Below, in pieces: positions 1-64,000 of a stretch of 64,000 nt of DNA. The position numbers and the translations under genes are program-made. A model generated the notes under the pieces. It was not told the DNA's origin, searched no databases, and saw only the letters and a list, made by a program, of their open reading frames with translations. This stretch comes from an uncultured Bacilli bacterium. GTDB lineage: Bacteria > Bacillota_I > Bacilli_A > RFN20 > CAG-449. Every line of letters starts with the position of its first letter. Positions within the stretch are counted from its first letter, which is position 1. The stretch covers positions 4,923 through 68,922 of the forward strand of contig CANRPC010000006.1 of NCBI GenBank assembly GCA_947632435.1. The letters run 5' to 3'.

Positions 1-890
1 AGATTTCCTTCAGAAGTATTTAATGAATAATCTATATTTTGCTTAGATAAATAATTTTTCAAAAGCTTAATTTGATTTTGTGTATTCATTCCATCAACCA
101 TTGGATCATCACCAATTTCATCTTTACCTATTTTACATAGATAATCATGAAAATCTTGCTTTTGGTTTGGATGATCGTCTGCACCAGGAGATTGAGTAAA
201 ATCTTTGATTGAAAAAATATCATTAGTCATTTGTCTTGAAATTACATCATAATTTTCAGGGATGATGAGATCAGTATAAAATGTATCATAATAACTTAAT
301 AGAATCTCCATTGATACAATTGTACATGTTCCAACATGATTCCATGCATGATGGTCATTAAGTTTTTCAAAGTAAAAAGCATTAGGTATTACAACTGCAT
401 CATTTGCAATTTCAATTTCTCTATAATATTCACCTGCTTTAGCTTCTAAATTACTATAACAACTAATCATTTTTGTGAAATCAATTTTATTTGAAGTTGA
501 GGAATCAACAAAAGAATCATTATAATATGTTACATATCTAAATCCAAAATTTTCTGTTGAATATACTTTAAAATTATTTTCATACTTTTCGTATGGACTA
601 TCATCAGTAAAAGAATATTCCTTTATTTCCATTTCTTTTTTATCATAAATCAAATATCCTTCGTCTAAATTAACTTCTAAATATCGATTTTCACCAGATA
701 AAGTGTATAAATCGCTGATATATTCTATACAATTTAACTCATCACAATTTTGATAAGATATATTATTTTTTTCACAAATAAAAGTTGCGATGTTATTTAA
801 ATCAGAAGATCGAGTTTCATAATTTATTCCAGATGCAAAACCAGTAATTGCTGATAAGGCGTTAAGACCAAGTATAATAGCATTTAGCAT
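1..890 (-). CDS. Secreted hypothetical protein, 5'-partial at the window edge. N-terminal signal peptide (MLNAIILGLNALSAITGFASG), Cys-rich, with a DHHAWNHVGTCT motif.
   Basis: Hand translation of the minus strand from ATG at 890 (RBS GGAGGG upstream at 897-902) runs open to the window edge. It is absent from the ORF track because it is truncated. Co-oriented with the mobile-element operon. Confidence 0.5.
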   Translation of the reverse strand, partial: MLNAIILGLNALSAITGFASGINYETRSSDLNNIATFICEKNNISYQNCDELNCIEYISDLYTLSGENRYLEVNLDEGYLIYDKKEMEIKEYSFTDDSPYEKYENNFKVYSTENFGFRYVTYYNDSFVDSSTSNKIDFTKMISCYSNLEAKAGEYYREIEIANDAVVIPNAFYFEKLNDHHAWNHVGTCTIVSMEILLSYYDTFYTDLIIPENYDVISRQMTNDIFSIKDFTQSPGADDHPNQKQDFHDYLCKIGKDEIGDDPMVDGMNTQNQIKLLKNYLSKQNIDYSLNTSEGN

Positions 891-905
891 AAGTTTCCCT
901 CCTAT

Positions 906-1502
906 TTAAAGTGCATAAGCACAAGCAAATATAATTGATATAATAATTAAAAATATGTTAAGTATAAAAATAATAGTTGCACTAACAAACAAATAATATT
1001 TTGCCTTCATTTGCTTAATAAATCGCCATAGTGCAAATAACAATATATCAATAATACACATAATAAACGTGATTATTGCTATCGGATTTCCATTTTTGGA
1101 GCAAGAATAAATAATGCTCCAAGTATAAAATTCTTTTAACGGATGATCCATACCAGTTGGTATTGGATAAACATAATTAAATCCTTTCAGGAATGGAATA
1201 AGAGAAGTAATCAAAAACAAAAAGCAAATTATAACACCTGTTATAGAAACAATTATATGAATGAGTTTTATAGATTTTAATGTGTCTAAAGATATTTGCA
1301 CGTTCTCATCGTTATCTACTAAATCTGACAATTTGACATTAAAATATACTGCTATTTTTTCTGCAACTTCCTTAGTTGGATAAACAAATCCTCTTTCATA
1401 TTTTGCAATCATCGAACGAGAAACATAAATTGCATCAGCTAATTCGCTTTGAGTAATTTTTTTATCATTTCTGAGTTTTTTTAATTTGTCTGAAAAATTC
1501 AT
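906..1502 (-). CDS. Membrane-tethered XRE-family HTH transcriptional regulator. N-terminal Cro/C1-type HTH with about 4 C-terminal transmembrane helices.
   Basis: ORF 906..1511. The start was refined to ATG at 1502 (MNFSDKL), which has a GGGGTGGT RBS. HTH motif KKITQSELADAIYVSRSMIAKYERG. Hydrophobic C-terminal half. Confidence 0.7.
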   Translation of the reverse strand: MNFSDKLKKLRNDKKITQSELADAIYVSRSMIAKYERGFVYPTKEVAEKIAVYFNVKLSDLVDNDENVQISLDTLKSIKLIHIIVSITGVIICFLFLITSLIPFLKGFNYVYPIPTGMDHPLKEFYTWSIIYSCSKNGNPIAIITFIMCIIDILLFALWRFIKQMKAKYYLFVSATIIFILNIFLIIISIIFACAYAL

Positions 1503-1742
1503 AATTACCACCCCGTTTTCTTACTTTACTTATACATTCAAATTAATAAAAAAGTAAAGTTCTTTTTTTGTGAACATTGTTCTTTTTTTATGAACATTCA
1601 AAATTACATTCCAATTATATAAATCTCTTTTTTCAATATCATTCTAATTTTATCATATAAATGGACACTTTTTTAGGAAAAGCTATAAATTTTCTTGCAA
1701 AATAAATCTCTCAATGACTTATTTTATATTTTTTTAGCAATT

Positions 1743-2174
1743 TTATTTGCATTGTTTCCACTTCTTTTCTATATTCATCAATTTTTGAGACACTGCTTGC
1801 TGTGATATTTTCATTATATTAGCGGTTTCTCTCTGATTCATTTCTTTAAAATAGTAAAGTTTGAAACAAAAGTTCTCTTTATCAGTCAATGAATGAAGAA
1901 AAGAATCTAAAATTGATTTTCTTTCTTCTATGGCTATTAATTTTCTTTCAATTTTATCTTTTCGATCAAGAAGAATCATCATTCTATCAGGTTTAACATT
2001 CGTGCTTCCGCCAATACGATCATAAACAGGACCAGACACAGTAAAGAAAAGATGATTTACCCACTCTAAATCTTCTTCAAGTTTTTTCTTACGAAATTTA
2101 TCCTGCTTTACCATTCTTACGAAGTCCATTAAGGAGTTCTTGCATTGACTCGTTCCAGCGTTCCATTCTTTCAT
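1743..2174 (-). CDS. ArpU/RinA-like phage transcriptional regulator with a sigma-70 region-4-like C-terminus.
   Basis: 143 aa. C-terminal HTH RETANIMKISQQAVSQKLMNIEKKW. Strong RBS GGAGGGA 5 nt upstream of ATG at 2174. Overlaps the 3' end of the upstream rep-like gene by 76 bp. Confidence 0.5.
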   Translation of the reverse strand: MKEWNAGTSQCKNSLMDFVRMVKQDKFRKKKLEEDLEWVNHLFFTVSGPVYDRIGGSTNVKPDRMMILLDRKDKIERKLIAIEERKSILDSFLHSLTDKENFCFKLYYFKEMNQRETANIMKISQQAVSQKLMNIEKKWKQCK

Positions 2175-3048
2175 CGTATCCCTCCATATGGCTTAAGTTG
2201 TTTTCAAAAGCACACCTAAAAAAATCATATATGTTCCAAATCTTATCTTTGTTTTTTCCAACATAGTCCCTAGTATAGCGAAAACACTTCTGTACGAGTT
2301 TCCAATCATATGCTTTACAAGCACTATCAAAAAGATCATTGAATCGCTCAATATCAATGTCGTAAATATCTATGATGTGATCACTTATTAAGCATCTTGT
2401 GTAATACGAAAGATAACGAGGAAATGCCGTTATATCATATTTATCCTTTTTATCTTCTTTTCCTTTTACTTTAACTTTCCCTTTTACTTTAGGAATTTTT
2501 GCTGACATTAACTCGGTTTCTGTTAACATTAATTCGTTTTTTGTTTGCAATAATTCCTCTTGAACGGAATTATTGTCAACATTTATTCCATTGAGTGATT
2601 TTTCACTTTTGTTGTCTGAACCATAATTTTTTATTACAGAAGATTCATCATCTGTGGTCAAAATCCAATATGGATGATCCTTTTGCTTTCTTCTTTGTGT
2701 TGAAGCTAAGAATTGCTTTTGTATCCCTTTTGAAGTAATTATTTCATTTGAAAGCATACTAGAATCAATTAAATCTAACTTAACAAATAGATCCAGTATT
2801 TTTCTTACATAGGAAACATCCTTATCGCTTTCTTTGAACCTGATTTCATAATAAATTGAATATGCAAGTCTATCCAAAGAACCTTCAATATAATAACCAT
2901 TACTTGAATAAGTCATTGTTAAAAGCATAAGGTATACTAAAGGACCATCTGGTCCAAATTCAACAGATAGTCTTCTTATCTTAGGATCAGCAAAAAACCT
3001 AACATCCAAAGGAAAGTAATCAAGCCCATCTTTCAATCTTCTAGGCAT
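2098..3048 (-). CDS. Phage replication initiation / replisome organizer-like protein (Lin1244/DUF4373-type N-terminal domain).
   Basis: The ORF is called 2098..3129, but the likely start is MPRRLKDGLDYFPLDVRFF at 3048, which has an AAAGGAG RBS. The GLDYFPLDV N-terminus is typical of the DUF4373 phage replication family. The assignment rests on pattern memory. Confidence 0.5.
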   Translation of the reverse strand: MPRRLKDGLDYFPLDVRFFADPKIRRLSVEFGPDGPLVYLMLLTMTYSSNGYYIEGSLDRLAYSIYYEIRFKESDKDVSYVRKILDLFVKLDLIDSSMLSNEIITSKGIQKQFLASTQRRKQKDHPYWILTTDDESSVIKNYGSDNKSEKSLNGINVDNNSVQEELLQTKNELMLTETELMSAKIPKVKGKVKVKGKEDKKDKYDITAFPRYLSYYTRCLISDHIIDIYDIDIERFNDLFDSACKAYDWKLVQKCFRYTRDYVGKNKDKIWNIYDFFRCAFENNLSHMEGYDERMERWNESMQELLNGLRKNGKAG

Positions 3049-3161
3049 GGTATTTTTGCTCCTTTCTGCAAGTGATAAAAATCTGCACAAAATGACAGGA
3101 ATAAGCATAAATTCTCTTAGACCTGCCACTTTTGTACATATTTAAACCGAAATCACTAACA

Positions 3162-3368
3162 TTATTTCTTATTCGGTTTATTCTTGTTTTCGCTTCTTTG
3201 GATAAACTCCTCTAGCATTTCTTTTGATACTCTTTTTGCTTTACCAACAGTGTAATATCTAAGCTCACCTTTATTCATCATATCCATTACTTTTCTTTTG
3301 GAAACTCCCCAGAGTTCCGCTAGTTCACTAACGGTATAACAGATCTTCCCATCTGATGTTTGTGCCAT
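3162..3368 (-). CDS. xis: Excisionase-like small HTH DNA-binding protein.
   Basis: 68 aa. Motif YTVSELAELWGVSKRKVMDMMNKGEL matches the excisionase/MerR-type HTH. Strong RBS GGAAGGAGG. Lies adjacent to the integrase operon. Confidence 0.6.
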   Translation of the reverse strand: MAQTSDGKICYTVSELAELWGVSKRKVMDMMNKGELRYYTVGKAKRVSKEMLEEFIQRSENKNKPNKK

Positions 3369-4136
3369 CTAATCTTCCTCCTTCCTACCTGCATAATCTT
3401 CTAATATTTTTCTTATATGATTAATTCCCTTTTTATAGCAGAATGTTCTTCGATGCGTAACCAGTCCACCACTTTTATCTGTATAAGAATGGTTATCAAC
3501 TCTAAACCATCCTTTATCTTGATATTCTTGAAATGGAAAATTATCATCAGTAAAAATAAGTTGTGCTCTTAAAATCGCTAGGAGTTCGGCAATACCGACA
3601 CCCTTCATATTAATCACTGCAGGAACATCATAAAGATCAACAAGCGTTCCAGAATCTAAGGCTCTTTTAACATAGATTTTGACTTCTCTTGTTTCTTCTT
3701 GTTGACGTTCTAAAATTGCAAGTTTAACTTTGAGTTCATTGTAATTATCTAAAAACGACACTGCTGATTCAGTATTAGTGGTTATCATCTGAACATCATA
3801 TTTCCCATATCTTCTAATCTTTGGAAGTATGTCTTCAGTAACCCAGTCCATAAACTGCACTGCCGATTCTTTCCTAGATTGAAAAATTAACTTATATAAG
3901 TTCCCTTCTGTGATATAAAGGTAGTTTTGATTTCCACCATTTGATTGCCTAGTAAGTTTAACTACACCATCAGATCTTAGTCTTGATTTTGCATCAGAGA
4001 CATTTTTAATTTCTAAAATATTACACACATCTTTAAGGCAAAATACTGGACGTCCAAATTCATCGATACTAGTTCTTATTGTGCCAATTGAGTCACGCTC
4101 AAAAAGCGATACATTGTTTAGTTGTTCTTTTTCCAT
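3369..4136 (-). CDS. Phage antirepressor with a Bro-N N-terminal domain and a KilA-C/ANT-like C-terminal domain.
   Basis: 255 aa. N-terminus FERDSIGTIRT..DEFGRPVFCLKDVCNILE...GNLYKLIFQSRKESAVQFMDWVTEDILPKIRRYGKY is a classic Bro-N pattern. The C-terminus contains AELLAILRAQLIF. RBS GAAAGGA. Confidence 0.65.
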   Translation of the reverse strand: MEKEQLNNVSLFERDSIGTIRTSIDEFGRPVFCLKDVCNILEIKNVSDAKSRLRSDGVVKLTRQSNGGNQNYLYITEGNLYKLIFQSRKESAVQFMDWVTEDILPKIRRYGKYDVQMITTNTESAVSFLDNYNELKVKLAILERQQEETREVKIYVKRALDSGTLVDLYDVPAVINMKGVGIAELLAILRAQLIFTDDNFPFQEYQDKGWFRVDNHSYTDKSGGLVTHRRTFCYKKGINHIRKILEDYAGRKEED

Positions 4137-4180
4137 AATTGTCCTTTCGTATAGCGATATAAAACCATGATAAAAAAACG

Positions 4181-5098
4181 CTAATTCTTTTTTAAAATTG
4201 CATCTGCAACAATTAGTTCAGTATTATTGGTTTCTCTTTCAATATGATGAGAATAAATCATAGTTGTATTTATTGATTTATGTCTTAAAACCATCTGAAC
4301 TTCACTTTCTTTTGCTCCATTTTTTAAAGCTAGTGTTGCACAAGTATGCCTTAGACTATGAGCTGTGTACTCCTTACCATCAAGTCCAATCGAACTTAAT
4401 AAATCTTTGCAAAAATAAGAGATCGTTTTTGGTTCAATTCTTTCTCCACCATTATGATTTCCATGGTTAATGAAAAGTGCATCAGAATCACTTTCTCTTT
4501 TCATTAAGTATTCAGTAATTAATCCCATAACAAAGCTAGGTAATTTAATTTGAGCATCTTTTCCTTCATGACCTTTTCCCTGAATTAGTAAAATGGCTTG
4601 CTCTCCATCATCAATAATGTCTTCGACATTTGCTCTAGAAACCTCAATAGTTCTTAAACCTGTCATAACTATAAGAGTTATAATTACATAATTTCTAAAA
4701 TTTACAATTGATTTTTTTGATCTAATTTTTGCTTTATGAAGTAACTTTTTAGTCTGTTCAATTGTCAGAGCTTTTCTTTGAAATGTTGGATTTATTTTTT
4801 CACACTGTAATGCCAAAGCAATATTATCATCATAATAATGATGACGTTGACACCACGAATAGAACCTGCGTAGGACCACTATATATTTCTGGATAGTTGC
4901 ACTTTTCACACGTTTCTTAAGATATTTATTTTTATAATTTACAATGTCAATTTCAGTTGGTTTAGTTATATTATTAGCACGTAAATATCTAGCATATCTA
5001 TCAAGAATCCCTGCATAAGAAATCTTTGTATTATCCATTTTATCAAGAGTAGCATTAAACTCTTTTATTAGATCTTCCACTGTTCTTTCTTGTGACAT
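4181..5098 (-). CDS. int: Tyrosine-type site-specific integrase.
   Basis: C-terminal catalytic signature HSLRHTCATLALKNGAKESEVQMVLRHKSINTTMIYSHH (R..H..R..Y). The ORF track gives 4181..5110 with a GTG start. ATG at 5098 (MSQERT) has an AAAGGTGG RBS and is the more likely start. Confidence 0.85.
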   Translation of the reverse strand: MSQERTVEDLIKEFNATLDKMDNTKISYAGILDRYARYLRANNITKPTEIDIVNYKNKYLKKRVKSATIQKYIVVLRRFYSWCQRHHYYDDNIALALQCEKINPTFQRKALTIEQTKKLLHKAKIRSKKSIVNFRNYVIITLIVMTGLRTIEVSRANVEDIIDDGEQAILLIQGKGHEGKDAQIKLPSFVMGLITEYLMKRESDSDALFINHGNHNGGERIEPKTISYFCKDLLSSIGLDGKEYTAHSLRHTCATLALKNGAKESEVQMVLRHKSINTTMIYSHHIERETNNTELIVADAILKKN

Positions 5099-5103
5099 CT
5101 TTT

Positions 5104-5382
5104 TTACCACCTTTCTTTATGATTAAGCTCTCGGATTTTTTCTAGATACTTTGCTTCTTCATCAACAATGTAAACCACATCAATGTTAAACACCTGTGCA
5201 AGAGCCTTTAGTCTAAGAGCATTCATTAAATGACCTTTTGTACCATTCTCAATTTTTCCATATTCGAATTGAGGGTATCCTAGTCGCTTAGCTACTTCAT
5301 ATTGAGATAAGTTTCTTTCTATCCTCAAATTGAAAAGATAGTCTCTGCTTTTTACGATGTTTCCGTTATTCATCCGTCCCAT
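5104..5382 (-). CDS. Cro/CI-type HTH (XRE family) regulator. It is the first gene of the leftward int operon.
   Basis: HTH LSQYEVAKRLGYPQFEYGKIENG. The ORF track extends to 5400 with a GTG start. ATG at 5382 is preceded by AAGGGAGGT. Transcribed divergently from the 190-aa XRE gene. Confidence 0.7.
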   Translation of the reverse strand: MGRMNNGNIVKSRDYLFNLRIERNLSQYEVAKRLGYPQFEYGKIENGTKGHLMNALRLKALAQVFNIDVVYIVDEEAKYLEKIRELNHKERW

Positions 5383-5523
5383 CGGTATACCTCCCTTCAC
5401 ATTTGACTAAAATTCGTGGAATTGTTTGTCTAATGTATGGAAATTTTACCGCTAATTGTCAAAATAAATAATTTACTCGAAGTAATATCTTTTAATTATT
5501 TTGCATTTTGTCAAATTTCAAAG

Positions 5524-5552
5524 TTGAATAAAAACTATGTTTTTGTTATAAT
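5524..5552 (+). promoter_or_regulatory. Sigma-A-type promoter for the rightward repressor-like gene. TTGAAT -35 at 5524-5529, a 17-bp spacer, and an extended -10 TGTTATAAT at 5544-5552.
   Basis: Read directly from the sequence. RBS AGGTGA at 5566-5571. TTGTCAAA is repeated twice in the 5401-5576 intergenic region (around 5455 and 5507), as would be expected for operators. Confidence 0.5.
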
Positions 5553-5576
5553 TCAAAACTGAAATGAGGTGAAAAA

Positions 5577-6149
5577 ATGCAAGACGAAGAATTTATAAAA
5601 TTAGTTTCAAAAAGACTTGTTTACTTAAGAAAAAAACATGATCTAAGTGCCGTTGAAGTTGCAAAAGCAATAGGAAAAAGCGTAGATGCTTATTACAGCT
5701 ACGAGGCAGGTAGAAGGATGATTTCTGCAGATGCTTTGTATAATTTATCAAATCTATATGACATGTCTATTGATGACATTGTTGATAACGAAGTAACATA
5801 TAAACGAGAAAAATCAGTCAGTTTTGAAGTTGTAAATTCGGATAGTAAAATACAAATTTCCTCCGAGAATAATGAAATTATTTTTTTTAAATTAGATGAT
5901 TTCACCTATGAATACTATTTAAAAACAAATACCATTACGCTTGACAGAAAAATCCTTTTAAAGAAAGACGATGTCTTCTTCTCAGGTAAAGTTACATATA
6001 ACGAAAAAATGAAAGTTTACTCTATTTACAATTACTTAGATGATAGAAATGAAATCTGCACTAAAGCACATTTCTTGAAACATTATCTTACTTATGGAAT
6101 TTATGCTGGAAGAATTAATAAAAACATAGATATTCCAAATTTCTTATAA
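5577..6149 (+). CDS. XRE-family HTH protein resembling a CI-like repressor, with a C-terminal extension.
   Basis: N-terminal HTH LSAVEVAKAIGKSVDAYYSYEAGRR. Transcribed divergently from the Cro-like-int operon across a 176-bp promoter region. Confidence 0.7.
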   Translation: MQDEEFIKLVSKRLVYLRKKHDLSAVEVAKAIGKSVDAYYSYEAGRRMISADALYNLSNLYDMSIDDIVDNEVTYKREKSVSFEVVNSDSKIQISSENNEIIFFKLDDFTYEYYLKTNTITLDRKILLKKDDVFFSGKVTYNEKMKVYSIYNYLDDRNEICTKAHFLKHYLTYGIYAGRINKNIDIPNFL

Positions 6150-6259
6150 AATATTACTTTGAGTTTCTTATTTGTTTTAAAAAAATGGTTTAGACTGACA
6201 ATGGTTTAGTTATATTGTTCGGTCGTACTAGTTTATCCTATATGCCCTACAAATCTTTG

Positions 6260-6292
6260 AAGCACCATTCACGTTGGAAAGGTGCTTTTTTC
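6260..6292 (+). terminator. Rho-independent terminator: hairpin AAGCACC...GGTGCTT followed by a T-run.
   Basis: A stem of 7 bp with a T6 tail, read from the sequence. Confidence 0.5.
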
Positions 6293-6539
6293 TATGCAAA
6301 ATAATACTTTAAAAAATGATAATATATCTTTTTCACCTGAATGGGAATATTGCAAACAAGTAATTGATGAACTAAGAGCAAACAAAATCATAACATCAGA
6401 TGAATGGTATAAATTAATAATTTCATTTAGAAGCATATTTCATCTCCCTATCGCAAAATAGGTATTATTTCAGTTCAAAAATTACTTGATATAAGTGTGC
6501 TTTAGAGTGATTTATATGTGCGAAAGGAGGATTAATTTA

Positions 6540-8243
6540 ATGGAGTTAACAACAAAAAAAATAACTATAATTCCCAAGAAAGAACAAATAAAAGTTGATG
6601 AAACGACGGGTATTAAAATCAAAAAGAAAGTATGTGCTTATGCTCGTGTTTCTACAAATTTAGAAGACCAAAAGAATAGTTTTAATGCTCAGCTTGAGGA
6701 ATATTCAAGCAGAATAAAGAGAAATCCTGAATGGGAATTTGTAGGACTATATTCTGATGAAGGAATATCAGGAACATCCATAAAGAAAAGAAAAGGGTTC
6801 CAGAAAATGATTGAGGATGCTCTAGAAGGAAAAATCGATATAATTCTAGTAAAATCAATCTCAAGATTCGCTAGAAATACTATCGATTGCCTAAGTGTAC
6901 TTAGAAAACTTAGAGATAAAGGAATCATTGTCCAGTTTGAAAAAGAGCAAATTAACACACTTGATCCAAAACTTGAGATGATGATTACAATTTTTGCATC
7001 AATGGCTCAGGAAGAATCAAAATCGATTAGTGAAAATGTTAAATGGGGCGTTCGAAGTCGAATGAAACGAGGTGCAAGAAAAATTAGTTTTTCTACCATT
7101 CTTGGATATGACACAGATACAAATGGCAATGTAGTAATTATCGATGATGAAGCAAAAATTGTAAAAGAAATTTTTACTCTATTCTGCTCTGGATACTCAT
7201 ATAGAGAAATAATTGATTATTTGACTGAGAAAGGTCAAAAAACTGGAACAGGTAAAGATTATTGGAATGTTGGTGATATTCAAAGAATATTATCAAATGA
7301 AAAATACTGTGGTGATGTTTTATTGCAAAAAACTGTCGTAGTTGATTTTCTAACTCACAAAGTTATAAAAAACAATGGAATAGAACCACAAGTTTATATC
7401 GAGGGACATCATCCACCTATTATCGATAAAGAGATGTTCGATTTTGCTAAAACAATTAGAGAACATAAGTATAAAATGATAGACCACACATCAAGAAAAA
7501 ATATTAATCCTTTAGCTGGTATTGTATATTGCTCTTGTTGCGGAAGAAAGCTTGATTCGATAACTACTCATCCTGGAAAGTCATATGCAAAAAAAGTTAT
7601 GACTTGTAAGCACATGAAAAAAGAAGCTGTAGATTTTTTAGAATGTAACCTCCCACCTATAGATTACGAATTATCAAAGGAAGCACTAAGACAAGTTTTG
7701 AATAAATACTACACTTCTGCTCCAGTTTACAAAAGATTATTTATGAACACTTTTAAAAAAGCGTTACCTAATTTCAGAGAAATTAAGTTATCTATAAATG
7801 ATATTAACTCAACTATAATTCAACTCGAATCTAAGCTTAAAGAAATCATCAAAAAACAAGCATTATCTCCATGTAAAGAAAATGAGATAGAATTTCAAAC
7901 TATAAAACAATTGTTAACTAAAGAAAAAGAAAAATTAGAAAACTTGGAAACTTCTGAAGTTAAAAAAGTAAATGATTTAAGGACATATGATGAAATAGAA
8001 AACTTTATCGAAAATGGAATTATACTTCCAAAACAACTTATAGCTCAAGTTATCAAATTTATTATAAGAAACAATGATAATTCATTAACTTTTGTTTTAG
8101 GAAACAAGGCCTCTTGTTCCATTTCAAAAGCTCAAATTGATGAATATCTTTCATTAACTCCTGTTGATTCAGGATCGGTTGAAATTGATGGAAAAGTTAT
8201 GGAGTATAAAGTAATTAATGCAGGAGGTGATACAAATGATTAA
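6540..8243 (+). CDS. Large serine recombinase with an N-terminal resolvase/invertase catalytic domain, a recombinase domain and a zinc ribbon.
   Basis: YARVSTNLEDQ catalytic-Ser motif, DIILVKSISRFARN, and Cys pairs CSCCGRK...TCKHMK. The start was refined to ATG 6540 (MELTTKK), which has an AAAGGAGG RBS. The ORF track begins at 6495. Confidence 0.85.
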   Translation: MELTTKKITIIPKKEQIKVDETTGIKIKKKVCAYARVSTNLEDQKNSFNAQLEEYSSRIKRNPEWEFVGLYSDEGISGTSIKKRKGFQKMIEDALEGKIDIILVKSISRFARNTIDCLSVLRKLRDKGIIVQFEKEQINTLDPKLEMMITIFASMAQEESKSISENVKWGVRSRMKRGARKISFSTILGYDTDTNGNVVIIDDEAKIVKEIFTLFCSGYSYREIIDYLTEKGQKTGTGKDYWNVGDIQRILSNEKYCGDVLLQKTVVVDFLTHKVIKNNGIEPQVYIEGHHPPIIDKEMFDFAKTIREHKYKMIDHTSRKNINPLAGIVYCSCCGRKLDSITTHPGKSYAKKVMTCKHMKKEAVDFLECNLPPIDYELSKEALRQVLNKYYTSAPVYKRLFMNTFKKALPNFREIKLSINDINSTIIQLESKLKEIIKKQALSPCKENEIEFQTIKQLLTKEKEKLENLETSEVKKVNDLRTYDEIENFIENGIILPKQLIAQVIKFIIRNNDNSLTFVLGNKASCSISKAQIDEYLSLTPVDSGSVEIDGKVMEYKVINAGGDTND

Positions 8244-9852
8244 AACATTGCATAAACCAGTTGATGGCAGAAAACTAAAAGTTTGTGCTTATGCTAGAGT
8301 TTCATCAGATAAAGAACTTCAAGAAACAAGTTTTGATGAGCAAATAACATATTATATTAATTTAATAATGAATAATCCTGAATGGGACTTTGCAGGTATA
8401 TTCGCAGATAATGGCAAGACAGGTACTAATACAAGTGTAAGAACACAATTTAATCTCATGCTTGATAAAGCAAAATCTAGCCAAATTGATATTATTCTAG
8501 TTAAATCAATTTCACGATTCGCAAGAAATGTAATTGACCTTTTAAGCACCATTCAAGAACTAAGATTAAAAGGAATTGAAGTCTTTTTTGAAAGAGAAAA
8601 CCTTTCTTCTCTCGATTATAAATGCGATGAACTTCTAACTTGTTATGCAAAATTTGCTGAAGAGGAATCAGAATCAATAAGTAAGAATGTTAAATGGGCT
8701 GTTGAAAAAGCAAAACGAGATGGAAAATACTTTATCAATACTTGGCAGATGCTAGGATATTCATATAATGAAAACAATGAAATTGTTATTGTTGAAGAAG
8801 AAGCAAAATGGATACGAGCAATTTATAACATGTATGTAAATAATCGCTCACTTGTAGAGATTCAACAATTCTTAAAGGAAAACAATGTTAAAAGTCCTTT
8901 AGGAAAAGAAATATGGCCTTTTACTACACTTATGCATACTCTAACAAATGAAAAATATGTAGGTGATTGCCTCATGCAAAAAGAATTTATTGAAGATGTC
9001 AAGACGCATAAGAAAATTCAAAATACTGGCCAAGAAACGCAAGTACTCATAGAAAATGGGCATCCAGCAATTATAGATAGAGATTTATTTAATAAAGCTC
9101 AAGCATTAAGAGAATCAAGACGTAAGCAGTTTAAGGTAAGAACTATATTAGAAGGAACCTACATAAAATCTTCTAATTCTTCTACTTATACTGGATTTGC
9201 ATACTGTCCTCATTGTGGTAAGAATTATATTCTTAAAACAAATAGAAAAGAAGGTTATATGAGAAAAATGCTCTACTGCGGTTCAAATCGAAATGGACTT
9301 CAATGCAGAAAAAGCGAATCATTATTTTGTGACATTTTGGAAGACATTATGGTAAAGCAAATAAATGTTATACTAGCAAATAAATCATATTTTAAAGAAT
9401 GGTTATTAAATGGCTTCAGAATAAATGAATCAGACATTGATAATACTTCTGAGAAGATTGAATCTTTAAGAAAAAGACTTACTGAACTTGATGATAATGT
9501 TGAAATAGACAGGTATGTTAAAGAGGAAATTAACAATCAAATAAATAGTCTCATTACCAAGCAAATCCAAGAGCGAAATAATAAACTTGTAATTGATTAT
9601 CAATCTCTTATTTCAAAAATTCTTGATTTGATTAAGCAATATAATTCAATAAAAACAATTGATGAAATTCCGTTTAGAGATATTTTCTCAAAAGTGATAG
9701 TCATTGATAGAGATCACTTAATATTTGTCATAGGAAGTCCAAATTTAGAAAAAGTTGATGTTAATCAAAAAACATACTTCTCATCAAAAATAATTTACAG
9801 AGTGAGAAAAACAAACTTCGAATGTGAATTTGGTATAATCATAAATAAGTAA
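8236..9852 (+). CDS. Second large serine recombinase, a paralog of the upstream gene.
   Basis: YARVSSDKELQ, DIILVKSISRFARN and a zinc-ribbon CPHCGK...CGSNRNGLQC. The start was refined to ATG 8236 (MIKTLHK), which has a GGAGGTGA RBS. It overlaps the upstream stop by 8 bp, as in ccrA/ccrB pairs. Confidence 0.85.
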   Translation: MIKTLHKPVDGRKLKVCAYARVSSDKELQETSFDEQITYYINLIMNNPEWDFAGIFADNGKTGTNTSVRTQFNLMLDKAKSSQIDIILVKSISRFARNVIDLLSTIQELRLKGIEVFFERENLSSLDYKCDELLTCYAKFAEEESESISKNVKWAVEKAKRDGKYFINTWQMLGYSYNENNEIVIVEEEAKWIRAIYNMYVNNRSLVEIQQFLKENNVKSPLGKEIWPFTTLMHTLTNEKYVGDCLMQKEFIEDVKTHKKIQNTGQETQVLIENGHPAIIDRDLFNKAQALRESRRKQFKVRTILEGTYIKSSNSSTYTGFAYCPHCGKNYILKTNRKEGYMRKMLYCGSNRNGLQCRKSESLFCDILEDIMVKQINVILANKSYFKEWLLNGFRINESDIDNTSEKIESLRKRLTELDDNVEIDRYVKEEINNQINSLITKQIQERNNKLVIDYQSLISKILDLIKQYNSIKTIDEIPFRDIFSKVIVIDRDHLIFVIGSPNLEKVDVNQKTYFSSKIIYRVRKTNFECEFGIIINK

Positions 9853-9876
9853 AAAAATATATAAAAAAAGAGGAAC

Positions 9877-9915
9877 TTGAGTTTGTAAGTTCAAGTTCCT
9901 TTTTCTTTGCTCATA
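9877..9915 (+). terminator. Rho-independent terminator: a 10-bp perfect stem AGGAACTTGA...TCAAGTTCCT followed by TTTTCTTT.
   Basis: Read from the sequence immediately after the recombinase stop. Confidence 0.6.
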
Positions 9916-10110
9916 AGTTCGCTTCCCGTTTGCTTCTCGTTCGCTTTCCCTATGTCTTTAATTTGAATAATTTATGAGTTCGTACCCTATATTTATCAAT
10001 GCATTTTTGCCTAGTTTAATACCAATTGACCAGAAACCGCTAGAACTAATCATTTGCTAAAAAGTGTCGTTTCGTGCGTTTTGCTGTTGATATAGTGCAT
10101 TTTTAGACAA

Positions 10111-10139
10111 AAATAAAAAGAGTACCAACTGGTATTCTT
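10111..10139 (-). terminator. Rho-independent terminator for tRNA-Trp. The hairpin has 9 of 10 bp paired, followed by a U-run on the minus strand.
   Basis: Plus strand reads AAATAAAAAGAGTACCAACTGGTATTCTT. On the minus strand this is a hairpin followed by TTTTTATTT. Confidence 0.5.
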
Positions 10140-10153
10140 TTGGTTTTTTTGAA

Positions 10154-10227
10154 TGGCAGGAGTGACAGGAATCGAACCCGCGTTAATGGTTTTGGAGACC
10201 ACTGTACTACCATTGTACGACACTCCT
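10154..10227 (-). tRNA. trnW: tRNA-Trp (anticodon CCA).
   Basis: Minus-strand sequence AGGAGTGTCGTACAATGGTAGTACAGTGGTCTCCAAAACCATTAACGCGGGTTCGATTCCTGTCACTCCTGCCA folds into a cloverleaf with anticodon loop CTCCAAA. The CCA end is encoded. Confidence 0.85.
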
Positions 10228-10237
10228 AATATAAAAA

Positions 10238-10660
10238 TTAAAGGGATTTTAAAACTTTATTTACCAATCCCATATCAACTTTACCAGCAAAATTTGTTTT
10301 AAAATGCTTCATGACAACAGGAATTGATCGATCGGAAAGTTTTAAAATTTCACTTTTAATTTCTTCCTCACTTAACATTTTTGGTAAGTAAGCTTGAATA
10401 AATGAAATTTGATGTTCTATTGAAGTAACTTTATTTAAATTATTAACGGCCATATAACCTAGTTTTTCTTCATCAAGTTCTTTCAATGTTTTAGAAATTA
10501 AATTAATTACATCTACATCAGTAATTTCTTCATTCTTTTCTTTTTTTTCAATTTTTAGCAACATATATTTATTAATGATAACATTGGCAATAGCTTTAAC
10601 ATCTTCATTTTTTGTTTTAAATGCTTCCATTTTTGCTTTTTTTATTTCATCAATAAGCAT
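10238..10660 (-). CDS. yqeY: GatB/YqeY-domain protein.
   Basis: 140 aa. Length and pattern are typical of the YqeY family. Confidence 0.7.
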   Translation of the reverse strand: MLIDEIKKAKMEAFKTKNEDVKAIANVIINKYMLLKIEKKEKNEEITDVDVINLISKTLKELDEEKLGYMAVNNLNKVTSIEHQISFIQAYLPKMLSEEEIKSEILKLSDRSIPVVMKHFKTNFAGKVDMGLVNKVLKSL

Positions 10661-10747
10661 AATATCACCTCGATTGAATCTTTATTATATTACCATTTTG
10701 CATTGCTACATGCAAGAATAATTTTCTTTGATTAATTAATATGTTAA

Positions 10748-12586
10748 TTAATATAAATATAAATTTTCTAATTCCTTTAATTTTGTTTCTATTTCTTTAA
10801 TATCTTTTTCTAACTTTAATGATTTTTCATAATCCATATAATATTCTTCTAAAAATTGCAAAGATTTTAATTCTTTTAGTTTTATTTCAAGTGCAGTAAT
10901 TTTTTCTTCGATTTTTAAGCTAGTCTTTTTTTCTTTTGGGCATTCTTTATTTTGAGGTTTTAGATTCTTTGTTATATCATAATCTTTATCAATTAAATTT
11001 TTTTCTTTTTCAATTAAATCATGATAACCGCCTTCATTAAAATATACTTTTGATGGTGAAAAATATAATACGTGAGTTGCTATTTCATCGACAAAATAAC
11101 GATCATGCGATATAAAAATAATTGTTCCTTTATATTCTTTTAAGGCATTTATTAATGCTTGTCTTGTAACCATATCTAAATGATTTGTTGGCTCATCAAG
11201 AAGCAATAAATCATAATTTTTAAGTATGATTTTACTAAGCATTAGACGCATTTTTTCTCCACCAGATAATTTATTAATACTTTTTTGATAATCATCATTA
11301 ACAAAATTAAATTTTCCTAAATGATTTCTTAATGCTTTTTCTCCTAAAGTTGGAAAATTATTAACCATATTTTCTAAAATTGTTTCATCATTAGATGTTA
11401 AATGGTGCTGATCAATATATCCAATATTAATTTGTCTTTTAAAAATCATTTCCCCTTTTAAAGGTTTTAATTCTTCGAGAATTAATTTTAAAAAAGTCGT
11501 TTTTCCAGATCCATTATTCCCCATTATAGCAATTTTATCTTGTCCAAAAACATCGAATGAAATATTTTCTTCTAATGGAAAATCATAACCAATTGCCACA
11601 TCTTTAAAGGATAGCATTTCTTTTCCTTTTAAAGATTCACCTTGAAATTTTATATTTAAAGATTTTTTTTCTTGAAATGGTTTTTCAATTTTTTGTATAC
11701 GTTCAAGCTTTTTTTCTTTATCATGCACACGTGATACAAAACGAGGTTTGTAACGGAAATAAGTAATAAATTTTTGCATCCGTTCTATTTCTTTTTGCTG
11801 CTGATTATATTGAGACAATTGTTGTTCATAATTTATCTTTTTTTGTTCGATATAGTTTTCATAATCGCCTTTATAAATAGTTAATTTATGTGATTCAATT
11901 TCAAAAATATAATCCGAAAGTGCATCAATAAAATAACGATCATGAGAAACAAAAAGTAAAGCACCTTTATAATTTTTTAAATAAATTTCAAGCCATTCTA
12001 TCGTAGCTAAATCTAAATGATTTGTTGGTTCATCTAAAATAAGTAAATCAGGTTCTAATAAAAGCAATTTTAAAAAAGCAATTTTAGTTCTTTCGCCACC
12101 AGAAAAAGTATTTATCTTACGGTTATAATCATTTTTAGAAAAACCAAATTTAGAAATCATCATTTCAATTTTATAGTGATAATCATAACCATTAAGTGAA
12201 GTAAATATTTCTTGTTTTTTACCATATTGTTCACTTAATTTTTTATTTGTTGGATCTAAAGAAAGCTCTGTTGACAATTCAATAAGTTCTTTTTCTTTTA
12301 TTTGTAAATCGGAAAAAACTAATAATGCTTCTTCAAGTAAAGTATTATTTACATTTTCAATAACTTCTTGAGATAAATAACCAATTTTAATATTTTTACT
12401 TAAAGAAATATTGCCATGTGAAATATCTTCTTTTCCTAAAATAATTTTTAATAATGTTGATTTACCACATCCATTGTTACCTATTAAAGCAATGCGATCT
12501 TTTTCATTTATATGAAAAGTCACATGTTCAAATAGAATATCCCCTAGAAATTCTTTTTTAACATCCTGTAAAGATACAAGTTGCAT
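10748..12586 (-). CDS. ABC-F family ATPase, a tandem-ABC translation factor of the Uup/EttA/YdiF type.
   Basis: Two Walker A motifs (GNNGCGKST and GNNGSGKTT), two LSGGE signatures, and a C-terminal coiled-coil. No transmembrane domain. Confidence 0.85.
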   Translation of the reverse strand: MQLVSLQDVKKEFLGDILFEHVTFHINEKDRIALIGNNGCGKSTLLKIILGKEDISHGNISLSKNIKIGYLSQEVIENVNNTLLEEALLVFSDLQIKEKELIELSTELSLDPTNKKLSEQYGKKQEIFTSLNGYDYHYKIEMMISKFGFSKNDYNRKINTFSGGERTKIAFLKLLLLEPDLLILDEPTNHLDLATIEWLEIYLKNYKGALLFVSHDRYFIDALSDYIFEIESHKLTIYKGDYENYIEQKKINYEQQLSQYNQQQKEIERMQKFITYFRYKPRFVSRVHDKEKKLERIQKIEKPFQEKKSLNIKFQGESLKGKEMLSFKDVAIGYDFPLEENISFDVFGQDKIAIMGNNGSGKTTFLKLILEELKPLKGEMIFKRQINIGYIDQHHLTSNDETILENMVNNFPTLGEKALRNHLGKFNFVNDDYQKSINKLSGGEKMRLMLSKIILKNYDLLLLDEPTNHLDMVTRQALINALKEYKGTIIFISHDRYFVDEIATHVLYFSPSKVYFNEGGYHDLIEKEKNLIDKDYDITKNLKPQNKECPKEKKTSLKIEEKITALEIKLKELKSLQFLEEYYMDYEKSLKLEKDIKEIETKLKELENLYLY

Positions 12587-12596
12587 AATTACACCT

Positions 12597-13577
12597 TTAA
12601 TTTCTAATTGTAGATTTGAAATTTAAAATAAATAATTCAAATCCATAATATGGATCTATTTGACCAGATTTAATTTTATAATCTAATTTATATAATTCAT
12701 TATTAACAAGCATTGCTTTTTCTAAAGGCAATAAACTTAAATTTTGCAAAGCTAGTTGCACCCTATAAGGATGAATTGCCATAATTTTTGCAATAGAGTC
12801 CTTATTTTCATTATTTTTTTGTAAAATACCTACACGTGTAATTATACGAAATTGTGATGCCATCAAAGCTATAAGTCGAACTGGTTCTTCTTTAAAAACT
12901 CTTAAATCATAATATACTTTCAAAGCCTTTTCAATATTGCCTTTTATCAAATTTTCTGCGATTAAAAATGCATTATCCTCTAATTTTAATGAACAAAGAG
13001 CAACAACATCATCAATAGATATATTTTTCGAAAATAAACATAATTTATTAGCATCCATTGTAAATTTAGCTAAATCGCCATTTGCTCTAAAAAGCAATTC
13101 TTTTAAAGCATCTGGAGTAATTTTTACTTCATTTTTTTCAAAATATTGATGAGCAACAGAAGCTAATTTATCACCAGTTAAATTCTCAACTTCTATAATT
13201 TTTGCATGCTTTTTTAATAATTTATAAATTTCAGACTTCAAAGATAAATTACTACCTTCAAGAAAAAAAACTAAATCTGAATAAAAAGAAGGTTCACTAA
13301 TATACTTTTTTAAAATTTCGTAATTTTGTATTTTTTCAATTTCATTTCTTTCTTTTGACGTAGTTAAAAAATATGGATCTGTTACTACGATCATTTTTTT
13401 TGAAGAAAATAAAGCAGGTTTACTTGCTTCCGAAACAATATCTTGTACAGAAACATTTTTTGCAGATAAAACAACATATGAAAATTCATCAGCATCTAAA
13501 CCAACACTTGTTTCTTTTAATTTTTTTAATTGTTTTTTTAATGTTGGATATTGTTCTCCATAAAGCAAATAAATCAT
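12597..13577 (-). CDS. holA: DNA polymerase III delta subunit.
   Basis: 326 aa. N-terminus MIYLLYGEQYP...LKKLKE. Conserved position downstream of comEC. Confidence 0.7.
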   Translation of the reverse strand: MIYLLYGEQYPTLKKQLKKLKETSVGLDADEFSYVVLSAKNVSVQDIVSEASKPALFSSKKMIVVTDPYFLTTSKERNEIEKIQNYEILKKYISEPSFYSDLVFFLEGSNLSLKSEIYKLLKKHAKIIEVENLTGDKLASVAHQYFEKNEVKITPDALKELLFRANGDLAKFTMDANKLCLFSKNISIDDVVALCSLKLEDNAFLIAENLIKGNIEKALKVYYDLRVFKEEPVRLIALMASQFRIITRVGILQKNNENKDSIAKIMAIHPYRVQLALQNLSLLPLEKAMLVNNELYKLDYKIKSGQIDPYYGFELFILNFKSTIRN

Positions 13578-13591
13578 TTTTTATCACCAAA

Positions 13592-15619
13592 TTAATTATA
13601 AACTATTTGATATTTCACTTCAAAGAAATAAAAAAACAAAGCACAAAATCTAAAATTATTTTCGTGATAAAAAATTGTTCCCTCTTCATCGGTACGATGA
13701 TATTTAATATTTAATTTTTTTAAATTATTAATAACAACTGCGCTTGGATGATTATAAGAATTATTTTTTCCTACAGAAATAACAGCTTCTTTTGGATTAA
13801 CAGCTTTTAAAAATTTAAAAGATGAAGATGTATTACTTCCATGATGTGCAATTTTTATAATATCCGCGGAAACATCATATTTATTTAAAATCATATTTTC
13901 TATTTTTTGTGATATATCTCCACAGAAAAGATATGTACGCGAATAAAATTTTAACTTTATTAATGATGAATCATCATTATCCAAACTTCCATCACCAAAA
14001 GAATTTAAATTATAAAATGTTAAATTATCAATTTTATATTTATAAAAATCACTTCCAAAATGATAACTATCAATTTGAAAATTATTAATTAAATTTTCTA
14101 AAGCTCCTGAATGATCATAATCATCATGGCTTAAAAAAATATGATCAATTTTTTTAATATTCATCTTCTTGAAAAAAGGAATGAGAACTACATTAGCAAT
14201 GTCTTTTTTTAAATTTCCACCTGTATCTATTAAAATATTTTTATTTCTGTCATGAATAAGAGTACAATCTCCTTGACCAACATTTATAAACGCTACAAAT
14301 GATGTAGAAAAATTTATTTTTGTAGAAAATAAAAAAAGAGTTAAAGAAAAGCACAAAACATATTTAACTGCACGCTTTTTATTATTTCTTTCTAAAGTGA
14401 TAACAATCAAAATAAAAAATATAATTGCTAAAATAGTACAAAAAATAGTATTAAAATAAAAATCTAAAGTAATATTATACATTTTAATAATTTTAAAAAA
14501 CATTTCATAAAAATTTTTAAATAAAGATAAAATGCATTCTAAATTAGGCAAAAACATTAATATATAAATAATTAAAAAAAATAAAGTAAAAATTTCTTTA
14601 AAAACATAGAGCAAAAGAAATGATAAAATATTTACGTTATGAAAAAAATAAATTTGTAATGGTATAAAAATAAGTTCCATAAGAAAAGCATTAATAATAT
14701 TTTTAAATTTAAAACTAAAAATATTAACCGCAGCTTTTAAATAAGGAATAAATAAAGGAATCAAAAAAGAAAAATAAAACGTAGCGTTTTGCAAAAATAA
14801 AGGATTATGGAAAAGATTAATTAATAATAAAGCATTGATAATTTGGCTTTTTTTAATATTAATATTATGGTTTTTAACTAAAATTAAAACATATGCTTTT
14901 AATATACCAATTTTAAATGATGAAAAAATAATAATAGGAAATAATAATATTTCCCTAATTATCATAGCCTTTTTTTCTTTTAAAAATTTTTCTAATATAC
15001 GTTTAAAAATAGTATCTAATCCATAAAGAATAATTCCACTGCTAGAAATGATAAATGTTATTCCTAATGAATTATTATAATCAATATTTTCATTAAAAAT
15101 GTGCTCTGCAATGAAAGTTTTATTTTCTATAGAAAAATTGTTTAATATTTGTTCTTTCAAATAATTAGAGCGAATAAATGTTCTAGAAATCGATGAAATT
15201 GAAAAAACATATAAAGAAAAATTAATGTTTTTCTTATTTAGATATTGTTGAAAATTAAATTCACTTTCTAAACTGATAAATTCTAATTTTCTTCTATATC
15301 CATTAATTTTTAAAATATCACCAACTTCATGTAAATGGCTTTTTTCATAAATATAATAATTTACTAAATCACTACTAAAAATATAATAGTTTTCTTTAAC
15401 CATTGTTACTATACCAATATATTCGCCTTTTTCTTTATGATTATCGTAATTTGTGATATTGATAAAAGTAAAAAAAAGGCAGAAAGAGAAAATAAATATT
15501 TTAAGATTAAATTGGCAAAATTTAGGAATTAAGAATAATGAAAAAAAAGCTAACCACCCTAATAAAGGGTTGATTAGCCAAAAAGAAAAAGCGATGTATA
15601 CAAAAATAAAATATTTCAT
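13592..15619 (-). CDS. comEC: ComEC/Rec2 DNA internalization channel with a C-terminal metallo-beta-lactamase domain.
   Basis: Polytopic membrane N-terminus. The C-terminus contains VAFINVGQGDCTLIHD...LIDTGG and HDDYDHSG, which match the MBL motifs. Confidence 0.8.
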   Translation of the reverse strand: MKYFIFVYIAFSFWLINPLLGWLAFFSLFLIPKFCQFNLKIFIFSFCLFFTFINITNYDNHKEKGEYIGIVTMVKENYYIFSSDLVNYYIYEKSHLHEVGDILKINGYRRKLEFISLESEFNFQQYLNKKNINFSLYVFSISSISRTFIRSNYLKEQILNNFSIENKTFIAEHIFNENIDYNNSLGITFIISSSGIILYGLDTIFKRILEKFLKEKKAMIIREILLFPIIIFSSFKIGILKAYVLILVKNHNINIKKSQIINALLLINLFHNPLFLQNATFYFSFLIPLFIPYLKAAVNIFSFKFKNIINAFLMELIFIPLQIYFFHNVNILSFLLLYVFKEIFTLFFLIIYILMFLPNLECILSLFKNFYEMFFKIIKMYNITLDFYFNTIFCTILAIIFFILIVITLERNNKKRAVKYVLCFSLTLFLFSTKINFSTSFVAFINVGQGDCTLIHDRNKNILIDTGGNLKKDIANVVLIPFFKKMNIKKIDHIFLSHDDYDHSGALENLINNFQIDSYHFGSDFYKYKIDNLTFYNLNSFGDGSLDNDDSSLIKLKFYSRTYLFCGDISQKIENMILNKYDVSADIIKIAHHGSNTSSSFKFLKAVNPKEAVISVGKNNSYNHPSAVVINNLKKLNIKYHRTDEEGTIFYHENNFRFCALFFYFFEVKYQIVYN

Positions 15620-16155
15620 CTAAGACGAATATAATCGCGCACTTTTTGATATGTTGCATCGCCAATTCCTGAAACATTCTTAATATCTTCTAAAGCAAGA
15701 AATGGGCCATTTTCTTCACGATATGCGACAATTTTTTCTCCAAGTGTTAAAGAAATACCATCTAGTGTTGATAATTGAGCCGCGCTTGCAGTATTAATAT
15801 TTATTTTTTCAACAGCAGCTTCAATTTCACATTCTGTTGCATATGAAGATTTAGGTGGAATGTAAACGTTGGTTCTATTTTCTAAAGTGGTTTCAATCAT
15901 AATTGCATTTTGATCAGCACTTTCTAAAAAACCACCAGCTTTTTCAACTAAATCACCAATAGTCTGTGTTTTTGCCATAGAATAGGATCCTGGATGAACT
16001 ATTTGTCCATCTATTATTACCCGAATTTGATTTTCTTCCTCTACGGAAACAATGTCATCACCGTTTTGTTGATTCTTCACATTAGGATCAATTTTTGTGA
16101 ATGTAAAAATAAGAGCAACAACTGCAACAGCTACAATAGCAATAATTTTAAACAT
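15616..16155 (-). CDS. comEA: ComEA DNA receptor with helix-hairpin-helix motifs.
   Basis: N-terminal transmembrane segment. C-terminal INTASAAQLSTLDGISLTLGEKIVAYREENGPF...IKNVSGIG tandem HhH. Overlaps comEC by 4 bp. Confidence 0.8.
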   Translation of the reverse strand: MFKIIAIVAVAVVALIFTFTKIDPNVKNQQNGDDIVSVEEENQIRVIIDGQIVHPGSYSMAKTQTIGDLVEKAGGFLESADQNAIMIETTLENRTNVYIPPKSSYATECEIEAAVEKININTASAAQLSTLDGISLTLGEKIVAYREENGPFLALEDIKNVSGIGDATYQKVRDYIRLR

Positions 16156-16286
16156 AATTTTCTCCTTTCAATAATACAATTACTGAAATAATGAATTTTA
16201 AAGAAAAATTTGTTTAATAATTATGAAAAAAGTATAAAAAAACTATGAATTTATTCGTTTCATCAAATAAATCATAGTTTGTATAT

Positions 16287-16757
16287 TTAATTAATTTTAA
16301 CTATTTTAACAGTGTAAGGTTCGTTAACTTTAACAACAACCTCATCACCGACTTTGTGATTTAATACAGCTTGAGCTAAAAGACATTCATTTGATATTTT
16401 ACCATTTATAGGGTCAGCTTCAGCTGTACCAACAATTGTATATTTATCGGTAACATTTTCATCAAGAGATAGAAGTTCAACAGTAGAACCAACTGTCACT
16501 ATATTTTTACTTTTAGCGTCGACTTTAATAATTTCGGCATGATTTATCGCGTATTGTAATTCTTTAATTCTTGCCTCAATTTCTCCTTGTTTAGCTCTTG
16601 CAGCATCATAATCTGCATTTTCAGATTTATCACCAAGTGCAGCAGCTTCACCAATTTCTTTAGTTACTTGAGGTCTAGCAACTGTCAAAAGATAATCTAA
16701 TTCTTCTTGATATTTATCAAAACCTTCTTGAGTAAGTAATACTTTGTTTTGTTCCAT
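16287..16757 (-). CDS. greA: Transcription elongation factor GreA.
   Basis: 156 aa. N-terminal coiled-coil LTQEGFDKYQEELDYL and a C-terminal FKBP-like domain. Confidence 0.85.
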   Translation of the reverse strand: MEQNKVLLTQEGFDKYQEELDYLLTVARPQVTKEIGEAAALGDKSENADYDAARAKQGEIEARIKELQYAINHAEIIKVDAKSKNIVTVGSTVELLSLDENVTDKYTIVGTAEADPINGKISNECLLAQAVLNHKVGDEVVVKVNEPYTVKIVKIN

Positions 16758-16811
16758 ATTATTAATCTCCTTTTTTAATCTTTTTAATTATAACATATAT
16801 AGTTTATATTG

Positions 16812-17072
16812 CTAAGAATTTTTTTTGAAATGTTCTTCTTCATAAGCTTTGATAACTTCTTCTAATTCATCATATTCATCATCATCTTCTACATCAGAAA
16901 TTGTTCCATCTTTTTCAATAATTCCCGCAATTAATTCTTCAGGCATCATTTCATCATAAAAGAATACATATTCTTTATCACGTGTATTACTTTTCCATGT
17001 GAAATAAATTTTTAATTCTGTTCTATTACCTTTATCATCTACAAAAACAACTTTATCATTATCAACGTGCAT
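16812..17072 (-). CDS. DUF1292 (YrzB-like) small acidic protein.
   Basis: 86 aa with an acidic C-terminus. Conserved upstream of ruvX-alaS in Firmicutes. Confidence 0.55.
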   Translation of the reverse strand: MHVDNDKVVFVDDKGNRTELKIYFTWKSNTRDKEYVFFYDEMMPEELIAGIIEKDGTISDVEDDDEYDELEEVIKAYEEEHFKKNS

Positions 17073-17074
17073 TA

Positions 17075-17500
17075 TTATCTCCCCATCAAATATGTTTCTA
17101 AAATAACTTGAGCAGCCATTTTATCAATTATTTTTTTTCTTTTTTTTCGTGACATATCAGCATCATCTATCAACATCCTTTGAGCTTGTTTAGTAGTCCA
17201 GCGTTCATCTATTAATGTAACTTTAATATTTTTTATATTTTTTAAAAGCATTTCTTTAAATTCTTTGCACATTAACGAATGTTCAGATTCATCGCCAGAC
17301 ATATGTAATGGTAAACCTAAGGCTATTTCATGAATATTTTCTTTTTCAACATAATACTTGACTCTATTTAAAGCTAAATCAAACTGCTTTGTCGGAAAAT
17401 GAAATGTTTCAATTCCATTTGCAACTATTCCAAGCAAATCAGACATTGCAATTCCTAATGTTTTTTCTCCTAAATCTAATCCTAAAACTTTTCCTACCAT
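17075..17500 (-). CDS. ruvX: Holliday junction resolvase-like protein RuvX/YqgF.
   Basis: N-terminus VLGLDLGEKTLGIAMSD. 141 aa. Overlaps alaS by 7 bp. Confidence 0.8.
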   Translation of the reverse strand: MVGKVLGLDLGEKTLGIAMSDLLGIVANGIETFHFPTKQFDLALNRVKYYVEKENIHEIALGLPLHMSGDESEHSLMCKEFKEMLLKNIKNIKVTLIDERWTTKQAQRMLIDDADMSRKKRKKIIDKMAAQVILETYLMGR

Positions 17501-20112
17501 GTCTTTAATTCCTTTTTAATTTCTTCAAGTGCTTTGTCTAAATTAGAAACATCTTTTCCTCCACCTTGAGCGATATCTTTTCTACCTCCACCGCTACCTT
17601 GAGTTAATGAAGCGATTTTTTTAATTAAATTACCTGCTTGGAATTTAGATTGGGCTAGTTCTGATACAGAACAAATATATGAAATTTTATTATCATTAAC
17701 TAAAGCAAGTAATACTACAGAAGGATTATATAATACTTTTAATGAATCAAATAAAGTTGAAAAAATATTTTTATCCATATTATCAATTCTTGTTACTAAA
17801 ACCTTTAATGAATTATAATCTAAAAAAGAATTTTTTAATGACTTAGCCTTTAAACTTGCAAGTTCATTTGTTAAAGTTATAACTTTTTGTTTTAAATTAT
17901 CATTATCTTCATTTATAAATTGAATTTTTTTGATAATATCATTTACGTTATTAACTTTAACTAATTCTGCTGCTTTATTTAAAATATTTTCCTTAGCTTT
18001 TAAAAATTGATAAGCAGAATAAGATGTTTTAGCTTCAATTCTTCTAATTCCAGAAGCAATTGAACTTTCATAAACTATTGCAAAAACTCCAAGTTCAATG
18101 GTATTTGCAACATGACAACCTGCACAAAATTCTTTTGAAACATCAGCAAAACTTACAACACGAACAAAATCACCATATTTTTCATTAAATAAAGACATTG
18201 CATTTAATTTTTTAGCTTCCTCTATTGGCATAATTTTAATAGAAGATGGAATTTCCATAGCAATATATGTATTAACTTCTTTTTCAATAGCTTTTAATTG
18301 GTCTGGAGTAATTTTTGTTTCATAATTAAAATCAAAACGTAAATAATCTTCACCTACAAAACTACCTTCTTGATGCACTTCATTTCCTAAAACAACTTGT
18401 AATGCTTTTTGTAATAAATGAGCACCTGAATGATTTTTTTGTATAGCTCTTCTTCGTTTTTGATCAATTTTTAAATTTACTACATCTTTTATTTTTAAAG
18501 ATCCAAATTTTACTTTTATAAAATGTAAATGTTGTTTATTTGGTGCTTTTATAACATTAAAAACTTCACATTCAAAATTGTCATTTTGCATTATGCCTAT
18601 ATCATTTATTTGTCCACCTGAAGTTGCATAAAAATTTGTGTTTTCTAAAATAACTTCGCCTTCATCATCTATTTCATTTACTTTTATACCATTTTTGAAT
18701 AATCCAATAACTTTGCTTGAAATATCTTGTGGATCATAAATAAATTCTGATAAAGTTTTAAATTCCATTAAATCAATAGCTTGAGAAGACATAGATTGAA
18801 GATCACTTCTAGATGCACGAGCTCTTTCTTTTTGTAAAGTCATCTCATTTTCAAAGCCTTTTGTATCAACACTAAAACCTTTTTCTAGAAGAATTTCTTG
18901 TGTTAATTCTAATGGAAAACCATATGTATCATATAATTTAAATGCGTCTTTACCTAATAATATTTTATTTTCCATCTTTTCAACAATTTTGTCTAAAATT
19001 TGCTCGCCACTTACTAATGTTTTAGCAAATTTTTCTTCTTCGTTTTTAATCATTTTCATGATTTTATTAACTTTATCTTGTAAATAAGGATAATAGTCTT
19101 TCATATTATTTGCCACTAGAGGAACTAGTGTATATAAAAATGGTTCATTAATATTTAATTTTCTTAAATATCTAACTGCACGTCTTAAAATTCTTCTTAA
19201 AACATAGCCTCTACCTTCATTTGAAAACATTGCACCATCAGCAATAGCAAACACACATGTTCTAATATGGTCTGCAATAACTTTATATGCCATTTTATTT
19301 TGACCAACATATTTCAATTTTGTATGCTTTTCAACTTCTTTTATATATGGAAAAAATAAATCTGTTTCAAAATTTGTTTCCGTTTCTTGGAAAATACAAG
19401 CAAGTCTTTCTAATCCTGCACCAGTATCAATATTTTTTCTTGGTAGTTCATTATATTCTTCTCTTTTTTTACCACTTTCAGCATTATATTGTGAAAAAAC
19501 AATATTCCATATTTCGATGTAACGATCATTATCCATATCCTCAAACATCATTTTTGGTCCTAAATGCAAAGGATCATATTTTTCTCCGCGATCAAAAAAG
19601 ATTTCAGTATTTGGGCCACATGGTCCTTCACCTATTTCCCAAAAGTTATGTTCTAAAGGAACAAGATGAGTTTCATCAATTCCTAATTTTATCCATAGTG
19701 ATTTTGTAGCTAAATCACTAGGATGATAGGTAATATAAAGCTTTTCTTTAGGAATGGCAAAATACGCTTCACTTGTTAATAATTCATATCCCCAAGTTAT
19801 TGCTTCCTCACGGAAATAATCACCAATAGAAAAATTACCTAGCATTTCAAAAAATGTATGATGACGTGCTGTTTTACCAACGTTATCTATATCATTTGTT
19901 CGAATTGATTTTTGGGCATTGGTAATGCGTGTATGTGTAGCGATTTCACTACCATCAAAATATTTTTTTAATGCTGCAACTCCTGAATTAATCCATAATA
20001 AAGTTGGATCATTATGAGGAATTAATGAAGCTCCTGGTTCAATATAATGTCCTTTTGATTTAAAAAAATCAAGCCAAATTCTACGAATTTCATTCCCTGT
20101 TAAATATTTCAT
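17494..20112 (-). CDS. alaS: Alanyl-tRNA synthetase.
   Basis: Class II AlaRS motifs throughout, with a C-terminal DHHA1-type GGGG region (GGGRKDIAQGGG). The ORF track starts at 20184. ATG 20112 (MKYLTGNEI), with a GGGAG RBS, is the likely start. Confidence 0.9.
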   Translation of the reverse strand: MKYLTGNEIRRIWLDFFKSKGHYIEPGASLIPHNDPTLLWINSGVAALKKYFDGSEIATHTRITNAQKSIRTNDIDNVGKTARHHTFFEMLGNFSIGDYFREEAITWGYELLTSEAYFAIPKEKLYITYHPSDLATKSLWIKLGIDETHLVPLEHNFWEIGEGPCGPNTEIFFDRGEKYDPLHLGPKMMFEDMDNDRYIEIWNIVFSQYNAESGKKREEYNELPRKNIDTGAGLERLACIFQETETNFETDLFFPYIKEVEKHTKLKYVGQNKMAYKVIADHIRTCVFAIADGAMFSNEGRGYVLRRILRRAVRYLRKLNINEPFLYTLVPLVANNMKDYYPYLQDKVNKIMKMIKNEEEKFAKTLVSGEQILDKIVEKMENKILLGKDAFKLYDTYGFPLELTQEILLEKGFSVDTKGFENEMTLQKERARASRSDLQSMSSQAIDLMEFKTLSEFIYDPQDISSKVIGLFKNGIKVNEIDDEGEVILENTNFYATSGGQINDIGIMQNDNFECEVFNVIKAPNKQHLHFIKVKFGSLKIKDVVNLKIDQKRRRAIQKNHSGAHLLQKALQVVLGNEVHQEGSFVGEDYLRFDFNYETKITPDQLKAIEKEVNTYIAMEIPSSIKIMPIEEAKKLNAMSLFNEKYGDFVRVVSFADVSKEFCAGCHVANTIELGVFAIVYESSIASGIRRIEAKTSYSAYQFLKAKENILNKAAELVKVNNVNDIIKKIQFINEDNDNLKQKVITLTNELASLKAKSLKNSFLDYNSLKVLVTRIDNMDKNIFSTLFDSLKVLYNPSVVLLALVNDNKISYICSVSELAQSKFQAGNLIKKIASLTQGSGGGRKDIAQGGGKDVSNLDKALEEIKKELKTW

Positions 20113-20345
20113 TTTTTTCTCCCAATAAAAAATCAAATTCAGGAACGAATTATCGCGGTACCATCCTGATTCACTTAAGTGCACTTAATTTATTTAATTT
20201 TAACGCAATTAACGAATAGTTTCCTATTAGTCTCAAAAGTGGCTCAATTATTGGGAATGGAATTATCTCACCAAACTAATTCTCTCTTAACATTACCAAA
20301 AATTTTTTTCTTTTTCATTGACTTATTAATTATATTAATAATTAA
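20113..20345 (-). ncRNA. T-box riboswitch leader of alaS.
   Basis: The minus strand carries the conserved T-box sequence AATCAGGATGGTACCGCG (plus-strand coordinates 20154-20171). A terminator helix CAGGA...TCCTG followed by a U-rich tract lies just before the RBS. A GGTGAGA stem-I element lies upstream. Confidence 0.65.
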
Positions 20346-20372
20346 TTTTTTATTCAAGTTATCTTATCTTAT

Positions 20373-21194
20373 TTAGAAAATAAAATCTAATTTATTTTTT
20401 TCATCACCTTTTAAAGTGTAATATGGTATTTTAGAATAGCAGCTTGTATATCCCCTTTTACTAAGTAAATATTTTATTGCCATCGAACGAGGATATAAAT
20501 TAATACATTCATCAATGAATTTTAAATAATTTATTAAAACAGGATTTACAAAACCAAAAGAACTTTCATAAAAATATTGTGTAATTTCTTTTTGAAAAAC
20601 AACGTAAAAATCATTTACTATACCATTTAAATTTTTTTTGATTGGATAATCAATATATTTAGTTAATGAGGTACTTAAAAATATTTTATCTAATGAAGAA
20701 ATTTTCTTTAAAAAATAAGTATCTTTTGTATTGTCATAAATACCATAAAAATTGTTTTTTGTACGCATTATATTAACAATAGTTTTATAACTTATTTTAC
20801 AATTTTCAAAACTATCATCAAGGTATAAAATAACTTTAGAGTTTAAGCATTTAAAAATCTTAAAAACATATCTTTCAAACCCTTTAGAACTTAATTTAGG
20901 ATCTTTCACTAAAGAAAGTAATACATAATCAGGCTTCATATAATTTATCGCATTTATTTCTTCTTCAATCATTAATTTATTATTCACATAGATTAAAGGT
21001 ATGGATGTAATATTTTTGATTTTCGAAAAAATTTCTATTTTTTCTTTCAAAGAAAAAGTTTCACCTTCGTTTTCTTTAGAAAAAAGCATAACTCCTTTAA
21101 CTGTTTCATCAAATTCAATTATCTTTTGCATTTGATGATAATCAACATGCATTTCTTTATTTAATAAAAGAGGAAGATTAATAATTAAATCCAT
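20373..21194 (-). CDS. Hypothetical protein, possibly a divergent DapA/NAL (class I aldolase)-like TIM-barrel protein lacking the Schiff-base lysine.
   Basis: The ORF track gives a GTG start at 21203. ATG at 21194 (MDLIINLP) has an AGGTGA RBS. The DapA-like resemblance is weak: VKGVMLF..G......EK.E and GIYDNT where GIKE would be expected. Confidence 0.4.
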   Translation of the reverse strand: MDLIINLPLLLNKEMHVDYHQMQKIIEFDETVKGVMLFSKENEGETFSLKEKIEIFSKIKNITSIPLIYVNNKLMIEEEINAINYMKPDYVLLSLVKDPKLSSKGFERYVFKIFKCLNSKVILYLDDSFENCKISYKTIVNIMRTKNNFYGIYDNTKDTYFLKKISSLDKIFLSTSLTKYIDYPIKKNLNGIVNDFYVVFQKEITQYFYESSFGFVNPVLINYLKFIDECINLYPRSMAIKYLLSKRGYTSCYSKIPYYTLKGDEKNKLDFIF

Positions 21195-21248
21195 GACATT
21201 CACCTATTTAAGATATGAAATAATAATTAAAAAGTTCTATTTTTTTTA

Positions 21249-21277
21249 TAAAAAAAAGTGATCTTGCGATCACTACA
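21249..21277 (-). terminator. Rho-independent terminator downstream of rpsU: palindrome GTGATCGCAAGATCAC followed by a T8 run on the minus strand.
   Basis: Read from the sequence. Confidence 0.55.
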
Positions 21278-21285
21278 ATATCATA

Positions 21286-21459
21286 TTAATATGATTTTCT
21301 ACGTGCCATCTCAGACTTCATTTTTCTTTTTAGTCCAGGTTTTACATAGAATTCGCGTTTACGAGCCTCAGTTAGAGTACCAGCTTTGTTAACTTGCTTT
21401 TTGAATCTGCGTAATGCTTCATCTAAAGTTTCATTCTCGCGAACGATGGTTTTTGGCAT
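21286..21459 (-). CDS. rpsU: 30S ribosomal protein S21.
   Basis: [21 protein letters not shown]...[10 protein letters not shown]...RRKSY. The start is ATG 21459, preceded by AAGGGGTGA. Confidence 0.85.
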
Positions 21460-21705
21460 TAAATTCACCCCTTCTGAGCTAAGTCACTCAACATTTGCTA
21501 TTATAATTATAAAATTCTTTAAAATCAACAAATTTTTTTAAGATTGTTAACTTATTTAGTTATATTTTGACAATTTGTCGCATATAAATATTTTTTTTTA
21601 AAAATAATTTTAAAATTAATAAGTAAATATAAAATTATTGTCTTTAATTATTCTTTACTATTTTTTTAAAAATTTTTTTATTATAATATTTTCGAGGGTA
21701 AAAAA

Positions 21706-24693
21706 ATGAATTATATTCCATTAAATGTCGAAACATATTATTCATTTTTATCAAGCGCAATTAGTATAGATAAATATGTTAAAGAAGCAAAAAAATTATC
21801 TTTAAATATGCTTGGAATTTGCGACAATAATCCGTATGCATTTGGCGAATTTGCCAAAGAATGTTTAAAAAACAATATTAAGCCAATATTTGGTTCAAAA
21901 TTTAATTATCAATTTGAACATAAAAATTATGAAATATGTGTTTTTATAAAAAATGAAAATGGATATAATACATTTTGCAAAATTTATAAAGAAATAACAA
22001 ATAATTGCTATTTAGGAAATTTTGATACAACTGATGGTTTAATTTTTGTTATTGATGCATCATATATAAATCAAACAAAATTTATTGAATATCTACTTTC
22101 AAAAACAAAAAATTTATTGATAGGTTTAGGTTGTTATTGTAAAGAAGATATATTAAAAAATGAAAATTATCTTCTTAAAGCACAAAAATTAAATTTAAAA
22201 ACAATACCATTTCCTAAAATAAAAGCTATTAAAAAAAATGAAGGTTTGACATTAAAAATTTTAGAAGCAATAAAATTGGATAAAACTTTAGATTATCAAG
22301 ATGAATGCACAACACCTTATTTTTTATTATCAAGTAATAGTATTAAAAAAATATATAAAGAAGAAAGTATAAATAGCTTTGAAATATTTAATGATATTGA
22401 TTTTAATTTACTTAAAAAACGTGGAAGTTTACCTATATTTAATATTGAAAATAAAAGAAATTATATATTTAATCTGGCATATGAAAATTTAAAGAAAAAA
22501 AATTTAGATAATGAAAAATATAAAAAAAGACTTGAATACGAAATTGATATTATTGATAAAATGGGATATATTGACTATTTTTTATGTGTTAATTACTATG
22601 TAAAAAAAGCAAAAATGCAAAAAATAGTTGTTGGTCCAGGAAGAGGATCTGCCGCGGGAAGTTTATTAGCATTTGCCTTAGACATAACAATGATTGATCC
22701 CTTAAAATACAATTTGATATTCGAACGATTCTTAAATCCAGAAAGAATTACTATGCCTGATATTGATGTTGATTTTGCAGATTATCAACGCGATTTAGTA
22801 ATTAAAATTATAATTGATAAATTCCATGAATCAAAAGTTAAATCAATTATAACATTTCAAAGAATCATGGCAAAACAAGCTGTAAAAGATATTGGAAAAG
22901 TTTTTAATTACAACTCTACTGATATAAATTTAATATGTAAATCATTAAATAATTTTGATAATTTTTCAGAAGCAAAAGAAAAATCAAAAGATTTTAATAA
23001 ACTGTTAAATGAGTCTCATTATCGACAAATAATTAATTTAGCGGAAAAAATAGAAACATTTCCTCGGCAAAAAGGTCTTCATGCTGCAGGAATTATTATA
23101 AATAATATTCCTTTAAATGAAGTACTTCCAATTGTCAATGAAAATAACGCTCCTGTACCTCTTGAAAAAGATTATTTAGAGGAATTAGGATTTTTAAAAA
23201 TGGATATTCTTTCTTTAAAAAATTTATCAATTATTGAAGATATTGTGAATATTATAAAAAAAACTAATCCTAATTTCATTTTGGAAAATATTCCTTTAGA
23301 TGATTCAAAAACCTTTAATATCTTGAATAAAGGGCTTACAAAAGCAATTTTTCAATTAGAAAAAGATGGTATAACAAATGCATTAAAACAAATTCACATC
23401 GATTCTTTTAATGATATAGTTTGTGTAAATGCATTGTATCGACCAGGGCCTATGGAAAATATTCCTCTATATGCAAAAAGAAAAGCAAAAATTATTGAAA
23501 CAAGTTATATAAGTCCTATATTAGAACCAATTTTAAAAGAAACATATGGTATAATTGTATATCAAGAGCAAGTTATGGAAATTGCAAGAGCGGTTGCAAA
23601 CTTCTCATTTGCTAAAGCTGATATATTAAGAAGAGCAATTTCCAAAAAAGATGAGAAAAAATTATCATCTTTAAAAAATGAATTTATAGCTGGAGCTTGT
23701 AAAAATAATTTAACCTTGCAAGATGCCGAAAAATTATATGATTATATACTAAAATTTGGTGATTATGGATTTAACAAATCTCATAGTGTCGCGTATTCAT
23801 TATTATCGTATCAAATGGCTTATTTAAAAGCTAATTATCCTAAGGAGTTCTTCGCGGCAATATTAAATAATTCAAAAAGTTCAGAGACACGTTATTTAAA
23901 TATTTTAAATGAATTAGAATATTTTAATATAAAATTATTACCTCCATCTGTTAATAAATCAGATTATTTTTATAAAATTGAAGAAAATGGATTGCGACTA
24001 CCTTTAAGTGAAATAAAAGAAATTAATGCTACAATTGAAAAAAATATTCTAGATGAAAGAATTAATGGAAAATACACAGATTTTGTAGATTTCATTAGAC
24101 GAATTTATAATTTTCATTTTGGAGAAAAACAAATTCTTAACATCATTAATGCTGGAGCATTAGATGAATTTAACTTAACTCGAAATACTTTAAAAAAAGG
24201 ATTGTCTGGCTGTTTACTTTACGCTCAAAATTTTCCAAATATCAGCGAATTTACCGCAGATGAATTATTAGAATTAAAACCTATATTAAAAAATTATGAT
24301 GATAATATTGAAGAAAATAATGCTTTAGAATTTGATGTTTTATCAATCTTATTATCTGGTGATTTATTTGTAAAATATAAAGATTACATTAATAAAAACA
24401 ACATAAAAACTATTAGTTATGCATTAGAAAATAAAAATCAACTAGTAAAAATAATTGCAAAAGTAATAAATGTTCATGAAATAAACACCAAGAAAAACGA
24501 AAAAATGGGACTAATTTATTGTTTTGATAATTATAATCAACTTAAAATAGCTATATTTCCAAAAATTTATTTAACTATACCTAAAATAGAAAAAAATGAT
24601 AATATCATTATTATAGGAACTTTAAAAGATGATGAAAAAGGAACAAGCTTTATAGCGAACAATATTATAAAATTGGAGGATTCACATGAATAA
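21706..24693 (+). CDS. dnaE: DNA polymerase III alpha subunit (DnaE type).
   Basis: N-terminal PHP domain. Hallmark GPGRGSAAGSLLAFALDIT. The motif PDIDVDF. 995 aa. Confidence 0.9.
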   Translation: MNYIPLNVETYYSFLSSAISIDKYVKEAKKLSLNMLGICDNNPYAFGEFAKECLKNNIKPIFGSKFNYQFEHKNYEICVFIKNENGYNTFCKIYKEITNNCYLGNFDTTDGLIFVIDASYINQTKFIEYLLSKTKNLLIGLGCYCKEDILKNENYLLKAQKLNLKTIPFPKIKAIKKNEGLTLKILEAIKLDKTLDYQDECTTPYFLLSSNSIKKIYKEESINSFEIFNDIDFNLLKKRGSLPIFNIENKRNYIFNLAYENLKKKNLDNEKYKKRLEYEIDIIDKMGYIDYFLCVNYYVKKAKMQKIVVGPGRGSAAGSLLAFALDITMIDPLKYNLIFERFLNPERITMPDIDVDFADYQRDLVIKIIIDKFHESKVKSIITFQRIMAKQAVKDIGKVFNYNSTDINLICKSLNNFDNFSEAKEKSKDFNKLLNESHYRQIINLAEKIETFPRQKGLHAAGIIINNIPLNEVLPIVNENNAPVPLEKDYLEELGFLKMDILSLKNLSIIEDIVNIIKKTNPNFILENIPLDDSKTFNILNKGLTKAIFQLEKDGITNALKQIHIDSFNDIVCVNALYRPGPMENIPLYAKRKAKIIETSYISPILEPILKETYGIIVYQEQVMEIARAVANFSFAKADILRRAISKKDEKKLSSLKNEFIAGACKNNLTLQDAEKLYDYILKFGDYGFNKSHSVAYSLLSYQMAYLKANYPKEFFAAILNNSKSSETRYLNILNELEYFNIKLLPPSVNKSDYFYKIEENGLRLPLSEIKEINATIEKNILDERINGKYTDFVDFIRRIYNFHFGEKQILNIINAGALDEFNLTRNTLKKGLSGCLLYAQNFPNISEFTADELLELKPILKNYDDNIEENNALEFDVLSILLSGDLFVKYKDYINKNNIKTISYALENKNQLVKIIAKVINVHEINTKKNEKMGLIYCFDNYNQLKIAIFPKIYLTIPKIEKNDNIIIIGTLKDDEKGTSFIANNIIKLEDSHE

Positions 24694-27289
24694 AATAATA
24701 ATTATAGATGGCAATTCATTATTATTTCGTGCATATTTTGCAACATCGTTTACTGGCAATATAATGAAAACAAAAAATGGTATTCCCACAAATGCAATTT
24801 ATGCATTTTCAAATATGCTTAATAAAATTATTTCTTCATTAAAAAGTGGAGAAAAAATATTTGTATCTTTTGACACTGGTAAAAAAACGTTTAGACATCA
24901 AATTTTAGAATCATACAAAGCTCAAAGAAAACCAATAGATGAAGAATTGAAAATTCAAATTCCAATTGCTCGTGAATTATTAAAAGCAATGAATATTTTT
25001 TATTACGAACTTGAAGGATATGAAGGAGATGACATTGCTGGATCGGTTGCAAAATTAGCATCTTCAAAATCTTACAAAGTAGAAATTTACACTAGTGATA
25101 AAGATTTTTTGCAATTAATAGATGAAAATATCCAAATTAATATGATTCGTAAAGGATTAAACGAAATTGAAACTTATGATGCCAAAAAACTTTATGAAAA
25201 TATGGAATTGACACCTAGTCAAATTACTGATTATAAAGGGTTAACAGGTGATGTAAGCGATAATTTAAAAGGTATTGCTGGCATTGGTGAAAAAACGGCA
25301 ATTAAACTTTTAAAGCAATATGGTTCTTTGGAAAATATTATTGATCATATGCAAAATGAAAAATCTAAATTAGCGGAAAAAATAATTAACGATAAAGATA
25401 TGGGACTTCTATGCAAGCAACTTGCAACAATAAAAACAGATTTAAAGTTTCCTTTTACTTTGGATGATTTAGAATATCTAGGATATGATTTTAATGAATT
25501 ATCTTCATTTTTAACAAAATATGAATTCTTTTCACTTTTAAAAAAGCTTAAAGTGTCTGATAAAAGAATTACTAAAGATCGAAACGAACAAAATATTCGT
25601 AAAAATTATTGTCGAAAATTTGAAGATTTACCAGCTATACCTACTTCTTTTATTTTAGACTTAGAAGGTAATAATTATAAATCATATAAAATTAAGGGCT
25701 TTATTTTTTATTTAAAGAATGAATTTTATTATTTACCATATGATAGATATCAAAAAGATAATGAGTTAATTAATTATTTAAAAGATGAAAATAAAAAGAA
25801 AAATCTTTACGATTCAAAAGCCGTAATTATAGCTTTATTAAAAGAAAATATTATTATAAAAGGCATAGATTTTGATTTATTGCTTGCAACTTATTTATTA
25901 AATTCCTCTTTAAATAATAATCCAAGTGCAATATTTGGTTACTATGATATAAACATTTTAGAAAAAAGCAACGAATTAAGTCTTTTTGATGAAGATGAAA
26001 CTCTATTCAATATGGCTTTACATTTAGAAAAAGTTAAAGAAAAATGCTTAAATGAATTAAAAAATATCAATTGTCTAAATCTTCTTTATGACATAGAAAT
26101 ACCTCTTGCAAATGTTCTTGCAAGTATGGAATTTGAAGGCTTTCCTTTAAATAAAGAAGTATTATTGGACATAAATAAAAAATATCAAGCAAAATTAGAT
26201 GAAATAAGTGAACAAATATATGAACTAGCCGCGGATAAAACAATTAATATTCTTTCACCAAAACAAGTTGCCGATTTGTTATTTGTAAAATTAAATTTAC
26301 CATCAAATAAAAAAAATTCTACATCTATCGAAGTCTTAAATTCTATCTCTCATTTGCATCCAATAGTTCCTTTAATTATTGAGCATCGAAAATATTCAAA
26401 AATTATTTCTACATACTCTTCAGGATTATTAGATTATATTCTTGATGATAATAAAATTCATGCCTCATTTAATCAAGCATTGACATCTACTGGAAGATTA
26501 TCTTCATCAGAACCAAATTTACAAAATATTTCAATTCGTAATGAAGAAGGAAAAGAAGTGCGAAAAGCATTCTTTTACAATGAAAATAACATTTACTTGT
26601 TATCGTTAGATTACTCACAAATCGAATTAAGAATTCTAGCTTCGCTAAGTAAATGTCAAACATTGATTGATGCATTTAATAATGGGGAAGATATACATGA
26701 AGAAACAGCTAGAAAAATATTTAACATTCCTAAAGAAAATGATGTTCCTGACTCTTTAAGAAGAAAAGCAAAAACCATTAATTTTGGAATAGTTTATGGT
26801 ATATCAGACTGGGGTTTAGCGGAACAATTAGAAATATCAATCCAAGAAGCAAAGGAAATTATCAAAAGATTTAACAATCATTACCCAGAAATAAAAGAAT
26901 ATTTTGATAAAATTGTTTCCGATGCCAAAGAAAATGGATATGTAGAAACTTTATTTCATCGTAGAAGATATATTCAAGAACTATCATCATCAAATAACTA
27001 TAAAACCCGAGAATTTGGAAAACGTGCAGCGATGAACGCACCAATACAAGGTACCGCGGCCGATTTAATAAAAATTGCGATGATTAAAACATATAATGCT
27101 TTAAACGAAAAAAATTTAAAAAGCAAATTAGTTTTACAAATACATGATGAATTAATCTTAAAAGTATATGAAGATGAAAAGGATATTGTTTTTAATTTAG
27201 TAAAAGATACAATGGAAAATGCATATCAATTTGCATGTAAATTAGAAGTAGATGGATCAATTGCAAAAACGTGGTTTGATGCTAAATAA
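24686..27289 (+). CDS. polA: DNA polymerase I.
   Basis: 5'-3' exonuclease N-terminus. Pol A motifs DYSQIELRILA, RRKAKTINFGIVYG and QIHDELIL. Overlaps dnaE by 8 bp. Confidence 0.9.
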   Translation: MNKIIIIDGNSLLFRAYFATSFTGNIMKTKNGIPTNAIYAFSNMLNKIISSLKSGEKIFVSFDTGKKTFRHQILESYKAQRKPIDEELKIQIPIARELLKAMNIFYYELEGYEGDDIAGSVAKLASSKSYKVEIYTSDKDFLQLIDENIQINMIRKGLNEIETYDAKKLYENMELTPSQITDYKGLTGDVSDNLKGIAGIGEKTAIKLLKQYGSLENIIDHMQNEKSKLAEKIINDKDMGLLCKQLATIKTDLKFPFTLDDLEYLGYDFNELSSFLTKYEFFSLLKKLKVSDKRITKDRNEQNIRKNYCRKFEDLPAIPTSFILDLEGNNYKSYKIKGFIFYLKNEFYYLPYDRYQKDNELINYLKDENKKKNLYDSKAVIIALLKENIIIKGIDFDLLLATYLLNSSLNNNPSAIFGYYDINILEKSNELSLFDEDETLFNMALHLEKVKEKCLNELKNINCLNLLYDIEIPLANVLASMEFEGFPLNKEVLLDINKKYQAKLDEISEQIYELAADKTINILSPKQVADLLFVKLNLPSNKKNSTSIEVLNSISHLHPIVPLIIEHRKYSKIISTYSSGLLDYILDDNKIHASFNQALTSTGRLSSSEPNLQNISIRNEEGKEVRKAFFYNENNIYLLSLDYSQIELRILASLSKCQTLIDAFNNGEDIHEETARKIFNIPKENDVPDSLRRKAKTINFGIVYGISDWGLAEQLEISIQEAKEIIKRFNNHYPEIKEYFDKIVSDAKENGYVETLFHRRRYIQELSSSNNYKTREFGKRAAMNAPIQGTAADLIKIAMIKTYNALNEKNLKSKLVLQIHDELILKVYEDEKDIVFNLVKDTMENAYQFACKLEVDGSIAKTWFDAK

Positions 27290-27303
27290 ATGGAGTGAAA
27301 TAT

Positions 27304-28701
27304 ATGCCTGAATTACCTGAAGTAGAAACTGTAAGAAAATATCTTTCAATCGGAATTAAAGGGAAAAAGATTGAAAAGGTAAATATTATTGACAAAAGAA
27401 TAACAAGTTTATCAAAACTTGATTTAAAATTATTAAATGGTCAAAAAATAATTGATATTGATAGAAAAGGTAAATATTTAATTTTTATTTTTGAAGATTA
27501 TATAATGCTATCACATTTACGTATGGAAGGAAAGTATTATTTATATCATGAAAATGAAGAAAATAGTAAATATGCTAGAGTTATTTTTAATCTCAATGAA
27601 AATTTGAAATTAATTTACGATGATGTTCGTCGTTTTGGAAAAATGCAACTTTTCAAAAAAGAAAATTTTGATATTCATATTGCTTTACCAAATCTTGGAA
27701 ATGAACCATTTGATTATGATAAGGAAACTTTTTTTAAAATTATCCATAAACAAAAAAAAGAAATTAAAACTTTATTACTAGATCAATCTATAATCGCAGG
27801 AATAGGAAATATCTATGCTGATGAAATTCTTTTTAAAGCAAAAATATCTCCATTTAAATGTGGTTTTGAATTATCAAAACAAGATACAGATAATATATTA
27901 TTTTACGCGATAGAAACTCTTAATGAAGCAATATTACTAGGTGGTTCAACAATTAGAAGTTATCATCCTTCTAGAGATATAAATGGTCGTTTTCAACAGC
28001 AACTTTTAGCATATGGACGAGAAAAAAAGCCTTGTCTTATTTGTAATCATAAAATGATTAAACGTTTTTTACATGGTCGAAGTCTAACATATTGCCCTAA
28101 TTGCCAACATGTAGGAAAAGTTGTAGCAATATATGGTAAAATTGCTTCTGGTAAATCTTCTATCTTAAAAATGTTTCAAAATGATAATTATCCATGCTTT
28201 TCAAGCGATGATGAAGTTGATAAATTATATAAAAACGATATTAATTTTACATTAAAATGTGTTAACTTGTTTCACGAAGAATGCTTAAATAGTAACAATA
28301 AAGTTTCTAAAGAATATGTAAAACAAGTAATTATACAAGATTCTCAAAAGAAGAAAGAATTAGAAGGAATAATTCATCCAATAATTCAAAAAAAGGCTAT
28401 TGACTTTATAAAAAAGAATATCGATAAAGAACTTATTATTTTAGAAATACCTTTATTATTTGAAGCAAAAATGGAATCAATCGCAGATTATATTGTTGGC
28501 GTTGATGTTTCTGACTATATGCAAATTCAAAATTTAAAAACAAGAAATTCAATTTCCATAACAAATGATCTTATTTTAAATAAAAATAATTCATTCAACA
28601 AAAATATTGCTAAATGTGATTTTGTAATTGAAAATAATTCTACATTAGAGGATTTAAAAAAGAAATATGAAGAATTAAAGAATTTTTTAATTAATGTTTA
28701 A
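27304..28701 (+). CDS. mutM-coaE: Fusion protein: formamidopyrimidine-DNA glycosylase (MutM/Fpg) joined to dephospho-CoA kinase (CoaE).
   Basis: The N-terminus PELPEVETVRKYL and the zinc finger CLICNHK..16 aa..CPNCQH complete a Fpg domain. A CoaE P-loop VVAIYGKIASGKSS follows in the same frame with no intervening stop. Confidence 0.75.
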   Translation: MPELPEVETVRKYLSIGIKGKKIEKVNIIDKRITSLSKLDLKLLNGQKIIDIDRKGKYLIFIFEDYIMLSHLRMEGKYYLYHENEENSKYARVIFNLNENLKLIYDDVRRFGKMQLFKKENFDIHIALPNLGNEPFDYDKETFFKIIHKQKKEIKTLLLDQSIIAGIGNIYADEILFKAKISPFKCGFELSKQDTDNILFYAIETLNEAILLGGSTIRSYHPSRDINGRFQQQLLAYGREKKPCLICNHKMIKRFLHGRSLTYCPNCQHVGKVVAIYGKIASGKSSILKMFQNDNYPCFSSDDEVDKLYKNDINFTLKCVNLFHEECLNSNNKVSKEYVKQVIIQDSQKKKELEGIIHPIIQKKAIDFIKKNIDKELIILEIPLLFEAKMESIADYIVGVDVSDYMQIQNLKTRNSISITNDLILNKNNSFNKNIAKCDFVIENNSTLEDLKKKYEELKNFLINV

Positions 28702-29021
28702 TATCCTAAAATGACATATAAAAGAATTTCGATAGTCTCATCTTTTTGATTTAACGTTTTATGATAATCATGGCAAATAGTAAATGAAAATATTGCACCA
28801 TTTTCTGCATGATCTTCTTGATATTTTAGATAAATATCATTTTCTTTTAAAATTTCTTTTAACTCATTAGTAATGCCTAAATCTTTTCTTATTTTTGATT
28901 TAACAAACTCAATATTTTCTAGTAAGGTGTTATAACAATAGTAATAATTTCCTAAATCATATATAAATACTAACATAAATAAAATAAATACTAACTTAGT
29001 AAAATAGTAGATTTTTTTCAT
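28698..29021 (-). CDS. Hypothetical small membrane-anchored protein, the last gene of a 5-gene leftward operon.
   Basis: 107 aa with an N-terminal transmembrane segment. Overlaps the upstream gene by 4 bp. Confidence 0.4.
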   Translation of the reverse strand: MKKIYYFTKLVFILFMLVFIYDLGNYYYCYNTLLENIEFVKSKIRKDLGITNELKEILKENDIYLKYQEDHAENGAIFSFTICHDYHKTLNQKDETIEILLYVILGY

Positions 29022-30031
29022 GCATAAAACCTCAAAAAAATAAATAACAAAATTGGTAAAGCAAAATATATTAAAGAAGTGTTTTTTCGATAGTAATTTA
29101 GTAAATAATTATTATTTTTTAATGAATCATTTTCTTCTTTAATAAGTTCATTTTTTATTAATATTTGAGATATTTCTTTATCAAAAGTATTTTTTATTTT
29201 AAAGTCATCTAAATGATTTAAAATAGTAATTTTTTTGTTTTGCATTTTTTCTTGAATTTTAGGAAATTCTAAACAAGTTTTATCAAATGCATCAAATGGT
29301 AAAATGTAAAAACATTTTAGATAAAATTGTTGAAAAAAATTAATTTTGATATTTTTTTTATAAAAATAAAAACAATAACTATAATACGTAAAATAAAAAA
29401 TTATTTTTATAATAACTGCTAAATTTATCAAAAATATATTTATATTTATTAAAGGTAATATCATTGTAATTAATACATCCATAAATAAAGAAATAATTAA
29501 CAGAAATTTGATATCAATTAAAGAATTTTTAATTTCTTCATTTTGCTTTTCTTGCAAAAAAATAGAAATTTGATTCCTCATTTTTTTTAAAATATCATTT
29601 TGTTTTTTGCTTAACATTGCATCTATAAAATATGAACAATAAGGAAGATTAATTTTTATTTTTATTTCTTCTATTTTGTTTTCAATACTATTTTCATTTA
29701 ATGGAATAGCAAATACTTTTTCAAAAGAATTAATTATTTTTTCCTCTTTTGAAATATTTTGAGTATTTTGAAAAATACTATCCGTAAAAATTAAAAATTT
29801 TTTATTTAAAAGACAATTTTTGCTTATTAAATTCAAAACGTAATTATCAAAAATAAAAATAATACTTAAAATTAAACAACTAAATATTATTTTCACATAT
29901 TTATTAATAATTATAAGATCTAAAATTAAATAAATTAATATTGCAATAAATATATTACTTATAAATGATATGTAAGAGAAAACTGAATCTCTTTTTTGTT
30001 CTTGTAATAGTTTTTTTGATAATTTAGGCAT
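29018..30031 (-). CDS. Hypothetical polytopic membrane protein.
   Basis: 337 aa with at least 4 transmembrane segments. Strong RBS AAAGGAGGT before ATG 30031. Confidence 0.5.
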   Translation of the reverse strand: MPKLSKKLLQEQKRDSVFSYISFISNIFIAILIYLILDLIIINKYVKIIFSCLILSIIFIFDNYVLNLISKNCLLNKKFLIFTDSIFQNTQNISKEEKIINSFEKVFAIPLNENSIENKIEEIKIKINLPYCSYFIDAMLSKKQNDILKKMRNQISIFLQEKQNEEIKNSLIDIKFLLIISLFMDVLITMILPLININIFLINLAVIIKIIFYFTYYSYCFYFYKKNIKINFFQQFYLKCFYILPFDAFDKTCLEFPKIQEKMQNKKITILNHLDDFKIKNTFDKEISQILIKNELIKEENDSLKNNNYLLNYYRKNTSLIYFALPILLFIFLRFYA

Positions 30032-30345
30032 ACTTTAACCTCCTTTAAAGTTACTTCATCAAATAAATATCCAAATTGTAAATTTGCATTATCAAAATAA
30101 TTGTTAAAAGATTTTTTTAGTAAATCATTTAATGTAACTTCAAAAATTTTTTCATCAAAAGAAACTATATTTAAATCAAATTTGAGACTATAGTTTAATG
30201 CATTTATAACATCTGTTTTAAATATTTTTTCAATTTTTGCATCATAAAGATTATAAAATACCAAATTATAGAAAACTGATGGAGATATTAAATAAAAAAT
30301 TATTTTAAAAAAGAGTATAATTTTTTTCATATATAATTTCTCCAT
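29959..30345 (-). CDS. Hypothetical small protein with an N-terminal signal peptide or membrane anchor.
   Basis: 128 aa. Overlaps both neighbouring genes. The real start may be MKKIILFF at 30330. Confidence 0.35.
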   Translation of the reverse strand: MEKLYMKKIILFFKIIFYLISPSVFYNLVFYNLYDAKIEKIFKTDVINALNYSLKFDLNIVSFDEKIFEVTLNDLLKKSFNNYFDNANLQFGYLFDEVTLKEVKVCLNYQKNYYKNKKEIQFSLTYHL

Positions 30346-31177
30346 TACCAGAAGTAATTTCTACGCAAGACAATAAATCAGTTTTTAAGCTTATCTCTAT
30401 TGGAAAAAGGAAATTAGTATCTTCTATAGTAATAGCCATTAAAAAACTGATATTTTTTAAATTGAAATTTGATGGAAAAATTATTTCTTCTGTAAGCTCA
30501 TTTTTACTTAAATACATTTGATCATGAAATTTATCATATGAATAAATTTTTTTTAAATTCATATTATATATATCTTCATTTAAATTGATATCTAAATAAA
30601 AACAATAATTAACTAAATTATATGGTATATTAATAAACGTTCCTTCATCTACAAAGACATAAAGTACTGAATAAATATTTTTAATATCTATAAAATTAGA
30701 TATTTTAAAATAAGGCAACATAGAAATTTTAAAATACGAAATATTATCTAAATAAATATTTTTATTATAATTCATAAAGGTAATACTTTTACTTAAATTA
30801 CCATGTATAACTGAGCAATTGGAACTTAAACTTACTAAATAATAACCAATAAAATACTCAAGTTCATCCACGATAATATTTTTATAATTACCATTATTTC
30901 TTAATTCTAAATATGCTCTTCCTGACTCAGAAGTAACTATTATTGAATAAACGTTTTTTGATGCACTTTTAGGAATAGTAATAACATCTGTTGAGCTTTG
31001 AATATAATCTTTTCCATCAACTTCAAACCTTAATTTTTCTGAATTTTGACTTTGCACAATTATTCTAATATAACTATTACTATTTTCAATAATTTGCGCA
31101 TAATAATTTTCTACATCATTTAAATTAAGTAAAGAAAAAGCAAAAAAATAAGGTAAATATCTTTTTAATAAATGCAA
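30305..31177 (-). CDS. Hypothetical secreted protein.
   Basis: 290 aa. Signal peptide MHLLKRYLPYFFAFSLLNLN. TTG start with a GAGGA RBS. Confidence 0.45.
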   Translation of the reverse strand: MHLLKRYLPYFFAFSLLNLNDVENYYAQIIENSNSYIRIIVQSQNSEKLRFEVDGKDYIQSSTDVITIPKSASKNVYSIIVTSESGRAYLELRNNGNYKNIIVDELEYFIGYYLVSLSSNCSVIHGNLSKSITFMNYNKNIYLDNISYFKISMLPYFKISNFIDIKNIYSVLYVFVDEGTFINIPYNLVNYCFYLDINLNEDIYNMNLKKIYSYDKFHDQMYLSKNELTEEIIFPSNFNLKNISFLMAITIEDTNFLFPIEISLKTDLLSCVEITSGNGEIIYEKNYTLF

Positions 31178-31518
31178 AGAAATTCCTCGATTGCTTTCTT
31201 TCTTATGCGATAAAAAGTTGATCTTGTATAATCACGCATCCACCAAAATTTTTCAACTGGAAAAAAATATTCATTCCAAATAATCATAGCTCTTTTTCTA
31301 TCCATAGATGAAAGTACAAAATTAATTCTTAAAATTTCACGTTTTTCTTCGGCTAATTTATCGTTGTTGATATTAATAAACCTTTTTTGAACTTCATGTG
31401 CAGAATCAAATAGCATTAAATCTTCGTTGTTAAAATTGTCATTTTTCATGCATATGCTTAAATCTTTTTTATATTTTAAAGCAATATCTTTTATTTTACA
31501 TTCACATGTATCTATCAT
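31165..31518 (-). CDS. Small sigma-70 region-4-like / ArpU-RinA-like putative transcription activator.
   Basis: 117 aa. C-terminus WWMRDYTRSTFYRIRKKAIEEF resembles an ECF sigma region-4 HTH. First gene of the operon. Confidence 0.4.
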   Translation of the reverse strand: MIDTCECKIKDIALKYKKDLSICMKNDNFNNEDLMLFDSAHEVQKRFININNDKLAEEKREILRINFVLSSMDRKRAMIIWNEYFFPVEKFWWMRDYTRSTFYRIRKKAIEEFLCIY

Positions 31519-31838
31519 ATTTACCTATCTCCTTTGTATACATATACAATAAAACTTTTTTATCAAAATTTAAACAATTTTTTTAAAAATGTTACATTTT
31601 TTTACAAAAGTCTTATTTATTGTTTATTTTTATTTCATTTTTATCTCATATTTTTACTTTTGATTACAATTTTTACAAATTTTAATTATTTTATCGCATT
31701 AATTATATAAATATAGATACAAAATTTATTTTTATTGTCATTTAACTTCTTTTTTAATATTATTAATAATTAAATTGTATAACTTGACAATTATTTGTAA
31801 AACAATTAATCTTAATTAGTAAGTTAAAAGGAATTTAT

Positions 31839-32825
31839 ATGATGAAATTATTTAATTTTTTTGCTTTATCTTTATGTTCTCTTACTTTTTTTTCTTGTTC
31901 GCAGAAAAAAAATGAAAAAATATTGAAAACTTACCATGAACAAATTGATTCATTTATTTATGCAGATGATAAAGAGTTAATAGACCTACATAATAATAGC
32001 CAAGATTTTATTTTATTTCTCTATTCCGATTGCGGATGTGGAGGTAATAGTGAAATTGCTATTTCATCATTTAAAGATTATATAAAAGAGAATAAAACAA
32101 TAATATACGCTACTGGTGAAGAAGATTATCTTAATTTACCACTTTCATTAAGCGATGTTTTTCCAAAATATCCTTCTGAAATTAAAGAAAAAGCAAAAAA
32201 AATTCCCTCATTATATTTTTATAAAGATGGGAATCTTATAAAATCTGTTTCTTATTCTTCAAAATTTAATTCTTCAGTAGATATTGCAAAGATAATTGAT
32301 CAATATACGTATTCAAATGGTAAATACTGTTTAAATGATTTAAGCGAATTTAAACATAAAGATGAAATTTTTTATAAATTTGATTATGAAAATACTATTT
32401 ACCTTAATAGCACTATAAATACGAAAAATGCTTGCATATACTTCTATTGGAAAGCTTGCTCTGATTGTTTTTCTTTTAAAACATATGAAAGAAAACTTTT
32501 TGAAAATTATGATAGTAAATTATATTATTTTGATGTAAATTATTTCATTACAAATAGAGATGAACACTGGTATAAAGAAAATAGTTTTCCATTTAAATAC
32601 CAATTTTCTGAATATCGTGGTGGAAAGGTTCCATCGATTGTAAATTTTGTTTCTGGAAAAAAAGAATCATTTATTGTTTATCACAATGATGTAAAAGTTG
32701 ATAATGTAATTACCGAATCATTTTTTGAAGAATTAATTTCTCAAAATTTATCTGAGAAAGAAATAAATGATTACGAAGGTAATAAAGTTATCGAGTATAT
32801 AAAAGAGCATACAAGAAATGAATAA
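31839..32825 (+). CDS. Lipoprotein with two thioredoxin-like Cys motifs (SDCGCGG and WKACSDC).
   Basis: Signal peptide with lipobox-like LTFFSCS. WKACSDC resembles W-C-x-x-C. Confidence 0.5.
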   Translation: MMKLFNFFALSLCSLTFFSCSQKKNEKILKTYHEQIDSFIYADDKELIDLHNNSQDFILFLYSDCGCGGNSEIAISSFKDYIKENKTIIYATGEEDYLNLPLSLSDVFPKYPSEIKEKAKKIPSLYFYKDGNLIKSVSYSSKFNSSVDIAKIIDQYTYSNGKYCLNDLSEFKHKDEIFYKFDYENTIYLNSTINTKNACIYFYWKACSDCFSFKTYERKLFENYDSKLYYFDVNYFITNRDEHWYKENSFPFKYQFSEYRGGKVPSIVNFVSGKKESFIVYHNDVKVDNVITESFFEELISQNLSEKEINDYEGNKVIEYIKEHTRNE

Positions 32826-33549
32826 AGAAGATTTAAACGCAAATATCGGTTTGTATCGATCTTTAGATTTGATACACGATTCTAGAATTTCAGTATTTAC
32901 TAAAGCTGGAAGTAACGCTATATTATTTAGTTTAATTGTTGTTGGTTATTTTATTTCTGGTCAACAAATATTATTTCCCTATAAAAGCACGAAGTTATAC
33001 ATTTTTCAAATTGTTTTAACTTTTCTTCTTATTATGGTTTATTCATTTCTTCATGATTTAATACATTTTATCGCGGGAAAATTGATGCACGTAAAACTTG
33101 AATTAAAATTTAAATATTTATTCCCATATATTAAATACACTAATGATATTGAAAAGAAAAAGAATTATTATTTCACCATTTTAGCGCCATTTGTTTTGTT
33201 TTTAATAATTTTAATTCCATTGCAAATTATCATTTCAATAATTGCTCATGATTGGTTTTGGTTAATTTTTATAATTATAATTCAAAACTTTGTCGTTTCA
33301 ATAGATGATCTTGCTTATGTTATTTATACTATGAAATATAAAAATACATATTTACAAATTAGTGAAACAAATATAAATATTTATTTTGATAAAAAATTAT
33401 TTAAAATGCTTAGAGAAAAAGAAAAAAGAAAAATTTCACAAAAAATTGCTCAAGATGAACTTAAATATAATGAGAAAAAAGCAAAAAAGATATTAATAGA
33501 TGAAAATATTGATCAAGATATTGAAGATCTAAAAAAATTAGATAAATAA
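32818..33549 (+). CDS. Polytopic membrane protein with an HDLIH motif, possibly a DUF3267-like putative membrane zincin.
   Basis: 243 aa. LHDLIHFIAGKLMH lies within a transmembrane region. Overlaps the lipoprotein gene by 8 bp. The family assignment is tentative. Confidence 0.4.
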   Translation: MNKEDLNANIGLYRSLDLIHDSRISVFTKAGSNAILFSLIVVGYFISGQQILFPYKSTKLYIFQIVLTFLLIMVYSFLHDLIHFIAGKLMHVKLELKFKYLFPYIKYTNDIEKKKNYYFTILAPFVLFLIILIPLQIIISIIAHDWFWLIFIIIIQNFVVSIDDLAYVIYTMKYKNTYLQISETNINIYFDKKLFKMLREKEKRKISQKIAQDELKYNEKKAKKILIDENIDQDIEDLKKLDK

Positions 33550-33556
33550 TCAAGAT

Positions 33557-34081
33557 TTAAAGTTGAACAATTGTATAAATAATCATTCCTATTACAAAAA
33601 GTAATATAACAATACGAGAAATAATATAAGGAAATATAACATGTAAAAAAACAGATTTTTTACTTAAAACTTTTTTGTATCTAGGTCGTATAGATAATCC
33701 AATTATACAATATAAAATTGCAAAAATAATTCCGATAGTGTTTAATTGTTTTAATTGTAAAATGTATGCAAATAAAATACTTATGGTAGATAAAATTAAG
33801 CATGTAATTGCAAATATATAACGTTGTTTGGATTTTTTTTCATCATATATTTTTTCTATTTCAATATCTTTATCGGAAATTAAATCATCAATACTTACAT
33901 TAAATAAATTTGAAATAGCTTTTAATATATCAATGGAAGGTAAACCTTTATCAGTTTCCCATTTTGAAATAGCTGTTCTGGTTACAAATATTTTTTCCGC
34001 TAAATCATCCTGAGTTAGATTATTTTCTTTTCTTAATTGTTTTAATTTATCGCTGAATTTAATTTTAAAATCCCCTTTCAC
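33557..34081 (-). CDS. Membrane-tethered XRE-family HTH regulator.
   Basis: HTH LTQDDLAEKIFVTRTAISKWETDKG, followed by 3 or more transmembrane helices. Apparent GTG start with a weak RBS. Confidence 0.65.
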   Translation of the reverse strand: MKGDFKIKFSDKLKQLRKENNLTQDDLAEKIFVTRTAISKWETDKGLPSIDILKAISNLFNVSIDDLISDKDIEIEKIYDEKKSKQRYIFAITCLILSTISILFAYILQLKQLNTIGIIFAILYCIIGLSIRPRYKKVLSKKSVFLHVIFPYIISRIVILLFVIGMIIYTIVQL

Positions 34082-34164
34082 TTATAATAATGTAATTTTA
34101 AAAGTCAAAAGTCACGACACTTTTTCTCACATTAATAAGAATTTATGAGAAATTAAAAGAAAAA

Positions 34165-34205
34165 ACCTAGTAAATAAAATTTATCATTTACTAGGTTAAA
34201 ATTTA
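34165..34205 (-). terminator. Rho-independent terminator: 10-bp stem CCTAGTAAAT...ATTTACTAGG followed by a T-run on the minus strand.
   Basis: Read from the sequence downstream of the 770-aa gene. Confidence 0.55.
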
Positions 34206-34229
34206 TTAAATTTTTAATGTTTTACAAAT

Positions 34230-36542
34230 TTATTGTCTAACAATTTTAAATACTTTACCACCAGTTAAAATAACAAGTTTAGCAGCTGTTGGATCAATTT
34301 CATCACCAATTATAGTAATCTTTTTATCTAATCCTGTTCTAGCTTTAATATTTATTACTTCAATTGTAGAACCAATTTGTTGAGCTTCGCGCAATGTTTC
34401 AACAGAAATAGTATTTTCAACATATTTTAAAGCAGTATCAATATAAACATTTACAACTTCTTCATTTAATGCTTTAGGCATTTTGATGACTGGAATTAAA
34501 TCTAATACTTTATCTGTTAATTGTTCAGCATCTTGTTTAGAAGCAACTTCAGTGAAGGATTTTAATTCACCAACTTTTTCAAGAATAGCAATTCCATCTA
34601 CATCAAGATTTTCTGCAAAATTAACTGGTTCATATTTTGAATTTCTTCTTAAACCACGTATATTAGCAATTTCTTGAATTAATTCAATAGCTCTTCTACA
34701 AGATAAATCAGAACGTATTTTCATGGTAAATGGTACATCTTTGAAGGCTTTCTTTTCACCCATATCAAATTGATGATAACGACCTTCATCATAATTTGCT
34801 GGATCTAATGGTAAATGGATTCTTAATGATTTACCAGAAACAGTCAATTTAGCAAATAATCCTTTTTTACGGAATGATTCTGATTTTTTTGAAATTTTGC
34901 TCTTTGTTCTATAAGCAAGTAATTCATTTTTAATTAAGGAATAATAATCTTTTACTTTTGGTGAAGTAAATTTAATTTTATTTTCAAAACTACGTTTAGC
35001 AATAACTAATTTATTTGAATCTTCAAGAATATCTTCAGGAGTAACAATTGGTTCAATAATAGTGTTGTCTTCAGCTAACTCTTCTGTTGATTCTTCTTTT
35101 ACTTCTTCAACAGGCTCTTCAACAGGTTCTTGAGCTACGACTTCTTCAATTGCTTCTTGTTCTTGAGGTTCTTCTTCAACAACTTCTTCTACTTTAGTTC
35201 TATTGTCGACAACTGCAATTTCTTTATCATTACAATAAGCACGAATCTTATCATCATCAATAGTAACTCTAATTTTCAAAGAAATGACATCGTCTTCAAT
35301 TGGTTCAGGTACTACAACATCAACTTTGTAAATTCGTAATACTGTTAATGCAGCACATACAACAAATGGAACAAGAACTAATAAAATTCTTCCAACAGTG
35401 AAATACTTAATCATGACGTATGAAGCAAGTGTGGAAGCAACAACACCTGATAATAAAACAAAATCAACTAAATTAACTTTATTATCAAATAAGCCTTTCT
35501 TAAATAATCCTATTACAAATAACACAGCAGCAATTGCTAATAATAAGATAATTATTGAAGCAAATATTGCAGTTGATTTTACATCAAATACATGACGTAA
35601 ACTTTTTAAACTACAGAAGTCAATTAAAAGTCCAATTGCAAGTCCTAATAATACAGGGCATGATGCTCCAAATTTTTCAAATACAAGACCATAATAATTT
35701 CTTGGTCCTTTTTTCTCTAGTTCAACAGGAACATTATATGAAACAAAAACGCTACGAACAAATAATGTCAAAGTAAGCATTCCAAATCCAGCTGCCCAAA
35801 TGACATCATTACGAACTCTACGAGTTGTAAGTAATAATCCACCAATGAACATTACATATACAAATAAAACATTTAAAACAGCGTCGATAACATTTACTCT
35901 AGTTTTCTTGCCTCGTAAAATTGTTGCAATAAATGCAAGTACGCAAAAAGCAACAATTGCTCCAGCTGCTATAACAATCATATTTTTGGACACAACGCCT
36001 CTAATATCACTATAAAATTTAAGAGTCAAAAATCCTAATATAGCAGGGACAAGATAGATAATTACTGGATTATATTTTCTTGCAACTAATGCATGATAAT
36101 GTTTAATCGGTAAAACATCAGATTCACCTTCGGCATTATTTGCAAAATAAATAGCTCTAACAATAAGTAAAATTAAACTAACAGCTAATGTTCCACTCCA
36201 TAATATTGTCATCATTTTCGAACAATCATTAATTAATGTCGCGGCTAAACCGCCAAGAGATGAAACAAAAGTTCCAAATAGTACAGCATCACTTCTAATT
36301 ATCTTTTTTTGTTTTATAGTTAAAACCAAATACAATAATAATGCAACCACACATACAACTAGACCTGCTTTGCAAAGTGGTAAAATATAATTAGACATTG
36401 CAAAAGAAGAAAAACGGCCTAATAAATTATGGTGATCAACATAATACAAAGCGCATGCAAAAACTAACCCTAAAAATGATGCTATAACAACATCAACAGA
36501 CTTAAATAGGGATTTAAAATAAGATTTTCTAGTTTTTTCCAT
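34230..36542 (-). CDS. Large polytopic membrane protein: about 12 transmembrane segments, an acidic E/P/V-rich linker, and a C-terminal globular domain of roughly 300 aa. Hypothetical.
   Basis: 770 aa. RBS AAGGAG. Linker EEVVEEEPQEQEAIEEVVAQEPVEEPVEEVKEE. No recognisable catalytic motif. Confidence 0.55.
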   Translation of the reverse strand: MEKTRKSYFKSLFKSVDVVIASFLGLVFACALYYVDHHNLLGRFSSFAMSNYILPLCKAGLVVCVVALLLYLVLTIKQKKIIRSDAVLFGTFVSSLGGLAATLINDCSKMMTILWSGTLAVSLILLIVRAIYFANNAEGESDVLPIKHYHALVARKYNPVIIYLVPAILGFLTLKFYSDIRGVVSKNMIVIAAGAIVAFCVLAFIATILRGKKTRVNVIDAVLNVLFVYVMFIGGLLLTTRRVRNDVIWAAGFGMLTLTLFVRSVFVSYNVPVELEKKGPRNYYGLVFEKFGASCPVLLGLAIGLLIDFCSLKSLRHVFDVKSTAIFASIIILLLAIAAVLFVIGLFKKGLFDNKVNLVDFVLLSGVVASTLASYVMIKYFTVGRILLVLVPFVVCAALTVLRIYKVDVVVPEPIEDDVISLKIRVTIDDDKIRAYCNDKEIAVVDNRTKVEEVVEEEPQEQEAIEEVVAQEPVEEPVEEVKEESTEELAEDNTIIEPIVTPEDILEDSNKLVIAKRSFENKIKFTSPKVKDYYSLIKNELLAYRTKSKISKKSESFRKKGLFAKLTVSGKSLRIHLPLDPANYDEGRYHQFDMGEKKAFKDVPFTMKIRSDLSCRRAIELIQEIANIRGLRRNSKYEPVNFAENLDVDGIAILEKVGELKSFTEVASKQDAEQLTDKVLDLIPVIKMPKALNEEVVNVYIDTALKYVENTISVETLREAQQIGSTIEVINIKARTGLDKKITIIGDEIDPTAAKLVILTGGKVFKIVRQ

Positions 36543-36730
36543 AATTTTAACTCCTTCGTATATACTAAAATTTTATGCCTTTTCAATATTTTTTTCAATA
36601 TCTTTGGCAAAAAAAACAGTACAATAATATGGTTTTTTTGATATTTTTATGAATTTAATTATTCAAAATAAAATATTATTGCAAAGTTACAGTTAAATTT
36701 ATGCAATTAAGTACCCTTTTTTAACATAAA

Positions 36731-37897
36731 TTATTTAATTTTACGAAGAATTGCATAATCGCATACATTTTTATCAACAAATATTTCAATTTTATCATTT
36801 ACATGTCTAGTATCGAATACTTCTTCTTCATTAAGCACCATTTTTTCAATTTTAATTATTTGACTATCAATTTTATTTGGAACAATCATTTCAAAACAAT
36901 CATTTTTAAAAATTAAAGTCTTAGGAATCAAAAATATTTTGTCATCAATAACTCTAATATATCCTACAAATTCATTGTTAACTTCTTTTTTTTCATATTC
37001 AACCATATCACTTTTATCAATTTTTCCAAGAAAAAATGACTTGCCATAATCTCTACTTTCACATCTTAATAATTCTTTATTACAGAAATTTATTACTTCT
37101 TCATTTAACATATTTTTTTCATATGCATCAATATAATATCTATATGCTCTTACTACACTTGCAATATAATGAATTGATTTCATTCGCCCTTCAATTTTAA
37201 AAGAATTAATTCCTAAATCAAGTAATTTAGAAAAAAAACTAATGGAACATAAATCTTTACAACCAAAAAGAAATTTTTTATCATCATCAATTTTGTATGT
37301 CCAACGACATGAATGAGCACAGCAACCTTTGTTAGCTTTTCTTTGAGTATAAAAATCCGATAAATGACATCTTCCTGAAATTGAGGAACATAATCCTCCA
37401 TGAATAAATATTTCAATTTCTGTATCAATTTCTTTTTTCATACATTCTATATTTTTTATAGAACATTCTCTTGCTAATACAATTCGTTTTATATTAAATT
37501 CTTCTTTATAAAATTTAATCGCTGAGGAATTTGAAACTGAACATTGAGTAGATACATGCACATCGATTGGTAAATTATTATTTTTAACATATTCCATTAA
37601 CGCTACTGATGAAACAATTATTGCATCAACCTTTATTTTAACTAATTCTTTGATATACTTTTTAGCTTCTTCTAATTCTTTTTCATTAGGAATAATATTA
37701 ACAGTTACATGAACTTTTTTCCCTAAATTGTGTGCAAATTCTACACCCATTTTAATTTCTTCTAATGTGAAATTGTTTGCTTTTGCTCTTAATGAAAATT
37801 TCTTTCCCCCAATAAATACTGCATCTGCACCATATAAAAGTGCTACTTTTAATTTATCTAAATCACCTGCAGGTGCTAATAATTCAAATCTTGTCAT
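36731..37897 (-). CDS. Peptidase U32 family protein (RlhA/TrhP/YrrO-like).
   Basis: N-terminus FELLAPAGDLDKLKVALLYGADAVFIGG. The Cys cluster CAHSCRW...C is typical of U32. The start was refined to ATG 37897, which has a GAGGAAAA RBS. Confidence 0.8.
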   Translation of the reverse strand: MTRFELLAPAGDLDKLKVALLYGADAVFIGGKKFSLRAKANNFTLEEIKMGVEFAHNLGKKVHVTVNIIPNEKELEEAKKYIKELVKIKVDAIIVSSVALMEYVKNNNLPIDVHVSTQCSVSNSSAIKFYKEEFNIKRIVLARECSIKNIECMKKEIDTEIEIFIHGGLCSSISGRCHLSDFYTQRKANKGCCAHSCRWTYKIDDDKKFLFGCKDLCSISFFSKLLDLGINSFKIEGRMKSIHYIASVVRAYRYYIDAYEKNMLNEEVINFCNKELLRCESRDYGKSFFLGKIDKSDMVEYEKKEVNNEFVGYIRVIDDKIFLIPKTLIFKNDCFEMIVPNKIDSQIIKIEKMVLNEEEVFDTRHVNDKIEIFVDKNVCDYAILRKIK

Positions 37898-37898
37898 C

Positions 37899-38573
37899 TT
37901 AGTTTTCCTCAATAAAAATTGTGTCATATACTAAAAAAGCAATATTTTTTGGATATTTAATAATTTCTTTTTTTTCATTATAAATTAATGTTCCCACATT
38001 TGTTTCCTTAATTATTTGTTTTGATAATCGCGTTGATTCTTGAATAAAATGTGTTTCATTATTATCGATATCTTTTAAAGAAAGTAATTTTCTTCGGGAC
38101 ATAAATAAAATCTCATTATAAATACAAGAAATTCCAAATTTATCACAATTAGAATTTTCATCTAATAAATTTTCATTTCCATGCGGTAAAATAACAATAT
38201 CGATACCATGATTTAAAAGAATTTTAGCTTCTTCTAAAGTATTAAAACTTTCAAATGGGAAAAAAACTAATTTAAATTTTTTAGGATGATTTTTAAAAAT
38301 CTCTACAAAAGCAAAATCTTCAAAAAAAATGCCATCACTATGCAAAAAAATTTCTTTATATTCGTTTAATTTTATTATTTCATCTTCAAGTAAAATACGA
38401 TCACAACGTAAATATACTTTTTTATTGATTTCTTTTAATTTGGAAATTAAATTTTCAAGTTCATCTTTTTTTATGACATATTGTGAAAATGATGAAAATT
38501 CTGTTTCCACTAAAAATGCATCAGCATCTTTTGCGAGATTAAAAAGATTTTTATATGCATATACTTTTTCCAT
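37899..38573 (-). CDS. Short U32-like TIM-barrel paralog, the partner of the downstream U32 gene.
   Basis: 224 aa. DADAFLVE and GIDIVILP resemble the U32 N-terminal barrel. Arranged as a pair like B. subtilis yrrN/yrrO. Confidence 0.4.
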   Translation of the reverse strand: MEKVYAYKNLFNLAKDADAFLVETEFSSFSQYVIKKDELENLISKLKEINKKVYLRCDRILLEDEIIKLNEYKEIFLHSDGIFFEDFAFVEIFKNHPKKFKLVFFPFESFNTLEEAKILLNHGIDIVILPHGNENLLDENSNCDKFGISCIYNEILFMSRRKLLSLKDIDNNETHFIQESTRLSKQIIKETNVGTLIYNEKKEIIKYPKNIAFLVYDTIFIEEN

Positions 38574-38607
38574 AAATAATTAAAAATAAAATGCGATTAA
38601 ACGCATA

Positions 38608-39246
38608 TTATTTACTTCCTTCTTTTGATTTATCTTCGCTTTTTTTATCGTCTTTTTTCTTTTTATTACCAATTGGTTTAACTAAAACCCCAATTGTGAA
38701 AAGCAAAATAGATATTATTAATAAAAGTGAAGCAAAAATCCAAATCATTACAATATCATTTATTAAATTCGCTGTGAAGCACCAAACAGCAAAAGTAACA
38801 AGTAAAATATCGACAACAAATGTTATTACTTTATCAAAATTTTTACTTTCTTTGTGTTTAAATGTTAAAACAATTAAATTTGTTAATCCATGTATATAAA
38901 CAACAATCCCTACGGTTCTTGATGGAGTAATTATACTATCCATAAAATGAATAAATTGATTTAAAATACATAATACTGCAAAAACAGATATAATTGTAAA
39001 TTCAACAACTGTAGGAACATAGATATTTTTATCTCTGTTTTTGCTCATTTTTGGTAACAAATAGCCTGCTAGATATAAGATTAAAAGTAATGTTATTATT
39101 AAGTAAATTCCATCTCTTCCCCAATTTTTCCAAAATACCCAAGATGGAGTGTTATTCCAAAGAGGTGCAATGAAAATACTTAGTATTAAAAAAATAACAG
39201 CAAAAATAAAATATAGAAAAAATAATTTTGTCTTCTTAAATTTCAT
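38608..39246 (-). CDS. Hypothetical membrane protein with 5-6 transmembrane segments and a Lys-rich C-terminus.
   Basis: 212 aa. Starts 13 bp downstream of the atpC stop. Confidence 0.45.
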   Translation of the reverse strand: MKFKKTKLFFLYFIFAVIFLILSIFIAPLWNNTPSWVFWKNWGRDGIYLIITLLLILYLAGYLLPKMSKNRDKNIYVPTVVEFTIISVFAVLCILNQFIHFMDSIITPSRTVGIVVYIHGLTNLIVLTFKHKESKNFDKVITFVVDILLVTFAVWCFTANLINDIVMIWIFASLLLIISILLFTIGVLVKPIGNKKKKDDKKSEDKSKEGSK

Positions 39247-39259
39247 AATATCCTCCTTT

Positions 39260-39654
39260 TTATTTTGTAACTACATTTATTCTATTAATAGCTTTATTAA
39301 GCGCTAATTCAGCACGTTTGACATCAATATTTAACCCATTGGAAAGTCGATCTTCAGCACGAGCTTTAGCTTTTTTTGCTCTTTCTAAATCTATTTCTTC
39401 TTTTAATTCAAAAGAATCAGCTAAAATTATAACACTATTTTTTGAAATATGCAAAATTCCTCCACCGATGGCAATTTCCTCTATTTCATCTTTTTTATGG
39501 ATAACAAGTTTTGATATTTCTATAATTGCTTCTAAAGGTGTATGATTTTTCATAACCCCAATAACTCCGCAACTTGTAATAACTGTTATTAATTCTGCTT
39601 CACCAGAATACATTTTTCCATTTGGAGTGACAACTTTAAAATCAAATAATGCCA

Positions 39655-39655
<1 letters not shown>
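39260..39655 (-). CDS. atpC: ATP synthase F1 epsilon subunit.
   Basis: 131 aa in the conserved position after atpD. Confidence 0.85.
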
Positions 39656-41918
<2,263 letters not shown>

Positions 41919-41920
41919 AA

Positions 41921-43426
41921 TTACTCCTCAATATAACTTGAGGCAAATTCATCAAGCGCAGATTTTAATTTTGCCTTTAATTCATCGGATAATTTTTTTG
42001 TTTCAATTAATTCATCAATAATATCCTTATAATTTGATGTAACATAAATCCATTCTTTTTCTAAATAATCACTTATTTTTTTTCGATCAATATTATCTAA
42101 ATATCTCTGTTGAGCAGTAAATATTTCTACAACTTGTCTTTCCATAGTCATAGGTGAATATTGTGCTTGTTTTAAAACTTCCATCAAAGCTTCACCATGA
42201 TTTAAAACACGTTTAGTATTTTCATCTAAATCACTACCAAATTGTGAAAATGATTGTAATTCACGATAATTAGCAAGTTCTATTTTCAAAGAACCTGAAA
42301 CTTTTTTTATGCAAGGAAATTGTGCAGCAGAACCAACACGTGAAACAGATAATCCTGAATCTATAGCAGGTCTTTGACCAGCATTAAATAAATCAGTCAT
42401 TAAAAATATTTGTCCATCAGTGATAGAAATAACATTAGTAGGAATATATGCACTTATATCGCCTTCTTGAGTTTCTACAATTGGAAGAGCGGTGATTGAT
42501 CCACCACCATATTCTTTAGAAACTCTACATGCTCTTTCAAGCAATCTAGAATGCAAATAAAATACATCTCCTGGATATGCTTCTCTTCCTGGAGAACGTT
42601 TTAAAAGTAAAGATAAAGTTCTATATGCAACAGCATGTTTTGATAAATCATCATAAACGATTAAAACATCTTTTCCTTGTTCCATCCATTCTTCAGCAAT
42701 TGTTACACCAGTATAAGGAGCAATATATTGAAGTGGAGCAAGTTCACTTGCAGTTGCCGAAACCACAACTGTGTATTCCATTGCACCTTTATCTTTTAGC
42801 CTTTGTACAATTGAAGCTACTGAAGAATTTTTTTGACCTATTGCAACATAGACACAATAAACACCTTTGCCTTTTTGATTAATTATTGTATCTATAGCAA
42901 TTGCTGTTTTACCTGTTTGACGGTCACCAATAATAAGTTCTCTTTGTCCACGACCAATTGGAATCATTGCATCAATTGCTTTAATGCCTGTTTCAAGAGG
43001 TACAGAAACAGATTTTCTAGTCATAACTCCAGGAGCAATTCTTTCAATAGGTCGCATTTTATTTGTTGTAATTTGTCCTAATCCATCTATTGATTGACCT
43101 AACGAATTAACAACTCTTCCTAACATTGCATCTCCAACAGGTACTTCAACAATTAATTTCGTACGCTTTACAATATCGCCTTCTTTAATTAATTGATCAT
43201 CACCCAAAAGGACAGCACCTACGGAATCTTCATTAAGATTCATAACCATTCCATAGACATCATGAGGGAAAAGCAATAACTCACCATTCATGGCTTTATC
43301 CAAACCATAAACAAGAGCAATTCCATCACCAACGGATATAACACTTCCAACATCATTAGATTCTATTTTGTGACTATAATGTTTTATTTGCTCTTTAATT
43401 AAAGCACTTATTTCTTCTGTTTTCAT
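41921..43426 (-). CDS. atpA: ATP synthase F1 alpha subunit.
   Basis: [16 protein letters not shown]-loop. Confidence 0.95.
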
Positions 43427-43968
43427 AAGTTATCCCCTTCCTTTTTAAGCGTGGATTTCAAACTTTCTAATTGATTTTTAATTGAACCATCATATATATG
43501 GTCTTTGATAATAACTTTTATTCCACCAATTAAACTTTCATCAATTTTATTTTCTAATTGCACTTTTTGTTTTTTCTTTGCATAAAATGCTTTTTCAATT
43601 TTAGAAATTTGATCTTCATTTAATTTAATTGAAGAATATATAATTCCTTTTTCAATATGAAATTTATTATTATACAAATCGTGAAAACAATCCATAATGT
43701 CTTCTACATAATTAAGCTTATGATTTGACATAATAACTTTCAAAAAATTTCGACTATTTTCTTCGTTCAAAAATGCAAAAACTTTATCTATAATTGCTAT
43801 TCTTTCTTCTTCGTTTAAAAGATAATTAGTAAGCAATGAAAGAAGTTCTTTATTTTCCATGAACACTTTTTTTATTGCAAGCACATCATCAAAATAAATA
43901 TTAAGTTTATTATTTTCTTCAGCAAGTGCAAAAAAAGCATTCGCGTAATGAGTCAATGTCGTGTCCAT
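43423..43968 (-). CDS. atpH: ATP synthase F1 delta subunit.
   Basis: 181 aa. Position in the operon. Confidence 0.75.
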
Positions 43969-43976
43969 AATCTACC

Positions 43977-44525
43977 TTAGTTCAATTTATCAATGAAGTC
44001 ATCAACCAATTTTTGATGATCTGCATCATTAATATCTCTTTTTAATACAGATGATGATGCAAGAAGAGCTACATCAATAATATCATTACGAATTTCTTCT
44101 TTAGCTTGAAGTTTCTCCAAAGCCATTTCCTCTTCTAATTGTTTTTGTTTTCTTGCTACTTCCTGATTAGCAGCGTCAATAATTTCATCTTTTGTATGTA
44201 TAGCATCTTGTTTTGCTTTTTCAATTATATCATTAGCTTGTGAACGTATTTTATTTAATTCTTGTTTACTTAATTCTAAATTTGCTGTTGCTTCTTGTTT
44301 TTTGTTTTTAGCATCTTTTAATTCATTTGCTACAAATTCTTGCCTTTTGACAAGATAATTGTTAACAGGTTTATAAGCAAATTTTATAACAATAAAAACT
44401 AATACTAAAAACGCTAAAAGTTGCATTAAAAACGCCCAAAAATTTGGTACTATCTTATGGATAATATCATCGGGGTTAATAATATCGTCTAAAACAGACA
44501 TATTTAAAAAATTAACAATTTTCAT
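43977..44525 (-). CDS. atpF: ATP synthase Fo subunit b.
   Basis: N-terminal transmembrane segment followed by a long charged coiled-coil. Confidence 0.75.
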   Translation of the reverse strand: MKIVNFLNMSVLDDIINPDDIIHKIVPNFWAFLMQLLAFLVLVFIVIKFAYKPVNNYLVKRQEFVANELKDAKNKKQEATANLELSKQELNKIRSQANDIIEKAKQDAIHTKDEIIDAANQEVARKQKQLEEEMALEKLQAKEEIRNDIIDVALLASSSVLKRDINDADHQKLVDDFIDKLN

Positions 44526-44552
44526 AAATACTTCCTTTCCTTAATGCACAAA

Positions 44553-44765
44553 TTAACCTAAGAAAATACAAAGAATGCCTATCAAAAGTGCATAAATACT
44601 AGTTGTTTCATCAAGCGCACAACCTAAAATCATAGATGTACGTAATTTTGAATACATTTCAGGATTTCTGGCCATTCCTTCAATAGCTTTTGAACAAATT
44701 AAGCCTTCACCAATTGCACAACCAGCACCGCCTAAAATTGCAATACCTGCAGCTAGAAAATTCAT
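44553..44765 (-). CDS. atpE: ATP synthase Fo subunit c.
   Basis: 70-aa two-helix proteolipid containing the GCALDE carboxylate motif. Confidence 0.8.
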   Translation of the reverse strand: MNFLAAGIAILGGAGCAIGEGLICSKAIEGMARNPEMYSKLRTSMILGCALDETTSIYALLIGILCIFLG

Positions 44766-44778
44766 TTTTTCACCCCCT

Positions 44779-45537
44779 TTAATTCTTATTTAAAGTTAAC
44801 AATTCTTCTTCAGACTCATCAGGATCTTCTTGAGATACAAAGATCATTGTTAACATCGTAAATACTAAAGTTTGAATCATTCCTGAGAATAAATCAAAAT
44901 ATGCGTGTAAAATAGGAGTTATAAATGGAGGAATAATAACTTGAGAAATTCCTGAATTTAAAAAGCCAAAAATCATTGTAGAAACATTTCCTAAAGCATA
45001 ATAAACTATTGTCATTAAAACAAAGCCACTTAGGGCATTACCAAATAAACGTAATGATAATGATAATAATGGTGACCACATCGATAATAAATTAATTGGC
45101 AAAAAAATTGGAACTGGATCAATATATCTTTTAAAATATCCTAATTTGTTTGCCTTCATAGCAGTAACATGAATTAATACAAAAGTACAAAGTCCTAAAC
45201 TTAATGGCACACCAAGATAAGTCATTGGTGAAGGTAATCCAGTTAAAGAAAAAATAAATGCAAGAAATACATAGGCGAATAAACATAAAGCATAGCCCGA
45301 AAATTTTTCCCATTTTTTTCCCATTAAATCAGTTGTAAAAGATTTGACAGTTTGTACAATAAAAGAAATAGTTACTATAAATTTACTTGGTTTTTCTTCA
45401 TATGGATCAGCATTTTTAAATTTAAAATAAATAACAAAACAGATAATAGCAATTATAAACATGACCAAAAAAGAAGATATAATTTCTCCAGGAATATCAA
45501 ATTTAAACATATTTTTAATAGCATCTTCTAATTTCAT
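44779..45537 (-). CDS. atpB: ATP synthase Fo subunit a.
   Basis: 252 aa, polytopic. Conserved R in LSLRLFGN. Confidence 0.8.
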   Translation of the reverse strand: MKLEDAIKNMFKFDIPGEIISSFLVMFIIAIICFVIYFKFKNADPYEEKPSKFIVTISFIVQTVKSFTTDLMGKKWEKFSGYALCLFAYVFLAFIFSLTGLPSPMTYLGVPLSLGLCTFVLIHVTAMKANKLGYFKRYIDPVPIFLPINLLSMWSPLLSLSLRLFGNALSGFVLMTIVYYALGNVSTMIFGFLNSGISQVIIPPFITPILHAYFDLFSGMIQTLVFTMLTMIFVSQEDPDESEEELLTLNKN

Positions 45538-45540
45538 AAA

Positions 45541-45924
45541 TTAACTATCCTTCTTTATAATAAGAATAACATTTATTAATGCAAATGGAATCGTTGCACC
45601 AATTAGATTTAAAAATTTCAATTTATTATCTACTCCATCAACAAAATAAATAATAATTGCAGGGATTAATAACCCTAAAATCACAACAAGAAATCTTAAA
45701 AAGGTAAAAAGCATAAATAATCCAGCTTTTGTATCATCACTATTTGGCTTAATAAAAGAACTCCCTTTGATTAATAAAAAAGAATATATTAGGGAAAATA
45801 TTGAAGCAATAGTAATACATAAAAATATTTCCCAATCGCGAAAAAATAATCCTACTAAAGATAATAAAATTAAAACTAAACATGAAATTAAATGAATCAA
45901 TAATATTTTTAATTCATACTTCAC
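45541..45924 (-). CDS. atpI: AtpI-like small membrane protein, the first gene of the atp operon.
   Basis: 127 aa with 4 transmembrane segments, immediately upstream of atpB. Confidence 0.5.
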   Translation of the reverse strand: MKYELKILLIHLISCLVLILLSLVGLFFRDWEIFLCITIASIFSLIYSFLLIKGSSFIKPNSDDTKAGLFMLFTFLRFLVVILGLLIPAIIIYFVDGVDNKLKFLNLIGATIPFALINVILIIKKDS

Positions 45925-46102
45925 GTTTTAGCCTCCTTTTGTAAGATTTCTTTTTAACAAAATAATTATAATTGAAAGCGCTTTATAATTCTACAATTTT
46001 TTTCATTTTATTTAGCTAAAATAACTATAATTTTTTTATAAACAATTGGTAATTTATTTGTTGCGTTTAACAAAAAAATTATTAAATATAATTATTCAAG
46101 AT

Positions 46103-47398
46103 TTAATCATATAAATTAATTTGTTCACCACGAACATATTTATCAATTAAAGCAAAATTATCTAAATTTAAATAAATTGCTCTTTCTATTCTTTTGCGAA
46201 TAGAAATATTGTTATTTAATCCTAATTTTTTATCATTAATAACAACAGCATCAAATTCATAACCTTTTTTAAAAGTTCCAACTTTATTAAAGAATTTACC
46301 TCCTCCTAATGTTGCAAGATAAAATGCTTCTTCAAAACTTAATGATTCAACATTAGCATCAATAAAATGTTTATAATATTTAGAAACCTGAATAGCGCAT
46401 TTAATTACTTCAAACATTGATAAATTATTTCCTGCAGCAACATCGCTACCCAAGCCAACATTTAAACCTAATTTCAAATATTTTTTTATTGGTGCAATAC
46501 CAGAATTTAAATTAATATTAGACGTTGGGCAATGCGCTACAAAAACTTTGTTTTTCTTTAATAAATCAATTTCTTTTTCTGAAGAATGTACACAGTGAGC
46601 CATAATGGTTTTAAATGTTTTATGCTTTTGATGATTATACCCAAAAAGATTAAAATTATCATACACTTTACCATAAAAAGAACTTGTTGGAAAAAGTTCT
46701 TTAACCCAATTAATTTCTTTTTTATTTTCTGAAAGATGTGATTGAACAGGTAAATTAAATTTACTTTGAATATTTTTTAACCCATTGAGCAAATCAACAG
46801 AACATGAAGGTATAAATCTAGGTGTTAAAATTGGTTTTGTATTTTCAAAAGTATTAACCTTTTTTAGCCATAATAATGTATCTTCGATTGATTGTTCAGC
46901 ATTTTTTTCATCAATTATTTCAAGTCCATTTTGATCCATATTTACTTTTCCAACATACGTAATCAATTTAGACTTCTCTAATTGAGACATAAGTTCTATA
47001 GAAGATAAAACGTGACGCGTTGCAAAAATACATGCACGTGTTGTTACACTATTTTTTAATGAATGAGTAAAATTTTCATATGCTCTTTTAGCATATTTTA
47101 AACTTTTATATCTACTTTCTTCTTTAAAAGCAATATTATTTAACCATTCAATAAGTTCTAAATCCATTTTGGTTCCAATAAAAGCATATTGAGGCGCATG
47201 CAAATGTAAATCTATAAAACCTGGCATAATTAATGCATCTTTATAATCAATAATTTTAAATTGTTTATATTCTATTGGTAATTCTTTAAATACGCCTTTG
47301 CAAATACCATCTTCGCATACAACATAAGATTTTTTTCTCGTAATTATTTTCTTCTTTTCAGTCGCGTAAATAATATTTCCTTTAAGAACAAATTTCAT
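46103..47398 (-). CDS. guaD: Amidohydrolase-superfamily guanine deaminase-like protein.
   Basis: PGFIDLHLHAPQY metal-binding motif, HCVH and GLGSDVAAG. Confidence 0.7.
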   Translation of the reverse strand: MKFVLKGNIIYATEKKKIITRKKSYVVCEDGICKGVFKELPIEYKQFKIIDYKDALIMPGFIDLHLHAPQYAFIGTKMDLELIEWLNNIAFKEESRYKSLKYAKRAYENFTHSLKNSVTTRACIFATRHVLSSIELMSQLEKSKLITYVGKVNMDQNGLEIIDEKNAEQSIEDTLLWLKKVNTFENTKPILTPRFIPSCSVDLLNGLKNIQSKFNLPVQSHLSENKKEINWVKELFPTSSFYGKVYDNFNLFGYNHQKHKTFKTIMAHCVHSSEKEIDLLKKNKVFVAHCPTSNINLNSGIAPIKKYLKLGLNVGLGSDVAAGNNLSMFEVIKCAIQVSKYYKHFIDANVESLSFEEAFYLATLGGGKFFNKVGTFKKGYEFDAVVINDKKLGLNNNISIRKRIERAIYLNLDNFALIDKYVRGEQINLYD

Positions 47399-47412
47399 TA
47401 ATAAATTCTCCT

Positions 47413-47443
47413 AAAAAAAAACTGATGCTTTATTGCATCAGTT
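47413..47443 (-). terminator. Rho-independent terminator after the tRNA pair: hairpin AACTGATGC...GCATCAGTT followed by a T8 run on the minus strand.
   Basis: Read from the sequence. Confidence 0.55.
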
Positions 47444-47454
47444 ATAGTCATTAA

Positions 47455-47531
47455 TGGTGACCTATACGGGATTCGAACCCATGAGTGCATGCGTGAAAGG
47501 CATGTGAGTTAAGCCACTTCTCCAATAGGCC
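47455..47531 (-). tRNA. trnE: tRNA-Glu (anticodon UUC).
   Basis: Sense sequence GGCCTATTGG...CATGC-CTTTCAC-GCATG...GGTTCGAATCCCGTATAGGTCACCA. Anticodon loop CTTTCAC. Confidence 0.8.
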
Positions 47532-47535
47532 ATGA

Positions 47536-47610
47536 TGGCGCCTAGCATAGGGCTCGAACCTACAACCGATCGGTTAACAGCCGATTGCTCTGCCATTGAG
47601 CTAGCTAGGC
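47536..47610 (-). tRNA. trnN: tRNA-Asn (anticodon GUU).
   Basis: Sense sequence GCCTAGCTAGCTCAATGGCAGAGCAATCGG-CTGTTAA-CCGAT...GGTTCGAGCCCTATGCTAGGCGCCA. Confidence 0.8.
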
Positions 47611-47683
47611 ATAGATTTGCCATTTAACAGGCAAATAAAATACTATCATTTAATAAGATAAAATGCAATAACTTTTTTTATTT

Positions 47684-47920
47684 TTATTTTAAAATTTTAT
47701 GTTCAACAATATTATAAACATCTTGGACTGTTTTTAAATTTATCATTTCATCTTCTTCGAGCTGGATGTTTAATTCTTCTTCAATTTCCATAAGTACTTC
47801 CGCTAAGTCTAATGAATCTAAACCTAAGTCCTTTAAATTTGTCTCAGGTGTAATTGTTTTTACTTTACTTGTTTTAGCAATTATCTCTTTTAATTTTTCT
47901 TTATAATCCATAAATTGCAA
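47684..47920 (-). CDS. acpP: Acyl carrier protein.
   Basis: 78 aa. LGLDSLDLAEVLMEIEEE phosphopantetheine-attachment site. Confidence 0.8.
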   Translation of the reverse strand: MQFMDYKEKLKEIIAKTSKVKTITPETNLKDLGLDSLDLAEVLMEIEEELNIQLEEDEMINLKTVQDVYNIVEHKILK

Positions 47921-48033
47921 TCTCCTTAAATCATGTAAATTTTACCATGATTATTTTTTAGTTGCAATATTTAAATCTTATATTCATTATCTAATTAATG
48001 GAAAATTGTATTAATTTTTACTATAAAATTTAT

Positions 48034-49503
48034 TTAAAAAATGCGAGTTGCTTTTACAGCTAATTTCCATTTTTTATATTTATTTTTGCGTTCTTCTTTT
48101 GACATGTTAGGAACAAAAATTTGTTTTATTTGATGAAATTTAATTATTTCCTCTATTGAATGAAATTTTTTTAGATTTAACATGCATAAATAAAAAGCAC
48201 CAAGAGAAGTTGTTTCAAAAATTTTTCCTTTTTGTAATTTCATGTTTAATATATCACTTTGAAATTGCATCAAATAATTATTGTTTGATGCTCCTCCATC
48301 TACACGCAATGATTTAAATTTCAATTTAGTTTCTTTTTTAATTGTTTCAATTACATCTTTTGATTGAAAAGCAATAGATTCTAATGTTGCTTTAATAAGA
48401 GAATATTTCGATGAATTTCTTGTAAGATTAAATATTGCACCACGACAATTATTATCCCAATATGGTGTTCCTAAACCAACAAAAGCGGGAACAACATATA
48501 CTTCATCTTCAGCTTTATTAACAGCTTCTTCTGATTCAGCTGCATTTTTGATTAATTCTAATTTATCTCTAAGCCATTGTATACTTGCGCCACCTATTAA
48601 TACAGATCCTTCAAGTGCATATGTAACTTTACCATTTATACCATAAGCAATTGTCGTAAGTAATCCATTAGAAAATAATTTTGCTTTTTCACCTAAATTG
48701 GTTAAAATAAAACATCCAGTTCCATAAGTGTTTTTAATGTCACCTTCTTTAAAACAAGCTTGCCCGATTAAAGAAGACTGTTGATCACCAATCAAAGAAG
48801 ATATTAATACTTTATATTGTGATGATAAGATATTACTATAACCAAAATTTGATGCTGAATCACAAACCTCTGGTAACATTATAGATGGAATATTAAATAA
48901 TTTTAATAAATCTTCATCCCATTTTTTTTCAAAAATATTAAATAACAAAGTCCTTGAAGCATTTGTATAATCCGTTTTAAATGATTTACCATTTGTTAAA
49001 CGATATAATAAAAAAGTATCAACAGTTCCAAATAAAATTTCTCCCTTTTGCGCTCTTTCTTGACCATTTTCTATATGATCAAGTAAATAGCGAATTTTAG
49101 ATGCAGAAAAATATGGATTTAAAATTAATCCTGTTTTTTGAAAAATAAAATCTTTTTTATCTTCTAGTGATTCACAAATTGCTTGTGATTGCTTTGACTG
49201 CCAAACAATAGCTTTTCCTAATGGTTCACCATTTTTATCGAAAACAATCGTAGTTTCTCTTTGATTTGTGATTCCAATAGAAATAATTTGGTTAGGGGCA
49301 AGATTTTTTTTAACCATTATTTCAGAAATTGTATCATTTACTGAAAGAAATATTTCTAAGGCATCTTGTTCAACTGCTCCAGGAAATGGATAATAACATT
49401 TCACTTCTTTTTGTGAAGTAAAAATAATATTTCCTTTTAAATCAAAAAGTATAGCTCTAGTGGAAGTTGTTCCTTGATCTATAATTATAATATACTTTTC
49501 CAT
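48034..49503 (-). CDS. glpK: Glycerol kinase.
   Basis: N-terminus IIDQGTTSTRAILFD. FGGY kinase motifs. 489 aa. Confidence 0.9.
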   Translation of the reverse strand: MEKYIIIIDQGTTSTRAILFDLKGNIIFTSQKEVKCYYPFPGAVEQDALEIFLSVNDTISEIMVKKNLAPNQIISIGITNQRETTIVFDKNGEPLGKAIVWQSKQSQAICESLEDKKDFIFQKTGLILNPYFSASKIRYLLDHIENGQERAQKGEILFGTVDTFLLYRLTNGKSFKTDYTNASRTLLFNIFEKKWDEDLLKLFNIPSIMLPEVCDSASNFGYSNILSSQYKVLISSLIGDQQSSLIGQACFKEGDIKNTYGTGCFILTNLGEKAKLFSNGLLTTIAYGINGKVTYALEGSVLIGGASIQWLRDKLELIKNAAESEEAVNKAEDEVYVVPAFVGLGTPYWDNNCRGAIFNLTRNSSKYSLIKATLESIAFQSKDVIETIKKETKLKFKSLRVDGGASNNNYLMQFQSDILNMKLQKGKIFETTSLGAFYLCMLNLKKFHSIEEIIKFHQIKQIFVPNMSKEERKNKYKKWKLAVKATRIF

Positions 49504-49506
49504 ATT

Positions 49507-51054
49507 TTAACGTTTAGATTCTTCAACCATTATTTTAAGCCAGGAACTTAATTCTTTAGAAATTTCTTTTTTCAAGATACGGAATTGCCAATTGCCACTT
49601 TCTTTTCCTGGAGTATTCATACGAGTTTCTTTTGGTAATTTTAATAAGTCCTGCATTGTAAAAATACACACTTTGGCATTTGATCTAAATAAAGATCCTA
49701 TTAAAGTATCATAAATATCTTCTTCTTTTTCTAAATTTAAATAATCAAGCATCGCAGGAATTTGATCTTTATTTTCTAACAAGAAATTAGACAAAACATC
49801 ATTATCATGAGTACCAATATACGCTACACATTCTTCTAAATAATTATGTGGTAAAAAAGGATTTACCAATTTCATTTCTTTTATTTCTTTTGCAGTCATA
49901 TTCGCAATTTCATTATTTAATTTTAAATCCTTTTTTAAACATTCTTCATAATCACTAAAAGCAAATTGATAAACTTTTAATCCTGGAAATTTTGTTTCTT
50001 TTAAAAGTTTTTTTACATCATCTTCAATAATTCCTAAATCTTCTGCGATAATGTTTAAATTTTTAATTTTATTTTGCATTGTTTCAAAAAATAATAATCC
50101 AGGACCTTGTTTCCAAATACCTTTTTTGGCATTTTTTGCATTTGCTTTAATTTCATAATATGATGCAAATGCTCTAAAATGGTCAAGTCTAATATAATCA
50201 AACAATTTCGAAGCAAATTTCAATCTTTGCACCCACCATTTATAATGTCTTTTTTTTAGTTTATCCCAATCATAAATCGGATTCCCCCATAATTGACCAT
50301 TTTCAGAAAAATAATCAGGTGGTACTCCAGCAATTTTGGTTGGATAATGTTCGCGATTTACTTTAAACATATTAGCATTAGCCCAGACATCAACAGAATC
50401 TGAAGCAACATAAAAAGGCATATCACCAATTATTTTAACATTTTTCCTTTTAGCATATTTTTTTAACGATTTATATTGTCTAAATGCTTCATATTGAACA
50501 TAAATCCAAAATTTAAGTTCCTCGATATGTTCTTTTGCAAAATTAGTTAGGGCATTCTTTTTATGTAATTTTAGATCTCTAGGCCATAAAGAAAATGCCA
50601 CATCATTTTCTATTTTTTTTATCGTCATAAATAAAGCATAATCATATAACCATTTTTTATTTAATCGATAAAAAGAAGCAATTTTCTTTTCTTCCTTTTC
50701 ATATGCTTTAACTGATGCTTTTTTTAATATTGCAAAACGAGTTTGATATAAATAACCATAATCGACAAATCGCCCTTTTTTTGCTTTCAAATTAATTACA
50801 TCTTCTTTAGATATATATTCTCTTTTGATTAAATAGTCCAAATCAATAAAATATGGATTTAATGCATAAGAAGAAATACCTTGATAAGGTGAATCACCAT
50901 ATGAAGTAGGATTTAATGGTAATACTTGCCAATATTTTTGTTTAGAAGCATTTAAAAATCGAATAAATTTTCTTGCTTCTTTACCAAATGTTCCTATACC
51001 ATATTTGGATGGCAAAGATGAAATATGTAATAAAATTCCTGAACCTTTTTCCAT
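49507..51054 (-). CDS. malQ: 4-alpha-glucanotransferase (amylomaltase, GH77).
   Basis: N-terminus GILLHISSLPS.YGIGTFG. The motifs DSVDVWAN, LWGNP and IRLDHFRAF. Confidence 0.85.
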   Translation of the reverse strand: MEKGSGILLHISSLPSKYGIGTFGKEARKFIRFLNASKQKYWQVLPLNPTSYGDSPYQGISSYALNPYFIDLDYLIKREYISKEDVINLKAKKGRFVDYGYLYQTRFAILKKASVKAYEKEEKKIASFYRLNKKWLYDYALFMTIKKIENDVAFSLWPRDLKLHKKNALTNFAKEHIEELKFWIYVQYEAFRQYKSLKKYAKRKNVKIIGDMPFYVASDSVDVWANANMFKVNREHYPTKIAGVPPDYFSENGQLWGNPIYDWDKLKKRHYKWWVQRLKFASKLFDYIRLDHFRAFASYYEIKANAKNAKKGIWKQGPGLLFFETMQNKIKNLNIIAEDLGIIEDDVKKLLKETKFPGLKVYQFAFSDYEECLKKDLKLNNEIANMTAKEIKEMKLVNPFLPHNYLEECVAYIGTHDNDVLSNFLLENKDQIPAMLDYLNLEKEEDIYDTLIGSLFRSNAKVCIFTMQDLLKLPKETRMNTPGKESGNWQFRILKKEISKELSSWLKIMVEESKR

Positions 51055-51071
51055 AATACTCCTTTATTTTA

Positions 51072-51743
51072 TTATTTACTTAAAAAATTTAAAATGTCAT
51101 TTATAATTTCTTTAACATATGTTAAACCAAATAAATGTCCATATGTATAAGTTTTAATTTCTATGTCTTTTATATATTCTTTTAATAAATCAGCACTTTT
51201 TTTAAAAAATTTATCATCATTAGAGGAATACATTAAATAAGCTTTGTTAGAAAAATTATTGATTCTAGCATCTAATACAAAAGATGTATTATCATTAACC
51301 ATTTTTTTGAATTTAGCTTTTGTAAGTTGTTTTTTATTATTAACTGCTTCTTCATCTTCTTTAAAGCGTAATTTTGCACTTATACGAATTGGTGTTTTTA
51401 ATAATCCAAGATAACAACATGATAGCGATTCAAAAATAACTTTTTTAATTAATGTTGGTTCTTCTTGAATCATTTCTAAAGCAATTTGCGCTCCTAATCC
51501 GCGTCCAAAGACATAACAATTATCACTTCTATTTTTTATAAAATCACAAATGCTTTTAGCATTTTCTTTAATCGATGTATAATCATTTTCAAAATCATCA
51601 CCATGTCCAGATATAGAAACTAAATAAAGACAATAATTTTGAAAATATTCTAAATATTCATCCCATTCTTCAAAAGAAGAATTGCCTCCATGAATTAAAA
51701 CTAAAATTTTATTTTTTTCAGGATTTAAAATTTTAATCTTCAT
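51072..51743 (-). CDS. Alpha/beta hydrolase-fold protein.
   Basis: LVLIHGGNSS is present. The nucleophile elbow reads GRGLG, with Gly where a Ser would be expected, so it may be non-catalytic. Confidence 0.5.
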   Translation of the reverse strand: MKIKILNPEKNKILVLIHGGNSSFEEWDEYLEYFQNYCLYLVSISGHGDDFENDYTSIKENAKSICDFIKNRSDNCYVFGRGLGAQIALEMIQEEPTLIKKVIFESLSCCYLGLLKTPIRISAKLRFKEDEEAVNNKKQLTKAKFKKMVNDNTSFVLDARINNFSNKAYLMYSSNDDKFFKKSADLLKEYIKDIEIKTYTYGHLFGLTYVKEIINDILNFLSK

Positions 51744-51747
51744 AAAT

Positions 51748-52434
51748 TTAACACTTATCCTTCTTAAAATATTTTTTTAAAGACTGTTTTTCTTTATTGC
51801 TTACTTGTAAAGAATCATATATTTTTCTTAAAGTAAATTTTTTTAAATTTTTTGAATCATCTAATGTTTCTAAAAAGGCAATTATCCTTTTATGATCTTT
51901 TAAATACAAATTAGATAAAAGCCAAGCTTCAGCCATTAAAACATAATATTTTGCATCTTCATAAATAAATTTTAATATTTCTTCAATATATTTTTCTTTC
52001 CATGAACAAGCATTTAAAAAAGTATAGCAGGAGCGAGATAAAAATTCACTTTGACTATGATAATTTTTTTTAACATAATTTTTTAAAACCAAATAGTCAT
52101 TTTCATTAAATTTTAAAGATGAAGAAACCCCATCTATAATTGCCCAATTATCAACATTGAGAAAAGATTTTTCATAAAAGTCTAATTTTTCTTGTAGAGA
52201 TTTATTAGAATATGCTAACGCCACATTTAAAATAAATTCTATTTCATAAATTCCTTGACAATTTAATTGACTTAAATTAGCATCGTTAGCAATTTCTTGA
52301 GCTTTTTTTCTTAATAATGATGTTTTTACACCATAAAATTTTAAATTACTTTGAATAATTTTTTTATCAAATTCAGCCTTTTTATTATTTTGATTTTCTG
52401 TTATAAAAAATAAAACTTCTTGTAATAAAAGCAT
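51748..52434 (-). CDS. DNA alkylation repair protein (AlkC/AlkD HEAT-like family).
   Basis: FYGVKTSLLRKKAQEI, VDNWAIIDGV and YYVLMAEAWLLSNL match the family pattern. Confidence 0.55.
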   Translation of the reverse strand: MLLLQEVLFFITENQNNKKAEFDKKIIQSNLKFYGVKTSLLRKKAQEIANDANLSQLNCQGIYEIEFILNVALAYSNKSLQEKLDFYEKSFLNVDNWAIIDGVSSSLKFNENDYLVLKNYVKKNYHSQSEFLSRSCYTFLNACSWKEKYIEEILKFIYEDAKYYVLMAEAWLLSNLYLKDHKRIIAFLETLDDSKNLKKFTLRKIYDSLQVSNKEKQSLKKYFKKDKC

Positions 52435-52436
52435 AC

Positions 52437-53651
52437 TTACTCGCTCATAAATTTTTCGATATCCGCGATTTCTTTAATAATATTATCACTTAAACAAACG
52501 CAACCATTTTCAGTAATTAAAAGATCATCTTCAATACGTATACCAATTCCTAAAGAAGAGAAATATAATCCTGGTTCGTTAGAAATAACATTACCAACTT
52601 CTAGAATAGTATCTCGACCCATTGGATCATGAACATCTAAACCTAAATGATGTGATATACGATGAAAATAAACATCTTTTATTTCATCGTAATTATTTAT
52701 TAATTTTTCTTTTAAACAAGCATTTGCCAAAAATTCAACTGACTCTTCATGTAACTTTTTCATAGACATTGATGGTTTAGCAATTTGTCTAATGTATTTA
52801 TTACAGTCAAGAACAATTTGATAAATTTTTTTTTGCATTGGTGTAAATTTACCACTTATAGGATAAGTTCTTGTTATATCTGCATTATAATAATTAATTC
52901 TTGCTCCTAAATCCAATAAAATTAATGAATCTTTTTCTAAAGAAGCATTATTTTCATGATAATGTAACGTAGTTCCATTTTTAGCGTTACCACATATTGT
53001 TTGAAAAGCAGGAGTCGCGTGTGCTAAAGAAAAAATACGTTCTTCAAAATGAGCTTGTACTTCTCTTTCATTTTTAAATAACTTCATATTTTTCATAACT
53101 GATTGTAATGCAAGATTTGTTATTTCAATGGCATTTTTAATTTCTTTAATTTCTTCATCATCTTTTTTAGCTCTTAATTTAATTATATCATTATAAACAT
53201 CTTTAATTATAATATTAGCATTAAGTTCCAAAGCAATTTTTTGAAAAAATTTTCCATAATTTAATCCACCTAATAATTCATTTTCTTCTAAATCAAGAAA
53301 AACTTTTTTATTATTAAATACTTCTTTATAAAAATCTTTGTTATTGCTTGAAGCAATTTTTTCGATTTGCGATATTTTTTTTGCTTCTTCATGCGTATAA
53401 TAATAACCAATCCATCTTGCTAATTTTTCATCATTATCAAGCACATATAAAATTTCATTTCTTGTTTTCAAATCAACGACTAAATATGAATCATGTTGAT
53501 CAATACCTGTTAAATAATAGAAATTTCTATTTACAGAAAATGGATAATTATCATCTGCAGAACGTTTAATTTCAAATCCTGAACAAAGGAATAAAATTCC
53601 TTCATTACCTAATAAATCATATAATTTATTTCTACGAATTTTATAATTCAT
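52437..53651 (-). CDS. pepP: Xaa-Pro aminopeptidase (M24B family).
   Basis: DITRT, HHLGLDVHD and GIGIRIEDDLLIT metal-ligand motifs. Confidence 0.8.
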   Translation of the reverse strand: MNYKIRRNKLYDLLGNEGILFLCSGFEIKRSADDNYPFSVNRNFYYLTGIDQHDSYLVVDLKTRNEILYVLDNDEKLARWIGYYYTHEEAKKISQIEKIASSNNKDFYKEVFNNKKVFLDLEENELLGGLNYGKFFQKIALELNANIIIKDVYNDIIKLRAKKDDEEIKEIKNAIEITNLALQSVMKNMKLFKNEREVQAHFEERIFSLAHATPAFQTICGNAKNGTTLHYHENNASLEKDSLILLDLGARINYYNADITRTYPISGKFTPMQKKIYQIVLDCNKYIRQIAKPSMSMKKLHEESVEFLANACLKEKLINNYDEIKDVYFHRISHHLGLDVHDPMGRDTILEVGNVISNEPGLYFSSLGIGIRIEDDLLITENGCVCLSDNIIKEIADIEKFMSE

Positions 53652-54492
53652 TTCTTTTTTTCTCCTTTGGTTCTAAAGAAATTATACAATCAACAATTTT
53701 TTCAAATTCTGGAAGTACATATTCCTCGATTAGACCTTTATCAACAATTTTAGCCAAAGTAGGATCAAATGGTAATGAAGCAATTTTTTCAACATTAAAT
53801 TGTTCATACATTGAATCATTTTTATTTTCACCAAAGACATATATTTTCTTTTTGCAATCTGGGCATAAAACATAAGACATATTTTCTACGACACCTAGCA
53901 CTTTTATATTCATCATTTTAGCCATTTTTAAAGCTTTTTTAACAATCATAGAAACCAAATCTTGAGGTGTTGTAACAATAATAATGCCATCTAAAGGAAT
54001 AGATTGAAATGTTGTCAAACTAATATCGGATGTTCCTGGTGGCATATCAATAACTAAAACATCTTTATCTTCCCAACGAACGTCTGTATAAAATTGACTT
54101 AATAAAGAATTAATTAAACTGCCTCGATATAAAATTGGATCATCATCATTTTCTAATAGCATATTAGAGGAAATAATATCGATGTTAAGAATTTCACTAG
54201 TAGCAGGATATATATATGTTCCATCTCCACTTGCCTTTTGCTTAATATTAAAAGCATGAGGAATAGATGCTCCAGTAATATCAGCATCTAAAATTCCAAC
54301 TGAAAGTCCACGTCGAGAAAGTGCACAGGCAATTAAAGATGAAACAAGTGATTTTCCAACTCCACCTTTTCCAGATACGACACCAATTATTTTTTTGATA
54401 TTTGATTTTGAATTTTGTGCTAAAACCATATCTTCTTGATTTCTTGAAGCACATTCTTCACCGCAACTTGAACAATCATGATTACATGACAT
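53641..54492 (-). CDS. mrp: Mrp/NBP35/ApbC family iron-sulfur cluster carrier ATPase.
   Basis: GKGGVGKS P-loop. N-terminal Cys-rich MSCNHDCSSCGEEC. CPDC motif. Confidence 0.8.
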   Translation of the reverse strand: MSCNHDCSSCGEECASRNQEDMVLAQNSKSNIKKIIGVVSGKGGVGKSLVSSLIACALSRRGLSVGILDADITGASIPHAFNIKQKASGDGTYIYPATSEILNIDIISSNMLLENDDDPILYRGSLINSLLSQFYTDVRWEDKDVLVIDMPPGTSDISLTTFQSIPLDGIIIVTTPQDLVSMIVKKALKMAKMMNIKVLGVVENMSYVLCPDCKKKIYVFGENKNDSMYEQFNVEKIASLPFDPTLAKIVDKGLIEEYVLPEFEKIVDCIISLEPKEKKRNEL

Positions 54493-54508
54493 AATTAAAT
54501 TTCCTCCT

Positions 54509-55111
54509 TTAATTTATTTTTATAAATATATCTTCTTTTCCAATAAATTTTACTTCAATTTCTGCTTTAAATTTATTTATAAGTAAATCAATATTTATAT
54601 TTTCTTTAGCTACTTCTAATAAAATATTTTCTGCAAAAATTTTATTAATTATCAAATAATTTTCTTTTTCTAACATATAGAACATAGTATCAGAATATTT
54701 GTAAGGAACAATAATTTGAATTTTATCTAATTGTTTTCTTTCATAATATTGAACTTTATCTAGAACTTTTAAGCAAGATTCCACATAAGCTCTTAATAAA
54801 TTACTTGCACCAAGTTTTATACCACCAAAATATCTGATTACTATTAATAAAATATGATTAAGTTTTTTACTTTGTAAAACATTTAAAATTGGTCTTCCCG
54901 CAGTATTAATAGGTTCTTTATCATCAGAAAATTTAATAAAATCATCAATAATACATGCATAACAATAATGACTTGCTTTAGGATAACTCTTCTTTATTAA
55001 AACCAAATTTTTTTCTAGTTGTAGCTTATCATCAATTGGTAAACATACCGCGATAAATTCCGATTTTTTTATTTCAATTTTATTTTTATACTCTTCTTTA
55101 ATATAAAACAT
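54509..55111 (-). CDS. yigZ: IMPACT/YigZ family protein (UPF0029).
   Basis: 200 aa. N-terminal pattern KKSEFIAVC. Overlaps the giant gene's stop by 4 bp. Confidence 0.6.
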   Translation of the reverse strand: MFYIKEEYKNKIEIKKSEFIAVCLPIDDKLQLEKNLVLIKKSYPKASHYCYACIIDDFIKFSDDKEPINTAGRPILNVLQSKKLNHILLIVIRYFGGIKLGASNLLRAYVESCLKVLDKVQYYERKQLDKIQIIVPYKYSDTMFYMLEKENYLIINKIFAENILLEVAKENINIDLLINKFKAEIEVKFIGKEDIFIKIN

Positions 55112-55113
55112 AA

Positions 55114-58100
55114 TTACATGAATAAAGTTGGATGCTGTAATAAAATTTGTGTAAGTTTAGGAAGCCAAACATTTTCAACATGATATTCAATTGAATAATT
55201 TGTCCCATTTTCGTTTACTGTAAATAGCCCTTTAATGTCTACTTGATTTTCTATAAGTTTTTGACCAAAACTAGACTCATAAATAGCATTTTCAATATAA
55301 TTATTATTCAAAAGTTCACATGCAAAGCGAGCATTAATTCCATCCTCTAATAAAATATGTTGATTATCTCTAGGTGCAGAATTTTCTGATTTTCCTGGTC
55401 CTAAATTACGATATAATTCAGGTTTTAGAAGATTTTGTGCATCGCTAAAGTTATTTAATGTAGTAAAGTCATTATGTAAATTCAATATAGTTTTAATTGC
55501 TTCTTTTTCATAATCATTAAAGCAATTAAATACATATTTATATGCATATATATCAAGATAATTAATATCAAGATCATGAGCTTTCTCATTAAATAAATTA
55601 AACATAACTTCAGAAATTAAATAACCTCGAATATATTTATCTTCATTTATCATATCTTGTTCAGCAATAATATTATTTGCTTCATCAGCTTCATTTAAAT
55701 AATTATATGCATTTCCATTATATTGATAAACTAAACTATATAAATCAACAATATTATCAATTTCTTCTCTAGATAAATCACCAGTCATAGTAATATTAAT
55801 GTTTGAAGATACTTTAGTTAAAGCATCATCTAAAAATTTTCCTTCATATGCCCAAGTATTTTCCTCTGCATTTAATTTTTCTTGACGTGGTTCAATTTTT
55901 TCTAAACAAAGATATTTGATTGTATCACGTTTTTTCTTAGCAACTTGATTAATATCACCATCATATTGCTCATCATATCCCTGAATTTTATTTGGTGCAT
56001 CGGCGATACAAGAAATATATTGAGAAATATTTGAGGAGTCCATTGTTTTATATAGGAAATCGTAGAACATTGGTTCAATAATTTTTGAATCTTTTAGTGC
56101 TGGTAAAATTTTTTCGATTTTAACTAAATTACTTGAACTAAAATCATAATTTTCAAAATCAATTATATGATTATTATTATCAACATCACTATAAGATAAA
56201 GCTGTTTTTAATTTTGTAATATTATTAATTTCATCGCTCCAAACAGAAATTTTATCAGCAAAATATATTTTATCTTTATCAAGATTATAATTTATTTGTG
56301 TAGCTATTTCATTTTCATCTATACGATAATAGTCAATTTTTACATGATTTAATAAAGTTCTTGAAATATAAATTGTTCCATCGTGAAGCAAATATGATTT
56401 ATTAATATAATTCATAATTGTCGCTAAGGAATTATCATCAATTGTTGAATAATCTCCTCCATTTAAAGTTCCATTATTCATTACTTCAGCAAGTTCATTA
56501 CAATTAACAATATCATTCAAAGAAGTTATTTCTTCTTTCCAAGTTCTAAATGTTTGATCTGCTTGAAGAACGCCATTATTTGAAAATCCAGATTCATCAA
56601 TAAATTGTTCATAATTAGACATTTCTAATACTTTATGTAACATATAATTTGATGCATTATTATATCCTTTATGTATTTCCGCATCAAAAGAAATATCAGC
56701 CAATTTTAACTTATTCATAGCAATAAGAATTAATCTTTCAAATATTGTTGTCTTTCCTATATTTGATGATTCATTTCTTAATTTAGTATTATGGAATATT
56801 ATTGAATCATGTAAATTTGTAAGTAATGGTTCAAGGAAAAGTTTAATATCATCAAAACTTACATTTTCAACTTGGAATGAATCGAATTCATTTATAACAT
56901 TAAATATATGCTCAATTTCAATATAACGTAATTCACTTTCTAATTCTCTTTTAGTTAATGTTGAATTATCAATTGTTTTATCCGTTACAATATTATTTAA
57001 ATAATAATTAAAATTATTTCCTTCATAATTTAATTCATTTTCAAAAGCGTCAGTATAAATAAGATTTTCATTATTTGCAAACAAATCATTTAATGTACTT
57101 TCACTTGAATTAAAGGTTTGATTAATTGATTTTGCAATAATATTGCCAAATATAGTTCTTAAGAAAATTATATCATTAAGGCCTGCAGTTTCTTGTTCGG
57201 TTTCTTTATTACCAATTAAAAATTCTTTAATTGCATCAATAGAATTTTCATTAGTTAAATCAATGTTTAAATTACCATTTTCATCTTGTAAAGAAGACAT
57301 TTGGAAAATAATATCACAAAATTTATTTATTTCTGTATCCCATTTTGAACCGCGTGATAAATTTGCACTTGTACCATCTAAATATAGATAATTTTTGTCA
57401 TCTAAAGCAAATGAGAAATCTTCTTTTATTTTTGCTTCATCATCATTATTTATATAATCTTTCAATGGTTCTTTTATTAAATCATATAATATTAAACCTA
57501 AACGATCATATTCTTTTCCATTTTGATTTATAGGTGATTCTACCATATGTAGCTTAGCAAATGAACTTAATAAAGTATTTAAAGATTCTTTGTTATTTTC
57601 ATCTGAAATTACCTCAGATAAATTGAATCCATTATCTGTTTGTAATTGTTTTAAAGATTCTATAATATTTGCGATATTTTTACTTTCTTCTTTCCACATT
57701 TGTTTTTGTTTTTCTATTGATTCTTCTTTATCAATAGCGTCAAATTCTAAATAAGAAGCATCTATTTGTGATTCTTCTAAAATTGGTTTAAATTGCTTTT
57801 CTAAAACACTACTTAAACATGGCCTGAAAAAATCAGATTCACTTATAGCATCAATGAGATTAGAGAATGAATCCCCATTAATATCATTTAAAGTAATATT
57901 TTGTTGTTCAAACAAAGAATTGAGTGAATCATCATTTTCAATTGCAGCATATATATTACAAATTTTATCAAATTCGACACTTATATCTTCACAACTATCA
58001 TAAGCTTCTTCTGACAAAGTAATTCCAACATTATTTAATGAAGAATCATTAAAAAGATTTAATATGATTTGTCGTAAAACATTATTTTCTTTAGCAACAA

Positions 58101-60378
58101 TATTTTTATTTGGATTAATAATTTCACAATCAACAAGTTCAGAAAAAATAATTCTTAAATCACTAGAGTTTATACCACTTTCAAATATATTTTCTCCTTC
58201 ACTTAAATTAAATATTGGTGTTGCATATTGAAAAGCATCCAATAATTTAACAAGTTCATTACCTAAATTAGTATCACTAGAAAATTTGTCAAAATTTAAA
58301 TCATTATAATCGACACCAATTTTATCCCAATCAACACTTAATTTCTCTTTGACAATTGGAACAAGAATTGAAGGAATAACTATAGAATCACCCATTTGAC
58401 TTATTGCATCTTTTAAAGTAGATAAATGTTTTTCATTTTCTAAATCAACTTGGAAGTTTGCATTGATAACTAATTCACCATTTTGTCCTTTTAACATTAT
58501 TGGAAAATCGTTTTTATTATAAATTTTAGCAATAAAACGTAGCATTGAATTAATTTCAATTTCCCACGATTCTTTTGTTTCAGGAATAGTGTTTAATTTA
58601 TTTTGAATTTCCACGAAAGTTTTATCATCAAATAATGATCCTTTTAACATTTTTAAAGCAATATTCAATAGTTTATTCATAGAATTAACAACAAAAGGAA
58701 TATCGAATAAACCTCTATTTCCTCCTTTGCCATTTCCAAAGAATAAAGACAATGTTGAAAGATTTTCTTCATTATTTGCAAAAACTATTTTTTCTTCATA
58801 AAAAATATCAAGTAAAATTCCTGGATTGATATCACCAAGCTTTAAAATATCTAAATCTTGAATTTCTTGTGAATTATTTATAGAAGATACACCTAAATTA
58901 TTAGGTAAAGTCATTGCTTCTTTATATAAACCATTAAAATTAAATAAAACATCTACTAAGACATCAAGTAATTCAATAGTGTCAAATTCTTCTTGACGAT
59001 ATCCTTCTGCAGTATCAGGAAAAATTGCAACAAAATCATTAACAGTTACACCATTTTGTATTTCATCTTTTTCTTTATCAAGTTCATTACTAACTAATGA
59101 AGCAAGAATTGGAGGTAAAACAACATCAAGTAAAGTCTTTTTTCCACTATTTTTTATTGCTTCTTGCTTGATTTTAAAATTATTTAATCCTTTTTTTATT
59201 GAATTATAATTTTCATTTGACAAAAAATAAGGTTTATTATCTAAAATTGATTCCGAGACATATCCGTTTTCATTTAAAATTCTAAATAGCTCAACAAAAG
59301 AAGATAAATCCTCACCAAAATTAATATACGAAATTTCCTCTGATAATTTATTAGCTTCTTCTTTAGAAAGTATCATTGAATTTTCATCAACCATATTTAA
59401 AGCAATTTTAGATGCGATAGGCACAACTTCATTTACTAAAAACGCATTATTTAAAATTTTTTGAGTAATTAAATCAAGTGTTTTATCAGATAATAATGCC
59501 GCGACTAATGATCCTTGTGAAACATCTTCAGCAATTGATAAAGTTGAACACGCTGCAGCAAAAACATCTCCAACTACTTCAGCAAAATTAACTTTAGTAT
59601 TAGAATTATTCACATTAACAGTATAGTAATTTATATTATTTCCTCTTCCAGTAAGAACAGCAAAAGTATAATGCAATAATGAATTATTATATCCATTAAA
59701 AATAGGATACATTATTTTCCAATAATCATTTGCTTTATTTTCATCATATTTATAACCATCTTCTAACGCATCATTATAATTTTTTAGCATAACTTCTGTT
59801 ACTGAAAATAATGGAGTTAAAAATGCTGCGCTAACTAATAAAGTTTTTGTGCCATTAACAAATAAACCCCCGATTCTTAATTTATGTTTACGCATAACTT
59901 TTTTAAATATAGGTCGAACAACTAAAATATATAAAATAAAAGTTAAAATAGGTGAAATAATTAGGCAAAGAAGTAAATTAATTATTAAAACAAAAAATGA
60001 TAATATGCTTAAAGCTAATGCATCAACTGCAGATTTCGAAGCAGAAATATCGTATGCTCTTAAAATATCGCTAACAATATCACCAATTTTTTGAGTTAAA
60101 AAAACTTCATTTCCATTAATCATTAAACTCTTGTTTAAAGGTAACCAATTTATAATTTGTGTTATATTAAAATTATAAAATGCTTTTGTGAAATTAATAT
60201 TATTTAGATAAACAATTAAAAGTAATATTATCCAAACAACAAGCTTTAACAATGATTTTATTAATCCTTTTTTCAAACCTGTAAGGCAAGAAATAAGGCA
60301 CATTATCATAATTGCAAAAATAACAATATTACATATCAAGGAAATGTTACCTGATGATAAACTCATTAATAAACTCAT
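55114..60378 (-). CDS. Giant (1754 aa) membrane-anchored hypothetical protein. It has 4-5 N-terminal transmembrane helices and a roughly 1500-aa N/D/E-rich soluble domain.
   Basis: A single uninterrupted ORF. RBS AAAGGAAGAGAG before ATG 60378. No recognisable catalytic motifs. Confidence 0.65.
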   Translation of the reverse strand: MSLLMSLSSGNISLICNIVIFAIMIMCLISCLTGLKKGLIKSLLKLVVWIILLLIVYLNNINFTKAFYNFNITQIINWLPLNKSLMINGNEVFLTQKIGDIVSDILRAYDISASKSAVDALALSILSFFVLIINLLLCLIISPILTFILYILVVRPIFKKVMRKHKLRIGGLFVNGTKTLLVSAAFLTPLFSVTEVMLKNYNDALEDGYKYDENKANDYWKIMYPIFNGYNNSLLHYTFAVLTGRGNNINYYTVNVNNSNTKVNFAEVVGDVFAAACSTLSIAEDVSQGSLVAALLSDKTLDLITQKILNNAFLVNEVVPIASKIALNMVDENSMILSKEEANKLSEEISYINFGEDLSSFVELFRILNENGYVSESILDNKPYFLSNENYNSIKKGLNNFKIKQEAIKNSGKKTLLDVVLPPILASLVSNELDKEKDEIQNGVTVNDFVAIFPDTAEGYRQEEFDTIELLDVLVDVLFNFNGLYKEAMTLPNNLGVSSINNSQEIQDLDILKLGDINPGILLDIFYEEKIVFANNEENLSTLSLFFGNGKGGNRGLFDIPFVVNSMNKLLNIALKMLKGSLFDDKTFVEIQNKLNTIPETKESWEIEINSMLRFIAKIYNKNDFPIMLKGQNGELVINANFQVDLENEKHLSTLKDAISQMGDSIVIPSILVPIVKEKLSVDWDKIGVDYNDLNFDKFSSDTNLGNELVKLLDAFQYATPIFNLSEGENIFESGINSSDLRIIFSELVDCEIINPNKNIVAKENNVLRQIILNLFNDSSLNNVGITLSEEAYDSCEDISVEFDKICNIYAAIENDDSLNSLFEQQNITLNDINGDSFSNLIDAISESDFFRPCLSSVLEKQFKPILEESQIDASYLEFDAIDKEESIEKQKQMWKEESKNIANIIESLKQLQTDNGFNLSEVISDENNKESLNTLLSSFAKLHMVESPINQNGKEYDRLGLILYDLIKEPLKDYINNDDEAKIKEDFSFALDDKNYLYLDGTSANLSRGSKWDTEINKFCDIIFQMSSLQDENGNLNIDLTNENSIDAIKEFLIGNKETEQETAGLNDIIFLRTIFGNIIAKSINQTFNSSESTLNDLFANNENLIYTDAFENELNYEGNNFNYYLNNIVTDKTIDNSTLTKRELESELRYIEIEHIFNVINEFDSFQVENVSFDDIKLFLEPLLTNLHDSIIFHNTKLRNESSNIGKTTIFERLILIAMNKLKLADISFDAEIHKGYNNASNYMLHKVLEMSNYEQFIDESGFSNNGVLQADQTFRTWKEEITSLNDIVNCNELAEVMNNGTLNGGDYSTIDDNSLATIMNYINKSYLLHDGTIYISRTLLNHVKIDYYRIDENEIATQINYNLDKDKIYFADKISVWSDEINNITKLKTALSYSDVDNNNHIIDFENYDFSSSNLVKIEKILPALKDSKIIEPMFYDFLYKTMDSSNISQYISCIADAPNKIQGYDEQYDGDINQVAKKKRDTIKYLCLEKIEPRQEKLNAEENTWAYEGKFLDDALTKVSSNINITMTGDLSREEIDNIVDLYSLVYQYNGNAYNYLNEADEANNIIAEQDMINEDKYIRGYLISEVMFNLFNEKAHDLDINYLDIYAYKYVFNCFNDYEKEAIKTILNLHNDFTTLNNFSDAQNLLKPELYRNLGPGKSENSAPRDNQHILLEDGINARFACELLNNNYIENAIYESSFGQKLIENQVDIKGLFTVNENGTNYSIEYHVENVWLPKLTQILLQHPTLFM

Positions 60379-60543
60379 AAATCTCTCTTCCTTTTTAGTT
60401 TTTAAATAAATTTAAAAATAAATTTCAAAACTATTATAATAGATTGTTGCTTTTTTTTGTACAAAAAGTTTTTTTTATTTAAAAAAAGAATTAAGCAACA
60501 TATAATTAAATATAATAAACAAATTAAATTTGAGGAAAATAAA

Positions 60544-61374
60544 ATGCAAAATGAAAAAATATCTATTTTGAAAAAAATAAAAAATAAAATAATCTCGTTT
60601 GAGGAAAATAAAACAATTAAAAATTTTAAATTACCATTTCTAATAAGTCTTTTTTTACTTGGATTTGTTGGTTTAAGTTTAATTGCTCTAATTGTACAAA
60701 TTTTATTAGAAGCACCTATAAATGGAACTTTTTTAAATAGTGAATTTTTAAATACATTAAATGAAGAAGAAATCAAAAATTCAATAATTAATTTTTTCAA
60801 TAGTGTATCTTTGTTTATGTATTATTTTATAACTTTTTTTATTTTTATAATTTTGATAATAGTAAATAAAGAAAGTCTAAGTTATATTAAATCTTGTATT
60901 CATAAAAATGCTTTTATTGAAGGCATTGCTATTGCAATCATGATGTTCTGTTGTTCTATTGCTTATAGTATGTTTATTCAAATGATAAATCCATCAACAA
61001 CAAGCAATAACAATCAACAAGGTATTGAAAATGCATTTTATGCCGCGCCATTATTATCTTTTTTTAGTATTGTTTTGTTTGCTCCAGTGTGTGAAGAATT
61101 AACCTATAGACTAGGTTTATTTAGTTTAATAGCAAAAAAATCAAAAATTTTAGCTTATATTGTAACAATTTTATTTTTTACACTAATTCATTTTGATTTT
61201 TCAGTAAAAACACCAAAAGAATGGACAATTGAATTGATCAATATGCCTGCATATATGATAGGAGCTATATTTTTATGTTTTGCATATGCAAGAAAAGGAA
61301 ATATTTTAACATCAATTACTGCACATGCTTGCTACAATGGCATAGAATTTTTATTGATGTTAATTAATTTATGA
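60544..61374 (+). CDS. CPBP (CAAX protease/Abi) family intramembrane metalloprotease.
   Basis: FAPVCEELTYRLGLF (EExxxR), FTLIHF and HACYNG motifs. The start was refined to ATG 60544, which has a GAGGAAAA RBS. The ORF track starts at 60457. Confidence 0.7.
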   Translation: MQNEKISILKKIKNKIISFEENKTIKNFKLPFLISLFLLGFVGLSLIALIVQILLEAPINGTFLNSEFLNTLNEEEIKNSIINFFNSVSLFMYYFITFFIFIILIIVNKESLSYIKSCIHKNAFIEGIAIAIMMFCCSIAYSMFIQMINPSTTSNNNQQGIENAFYAAPLLSFFSIVLFAPVCEELTYRLGLFSLIAKKSKILAYIVTILFFTLIHFDFSVKTPKEWTIELINMPAYMIGAIFLCFAYARKGNILTSITAHACYNGIEFLLMLINL

Positions 61375-62168
61375 CATATATACAAAAATTAGATTCATTT
61401 CATTTGAAAATCATAGCAATGCTTACAATGTTAATTGATCACATTGGTGCATTTTTGTTTCCTAATATAATCATTTTAAGAATTATCGGAAGAATATCAT
61501 TTATTTTATATGCATTTTTACTTGTAGAGGCAATGCGATATAGTAAACATAAAATCCGTTATATAATTATATTATTTTCATTTGAAATTGTTTTATCTTT
61601 AATTGAATATTTATTCACTTTTGAATACAATTCAACAATTTTTTCTTTACTTGCTTTATCTTCATTGACCATTTATTTATTAGATTCACCCAAAAAAACT
61701 ATAAAATTGTTAGCAATATTTCCAATTTTATATGTAATATTTGCCACATTTAATTTTACATTTTTTAAAGTAGAATATGGTATTTATGGATTAATAGTCA
61801 TTTTAGGCTTTTATTTTATTAGAAAAAGTTTAGAAATGTATCTATTTTCTAACGACATTAAATATGAAGATTGCGATGATAATCTTAAAAAAATGTTTCA
61901 TAATTCTTTTTTAATTGGAGCATCTTTAGTAGTTTTAACTACTTCTATGTTATCATTTCTTTTAAGTAATTATTTAAAAGATTTATTTCCTAATAATTAT
62001 TTTAATTATCAAGGACAAAGTCAGGCAATATTAGCAATTCCATTTATTCTTCTTTATAGTGGAAAACGCGGATTTGATAATAAATATTTCCGATTATTTA
62101 CATATAGTTTTTATCCCATACATATTTTAATATTGTACATTTTGGCATATTTTTTTACTTTTAGATAA
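61371..62168 (+). CDS. TraX-family membrane protein.
   Basis: N-terminus LKIIAMLTMLIDHIGAFLFPN is typical of TraX. Overlaps the CPBP gene by 4 bp. Confidence 0.6.
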   Translation: MTYIQKLDSFHLKIIAMLTMLIDHIGAFLFPNIIILRIIGRISFILYAFLLVEAMRYSKHKIRYIIILFSFEIVLSLIEYLFTFEYNSTIFSLLALSSLTIYLLDSPKKTIKLLAIFPILYVIFATFNFTFFKVEYGIYGLIVILGFYFIRKSLEMYLFSNDIKYEDCDDNLKKMFHNSFLIGASLVVLTTSMLSFLLSNYLKDLFPNNYFNYQGQSQAILAIPFILLYSGKRGFDNKYFRLFTYSFYPIHILILYILAYFFTFR

Positions 62169-62209
62169 GCAAAAGTTGTTATATACTATGATTAGAGGAG
62201 GAAATTTTA

Positions 62210-62524
62210 ATGAAACATATTGAATCAAAAGAACAGTTTGTAAAAGAAATTCAAACTGGAAATGTAATTGTAGATTTTTTTGCAAATTGGTGTGGTCCAT
62301 GTCGTATGCTTGCACCTGTTTTAGAAGAATTAGAAGAAAAATATGGATATAAAGTTATAAAAGTAAATGTTGATGAACAAATTGAAATAGCAAGTGAGTA
62401 TTTTGTATCGTCTATTCCTTTACTAGTTTTTTATAAAGATGGAAAAAAAGTCGGTGAAAATTTAGGATATTTAGCATATCCCCAATTAGAAAAAAAATTA
62501 AAAAATGTATTCGAAAATAGCTAG
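62210..62524 (+). CDS. trxA: Thioredoxin.
   Basis: WCGPC active site. 104 aa. RBS AGAGGAGGAAA. Confidence 0.85.
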   Translation: MKHIESKEQFVKEIQTGNVIVDFFANWCGPCRMLAPVLEELEEKYGYKVIKVNVDEQIEIASEYFVSSIPLLVFYKDGKKVGENLGYLAYPQLEKKLKNVFENS

Positions 62525-62545
62525 CAAAGACTAGCTTTTTTATTA
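62519..62545 (+). terminator. Rho-independent terminator: AGCTAG-CAAAGA-CTAGCT hairpin followed by a T6 run.
   Basis: Read from the sequence. Overlaps the trxA stop. Confidence 0.6.
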
Positions 62546-62662
62546 TTTATTTGAACATTTTACTACTTTATTAGTCAAATTTATTGATATCGTTTAAAAT
62601 TCTTTTATTACAAATAATAAAAGTGTATAATTACTAATGTTAAAATTATTGGAGGAAATCTT

Positions 62663-63127
62663 ATGAAAACAAATAAAGAAATGTTTGATGAATTAGATGA
62701 ATTTATCGACTCGCTTAATTGCAATCCATCAGAATTAATTGCAATTTTACATAGAGCGCAAAGTATATTTGGTTATCTACCATTTTCTTTACAAGCACAT
62801 ATTGCAAATAAATTGAAAATAAGCCCTGCAAAAGTTTATGGTGTTGTATCATTTTATTCGTTTTTTACAATGGTACCTAAAGGAAAAAATGTTATTAATG
62901 TTTGCTTAGGTACTGCTTGCTTTGTAAGAGGCTCAGATAAGATTCTAGAAAAACTTGAAGAATTACTTCATATTAAAAATGGTGAAACAACACCAGATGG
63001 CAAATTCACTTTGACTTCACTAAGATGTGTTGGAGCATGTGGTTTAGCTCCTGTTATGCAAATCAATGGCAAAACTTATGGTAATTTAACCGTTGATGAT
63101 GTTGAAGGAATCTTAGCAAAATATTAG
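62663..63127 (+). CDS. NuoE/HndA-like [2Fe-2S] thioredoxin-fold subunit of an NADH dehydrogenase or hydrogenase flavoprotein module.
   Basis: CLGTACFVRGS...LRCVGACGLAP Cys pattern of the 24-kDa subunit family. Confidence 0.75.
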   Translation: MKTNKEMFDELDEFIDSLNCNPSELIAILHRAQSIFGYLPFSLQAHIANKLKISPAKVYGVVSFYSFFTMVPKGKNVINVCLGTACFVRGSDKILEKLEELLHIKNGETTPDGKFTLTSLRCVGACGLAPVMQINGKTYGNLTVDDVEGILAKY

Positions 63128-63137
63128 GAGGAATTTT

Positions 63138-64000
63138 ATGTGTAAGAAAATTAATTCAAAAGAAGAATTACTAAATTTATATAATAATGTAAAAGATATT
63201 CTTGAATTTAGAAAAGTTGAGAGTGAAAGTACAGAAAAATATCATATTTCTGTTTGTGGAGGTACAGGATGTAGTTCTTCAAATTCATTAGAAATATTAG
63301 AAAAACTTAAATATTGGGCTAAAGAATGTGGTGTTGAAAATAAAGTTGAAATTTCCATCACTGGATGTTTTGGTTTTTGTGAACGTGGTCCAATTGTAAA
63401 AATATTTCCAGATCATACATTCTATACTAAAGTTAAACCAGAAGATGCAGAAAGAATAATTAAAGAACATATTTTAAATCACAAAGTTATTGAAGATTTG
63501 ATCTATAAAAAAGAAAATGGTGAAACAACAGCTAAGCAAGATAATATAAACTTTTATAAAAAGCAACATAGAATTGCATTAAGAAATTGTGGCTTAATCG
63601 ATCCAGAAGTAATAGTTGAAACAATTGCTGCTAAAGGATATCAAGCCTTAGCAAAATGTCTTTATGAAATGACCCCAGAACAAATTATTCAAGAAGTCAT
63701 GGATTCTGGATTACGTGGAAGAGGCGGCGCTGGTTTCCCAACAGGTCAAAAATGGAAATTTGCAAGAGCTTCTGTATCTGAAAAAAAATATATTATCTGT
63801 AATGCAGATGAAGGTGATCCAGGAGCATTCATGGATCGTTCAATTTTAGAAGGTGATCCACATTCAGTATTAGAAGCAATGGCTATTGCAGGTTATGCAA
63901 TTGGCGCGAATGAAGGTGAAATTTATATTCGTGCTGAATATCCTCTTGCTGTTCATAGATTACAAATTGCTATTCAACAAGCAACAGAATTAGGATTACT
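63138..64000 (+). CDS. NuoF/HndC-like NADH-binding flavoprotein subunit. 3'-partial, running off the window.
   Basis: N-terminal thioredoxin-like 2Fe-2S domain (CGGTGCSS...GCFGFCERGP), followed by GLRGRGGAGFPTGQKW and the FMN/NADH motifs. Not in the ORF track because it is truncated. Confidence 0.75.
   Translation, partial: MCKKINSKEELLNLYNNVKDILEFRKVESESTEKYHISVCGGTGCSSSNSLEILEKLKYWAKECGVENKVEISITGCFGFCERGPIVKIFPDHTFYTKVKPEDAERIIKEHILNHKVIEDLIYKKENGETTAKQDNINFYKKQHRIALRNCGLIDPEVIVETIAAKGYQALAKCLYEMTPEQIIQEVMDSGLRGRGGAGFPTGQKWKFARASVSEKKYIICNADEGDPGAFMDRSILEGDPHSVLEAMAIAGYAIGANEGEIYIRAEYPLAVHRLQIAIQQATELGL

What the first reader, a model, noticed from the sequence alone, without database searches (positions are those of the whole stretch)
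1..10227. Composite integrative element abutting the 3' end of tRNA-Trp that carries two recombinase families
The first ~10 kb is dominated by phage/satellite-type genes, all co-oriented and tightly packed or overlapping. These are a Cro-like regulator, a tyrosine integrase, a Bro-N antirepressor, an excisionase, a replication initiator, an ArpU-like regulator, a divergent CI-like gene, and then two large serine recombinases. The block ends 300 bp from the 3' end of tRNA-Trp, a classic integration target. The core genes yqeY, ABC-F and holA resume on the other side. Carrying a tyrosine integrase with Xis together with a tandem large-serine-recombinase pair in one island is unusual. It suggests either two nested or tandem elements, or an element with separate integration and inversion/resolution functions. 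The left boundary lies outside the window.
Basis: partly seen in the sequence, partly recalled or inferred. Interest (0 to 1): 0.75.

Follow-up and report, generated by a model that had tools for sequence, protein, structure and literature searches.

The report
Two-recombinase mobile element beside tRNA-Trp
A mobile DNA element sits exactly at the end of a tRNA gene; it belongs to a widespread family I found no description of, which picks its tRNA target with a swappable pair of serine recombinases, always keeps an extra Xer-like tyrosine recombinase, and in most relatives carries anti-phage defence genes.

Summary
The gene calls are correct. Element DNA runs right up to the CCA end of tRNA-Trp (10154), not just to within 300 bp of it.

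It is not two nested or tandem elements. The same block occurs in more than 40 independent loci: tRNA/tmRNA-CCA, terminator, LSR2, LSR1, small ORF, CI, then Cro, Tyr recombinase, Bro/ANT, HTH_17, Rep and sigma-like. This holds down to about 36% Tyr-recombinase identity.

The serine-recombinase pair most likely sets the target:
- The Tyr recombinase is 100% identical in the window (tRNA-Trp) and in L008 (tmRNA), while the LSRs are only 43-45% identical.
- The same LSR type sits at the same tRNA in hosts whose core genes are only 60-72% identical, while the element is 85-97% identical.

The Tyr recombinase is Xer-like, catalytically intact and under strong purifying selection (dN/dS 0.035). Its role is inferred only: resolving multimers of the excised, Rep-replicated circle, or some other secondary recombination.

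Relatives carry restriction-modification, Ssp or other defence systems after Rep/sigma.

The left end is unresolved. Homology to sister elements stops at 1756.

Verdict: a real element and a new variant of a known kind (SCC-like or satellite-like integrative element). Interest is moderate to high.

The parts
10154..10227 (-). tRNA-Trp(CCA). This is the target gene, and its CCA end at 10154 is the host/element junction.
   Evidence: ARAGORN and Rfam. The acceptor 3' strand co-varies with the host's 5' strand in the window versus L048, so the tRNA is host DNA up to at least 8 nt before its end.
10116..10141 (.). Bidirectional hairpin terminator supplied by the element, immediately after the tRNA.
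   Evidence: Terminator scan. A hairpin followed by a T-run directly after CCA is also seen in L008, L049, L052, L061, L062 and L078.
10051..10089 (-). Conserved 39-nt block in the element end, shared with elements that carry different LSRs. Function unknown.
   Evidence: Alignment; sequences; coordinates.
9917..9946 (.). 11-bp tandem repeat (GTTCGCTTCCC, 2.7 copies) between LSR2 and the junction. Function unknown.
   Evidence: TRF. Also present in L048.
8218..9852 (+). LSR2, a large serine recombinase of 544 aa.
   Evidence: Pfam. The catalytic Ser and four Zn-ribbon Cys are invariant in 16 family sequences. dN/dS is 0.071 against L048.
6540..8243 (+). LSR1, a large serine recombinase of 567 aa. 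It overlaps LSR2 by 26 bp.
   Evidence: Pfam; alignment; dN/dS 0.106; start codon checked.
6294..6461 (+). Small conserved ORF (55 aa) just upstream of LSR1. It is swapped together with the LSR pair and may be an accessory or directionality factor.
   Evidence: An ORF of about 45-99 aa is called at the same place in L048, L049, L052 and L054. It has no Pfam hit.
5577..6149 (+). CI-like repressor (HTH_3). It is flanked by operator-like palindromes at 5473-5485 and 6154-6166 and followed by a hairpin at 6261-6286.
   Evidence: Pfam; inverted repeat I1.
5104..5382 (-). Cro-like HTH protein, the first gene of the rightward (induced) operon.
   Evidence: Pfam; gene calls in L008.
4181..5098 (-). 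Xer-like tyrosine recombinase (305 aa), tightly packed behind Cro.
   Evidence: Pfam. R149, K175, H247, R250, H273 and Y282 are invariant down to 41% identity. The best solved relatives are XerA, XerC-like, XerH and XerD. dN/dS is 0.035.
3369..4136 (-). Bro-N plus ANT antirepressor-type protein.
   Evidence: Pfam; PHROG 130.
3162..3368 (-). HTH_17 excisionase-family protein, a candidate recombination directionality factor.
   Evidence: Pfam; TIGR01764.
3087..3135 (-). Conserved hairpin between the xis-like gene and rep.
   Evidence: pairing is kept through compensatory changes in L049 and L056. Coordinates.
2098..3048 (-). Replication initiator (Lin1244_N, PHROG 2562).
   Evidence: It is identical at the nucleotide level to the L008 copy.
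1743..2174 (-). Sigma-70 region-4-type small regulator, the last chassis gene. Homology to sister elements ends at 1756, inside its last codons.
   Evidence: Pfam; NCBIfam; breakpoints.
1..1511 (-). HTH_3 plus TM regulator (906-1502) and the N-terminal part of a C10-type peptidase (1-891). These are either cargo or flank; this is unresolved.
   Evidence: Pfam. Homologous gene pairs occur in other contexts in L073, L074 and L075. G+C is 0.255, the same as the host.

Best explanation
Window ~1754-10153 is the conserved chassis of ONE site-specific integrative element, inserted exactly at the CCA 3' end of tRNA-Trp. It is phage-derived and resembles a satellite or an SCC cassette.

Shown by comparison:
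- The gene order is a conserved unit in many genomes: [tRNA/tmRNA-CCA | terminator | LSR2 <- LSR1 <- small ORF <- CI | Cro -> Tyr recombinase -> Bro/ANT -> HTH_17 -> Rep -> sigma-like].
- The module [small ORF-LSR1-LSR2-adjacent element end] is exchanged as a block between otherwise near-identical chassis. Each exchange goes with a change of target: tRNA-Trp, tmRNA, tRNA-Met, -Pro, -Leu or -Cys.
- Every junction seen next to a tRNA or tmRNA lies directly after CCA.

Inferred:
- The two co-evolving serine recombinases act together as the integrase, as CcrA and CcrB do, with the crossover in or next to CCA.
- They sit downstream of CI and so would be made in the lysogenic state.
- When CI is relieved, the Cro operon would supply an HTH_17 directionality factor for excision, Rep for replication of the excised circle, and Bro/ANT and the sigma-like protein for regulation.
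- The Xer-like tyrosine recombinase would then carry out a second, different recombination. The most likely one is resolving multimers of the replicating circle. This is the weakest step, at about 0.3.

The region after Rep/sigma is a cargo slot. In most relatives it holds anti-phage defence systems.
For: Same element at the same site in a different host: in L048 the element is 85-97% identical, while ABC-F and yqeY are only 60-72% identical.

Same chassis at a different site: in L008 the Tyr recombinase is 100% identical and Rep is identical at the nucleotide level, but LSR1/LSR2 are 45/43% identical and the element sits at the tmRNA 3' end.

Second independent case: the Tyr-recombinase protein used for that look-up (P0026, matched exactly) lies in L061, L065 and L066 at tRNA-Met in three hosts, and in L062 at another tRNA. 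Here L062 has a different LSR module and a different element end.

Junctions directly after CCA.

Conserved architecture: 33 of 33 IMG/VR loci with Tyr-recombinase identity of 36% or more keep it; where the contig reaches upstream, one or two LSRs precede the Tyr recombinase. 0 of 15 loci below 36% do.

Functional constraint: both LSRs keep the catalytic Ser and the Zn-ribbon Cys residues. The Tyr recombinase keeps R-K-H-R-H-Y. dN/dS is 0.035-0.106.

Complete relative: L008 is bounded by an exact 12-bp direct repeat, CCATCTAAAAAA. Its far copy coincides with a G+C drop from 0.286 to 0.241, and 0.03 matches are expected by chance.

Defence cargo in relatives.
Against: - No recombination, excision or circular junction was observed. 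Everything rests on comparative sequence.
- The far att site of the window element was not found, and a flanking direct repeat was found only in L008.
- L049 and L050 have 99% identical LSRs but are joined to two different tRNA ends. Specificity is therefore not strict, or these short contig ends mislead.
- L054 lies at a non-tRNA '...ACCA' site with a truncated LSR2.
- L004 has the same yqeY and tRNA-Trp, but its downstream flank is not found anywhere in the window. It may not be a simple empty site.
- No target site for the Tyr recombinase was identified.
- Many IMG/VR relatives lie on 38-53 kb contigs. Some family members may therefore be complete prophages.
Confidence: 0.7

Rival explanations
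1. Two independent mobile elements lie nested or in tandem: a tyrosine-integrase/Xis satellite next to a serine-recombinase element.
For: Two recombinase families and two HTH regulators lie within 10 kb. Tandem arrays at tRNA sites are common (PMC7192596).
Against: The two blocks are contiguous in the same order in more than 40 loci, down to 36% Tyr-recombinase identity. There is no att-like repeat or tRNA fragment between them. The Tyr recombinase sits inside the Cro operon, not at an element end.
Confidence: 0.04
2. The region is the lysogeny and early module of an ordinary temperate prophage. That prophage is either complete and extends left of the window, or is a decaying remnant. The recombinases have no special joint role.
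For: The genes are phage-type (PHROGs). The Rep N-domain is common in IMG/VR phages. Relatives are listed in IMG/VR on 38-53 kb contigs. L052 and L054 carry ParB-methylase, MetK and HNH genes after the sigma-like gene. Tandem LSRs occur at the end of an Anaeroplasmataceae phage genome.
Against: No capsid, portal, terminase or tail gene turned up in the 7-10 kb after Rep/sigma. Those regions were Pfam-annotated in L008, L048, L049, L052, L054, L056, L060, L061, L062, L078 and L100; they hold defence or unknown genes instead. L008 appears complete at about 14.35 kb between direct repeats. All chassis genes are intact and under purifying selection. The chassis was exchanged recently between sites, with near-zero synonymous divergence between the window and L008.
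Confidence: 0.15
3. The tyrosine recombinase is the integrase that targets tRNA 3' ends, as in classical tRNA islands. The serine recombinases then do something else, such as inversion or resolution.
For: tRNA and tmRNA genes are the classical targets of tyrosine integrases (PMC4383910). An excisionase-family gene lies two genes downstream of the Tyr recombinase.
Against: An identical Tyr recombinase is found at tRNA-Trp and at tmRNA, and in a second case at tRNA-Met and another tRNA. In both cases the element ends differ, and they co-vary with the LSR module. The protein has no arm-binding domain and is Xer-like. The target tRNA is not split and no displaced tRNA fragment exists. The gene sits mid-operon behind Cro, not beside an att site.
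Confidence: 0.06
4. A rival about extent only. The window copy ends inside the window at about 1754. It would be either a compact 8.4-kb cargo-less element or a copy whose far end was deleted, and the HTH-TM and C10 peptidase genes would be host DNA.
For: Homology to L048 and L008 stops at 1756, and homology to L074 (86%, with a different upstream sequence) starts at 1753. G+C of 1-1753 is 0.255, host-like. The HTH-TM/C10 gene pair lies in non-element contexts in L073 and L075, at host-like divergence of 71% and 60%. The same junction is present in two other samples, L005 and L006.
Against: There is no CCA-containing att-like sequence at 1753-1756, although every LSR-side junction in the family, and the one far-side site seen (L008), carries CCA. 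The L004 flank of tRNA-Trp does not match window 1-1753. Every relative whose post-chassis region was annotated, apart from L048 (which carries genes of unknown function there), carries restriction-modification, methylase or other defence genes after the chassis.
Confidence: 0.4

Closest known systems
Staphylococcal cassette chromosome elements (SCC/SCCmec) with the CcrA/CcrB pair
   Same: Two adjacent large serine recombinases. Site-specific insertion at the 3' end of a conserved housekeeping gene without inactivating it. Short flanking direct repeat (seen here in L008). Variable cargo that is often anti-phage defence. Per PMC11470126, SCC cassettes sit downstream of rlmH, are mobilised by Ccr recombinases, and the region is enriched in defences. 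That SCC elements also encode replication proteins is from my own knowledge.
   Different: The target is the CCA end of tRNA or tmRNA genes, not rlmH. The element has a CI/Cro switch, a Bro/ANT protein, an excisionase-family protein and an extra Xer-like tyrosine recombinase. The LSRs are not Ccr orthologues: 136 and 99 bits against a CcrB cut-off of 900. The host is probably an Anaeroplasmataceae- or Acholeplasmatales-like Mollicute (names).
Phage-inducible chromosomal islands and other phage satellites (PICI, P4-like, PLE)
   Same: Size class of 8-15 kb. The layout is integrase, then divergent CI-like and Cro-like regulators, then xis and replication initiator. Integration is site-specific. 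Some satellites carry defence systems (PMC10085698, listed).
   Different: PICIs use one tyrosine integrase placed at the element end. Here integration appears to be done by a serine-recombinase pair, and the tyrosine recombinase is internal. No terS, capsid-remodelling or other packaging gene was seen. No helper phage is known.
Temperate phages with large serine integrases, including genomes with tandem LSRs
   Same: The LSR genes lie at the prophage end next to attP, with a phage-type immunity region. Two or three LSR matches per genome occur in Streptococcus Javan and S. suis prophages and in Anaeroplasmataceae phage NatCom_34063.
   Different: Those records are only 38-46% identical in the LSR. 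None has a Tyr-recombinase relative above 29% identity. NatCom_34063 has a different early region. No virion genes were seen in this family's visible parts.
tRNA/tmRNA genomic islands with tyrosine integrases (Islander type)
   Same: The targets are tRNA and tmRNA genes, at the 3' side, and gene function is preserved.
   Different: In the classical case a tyrosine integrase splits the gene, the island restores it, and a displaced fragment marks the far end (PMC4383910). Here the gene is not split, no displaced fragment exists, and the site co-varies with serine recombinases.
Xer-type simple tyrosine recombinases (XerA, XerC/D, XerH; by analogy Cre of P1)
   Same: A two-domain protein (SAM-like N-domain plus catalytic domain) of about 305 aa with a full R-K-H-R-H-Y set. 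The closest solved structures are XerA, XerC-like, XerH and XerD.
   Different: It scores below every NCBIfam Xer cut-off. It is encoded on a mobile element inside a Cro operon. No dif-like site was found.

Membership tests
Large serine recombinases (serine integrases) | Resolvase catalytic domain with the nucleophilic Ser, plus a Recombinase domain and a zinc-ribbon domain | tested here: met
   Both proteins match PF00239, PF07508 and PF13408. The YARVS serine and four Cys residues are invariant in 16 LSR1 and LSR2 sequences.
SCC Ccr recombinases (CcrA/CcrB/CcrC) | Score above the NCBIfam equivalog cut-off for CcrA, CcrB or CcrC | tested here: not met
   The best match is CcrB, at 135.7 bits (LSR1) and 98.9 bits (LSR2) against a cut-off of 900.
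SCC-like element (functional class) | Both serine recombinases are required together for integration and excision | not testable with these tools
   Only indirect support. The two genes are adjacent and overlap in the window, and they are swapped together. Both are intact in all two-LSR loci except L054.
Tyrosine recombinase superfamily | Catalytic R-K-H-R-H/W-Y residues in a Phage_integrase domain | tested here: met
   PF00589 at 1.5e-26. R149, K175, H247, R250, H273 and Y282 are invariant in 11 sequences.
Xer recombinases (XerC/XerD/XerS/XerA equivalogs) | Score above the curated NCBIfam cut-off | tested here: not met
   XerA_Arch 148 versus 220; XerD 122 versus 330; XerC 116 versus 335; XerS 64.5 versus 267.
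Xer recombinases | Acts at a dif-like site (two ~11-bp inverted arms around a 6-8 bp spacer) | tested here: inconclusive
   I inspected the intergenic regions of nine family members. Only operator-like palindromes and hairpins were seen, and no convincing dif-like site.
Classical tRNA/tmRNA genomic island (Islander definition) | The target gene is split and restored, with a displaced 3' fragment as a direct repeat at the far end | tested here: not met
   No second copy of the tRNA-Trp or tmRNA 3' segment, allowing up to 3 mismatches, in the window, L048 or L008. The host-specific acceptor strand is retained.
PICI / phage satellite | Integrase, divergent repressor pair and replication initiator in a 8-15 kb island | tested here: met
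   This layout is present. L008 is about 14.35 kb between direct repeats.
PICI / phage satellite | Packaging or capsid-hijack genes (terS, ppi, cpm or capsid genes) and induction by a helper phage | tested here: not met
   No such Pfam hit in the window or in the annotated post-chassis regions of relatives. Helper dependence cannot be tested here.
Temperate prophage | Virion structural and lysis genes within the integrated element | tested here: inconclusive
   None in the window part or in 7-10 kb after the chassis in the relatives examined. However, the far parts of the 38-53 kb IMG/VR contigs were not readable.
ICE / IME | Relaxase, oriT or type IV secretion genes | not tested
   No relaxase or T4SS Pfam family appeared in the proteins scanned. 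No dedicated search was made.

The most novel reading that the evidence does not exclude
The family is a previously undescribed modular chassis with three parts.

(i) A swappable targeting cassette, consisting of the small ORF, two co-evolving large serine recombinases and their attP half. It anchors the crossover on the universal CCA end of tRNA and tmRNA genes, and exchanging the cassette retargets the element from one tRNA to another.

(ii) A constant Cro-operon core. Its conserved Xer-like tyrosine recombinase performs a second reaction. In the boldest version, it exchanges defence-gene cassettes at the sharp chassis/cargo boundary at the end of the sigma-like or Rep gene, as an integron integrase would. 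The more modest alternative is simple multimer resolution.

(iii) A cargo slot that spreads restriction-modification, Ssp and other defence systems among gut Mollicutes and Firmicutes.
Probability: 0.3. Interest if true: 0.8.

Novelty: new variant of a known kind. Interest (0 to 1): 0.62.

Why it matters
- Serine integrases are prized genome-engineering tools. Their known natural targets are mostly protein-coding or intergenic sites (my own knowledge). A family of paired serine recombinases that all cut at the CCA end of tRNA or tmRNA genes, and are retargeted by swapping one cassette, would be a natural experiment in how these enzymes choose sites.
- It would also be a source of new att/integrase sets.
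- The family appears to be a common vehicle for anti-phage defence systems in poorly studied gut Mollicutes-like bacteria. In that respect it parallels SCC cassettes in staphylococci.
- The invariant extra tyrosine recombinase poses a clear, testable question: why would an integrative element need two recombinase chemistries?

Tried and rejected
Searches that gave nothing useful:
- Megablast of 1-10227 against GenBank phages found no match.
- IMG/VR scans for close relatives of LSR1 and of the Tyr recombinase found none. The Rep N-domain matched only generic phage hits at 28-38%.
- The single genome-contig scan, using the peptidase, returned only a 38% relative in an unrelated context, L007. 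The source genome is not a GTDB representative.
- The JGI metagenome scan with a yqeY/tRNA junction 29-mer found nothing.
- A homologue search with the 65-aa ORF downstream of tRNA-Trp in L004 found nothing. I could therefore not confirm that L004 is a true empty site.
- Rfam found only tRNAs.

Searches for the far end:
- There is no repeat of the tRNA 3' end.
- There is no junction-spanning repeat except in L008.
- No far-end module is shared between the post-chassis regions of the relatives compared.
- There is no P arm that is an inverted copy of the P' arm.

Ideas rejected:
- A CI inversion switch driven by the Tyr recombinase. The inverted repeat I1 is an operator-like palindrome, and CI has the same orientation in every locus.
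- HTH-TM as an orthologous flank shared with L048. The two proteins are only 28% identical, and only in the HTH.
- An exact common breakpoint 'GTGGAA|' as proof of site-specific cargo exchange. L048 and L008 stay homologous for about 30 nt beyond it.

Full report
**1. Observation**

On the minus strand, reading away from the divergent promoter region:
- Cro-like HTH, 5104-5382.
- Tyrosine recombinase, 4181-5098.
- Bro-N/ANT, 3369-4136.
- HTH_17 excisionase-family protein, 3162-3368.
- Lin1244_N replication initiator, 2098-3048.
- Sigma-70 region-4-type small regulator, 1743-2174.

On the plus strand:
- CI-like HTH protein, 5577-6149.
- Two large serine recombinases, LSR1 (6540-8243) and LSR2 (8218-9852). 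Each has Resolvase, Recombinase and zinc-ribbon domains.

tRNA-Trp(CCA) lies at 10154-10227 on the minus strand. It is followed by yqeY, an ABC-F gene, holA, comEC and comEA.

G+C is 0.302 for 1754-10153, against 0.25 on both sides.

**2. The junction with the tRNA**

The foreign DNA does not stop 300 bp from the tRNA. It abuts the CCA end.

L048 is a 30.6-kb contig from another sample. It carries the same element next to yqeY and tRNA-Trp. There the element is 85-97% identical to the window, while ABC-F and yqeY are only 60-72% identical. So one element has entered two different hosts at the same site.

The 300 bp between the tRNA and LSR2 are homologous in the two hosts, starting from the first base after CCA.

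The first ~110 bp are also recognisably homologous in L008, where the element lies beside a tmRNA gene instead.

The tRNA's 3' acceptor strand co-varies with the host's own 5' strand. The window has AGGAGTG/CACTCCT and L048 has AGGGGTG/CACCCCT. The tRNA is therefore host DNA to within 8 nt of its end.

The element supplies a bidirectional hairpin terminator directly after the tRNA, at 10116-10141.

No copy of the tRNA 3' segment exists elsewhere in the window or in L048.

**3. One element, not two**

I looked up the contigs that carry the Bro protein, the Tyr recombinase and its homologues. I also scanned IMG/VR with a profile of the Tyr recombinase.

The same order appears in more than 40 independent loci: LSR2, LSR1, a small ORF, CI, then Cro, Tyr recombinase, Bro/ANT, HTH_17, Rep and usually a sigma-like gene.

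In IMG/VR, 33 of 33 loci whose Tyr recombinase is at least 36% identical to the window's keep this neighbourhood. None of the 15 more distant ones does. About nine loci show only one LSR.

The 'two nested or tandem elements' reading is therefore not supported.

**4. Which recombinase chooses the site**

The Tyr recombinase of the window (at tRNA-Trp) and of L008 (at tmRNA) is 100% identical in protein. It has almost no synonymous differences, and Rep is identical at the nucleotide level. Yet LSR1 and LSR2 are only 45% and 43% identical, and the element ends next to them differ.

The high identity stops exactly at the start codon of a conserved ~55-aa ORF just upstream of LSR1 (window 6294-6461). 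The exchanged unit is therefore [small ORF-LSR1-LSR2-adjacent element end].

A second, independent case shows the same thing. The Tyr-recombinase protein used for the look-up (P0026, matched exactly) occurs in L061, L065 and L066. There the LSRs are 98-100% identical and the site is tRNA-Met in three hosts whose T-stems differ. It also occurs in L062, where the LSRs are only 37-42% identical to those, the tRNA is a different one and the element end is different.

Further junctions were read at tRNA-Pro (L052), tRNA-Leu (L078, L079, L082), tRNA-Cys (L100) and two other tRNA ends (L049, L050). In every one, the element begins directly after CCA.

Site choice thus follows the LSR module, not the Tyr recombinase.

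Both LSR paralogues keep the catalytic serine and the four zinc-ribbon cysteines. Both are under purifying selection, with dN/dS of 0.11 and 0.07.

They are not Ccr orthologues: the best NCBIfam match is CcrB at 136 and 99 bits, against a cut-off of 900.

Two caveats apply:
- L049 and L050 have 99% identical LSRs but different tRNA ends. These are read from only about 29 nt at contig ends.
- L054 lies at a non-tRNA '...ACCA' site and has a truncated LSR2.

**5. The tyrosine recombinase**

- It is a 305-aa two-domain protein.
- Its closest solved relatives are XerA, an XerC-like protein, XerH and XerD.
- It falls below every Xer cut-off in NCBIfam.
- R149, K175, H247, R250, H273 and Y282 are invariant down to 41% identity.
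- dN/dS against L048 is 0.035.
- It is packed directly behind Cro, so it should be made when the CI-like repressor is relieved.
- I found no dif-like site. The palindromes on both sides of CI (5473-5485 and 6154-6166) look like operators, and CI has the same orientation in every locus.

Its function is therefore inferred, not shown.

**6. Cargo and the far end**

After Rep or the sigma-like gene, relatives carry the following:
- L008: a C-protein, a methylase and a type IIG enzyme.
- L049 and L061-L064: an Ssp-like phosphorothioation system.
- L062: a type I system.
- L056: an AccI-type system.
- L060 and L057: an SNF2/DUF4391/methylase set.
- L100: BpuSI plus methylases. L078: Tsp45I, GmrSD and further methylases.

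L008 looks complete. An exact 12-bp direct repeat, CCATCTAAAAAA, spans the tmRNA end at 4012-4023 and recurs at 18354-18365. G+C falls from 0.286 to 0.241 at the second copy. Only 0.03 matches are expected by chance. That gives an element of about 14.35 kb that includes its defence cargo.

For the window itself the far end is unresolved:
- Homology to L048 and L008 stops at 1756, in the last codons of the sigma-like gene.
- Homology to L074 starts at 1753. L074 is 86% identical over the HTH-TM and C10-peptidase genes but has a different upstream sequence.
- That gene pair occurs in non-element contexts in L073 and L075.
- G+C of 1-1753 is host-like.
- On the other hand, there is no CCA-type att sequence at 1753-1756.
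- The flank of tRNA-Trp in L004 (same YqeY protein) matches nothing in the window.

I put about 0.4 on the element ending, or being truncated, at ~1754. The rest goes to a cargo-bearing element whose end lies outside the window.

**7. Mechanism**

Shown:
- There is a conserved single chassis.
- The LSR module is swapped together with the target.
- All junctions lie at CCA.
- All recombinases are intact and under constraint.
- The element has transferred between hosts.

Inferred:
- The two LSRs act together as the integrase, with the crossover in or next to CCA.
- They lie downstream of CI, behind a hairpin at 6261-6286, so they would be expressed at a low level in the integrated state.
- Induction of the Cro operon provides HTH_17 as the directionality factor, Rep for replication of the excised circle, and Bro/ANT and the sigma-like protein for regulation. 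The latter two might also interact with a helper phage.
- The Tyr recombinase resolves multimers of the replicating circle (about 0.3), or performs another secondary recombination.

The route of cell-to-cell transfer is unknown. No packaging or conjugation genes were seen.

**8. Comparison with what is known**

- *SCC/SCCmec.* This is the closest functional analogue. It has a pair of large serine recombinases and inserts at the 3' end of a housekeeping gene. Its cargo region is enriched in defence systems (PMC11470126).
- *PICI-type satellites.* The regulatory and replication layout is the same, but those use one tyrosine integrase at the element end and carry packaging genes.
- *Classical tRNA/tmRNA islands.* These use tyrosine integrases, split the target gene and restore it (PMC4383910). 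That is not the case here.
- *Tandem LSRs at prophage ends.* They exist in GenBank phages, including an Anaeroplasmataceae phage. No GenBank phage has a Tyr-recombinase relative above 29% identity.

Five full-text literature searches found no description of this architecture. The searches were limited.

I rate it a new variant of a known kind.

**9. Host**

Source names attached to homologues point to a Mollicutes-like gut bacterium that uses the standard stop codons. The names are 'Anaeroplasmataceae bacterium', 'Acholeplasmatales bacterium' and 'Tenericutes bacterium'. This was not tested further.

Noticed in passing
window 3087-3135 (between the xis-like gene and rep): A long hairpin followed by a T-rich run is conserved in position across the family. 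It keeps its pairing through compensatory changes: ACAAAA...TTTTGT in the window becomes GCGAAA...TTTCGC in L049. It could be an attenuator or terminator in front of rep, or an origin structure.
   Followed up: partly
window 5473-5485 and 6154-6166: Operator-like palindromes (TTACTTCGAGTAA and TTACTTTGAGTTT) lie on both sides of the CI-like gene. Relatives have co-varying palindromes at the same two places, which suggests repressor looping.
   Followed up: partly
window 10051-10089: A 39-nt block in the element end is conserved between elements whose LSRs are only 42-46% identical (window, L048, L008, L049, L050). It may be bound by a conserved chassis protein rather than by the LSRs.
   Followed up: no
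window 9917-9946: An 11-bp tandem repeat (GTTCGCTTCCC, 2.7 copies) lies between LSR2 and the junction. Relatives carry GTTCGAAC-like, T-loop-like motifs at the equivalent place.
   Followed up: no
L049:1-29 versus L050:1-29: Two elements with 99% identical LSR pairs and the same element end are joined to two different tRNA 3' ends. This suggests relaxed or dual target specificity, or recognition of generic T-arm/CCA features.
   Followed up: partly
L054:1-300 and 297-1694: This family member is joined to a non-tRNA sequence that still ends in ...ACCA. Its LSR2 is truncated (465 aa) and separated from LSR1 by a gap. It is probably a decaying copy at a secondary site.
   Followed up: no
IMGVR_UViG_3300000351_000079 (L060/L092 and L114): One 59.8-kb contig carries two family members, one near each end. 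HerA-like, OLD/GajA-like and UvrD/GajB-like genes lie just outside the LSR end of one of them.
   Followed up: no
L081, L086, L088, L091, L093-L097: About nine IMG/VR relatives show only one detectable LSR upstream of the same Cro-Tyr-Bro-Rep core. The pair is therefore not universal in the wider clade.
   Followed up: no
window 1-891; L074:903-6841: The gene that runs off the left end is a secreted C10-type (streptopain-like) peptidase. In L074 it is followed by further C10/C39-like paralogues. The family is large in Anaeroplasmataceae-like genomes, with 120 clusters at E<=1e-10.
   Followed up: partly
L004:777-1058: In a sample with an identical YqeY protein, tRNA-Trp is followed by an AT-only hairpin and an unrelated ORF (MIDLNIINDD...). 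That ORF has no homologue in the 5.8-billion-protein collection. This is either the empty site or a third kind of occupant.
   Followed up: partly

What the first reader, a model, noticed from the sequence alone, without database searches (positions are those of the whole stretch)
906..6149. Phage-satellite-like regulatory and replication module with atypical gene order and no structural genes in view
The leftward operon reads Cro-like (5382), int, Bro-N antirepressor, xis, DUF4373-type rep, ArpU-like, membrane-tethered XRE, then a secreted protein, with 0-10-bp gaps or overlaps. The integrase sits downstream of the Cro-like gene rather than beside the CI-like gene. The set int + xis + replication initiator + small late-activator-like protein, with no terminase, capsid or tail genes over 10 kb, resembles PICI/SaPI-type satellites more than a full prophage. 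An antirepressor inside the int operon is also odd. The divergent region (5401-5576) has a near-consensus extended -10 promoter and two TTGTCAAA repeats that could be operators.
Basis: partly seen in the sequence, partly recalled or inferred. Interest (0 to 1): 0.55.

Follow-up and report, generated by a model that had tools for sequence, protein, structure and literature searches.

The report
Gene-poor phage-derived island beside tRNA-Trp
The flagged genes are the control and replication core of an 8.4-kb mobile island that descends from a temperate phage, has no virion genes, sits exactly at the end of a tRNA gene, and in sister copies carries interchangeable anti-phage defence systems.

Summary
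The genes are real and intact, but the unit is drawn wrongly. The conserved element runs from about 1743/1756 to 10152. It ends exactly at the CCA end of tRNA-Trp. The membrane XRE and the secreted protein (a C10 peptidase) lie outside it.

At least 20 metagenomic contigs carry the same core at 93-100% identity. All break at the last codons of the sigma-like gene. Beyond that point come different defence systems (SspABCD+PbeA, type II and type IIG restriction-modification) or, as here, nothing.

A copy 97-99% identical to this one sits at tRNA-Trp in a host whose flanking genes are only 68% identical. The element has therefore moved between hosts. All nine genes are under purifying selection.

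A relative whose tyrosine recombinase is 58% identical to the window's is a complete phage with the same early-gene order, followed by terminase, portal and head protease. The "atypical order" is therefore a phage-family trait, not a satellite signature.

My best reading is a phage-derived island without late genes, satellite-like, and here with an empty cargo bay. Helper dependence is untested, and PICI membership fails. The "int" is Xer-like and probably not the integrase.

The parts
10154..10227 (-). tRNA-Trp(CCA). The element begins immediately 3' of its CCA end, so this is the insertion target.
   Evidence: ARAGORN and Rfam tRNA at 63 bits. L034, 99.1% identical through yqeY and the tRNA, diverges from the window exactly at 10152/10153. 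L070 and L080/L160 have the same junction.
9853..10152 (.). Terminal segment of the element on the att-proximal side. It holds a hairpin plus T-run next to the tRNA, an 11-bp x2.7 repeat GTTCGCTTCCC (9917-9946), and a motif conserved in all lineages (complement of CACGAAACGACACTTTTTAGCAAA, 10053-10076).
   Evidence: It is 95% identical to L070 although the host flank is only 68% identical. Homologous end sequences follow tmRNA (L030), tRNA-Leu (L072) and two further tRNA 3' ends (L157, L158). Repeats.
8218..9852 (+). Large serine recombinase 2 (544 aa).
   Evidence: Resolvase, Recombinase and Zn_ribbon_recom domains. phrog_95 integrase, E=3e-106. Ccr-like but below cut-off. 99% nt identity to L070; 43% aa identity to lineage B. 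dN/dS 0.07.
6540..8243 (+). Large serine recombinase 1 (567 aa from the ATG at 6540). It overlaps LSR2 by 26 bp.
   Evidence: 45% aa identity to lineage B and 41% to LSR2. dN/dS 0.10.
6294..6461 (+). Small ORF (55 aa) heading the recombinase operon. Its function is unknown; a recombination accessory factor is one candidate.
   Evidence: A small ORF occupies this position in lineages A, B and C and in the phage relatives (45-99 aa); sequence similarity was seen by eye only between lineages A and B. No family hit. The boundary between the near-identical core and the diverged recombinase module lies at its ATG.
6150..6293 (+). Conserved non-coding tail of the CI-like gene, with a terminator-like hairpin (about 6262-6290) and an ATGGTTTAG direct repeat.
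   Evidence: 97-98% identical in every close copy, including those where the neighbouring genes are 85-93% identical. Alignment. No Rfam match.
5577..6149 (+). CI-like repressor (190 aa). It has an N-terminal HTH_3 domain and a C-terminal half with no recognised domain, in particular no S24 peptidase.
   Evidence: Its dS against L030/L070 is 0.57-0.64, versus 0.02-0.17 for neighbouring genes, which indicates an immunity-allele swap.
5383..5576 (.). Divergent switch region. It holds the rightward promoter TTGAAT-17-TG-TATAAT (5524-5552), TTGTCAAA boxes (5456-5463 and 5508-5515), and the palindrome TTACTCGAAGTAA.
   Evidence: The region is more conserved than the flanking coding sequence, even against the 72%-identical lineage L157.
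5104..5382 (-). Cro-like XRE (92 aa), first gene of the leftward operon.
   Evidence: HTH_3. Called as 92 aa in all sister contigs. dN/dS 0.06.
4181..5098 (-). Xer-like tyrosine recombinase (305 aa). Probably a multimer resolvase or accessory recombinase rather than the integrase (inferred).
   Evidence: Phage_integrase plus SAM_1. The best NCBIfam hits are XerA, XerD and XerC, all below cut-off. PDB matches are XerA, XerC-like, XerH and XerD. Lowest dN/dS of all genes, 0.03. Kept at this position in the complete phage relative.
3369..4136 (-). Bro-N / KilAC antirepressor (255 aa).
   Evidence: phrog_130 'anti-repressor Ant', E=4.5e-45. Exact protein found on 7 contigs.
3162..3368 (-). HTH_17 'excisionase family' DNA-binding protein (68 aa). 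A candidate directionality factor.
   Evidence: PF12728 E=2.8e-13. TIGR01764, 43.5 bits, above its cut-off. Exact protein found on 20 contigs.
3049..3161 (-). Conserved spacer: the invariant motif AAATAATGTTAGTGATTTCGG, then a hairpin followed by a T-run. A candidate attenuator or terminator, or a protein-binding site.
   Evidence: Alignment of six lineages. DNA fold z-score -2.8. By eye, the arms change together in L157. RNAalifold on the full set did not recover the hairpin.
2098..3048 (-). Replication initiator or replisome organiser with a Lin1244_N (DUF4373) N-terminal domain. In-gene 21-bp x2.5 repeats (2505-2556) and an inverted repeat (2542-2581) are candidate origin sequences.
   Evidence: phrog_2562. 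No primase or helicase domain and no PDB relative. Repeats. dN/dS 0.07.
1743..2138 (-). Small sigma-70 region-4 protein (131 aa), last gene of the core. The cargo junction lies in its last codons, after ...IEKKW at 1755/1756.
   Evidence: Every sister copy loses homology at window 1755/1756. Junction sequences. The IEKKW end is conserved in L157 and L164.
1..1742 (-). NOT part of the conserved element. Contents: an intergenic region with a 20-bp tandem repeat (1559-1598), the membrane-tethered XRE (906-1502), and the 5' part of a secreted C10-family peptidase (1-890, running off the window).
   Evidence: GC is 25.5%, equal to the host and below the 29-31% of the element. Only 81-89% identical in L074 and L068, where the core is 97%. 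The XRE-plus-C10 pair occurs without the element in L079 and next to core genes in L069. C10 naming.

Best explanation
The flagged genes are the regulatory and replication core of an integrated element of about 8.4 kb (window ~1743/1756 to 10152). It is a derivative, without late genes, of a family of temperate phages of low-GC gut bacteria, probably Anaeroplasmataceae.

Layout, starting at the tRNA:
- a terminal segment;
- two large serine recombinases with a small leader ORF, all co-oriented with the CI-like repressor gene;
- a divergent switch;
- a leftward operon of Cro-like regulator, Xer-like tyrosine recombinase, antirepressor, HTH_17 protein, DUF4373 initiator and a small sigma-like factor.

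In sister copies, a co-oriented block of defence genes follows directly after the sigma-like gene. The window copy has this 'cargo bay' empty.

Shown:
- The element is a discrete unit with a sharp end at the CCA of tRNA-Trp.
- It has moved between distantly related hosts.
- Its genes are under purifying selection.
- Cargo differs between otherwise near-identical copies.
- Distant relatives with the same early region are complete phages.

Inferred mechanism:
- The CI-like protein represses the leftward promoter through the conserved TTGTCAAA and palindromic boxes.
- The LSR pair integrates the element at tRNA or tmRNA 3' ends.
- On derepression, the early operon makes the antirepressor (which locks the switch), the HTH_17 protein (directionality factor), the initiator (which fires an origin inside its own gene) and the Xer-like recombinase (which resolves replicated circles).
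- The sigma-like factor and read-through transcription raise expression of whatever sits in the cargo bay.

The element encodes no virion or conjugation genes. Spread therefore most likely depends on packaging by a related helper phage. That would make it a satellite-like defence carrier, but this last step is not shown.
For: Unit and boundary:
- blastn of L034 against the window and the junction sequences place the right end exactly at the tRNA-Trp CCA.
- All copies share the left breakpoint at 1755/1756.

Mobility:
- Between the window and L070, yqeY and the ABC-F gene are 68% identical at the nucleotide level.
- The end segment is 95%, the LSRs 98-99% and most of the core 97-99% identical, the cro-switch-CI stretch being 90%, at the same tRNA-Trp site.
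- L080/L160 show the same pattern, with host flanks at 70-73%.

Composition: element GC is 29-31%, against host and left flank at 25%.

Selection: dN/dS is 0.03-0.16 for all nine genes, window versus L080.

Cargo (PADLOC):
- SspD/B/C/A plus PbeA in L070, L071, L075 and L157.
- Type II MTase plus type IIG enzyme in L030.
- Type IIG enzyme plus specificity subunit in L074.
- Two D12 MTases in L076.
- AccI REase plus MTase in L164.
- All cargo is co-oriented with the early operon.
- L157 and L070 are colinear at ~72% identity through both core and Ssp cargo, so the cargo travels with the core.
- In L074 the cargo is followed by a relic of a sigma 3' end (LIKIEKKWKQCQ*) and then by the same flank as in the window. 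The window is therefore the uninterrupted, empty state.

No virion genes:
- None within 9.6 kb past sigma in L030 or within 7.5 kb in L160, where GC and gene content return to host type.
- The relative of the window's left flank continues with C10-like secreted paralogues.
- An invariant switch motif is absent from 2.9 million IMG/VR contigs.

Phage ancestry: L164/L171 and L161.

Host: C10 relatives are named Anaeroplasmataceae or Acholeplasmatales. The LSRs are ~40% identical to the terminal LSR pair of Anaeroplasmataceae phage NatCom_34063.
Against: - The distal attachment site was not found. There is no convincing repeat or dyad shared between the two ends, so excision competence of the window copy is unproven.
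- The window shows only 1.75 kb beyond the sigma-like gene. Statements about what lies further left rest on relatives 86-89% identical, not on the source contig (86,365 bp), which I could not fetch.
- The distal ends of the Ssp-bearing copies (L070, L157) are unseen. In the complete phage L164, a 10.8-kb cargo block sits between sigma and terS. Some close copies could therefore still be full prophages.
- L034 has a different gene after tRNA-Trp, not the window's left flank. A clean empty-site comparison is therefore missing.
- L160 has split CI and rep genes, so at least some copies decay.
- No packaging signal, terS or capsid-remodelling gene is present, and no helper was identified.
Confidence: 0.55

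Rival explanations
1. It is a cryptic prophage remnant. A complete prophage of this family integrated at tRNA-Trp and later lost its cargo and late genes by deletion. The copy is now immobile. The conservation seen among copies was earned while the genes were still part of working phages.
For: Complete phage relatives with the same early region exist. No distal att site was found. L160 carries frameshifts in CI and rep. The distal ends of L070 and L157 are unseen, so near-identical complete prophages cannot be excluded.
Against: Copies without late genes occur in at least three backgrounds with different recombinase lineages, sites and flanks: window/L074, L160/L080 and L030. Each shows a clean core-(cargo)-host structure and no partial late genes. 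The sigma-3' relic distal to the L074 cargo is not what a simple deletion of late genes would leave. All genes in the window copy are intact. The family's invariant switch motif is absent from IMG/VR, although the distant complete phage is present there.
Confidence: 0.22
2. It is a member of the PICI/SaPI family of phage-inducible chromosomal islands. That would mean a tyrosine integrase next to a master repressor, a primase-helicase replicon, and interference or packaging genes.
For: Small size, a divergent repressor/Cro-like switch, a replication gene, no virion genes, and defence cargo in sister copies.
Against: The replication protein has only a Lin1244_N domain, with no primase or helicase. 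The tyrosine recombinase lies inside the lytic-direction operon and is Xer-like. The terminal recombinases are serine-type. There is no terS, ppi, cpm or alpA-type gene. The whole gene order is inherited from a complete phage lineage.
Confidence: 0.04
3. The Xer-like tyrosine recombinase, together with the HTH_17 excisionase, is the real integrase acting at tRNA 3' ends. The serine recombinase pair has another role, such as inversion, resolution, or mobilising only its own module.
For: Insertion precisely at tRNA or tmRNA 3' ends is the classical habit of tyrosine integrases. An excisionase-family gene lies two genes downstream in the same operon. The terminal segment next to the tRNA is conserved across lineages, as the tyrosine recombinase is, while the LSRs are only 43-46% identical.
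Against: The same recombinase (97-100% identical) is found at tRNA-Trp, tmRNA and tRNA-Leu. In addition, one exact protein lies beside two different tRNA ends (L157, L158). In no case does the element carry a copy of the tRNA 3' part, because the flanks differ right up to the CCA. The protein lacks an arm-binding N-domain and matches Xer and integron-type enzymes. The LSR pair sits 300 bp from the junction, co-oriented with the repressor. That is the usual place of a phage integrase. The Anaeroplasmataceae phage NatCom_34063 also ends in an LSR pair.
Confidence: 0.2
4. It is an integrative mobilizable element that hitch-hikes on conjugative elements rather than on phages.
For: Small size, recombinases plus cargo, no virion genes. 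A small sigma-like protein and an XRE/HTH_17 set are also found in Tn916-type regulation regions (weak Tn916-Xis hit, E=0.002).
Against: No relaxase, coupling protein or T4SS domain appears in any ORF of the element or of its sister copies. The nearest complete relatives are tailed phages. All core genes have phage-family (PHROG) matches.
Confidence: 0.04

Closest known systems
IMGVR_UViG_3300016722_000138 (uncultivated 39.9-kb temperate phage; loci L164/L169/L171) and the related contig L161
   Same: Same order and domain content: LSR pair, small ORF, CI-like | Cro-like, Xer-like recombinase (58% aa), Ant (59%), HTH_17, DUF4373 rep (38%), sigma-like ending in IEKKW. Restriction-modification cargo also follows directly after sigma.
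   Different: After the cargo it continues with terS-like, ParB-MTase, HNH, terL, portal and head protease genes. The window element stops at the sigma-like gene.
PICI / SaPI phage-inducible chromosomal islands
   Same: Roughly 10-kb integrated island with a divergent repressor switch, its own replication function, no virion genes, and a variable region that carries defence systems in sister copies.
   Different: Serine rather than tyrosine terminal recombinases. A DUF4373 organiser rather than a Pri-Rep primase-helicase. An antirepressor and a Xer-like recombinase in the early operon. No terS or capsid-size genes. Helper induction not shown.
PLE of Vibrio cholerae (phage satellite with a large serine recombinase)
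   Same: A satellite-type island that relies on a large serine recombinase and replicates after excision. My source is background knowledge; the literature search listing PLE papers is.
   Different: PLE has a single LSR, a RepA_N initiator and a different gene set. No sequence relationship was found here.
SCCmec-type cassette chromosome elements (CcrA/CcrB)
   Same: Two adjacent, mutually diverged large serine recombinases (best NCBIfam hits are CcrB, CcrC and CcrA, all far below cut-off). They carry variable cargo into the 3' end of a conserved gene, and the element has no transfer machinery of its own.
   Different: SCC elements have no CI/Cro switch, antirepressor or DUF4373 initiator, and they target rlmH. 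The scores are far below Ccr family thresholds, so this is not a Ccr element.
Defence hotspots of prophages and satellites (P2/P4 hotspots, PICI accessory regions)
   Same: One fixed position between conserved genes holds interchangeable defence systems in otherwise near-identical elements.
   Different: Here the hotspot begins inside the last codons of the sigma-like gene. In one copy it is bounded distally by a relic of that gene's 3' end.
Anaeroplasmataceae phage NatCom_34063 (PV036447.1, Ca. Heliusvirales)
   Same: Probably the same host family. It ends with a pair of large serine recombinases ~40% identical to those here. It has ParB-like and amidoligase genes near its terminase, like L161.
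   Different: A 63-kb complete phage with a different early region (primase). It has no homologue of the Xer-like recombinase, Ant, rep or sigma-like genes.

Membership tests
PICI / SaPI | Tyrosine integrase at the element end, next to and divergent from the master repressor | tested here: not met
   The end is occupied by two serine recombinases co-oriented with the repressor. The tyrosine recombinase lies inside the opposite operon and is Xer-like.
PICI / SaPI | Primase and/or helicase (Pri-Rep) replication module with an adjacent ori | tested here: not met
   Only a Lin1244_N domain is present. No primase or helicase was found in Pfam, NCBIfam or PDB searches.
PICI / SaPI | Packaging or interference genes (terS, ppi, cpm, or capsid genes in cf-PICI) | tested here: not met
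   No such family appears among the element's ORFs or in sister copies.
PICI / SaPI | Absence of virion and lysis genes; size about 10-15 kb | tested here: met
   The element is 8.4 kb in the window. The sister L074 is about 11.6 kb. No virion genes are present.
Phage satellite (any family) | Induction, replication and packaging depend on a helper phage | not testable with these tools
   No expression, excision or particle data are available. Only indirect evidence exists: horizontal spread without any transfer genes.
Temperate phage lineage of IMGVR_UViG_3300016722_000138 | Conserved early-region synteny and homology of all early genes | tested here: met
   All nine proteins have homologues at 36-59% aa identity in the same order.
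Temperate phage lineage of IMGVR_UViG_3300016722_000138 | Complete late region (terminase, portal, capsid, tail, lysis) | tested here: not met
   The window has a host-like flank 240 bp after the sigma-like gene. Relatives of that flank continue with secreted peptidases. Caveat: only 1.75 kb of the window itself is visible beyond sigma.
SCC / Ccr cassette chromosome elements | CcrA/CcrB or CcrC recombinases reaching family score | tested here: not met
   CcrB scores are 136 and 99 bits against a cut-off of 900.
ICE / IME | Relaxase, with or without coupling protein and T4SS | tested here: not met
   No such domains were found in any ORF scanned.
   NCBIfam lists only sigma-70/ECF, FliA and SigB-type region-4 matches, with no ArpU family at E<=1e-3. 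PHROG hits are 'RNA polymerase sigma factor' or 'transcriptional regulator'.

The most novel reading that the evidence does not exclude
Two novel readings remain open.

1. The paired serine recombinases (or the Xer-like enzyme) recognise a generic feature of tRNA-like 3' ends rather than one gene. The same element lineage is found immediately after the CCA of different RNA genes: tmRNA and tRNA-Leu for one lineage, and two different tRNA ends for one exact recombinase protein. Every junction reads CCA|T(T)C, and the element carries no copy of the tRNA.

2. The element is a helper-dependent satellite in which the sigma-like factor and early-operon read-through switch on a swappable defence cassette when a phage attacks. 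That would make it an inducible, horizontally mobile defence carrier in uncultured gut Anaeroplasmataceae.
Probability: 0.2. Interest if true: 0.75.

Novelty: new variant of a known kind. Interest (0 to 1): 0.55.

Why it matters
If the reading holds, it adds a family of small phage-derived islands to the known carriers of defence systems. The hosts are a barely studied, uncultured group of gut bacteria.

- It gives a clear natural series for studying how a satellite or mini-element arises from a temperate phage: a complete phage, islands with cargo, and an empty 8.4-kb backbone.
- It shows that one fixed slot exchanges phosphorothioation (Ssp/Pbe) and several restriction-modification systems among copies that are otherwise 97-99% identical.
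- Insertion exactly after the CCA of several different tRNA and tmRNA genes, next to a pair of large serine recombinases, would interest people who engineer such recombinases.
- For annotation, it warns that a tyrosine recombinase next to Cro is not necessarily the integrase.

Tried and rejected
- The genome-contig scan with the rep protein did not contain the source genome. It gave only 28-45% relatives (L003-L022). These share nothing else with the core at E<=1e-5, apart from scattered recombinase hits.
- Viral scans with the window's rep and tyrosine recombinase found no close relative.
- The single metagenome scan gave one close contig, L080.
- A protein search with the 65-aa fragment that follows tRNA-Trp in L034 found nothing and cost one of three searches. 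L034 could therefore not be used to find the element's far end.
- I looked for a copy of the tRNA or tmRNA 3' end, or of the terminal sequence, at the far side of the element. I found only chance-level 11-12-mers; the L030 17266 hit lies inside a coding region.
- I looked for a shared distal-end motif among the window, L074, L068, L160 and L030 and found none.
- I considered that the 4.55-kb core is itself a nested tyrosine-recombinase element bounded by ATAGAAAA(G)AAG repeats. I rejected this as unsupported. The repeat is short and AT-rich. At the sigma end it is simply the IEKKW-coding sequence. The core is never seen without the LSR module.
- I considered an integron-like cassette mechanism for the cargo. 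Only L074 shows a flanking repeat, and it reads as a relic of a sigma 3' end.
- Walking along the IMG/VR contig with exact DNA patterns returned fixed stored blocks. A protein-centred scan was needed instead.
- Rfam gave no RNA family apart from the tRNA.
- RNAalifold on the HTH_17-rep spacer did not recover the hairpin, because the two most distant sequences align poorly.
- Deposited phages and plasmids contain no close relative of the element.

Full report
OBSERVATION

Pfam and PHROGs assign the expected domains:
- Cro-like XRE, 5104-5382.
- Tyrosine recombinase, 4181-5098.
- Bro-N/KilAC antirepressor, 3369-4136.
- HTH_17 excisionase-family protein, 3162-3368.
- Lin1244_N (DUF4373) initiator, 2098-3048.
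- A 131-aa Sigma70_r4 protein, 1743-2138.
- An XRE with transmembrane segments, 906-1502.
- A signal-peptide protein running off the left edge, 1-890.
- The CI-like gene on the other strand, 5577-6149.

The extended -10 promoter (5524-5552) and the two TTGTCAAA boxes (5456 and 5508) are there. The 8-mer is not enriched window-wide. However, the intergenic region is better conserved than the flanking genes, even in a lineage ~72% identical overall. Box 1 is invariant in that comparison.

Three details are wrong:
- Gaps of 44, 113 and 240 bp exist, so the spacing is not all 0-10 bp.
- The small protein matches generic sigma-70 region 4, not an ArpU model.
This is a 55-aa ORF and two large serine recombinases (6294-9852), followed 300 bp later by tRNA-Trp.

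THE REAL UNIT

Exact-protein look-ups found the same genes on many metagenomic contigs. Ant is on 7 and the HTH_17 protein on 20.

blastn shows that every copy loses similarity to the window at 1755/1756. This point is in the last codons of the sigma-like gene, after the sequence encoding IEKKW.

On the other side, contig L034 is 99.1% identical through yqeY and tRNA-Trp. It diverges from the window exactly at the tRNA's CCA end, 10152/10153.

The element is therefore ~1743/1756-10152, about 8.4 kb. Its GC content is 29-31%. The host and the left flank (1-1755) are at 25%.

The membrane XRE and the secreted protein are outside the element:
- The secreted protein is a C10-family peptidase whose relatives are named in Anaeroplasmataceae and Acholeplasmatales MAGs.
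- The pair is only 81-89% identical in contigs whose core is 97% identical.
- The pair occurs without the element in L079. In L069 it lies next to core genes such as UDG and TyrRS.
- In L068 it is followed by further secreted C10-like paralogues.
The caveat is that it rests on relatives, not on the source contig.

MOBILITY AND SELECTION

A segment-by-segment comparison shows that L070 carries the element at the same tRNA-Trp site.
- The terminal segment is 95% identical.
- The recombinases are 98-99% identical.
- Most of the core is 97-99% identical; the cro-switch-CI stretch is 90%.
- The adjacent yqeY and ABC-F genes are only 68% identical.

L080/L160 show the same pattern with host flanks at 70-73%. 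The element has therefore moved between distantly related hosts.

Between the window and L080, all nine genes have dN/dS of 0.03-0.16. The tyrosine recombinase has the lowest value. The cro and CI genes have a much higher dS than their neighbours when the window is compared with L030 or L070. This is the signature of an immunity-allele swap.

CARGO

Immediately after the sigma-like gene, and always in the same orientation, sister copies carry defence systems:
- SspD, SspB, SspC and SspA, followed by a PbeA-type PLD-helicase, in L070, L071, L075 and L157.
- A type II methyltransferase plus a type IIG enzyme in L030.
- A type IIG enzyme plus a specificity subunit in L074.
- Two D12 methyltransferases in L076.

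L157 has a tyrosine recombinase only 76% identical to the window's. It is colinear with L070 at ~72% identity through both the core and the Ssp genes. The cargo is therefore inherited with the core and is not just neighbouring DNA.

In L074 the 3.15-kb cargo is followed by a 12-codon relic of a sigma 3' end (LIKIEKKWKQCQ*). After that comes the same flank as in the window, whose sigma-like gene ends KKWKQCK*. The window therefore represents the empty state of this slot.

L160/L080 also look cargo-less. What follows sigma there is a secreted protein with the C-terminal domain of the C10 peptidases, then membrane proteins and a membrane XRE. These are host-type genes.

WHICH RECOMBINASE INTEGRATES

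Every junction reads CCA|T(T)C..., and the terminal sequences are homologous. The flanking genes differ by lineage:
- tRNA-Trp for recombinase lineage A (window, L070, L080/L160).
- tmRNA (L030) and tRNA-Leu(GAG) (L072) for lineage B.
- Two different tRNA 3' ends (L157, L158) for lineage C.

The flanks differ right up to the CCA, so the element does not carry a copy of the tRNA end.

The serine recombinases of lineages A and B are 45% and 43% identical. The tyrosine recombinase is 97-100% identical across them. Its best matches are XerA, XerD, XerC, XerH and integron integrases, all below family cut-offs.

I therefore assign integration to the serine recombinase pair. I assign a resolvase or accessory role to the tyrosine enzyme, at roughly 60:20 odds. 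The conserved terminal segment and the tRNA-end habit keep the alternative alive.

ORIGIN

A search with the tyrosine recombinase and context look-ups showed the architecture is conserved at 76% identity (L157) and at 55% identity (L161/L162).

An IMG/VR contig of 39.9 kb (L164/L169/L171) has the same early region, with 36-59% aa identity for all nine proteins. Its sigma-like gene is followed by:
- AccI-type restriction-modification genes and other cargo;
- then a terS-like gene, ParB-MTase and HNH;
- then a large terminase (E=6.5e-145), portal and head protease.

The 'odd' gene order is therefore the normal early region of a temperate phage lineage. The cargo slot after the sigma-like gene exists in the complete phage too. 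The window's family is that early region plus recombinases, without the late genes.

Other database evidence:
- Deposited phages and plasmids hold no close relative.
- An Anaeroplasmataceae phage (PV036447.1) also ends in two serine recombinases ~40% identical to these.
- A switch motif invariant across the close lineages is absent from IMG/VR.

HOW IT MOST LIKELY WORKS

Shown:
- The unit is discrete.
- It has been horizontally transferred.
- It is under purifying selection.
- Its cargo is variable.
- It descends from a phage.

Inferred:
- A CI/Cro-type switch acts through the conserved boxes.
- The serine recombinases are co-expressed with the repressor and carry out integration.
- The early operon supplies the antirepressor and a directionality factor (HTH_17).
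- It also supplies an initiator acting on the 21-bp repeats inside its own gene.
- It also supplies a Xer-like resolvase and a sigma-like activator. With read-through, the activator would raise cargo expression.
- A conserved motif plus hairpin and T-run between HTH_17 and rep may gate the operon.

The vehicle for transfer is unknown. With no virion or conjugation genes, packaging by a related helper phage is the most economical idea. It remains untested.

WEAK POINTS

- The far att site is not identified.
- The distal ends of the Ssp-bearing copies are unseen.
- L160 shows decay.
- I exhausted look-ups before I could read the 49-86-kb contigs that carry near-identical proteins.

A prophage-remnant reading therefore keeps about 0.2 probability.

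VERDICT

The satellite interpretation is partly right in spirit: a small, mobile, virion-less, phage-like island. It is wrong in its specifics (PICI type, the role of 'int', the extent of the operon, and gene order as evidence). This is a new variant of a known kind, of moderate interest.

Noticed in passing
L157:1-30, L158:1-30, L030:2895-2930, L072:312-345; window 10150-10160: The same element lineage lies directly after the CCA of different RNA genes. One exact recombinase protein is beside two different tRNA ends. Lineage B is beside tmRNA and tRNA-Leu. All junctions read CCA|T(T)C, and the element holds no copy of the tRNA end.
   Followed up: partly
L072:316-552 and L072:2384-2560: A 2.07-kb insert encoding a PETase-like hydrolase and a TetR regulator is flanked by ~170-bp direct repeats of the element's terminal segment. 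It lies between tRNA-Leu and the recombinase genes. It may be a second cargo position or a tandem relic.
   Followed up: partly
window 3049-3161: The spacer between the HTH_17 and rep genes has a motif (AAATAATGTTAGTGATTTCGG) that is almost invariant in six lineages. A hairpin follows whose arms change together in L157, and then a T-run. This is a candidate attenuator or protein-binding site.
   Followed up: partly
window 6150-6293: The non-coding tail of the CI-like gene is 97-98% identical in all close copies, more conserved than the genes around it. It contains an ATGGTTTAG direct repeat and a terminator-like hairpin. No Rfam family matches.
   Followed up: partly
window 1559-1598: A perfect-register 20-bp tandem repeat, GTTCTTTTTTT(G/A)TGAACATT x2, lies upstream of the membrane-tethered XRE gene, outside the element. 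Each unit contains a GTTC...GAAC palindrome. It is a plausible operator for that regulator.
   Followed up: no
window 9917-9946 and 10053-10076: The terminal segment holds 11-bp repeats (GTTCGCTTCCC x2.7). It also holds a 24-nt motif (complement of CACGAAACGACACTTTTTAGCAAA) conserved in recombinase lineages that are only 43-46% identical.
   Followed up: no
window 1-1502; L068:903-6841; L079:9409-11704; L069:115-2403: A membrane-tethered XRE followed by a secreted C10-family peptidase is a recurring two-gene unit in these organisms (120 homologues with E<=1e-5). In L068 it is followed by further C10-like paralogues and a lipoprotein.
   Followed up: partly
L079:13041-15357: Next to an XRE-plus-C10 pair in an unrelated 140-kb contig lie two ThsB_TIR proteins, a caspase-like peptidase (C14) and another TIR protein. 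This looks like a defence cluster.
   Followed up: no
L160:8951-9522 and L160:12051-13000: In one copy, 99% identical to L080, the CI-like gene and the rep gene are each split into two ORFs and no Cro-like gene was called. This is either decay of that copy or assembly error.
   Followed up: no
window 5104-6149 versus L030 and L070: The cro and CI genes have synonymous divergence of 0.43-0.64, while neighbouring genes have 0.02-0.17. The immunity module has been exchanged by recombination within an otherwise near-identical core.
   Followed up: yes
L161:9735-15984 and L162:8981-9316: A relative whose recombinase is 55% identical carries a different set after the sigma-like position: terS-like, ParB-MTase, S-adenosylmethionine synthetase, HNH and amidoligase genes. 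I could not see whether it is a complete phage.
   Followed up: partly

What the first reader, a model, noticed from the sequence alone, without database searches (positions are those of the whole stretch)
6540..9852. Tandem, overlapping large serine recombinase paralogs (ccrA/ccrB-like arrangement)
Two genes of 567 and 538 aa each retain the catalytic YARVS(T/S)xxxQ serine motif, the DIILVKSISRFARN core and C-terminal zinc ribbons. They overlap by 8 bp. Obligate two-subunit large serine recombinases are best known from staphylococcal SCC elements and some clostridial transposons or prophages. A pair sitting directly at a tRNA-proximal element end in a Mollicutes-like genome is noteworthy. Their att site should lie in the adjacent 9853-10153 non-coding stretch.
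Basis: partly seen in the sequence, partly recalled or inferred. Interest (0 to 1): 0.65.

Follow-up and report, generated by a model that had tools for sequence, protein, structure and literature searches.

The report
Paired serine integrases beside a tRNA gene
Two intact, overlapping large serine recombinase genes form the integrase module at the end of a phage-like mobile element inserted just after a tRNA-Trp gene; such pairs prove to be the rule among their relatives, so the arrangement is ordinary, but how the two proteins share the work is still untested.

Summary
LSR1 (6540-8243, 567 aa) and LSR2 (8236-9852, 538 aa) overlap by 8 bp. Both have resolvase, recombinase and zinc-ribbon domains and intact catalytic Arg and Ser residues.

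They lie at the right end of a cI/cro-controlled, phage-like element. That end maps to about 10152-10153, directly against the CCA end of tRNA-Trp. A near-identical element sits at the same spot in at least four divergent hosts. A copy with 100% identical recombinase DNA sits after tRNA-Leu(caa).

Both genes are under strong purifying selection (dN/dS about 0.1) and have diverged in step.

The arrangement is not rare. About 86% of 172 related loci carry tandem pairs, including GenBank prophages. Neither protein is a CcrA or CcrB orthologue (99-136 bits against cut-offs of 700-900).

My best reading is a two-gene integrase acting on an asymmetric att site whose host arm is the tRNA 3' end. Three things remain unproven:
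- whether both proteins are required;
- whether the conserved Xer-like tyrosine recombinase 5 kb away contributes;
- where the left end lies, since the window starts inside the element.

Verdict: a new member of a known kind, of moderate interest.

The parts
1..890 (-). Partial cargo ORF of the element. It runs off the window start and is at least 542 aa in L097. Function unknown.
   Evidence: Sequence. Longer copy. No PHROG hit.
906..1502 (-). HTH_3 protein with a hydrophobic C-terminal half; variable cargo or regulator.
   Evidence: Pfam HTH_3 at 8e-15. RBS and ATG at 1502.
1743..2174 (-). Sigma-70 region-4-like small regulator; conserved module gene.
   Evidence: Conserved in L004, L007 and L099.
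2098..3129 (-). Lin1244_N replication initiator or replisome organiser.
   Evidence: Pfam 3e-17. phrog_2562 'replication initiation protein' at 7e-33.
3162..3368 (-). 68-aa HTH_17 (excisionase/MerR-like) protein. It is a candidate directionality factor; this role is inferred.
   Evidence: Pfam HTH_17 at 3e-13, with a weak Tn916-Xis hit.
3369..4136 (-). Bro-N/ANT antirepressor-type protein.
4181..5098 (-). Xer-like tyrosine recombinase (305 aa), co-conserved with the LSR pair throughout the family. Role unknown; multimer resolution is inferred.
   Evidence: Pfam Phage_integrase plus SAM_1. NCBIfam XerA/XerD/XerC-like, below cut-offs. Family conservation. dN/dS 0.03.
5104..5400 (-). Cro-like HTH, first gene of the leftward early operon.
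   Evidence: Synteny.
5577..6149 (+). cI-like HTH repressor, first gene of the rightward operon that ends with the two LSR genes. A promoter-like site with an extended -10 lies at 5524-5552.
6282..6461 (+). Conserved 59-aa ORF just upstream of LSR1. Function unknown.
   Evidence: phmmer hits in L004 (123 bits) and L099 (27 bits). No Pfam or PHROG hit.
6540..8243 (+). LSR1, a 567-aa large serine recombinase of the 'core' clade. Invariant residues in its family are R36, S38, D73, R84, R109, R112 and C331, C334, C356, C369.
   Evidence: dN/dS 0.11.
8236..9852 (+). LSR2, a 538-aa large serine recombinase of the 'partner' clade, overlapping LSR1 by 8 bp. Invariant residues in its family are Y19, R21, S23, D58, R69, R94 and R97.
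   Evidence: dN/dS 0.07.
9917..9946 (+). 11-bp tandem repeat GTTCGCTTCCC, 2.7 copies, loosely resembling a tRNA T-arm. Role unexplained.
   Evidence: Related motifs lie after the LSR2 stop in other family members.
10063..10082 (+). 20-mer AGTGTCGTTTCGTGCGTTTT, 71 nt from the junction. It looks like an operator. The same 20-mer heads repeated cassettes upstream of cargo genes in L194.
10116..10141 (.). Hairpin with T-runs on both strands, read as a bidirectional terminator at the element tip. On the minus strand it supplies a terminator for tRNA-Trp.
   Evidence: for the + strand. The minus-strand reading comes from the sequence. An analogous hairpin is present in L007.
10152..10156 (.). Element/host junction and inferred strand-exchange zone: AA|TGG on the + strand, which is CCA|TT on the tRNA sense strand.
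   Evidence: Identity to L004 falls from 98% to about 60% here. The element terminus is identical at Trp and Leu tRNAs, with host-specific acceptor and discriminator bases. The candidate empty site L016 diverges after CCATT.
10154..10227 (-). Host tRNA-Trp(cca). Its 3' end is the host arm of the att site.

Best explanation
LSR1 and LSR2 together form the integration/excision module of a cI/cro-regulated, phage-like integrative element. The element carries variable anti-phage or unknown cargo.

The two genes are co-transcribed with the repressor and are translationally coupled through the 8-bp overlap. They insert the element immediately 3' of a tRNA gene. Strand exchange falls within CCA|TT, so the tRNA stays intact, and the element tip provides a replacement terminator.

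I infer that the two paralogues act as one heteromeric recombinase. Their catalytic halves are alike, but their DNA-binding C-terminal thirds are unrelated. That suits an att site with no dyad symmetry, with a tRNA T-arm/acceptor/CCA arm on one side and AT-rich spacer on the other.

**Shown:** gene integrity, position at the element end, the exact right junction, recent mobility between two tRNA targets, purifying selection on both genes, and near-universal pairing among relatives.

**Inferred:** that the LSRs rather than the Xer-like tyrosine recombinase perform integration, that both are required, and that they form a heteromer.
For: - **Domains and catalytic residues** are intact in both proteins and invariant in both orthologue sets.
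- **Pair conservation.** LSR1 and LSR2 are 49.5% and 48.7% identical to their L007 counterparts. dN/dS is 0.11 and 0.07 at dS of about 0.6.
- **Pairing among relatives.** 148 of 172 loci found through LSR1-like motifs carry a tandem pair and 11 carry three or four genes. Partner clades are specific to position in the pair.
- **Right boundary.** Identity to L004 is 98% up to 10152 and about 60% in the host flank.
- **Recent mobility.** The same element terminus abuts tRNA-Trp in at least four host backgrounds. With 100% identical LSR DNA it also abuts tRNA-Leu(caa), whose 3' 30 nt match tRNA-Trp at 24 of 30 positions.
- **Narrow exchange zone.** Acceptor and discriminator bases are host-specific, which confines exchange to 5 nt or fewer. 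That is less than the 6-8 bp overlap tyrosine recombinases use (the overlap length is established knowledge).
- **Same geometry elsewhere.** Family members sit 190-400 bp from tRNA-Glu, Met, Cys and Leu. LSR pairs with no tyrosine recombinase within 10 kb also abut tRNA 3' ends (L023, L026, L036).
- **Position of the tyrosine recombinase.** It is Xer-like, internal, and lies in the early leftward operon.
Against: - The left end, and therefore attP, was never recovered. A 2-bp core is inferred from one junction plus one 1-kb candidate empty site (L016).
- The Xer-like tyrosine recombinase is conserved in every member of this sub-family and is under even stronger constraint (dN/dS 0.03). tRNA 3' ends are the classic target of tyrosine integrases (PMC5704250).
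- Four independent inactivating lesions hit LSR1 in natural copies and none hit LSR2. So the pair is not needed for maintenance, and LSR2 might act alone. Sampling bias applies to this count.
- No experiment or complex model supports a heteromer.
Confidence: 0.6

Rival explanations
1. One LSR is the working integrase and the other is dispensable or auxiliary. The second could be a redundant paralogue, an integrase for a different secondary site, or a non-catalytic regulator of directionality. In this reading the pair is not an obligate heteromer.
For: LSR1 carries four independent lesions in natural copies while LSR2 stays intact. Single-gene LSR integrases are the well-studied norm: SprA in 9DXD, TP901-1, and TnpX. 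CcrC works alone (established knowledge).
Against: Both proteins keep all catalytic residues across about 50% divergence. Both are under equal, strong purifying selection. The overlap and coupling are conserved. Pairing is near-universal in the clade. The Trp and Leu insertions use the same element terminus, so there is one attP rather than two.
Confidence: 0.25
2. The Xer-like tyrosine recombinase is the integrase that targets the tRNA 3' end. The LSR pair then serves another role, such as resolution or inversion, or it is the integrase of a formerly separate, now fused element.
For: tRNA 3' ends are typical tyrosine-integrase targets (PMC5704250, PMC4701971). The tyrosine recombinase is co-conserved with the pair in all sub-family members. 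An HTH_17 Xis-like gene lies nearby. T-arm-like and tRNA-3'-like fragments occur inside the right end.
Against: It lies about 5 kb from the junction, inside the early operon, and lacks an arm-binding N-domain (SAM_1 type, XerA/C/D-like). The exchange zone is 5 nt or fewer. LSR pairs without any tyrosine recombinase show the same tRNA-abutting geometry. The LSR genes always lie next to the junction.
Confidence: 0.1
3. The module is a decaying remnant with no current activity.
For: Some copies carry nonsense or frameshift lesions in LSR1. The window holds only one end of the element.
Against: In this window both ORFs are full length. dN/dS is about 0.1. Recombinase DNA that is 100% identical sits at two different tRNA sites.
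Confidence: 0.05

Closest known systems
CcrA/CcrB (and CcrD/CcrE) recombinase pairs of staphylococcal SCC and related islands
   Same: - Two adjacent, co-oriented LSR genes sit at the edge of an integrative island.
- Insertion is at the 3' end of a conserved host gene, which is left functional.
- Cargo includes defence or resistance genes.
- There are signs of tandem stacking of related elements (L100/L104; PMC11470126, PMC10581047).
   Different: - They are not orthologous. LSR1 and LSR2 score 136 and 99 bits against CcrB (cut-off 900). LSR1 scores 88 bits against CcrA (cut-off 700) and LSR2 gives no CcrA hit.
- Both partners are CcrB-like, so this duplication is independent.
- The target is a tRNA 3' flank, not rlmH or rimL.
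- The element has a phage-type cI/cro switch, an antirepressor and a replication initiator, not the SCC cch/polA complex.
Tandem LSR pairs at the ends of Firmicutes prophages (for example Streptococcus phage Javan255, Clostridium phage CWou-2020b, Anaeroplasmataceae phage NatCom_34063)
   Same: Overlapping or closely spaced LSR pairs at the prophage terminus. One member of each pair belongs to the same 'core' clade as LSR1.
   Different: - In most of them the order is partner then core, with a short partner of about 440 aa. Here it is core then partner, with both long.
- In those phages the pair follows the lysis genes. Here it follows the cI-like repressor.
- In the paper library I searched (8 searches) I found no functional study of these pairs.
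Serine-recombinase triplets of Streptococcus ICEs (Tn1806/ICE_mutT type) and the two-LSR Tn6105 of C. difficile
   Same: These are multi-gene LSR modules with position-specific clades, interpreted as ancient duplications (PMC4701971, PMC3158075).
   Different: - Three genes rather than two.
- They insert into and disrupt protein-coding genes (mutT, hsdM, traG).
- They belong to conjugative or mobilisable elements, not a cI/cro phage-like one.
Single-gene phage serine integrases (SPbeta SprA, A118, TP901-1, phiC31, Bxb1)
   Same: The same domain architecture and, presumably, the same chemistry with a 2-bp crossover. SprA and TP901-1 are detectable PDB relatives.
   Different: One gene acts as a homotetramer on partly symmetric sites, usually inside ORFs.

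Membership tests
Large serine recombinases (serine integrases) | N-terminal resolvase catalytic domain with the nucleophile Ser and conserved Arg residues | tested here: met
   PF00239 at 1e-35 and 2e-28. R36/S38/R109/R112 in LSR1 and R21/S23/R94/R97 in LSR2 are invariant in their families.
Large serine recombinases (serine integrases) | Recombinase domain (PF07508) followed by a zinc-ribbon domain | tested here: met
   PF07508 at 2e-25 and 5e-21. PF13408 at E = 4e-5 and 1e-4, just under the gathering score. Four Cys residues are present in both, and they are invariant in the LSR1 family.
Large serine recombinases (serine integrases) | Coiled-coil insertion in the zinc-ribbon domain that controls directionality | tested here: inconclusive
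   Heptad-rich, charged stretches follow the Cys cluster in both proteins. No structure was predicted.
Large serine recombinases (serine integrases) | Recombination of short attP and attB sites with a 2-bp crossover | not testable with these tools
   Only the right junction is available. The exchange zone is narrowed to 5 nt or fewer.
CcrA/CcrB of SCC elements | Sequence membership (NCBIfam equivalog models) | tested here: not met
   CcrB model: 136 and 99 bits against a cut-off of 900. CcrA model: 88 bits for LSR1 and no hit for LSR2, against a cut-off of 700.
CcrA/CcrB of SCC elements | Two adjacent co-oriented LSR genes | tested here: met
   8-bp overlap on the same strand.
CcrA/CcrB of SCC elements | Integration at the 3' end of rlmH (orfX) | tested here: not met
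   The junction abuts tRNA-Trp. The neighbouring host genes are YqeY and ABC-F.
CcrA/CcrB of SCC elements | Both proteins required for integration and excision | not testable with these tools
   Only indirect evidence is available: co-conservation set against LSR1 lesions in natural copies.
Serine-recombinase triplets of Streptococcus ICEs | Three tandem LSR genes that insert into and disrupt a protein-coding gene | tested here: not met
   There are two genes, and the insertion is intergenic, after a tRNA.
tRNA-targeting tyrosine-integrase elements | A tyrosine integrase next to the att site, with a duplicated tRNA 3' segment flanking the element | tested here: inconclusive
   The tyrosine recombinase is Xer-like and lies 5 kb inside the element. 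The tRNA 3' acceptor strand at the junction is host-derived. The left end was not available to check for a repeat.

The most novel reading that the evidence does not exclude
The pair is a natural heterodimeric serine integrase. One subunit reads the universal 3' architecture of a tRNA gene (T-arm, acceptor strand, CCA) and the other reads the unrelated flank. The 2-bp crossover falls just after CCA. This design would explain how close relatives have retargeted to Trp, Leu, Glu, Met and Cys tRNAs. It would also explain how a serine recombinase can occupy a niche thought typical of tyrosine integrases. The T-arm-like repeats beside the LSR2 stop might be accessory binding sites.
Probability: 0.35. 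Interest if true: 0.6.

Novelty: new member of a known kind. Interest (0 to 1): 0.38.

Why it matters
Large serine recombinases are leading tools for inserting large DNA segments, and almost all mechanistic work concerns single-gene enzymes. This survey shows that a whole clade of them occurs in nature as conserved, translationally coupled pairs.

If the partners bind different half-sites, they would offer a way to recognise asymmetric targets, and possibly a modular route to retargeting.

The tRNA-flank insertion with a built-in replacement terminator is also a tidy example of a serine-recombinase element using a site class usually credited to tyrosine integrases.

In genome annotation terms, however, this is an ordinary prophage-type integration module.

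Tried and rejected
**Finding the left end and attP (all attempts failed)**
- The flanking sequence of the candidate empty site L016 is not in the window.
- The gene next to the L016 empty site has no homologue in the protein index.
- Exact-protein look-ups of window genes returned only short contigs.
- Walking through cargo genes showed a mosaic cargo region with no common breakpoint.
- Pattern scans of the metagenome and viral collections for the empty-site flank and for the element terminus found nothing.

**Terminal inverted repeats (rejected)**
- A 20-nt inverted repeat first looked like a terminal repeat.
- It turned out to head a promoter-bearing cassette repeated before cargo genes.
- The TGGTAT motifs near the ends are extended -10-like or hairpin sequences, not clearly recombinase sites.

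**Direct repeats of the tRNA 3' end**
- None were found in the left 10 kb of L020, L096, L007 or L004.
- A 15-nt match in L020 lies inside a cargo coding region and is a chance match.

**Other checks**
- No known RNA family lies in 9853-10153, apart from the tRNA at 10154-10227.
- My first label for the L004 cargo, 'BREX type 4', was revised to an Ssp/Dnd-like phosphorothioation system once more of the contig was seen.
- The Heliusvirales paper and the Durrant et al. paper say nothing about paired LSRs or tRNA targets.
Full report
**Observation.**

The window encodes two co-oriented genes.
- LSR1 runs from 6540 to 8243 (567 aa), preceded by AAGGAGG.
- LSR2 runs from 8236 to 9852 (538 aa), preceded by AGGAGG.
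- They overlap by 8 bp, ATGATTAA.

Both match Pfam Resolvase (1e-35, 2e-28) and Recombinase (2e-25, 5e-21). Both match the recombinase zinc ribbon just under its gathering score (E = 4e-5, 1e-4). They are 41% identical over the first ~337 residues (E = 5e-86), and their C-terminal thirds do not align. tRNA-Trp(cca) lies at 10154-10227 on the minus strand.

**Surroundings.**

To the left of the pair lies a compact switch-and-replication module.
- A cI-like HTH gene (5577-6149, +) heads the operon that ends in the LSR genes.
- Diverging from it on the minus strand are, in order:
  - a cro-like HTH gene;
  - a 305-aa Xer-like tyrosine recombinase;
  - a Bro-N/ANT antirepressor;
  - a 68-aa HTH_17 (Xis-like) protein;
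  - a Lin1244_N replication initiator;
  - a sigma-region-4-like regulator;
  - variable cargo.

To the right of 10153 the window holds host core genes: YqeY, ABC-F, HolA, AlaRS, DnaE, PolA and ATP synthase. The window therefore holds only the right-hand ~10 kb of a mobile element. Its left end lies before position 1.

**The right boundary.**

A 97-98% identical copy of the element (L004) sits in a different host. Identity is 98-100% across most of 9853-10152, dipping to 84-92% between 10003 and 10102. It is 90% across the tRNA and about 60% beyond it.

Further copies give the same picture.
- They abut tRNA-Trp genes with at least four different acceptor stems.
- One copy (L182) has LSR1+LSR2 DNA 100% identical to that of L181 and abuts tRNA-Leu(caa).
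- In every case the element ends ...CCAACTGGTATTCTTTTGGTTTTTTTGAA, directly against the TGG (CCA) of the tRNA.

A 1-kb contig from the window's own species (L016) looks like the empty site. It carries identical YqeY and tRNA-Trp and diverges after CCATT.

The acceptor-stem and discriminator bases at the junction are always host-specific. Strand exchange is therefore confined to CCA+TT, 5 nt at most. The tRNA is left intact. A hairpin with T-runs on both strands (10116-10141) sits at the tip of the element. On the minus strand it provides a terminator for the tRNA (sequence).

It lies at the extreme right edge of that stretch.

**Are both genes functional?**

LSR1 orthologues (36 sequences, down to 39% identity) keep R36, S38, D73, R84, R109, R112 and four Cys residues invariant. 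The 15 second-position partners keep Y19, R21, S23, D58, R69, R94 and R97.

Between the window and L181, dN/dS is 0.11 for LSR1 and 0.07 for LSR2, at dS of about 0.6. Against L007 the two proteins have diverged equally, to 49.5% and 48.7% identity. Both are maintained by selection and evolve as a unit.

**How common is the pairing?**

Motif-based retrieval of LSR1 relatives from one-genome-per-species contigs and from IMG/VR, plus the other loci fetched to that point, gave 172 loci with an LSR gene. Of these, 148 have a tandem pair, 9 a triplet, 2 a quartet and 13 a single gene, some of the singles lying at contig ends.

GenBank phages show the same arrangement: Javan255, C. botulinum phage CWou-2020b, and an Anaeroplasmataceae Heliusvirales phage.

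Clustering the catalytic and recombinase regions gives one 'core' clade that contains LSR1. It also gives several partner clades, each specific to a position in the pair. Most pairs run partner then core, usually with a short upstream partner. The window's order, core then long partner, occurs in about 20 of 140 pairs.

All partner types score best, but weakly, against the CcrB model (99-157 bits, cut-off 900). They score worse against CcrA (91 bits or fewer, cut-off 700). These pairs therefore arose independently of CcrA/CcrB. The likeness to ccrAB is one of layout, not of family.

**Which recombinase does the integration?**

The sub-family that shares the window's module also shares the Xer-like tyrosine recombinase. 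Its members are the window, L004, L007, L017, L020, L021, L025, L096, L099-L102, L104, L150 and L151.

Many members sit with the LSR2 end 190-400 bp from the 3' end of a tRNA gene. The tRNAs are Trp, Leu(caa), Glu, Met, Cys and Leu(cag), plus two tRNAs cut off by contig ends. tRNA 3' ends are the textbook target of tyrosine integrases, whereas LSR elements usually interrupt protein genes (PMC5704250, PMC4701971). The tyrosine recombinase is therefore a real rival.

Several points count against it.
- It is Xer-like with a SAM_1 N-domain, and it lies 5 kb inside the element in the early operon.
- The LSR genes always lie next to the junction.
- The exchange zone is shorter than a tyrosine-recombinase overlap.
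- Three LSR-pair loci with no tyrosine recombinase within 10 kb (L023, L026, L036) abut tRNA 3' ends in the same orientation.
- Twelve of 124 loci (about eight distinct elements) have a correctly oriented tRNA within 800 bp. I estimate roughly one would be expected by chance.

I therefore assign integration to the LSR pair with about 80% confidence. I assign the tyrosine recombinase a secondary role, perhaps multimer resolution of the replicating circle; this is inference.

**Heteromer or not?**

These points favour joint action:
- the overlap and its conservation (8 bp here and in L181, 14 bp in L007, 4 bp in Javan255);
- equal evolutionary constraint on the two genes;
- near-universal pairing in the clade;
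- unrelated DNA-binding C-terminal regions;
- an attB with no dyad symmetry (tRNA arm against AT-rich flank; my reading of the sequence);
- a single element terminus used at both the Trp and Leu sites, which argues against two independent attP sites.

One point counts against an obligate heteromer. LSR1 carries four independent inactivating lesions in natural copies, while LSR2 is intact in all of them.
- L185 has an indel at nt 8.
- L186 and L189 have a stop at codon 459.
- L191 has a stop at codon 380.
- L004-L006 have an indel near nt 1575.

Part of this asymmetry is ascertainment bias, because several of these loci were found through LSR2. It could equally reflect immobilisation of a useful island. 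I put the heteromer at about 50-60%.

**Nature of the element.**

Cargo beyond the conserved module is mosaic and rich in defence genes.
- L004/L201 and L020 carry an Ssp/Dnd-like phosphorothioation set: a PAPS-reductase-type protein, DUF4007, a BrxC/PglY-like ATPase, a cysteine-desulfurase fragment, a PLD-helicase and a dnd-associated protein.
- L192 and L194 carry AbiTii and AbiEii.
- L007 and L101 carry DNA methyltransferases.
- Gabija and SIR2-HerA lie next to a tandem pair of family members on one IMG/VR contig.

A more distant relative continues into a small terminase and a ParB-methylase. At least some members are therefore phages or phage satellites. The window's own cargo (1-1502) has no recognisable function.

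**Unexplained features of the 300-bp tail.**

- An 11-bp repeat, GTTCGCTTCCC x2.7 (9917-9946), loosely resembles a T-arm.
- In L101 and L020, fragments matching the flanking tRNA's 3' end (20/22 and 21/25) lie inside the element, in opposite orientations.
- A 20-mer at 10063-10082 recurs in cassettes upstream of cargo genes.

These may be accessory or regulatory sites, or relics of earlier att sites. I could not decide between these.

**Comparison and verdict.**

Multi-gene LSR modules are already known: CcrAB and CcrDE, the Streptococcus ICE triplets, and Tn6105 (PMC10581047, PMC4701971, PMC3158075). Prophage LSR pairs are abundant in public data, although eight searches of the paper library turned up no functional study of them.

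This locus is a sound, intact new member of that kind. It is not a Ccr orthologue and not a rarity. The points worth following up are the tRNA-flank target and the possibility of division of labour between the two subunits.

Noticed in passing
L201 8253-20333 (same element as L004); L020 106-6348: The cargo of close and distant family members is an Ssp/Dnd-like DNA phosphorothioation defence set. It comprises a PAPS-reductase-type protein, DUF4007, a BrxC/PglY-like ATPase, a cysteine-desulfurase fragment, a PLD-DEAD helicase, an AAA_23 protein and a dnd-associated protein.
   Followed up: partly
L100 13795-19634 and L104 (one IMG/VR contig, IMGVR_UViG_3300000351_000079): Two members of the element family lie in tandem on one contig. 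The outer one abuts a tRNA. Gabija (AAA_15/TOPRIM plus UvrD) and SIR2-HerA genes follow the inner LSR pair. This is reminiscent of SCC-style stacking.
   Followed up: partly
L185, L186/L189, L191, L004-L006 (LSR1 orthologues): Four independent inactivating mutations hit LSR1: an indel at nt 8, stops at codons 459 and 380, and an indel near nt 1575. LSR2 is intact in every copy.
   Followed up: yes
window 9917-9946 and ~9975; L101 ~13542; L020 13275-13305: T-arm-like repeats lie just after the LSR2 stop. In two relatives there are internal fragments matching the flanking tRNA's 3' end (20/22 inverted, 21/25 direct). These are unexplained.
   Followed up: partly
window 10063-10082; L194 10595, 13545, 14312: The 20-mer AGTGTCGTTTCGTGCGTTTT near the element tip recurs, inverted, at the head of a ~190-bp promoter-bearing cassette. 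That cassette is repeated before cargo genes (AbiTii and others). It looks like a shared operator.
   Followed up: partly
window 27295-28701 (+): A single 468-aa ORF combines Fpg/MutM glycosylase domains with a dephospho-CoA kinase (CoaE) domain, an apparent gene fusion.
   Followed up: no
window 55114-60378 (-), 34230-36542 (-), 29018-30031 (-): Large host ORFs of 1754, 770 and 337 aa have no Pfam match at E <= 1e-5. The region from about 28 to 32 kb has the lowest GC in the window (0.19-0.20).
   Followed up: no
window 6282-6461 (+): A 59-aa ORF between the repressor and LSR1 is conserved in L004 and weakly in L099. It has no family match. It could be a small accessory factor of the integration module.
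   Followed up: partly
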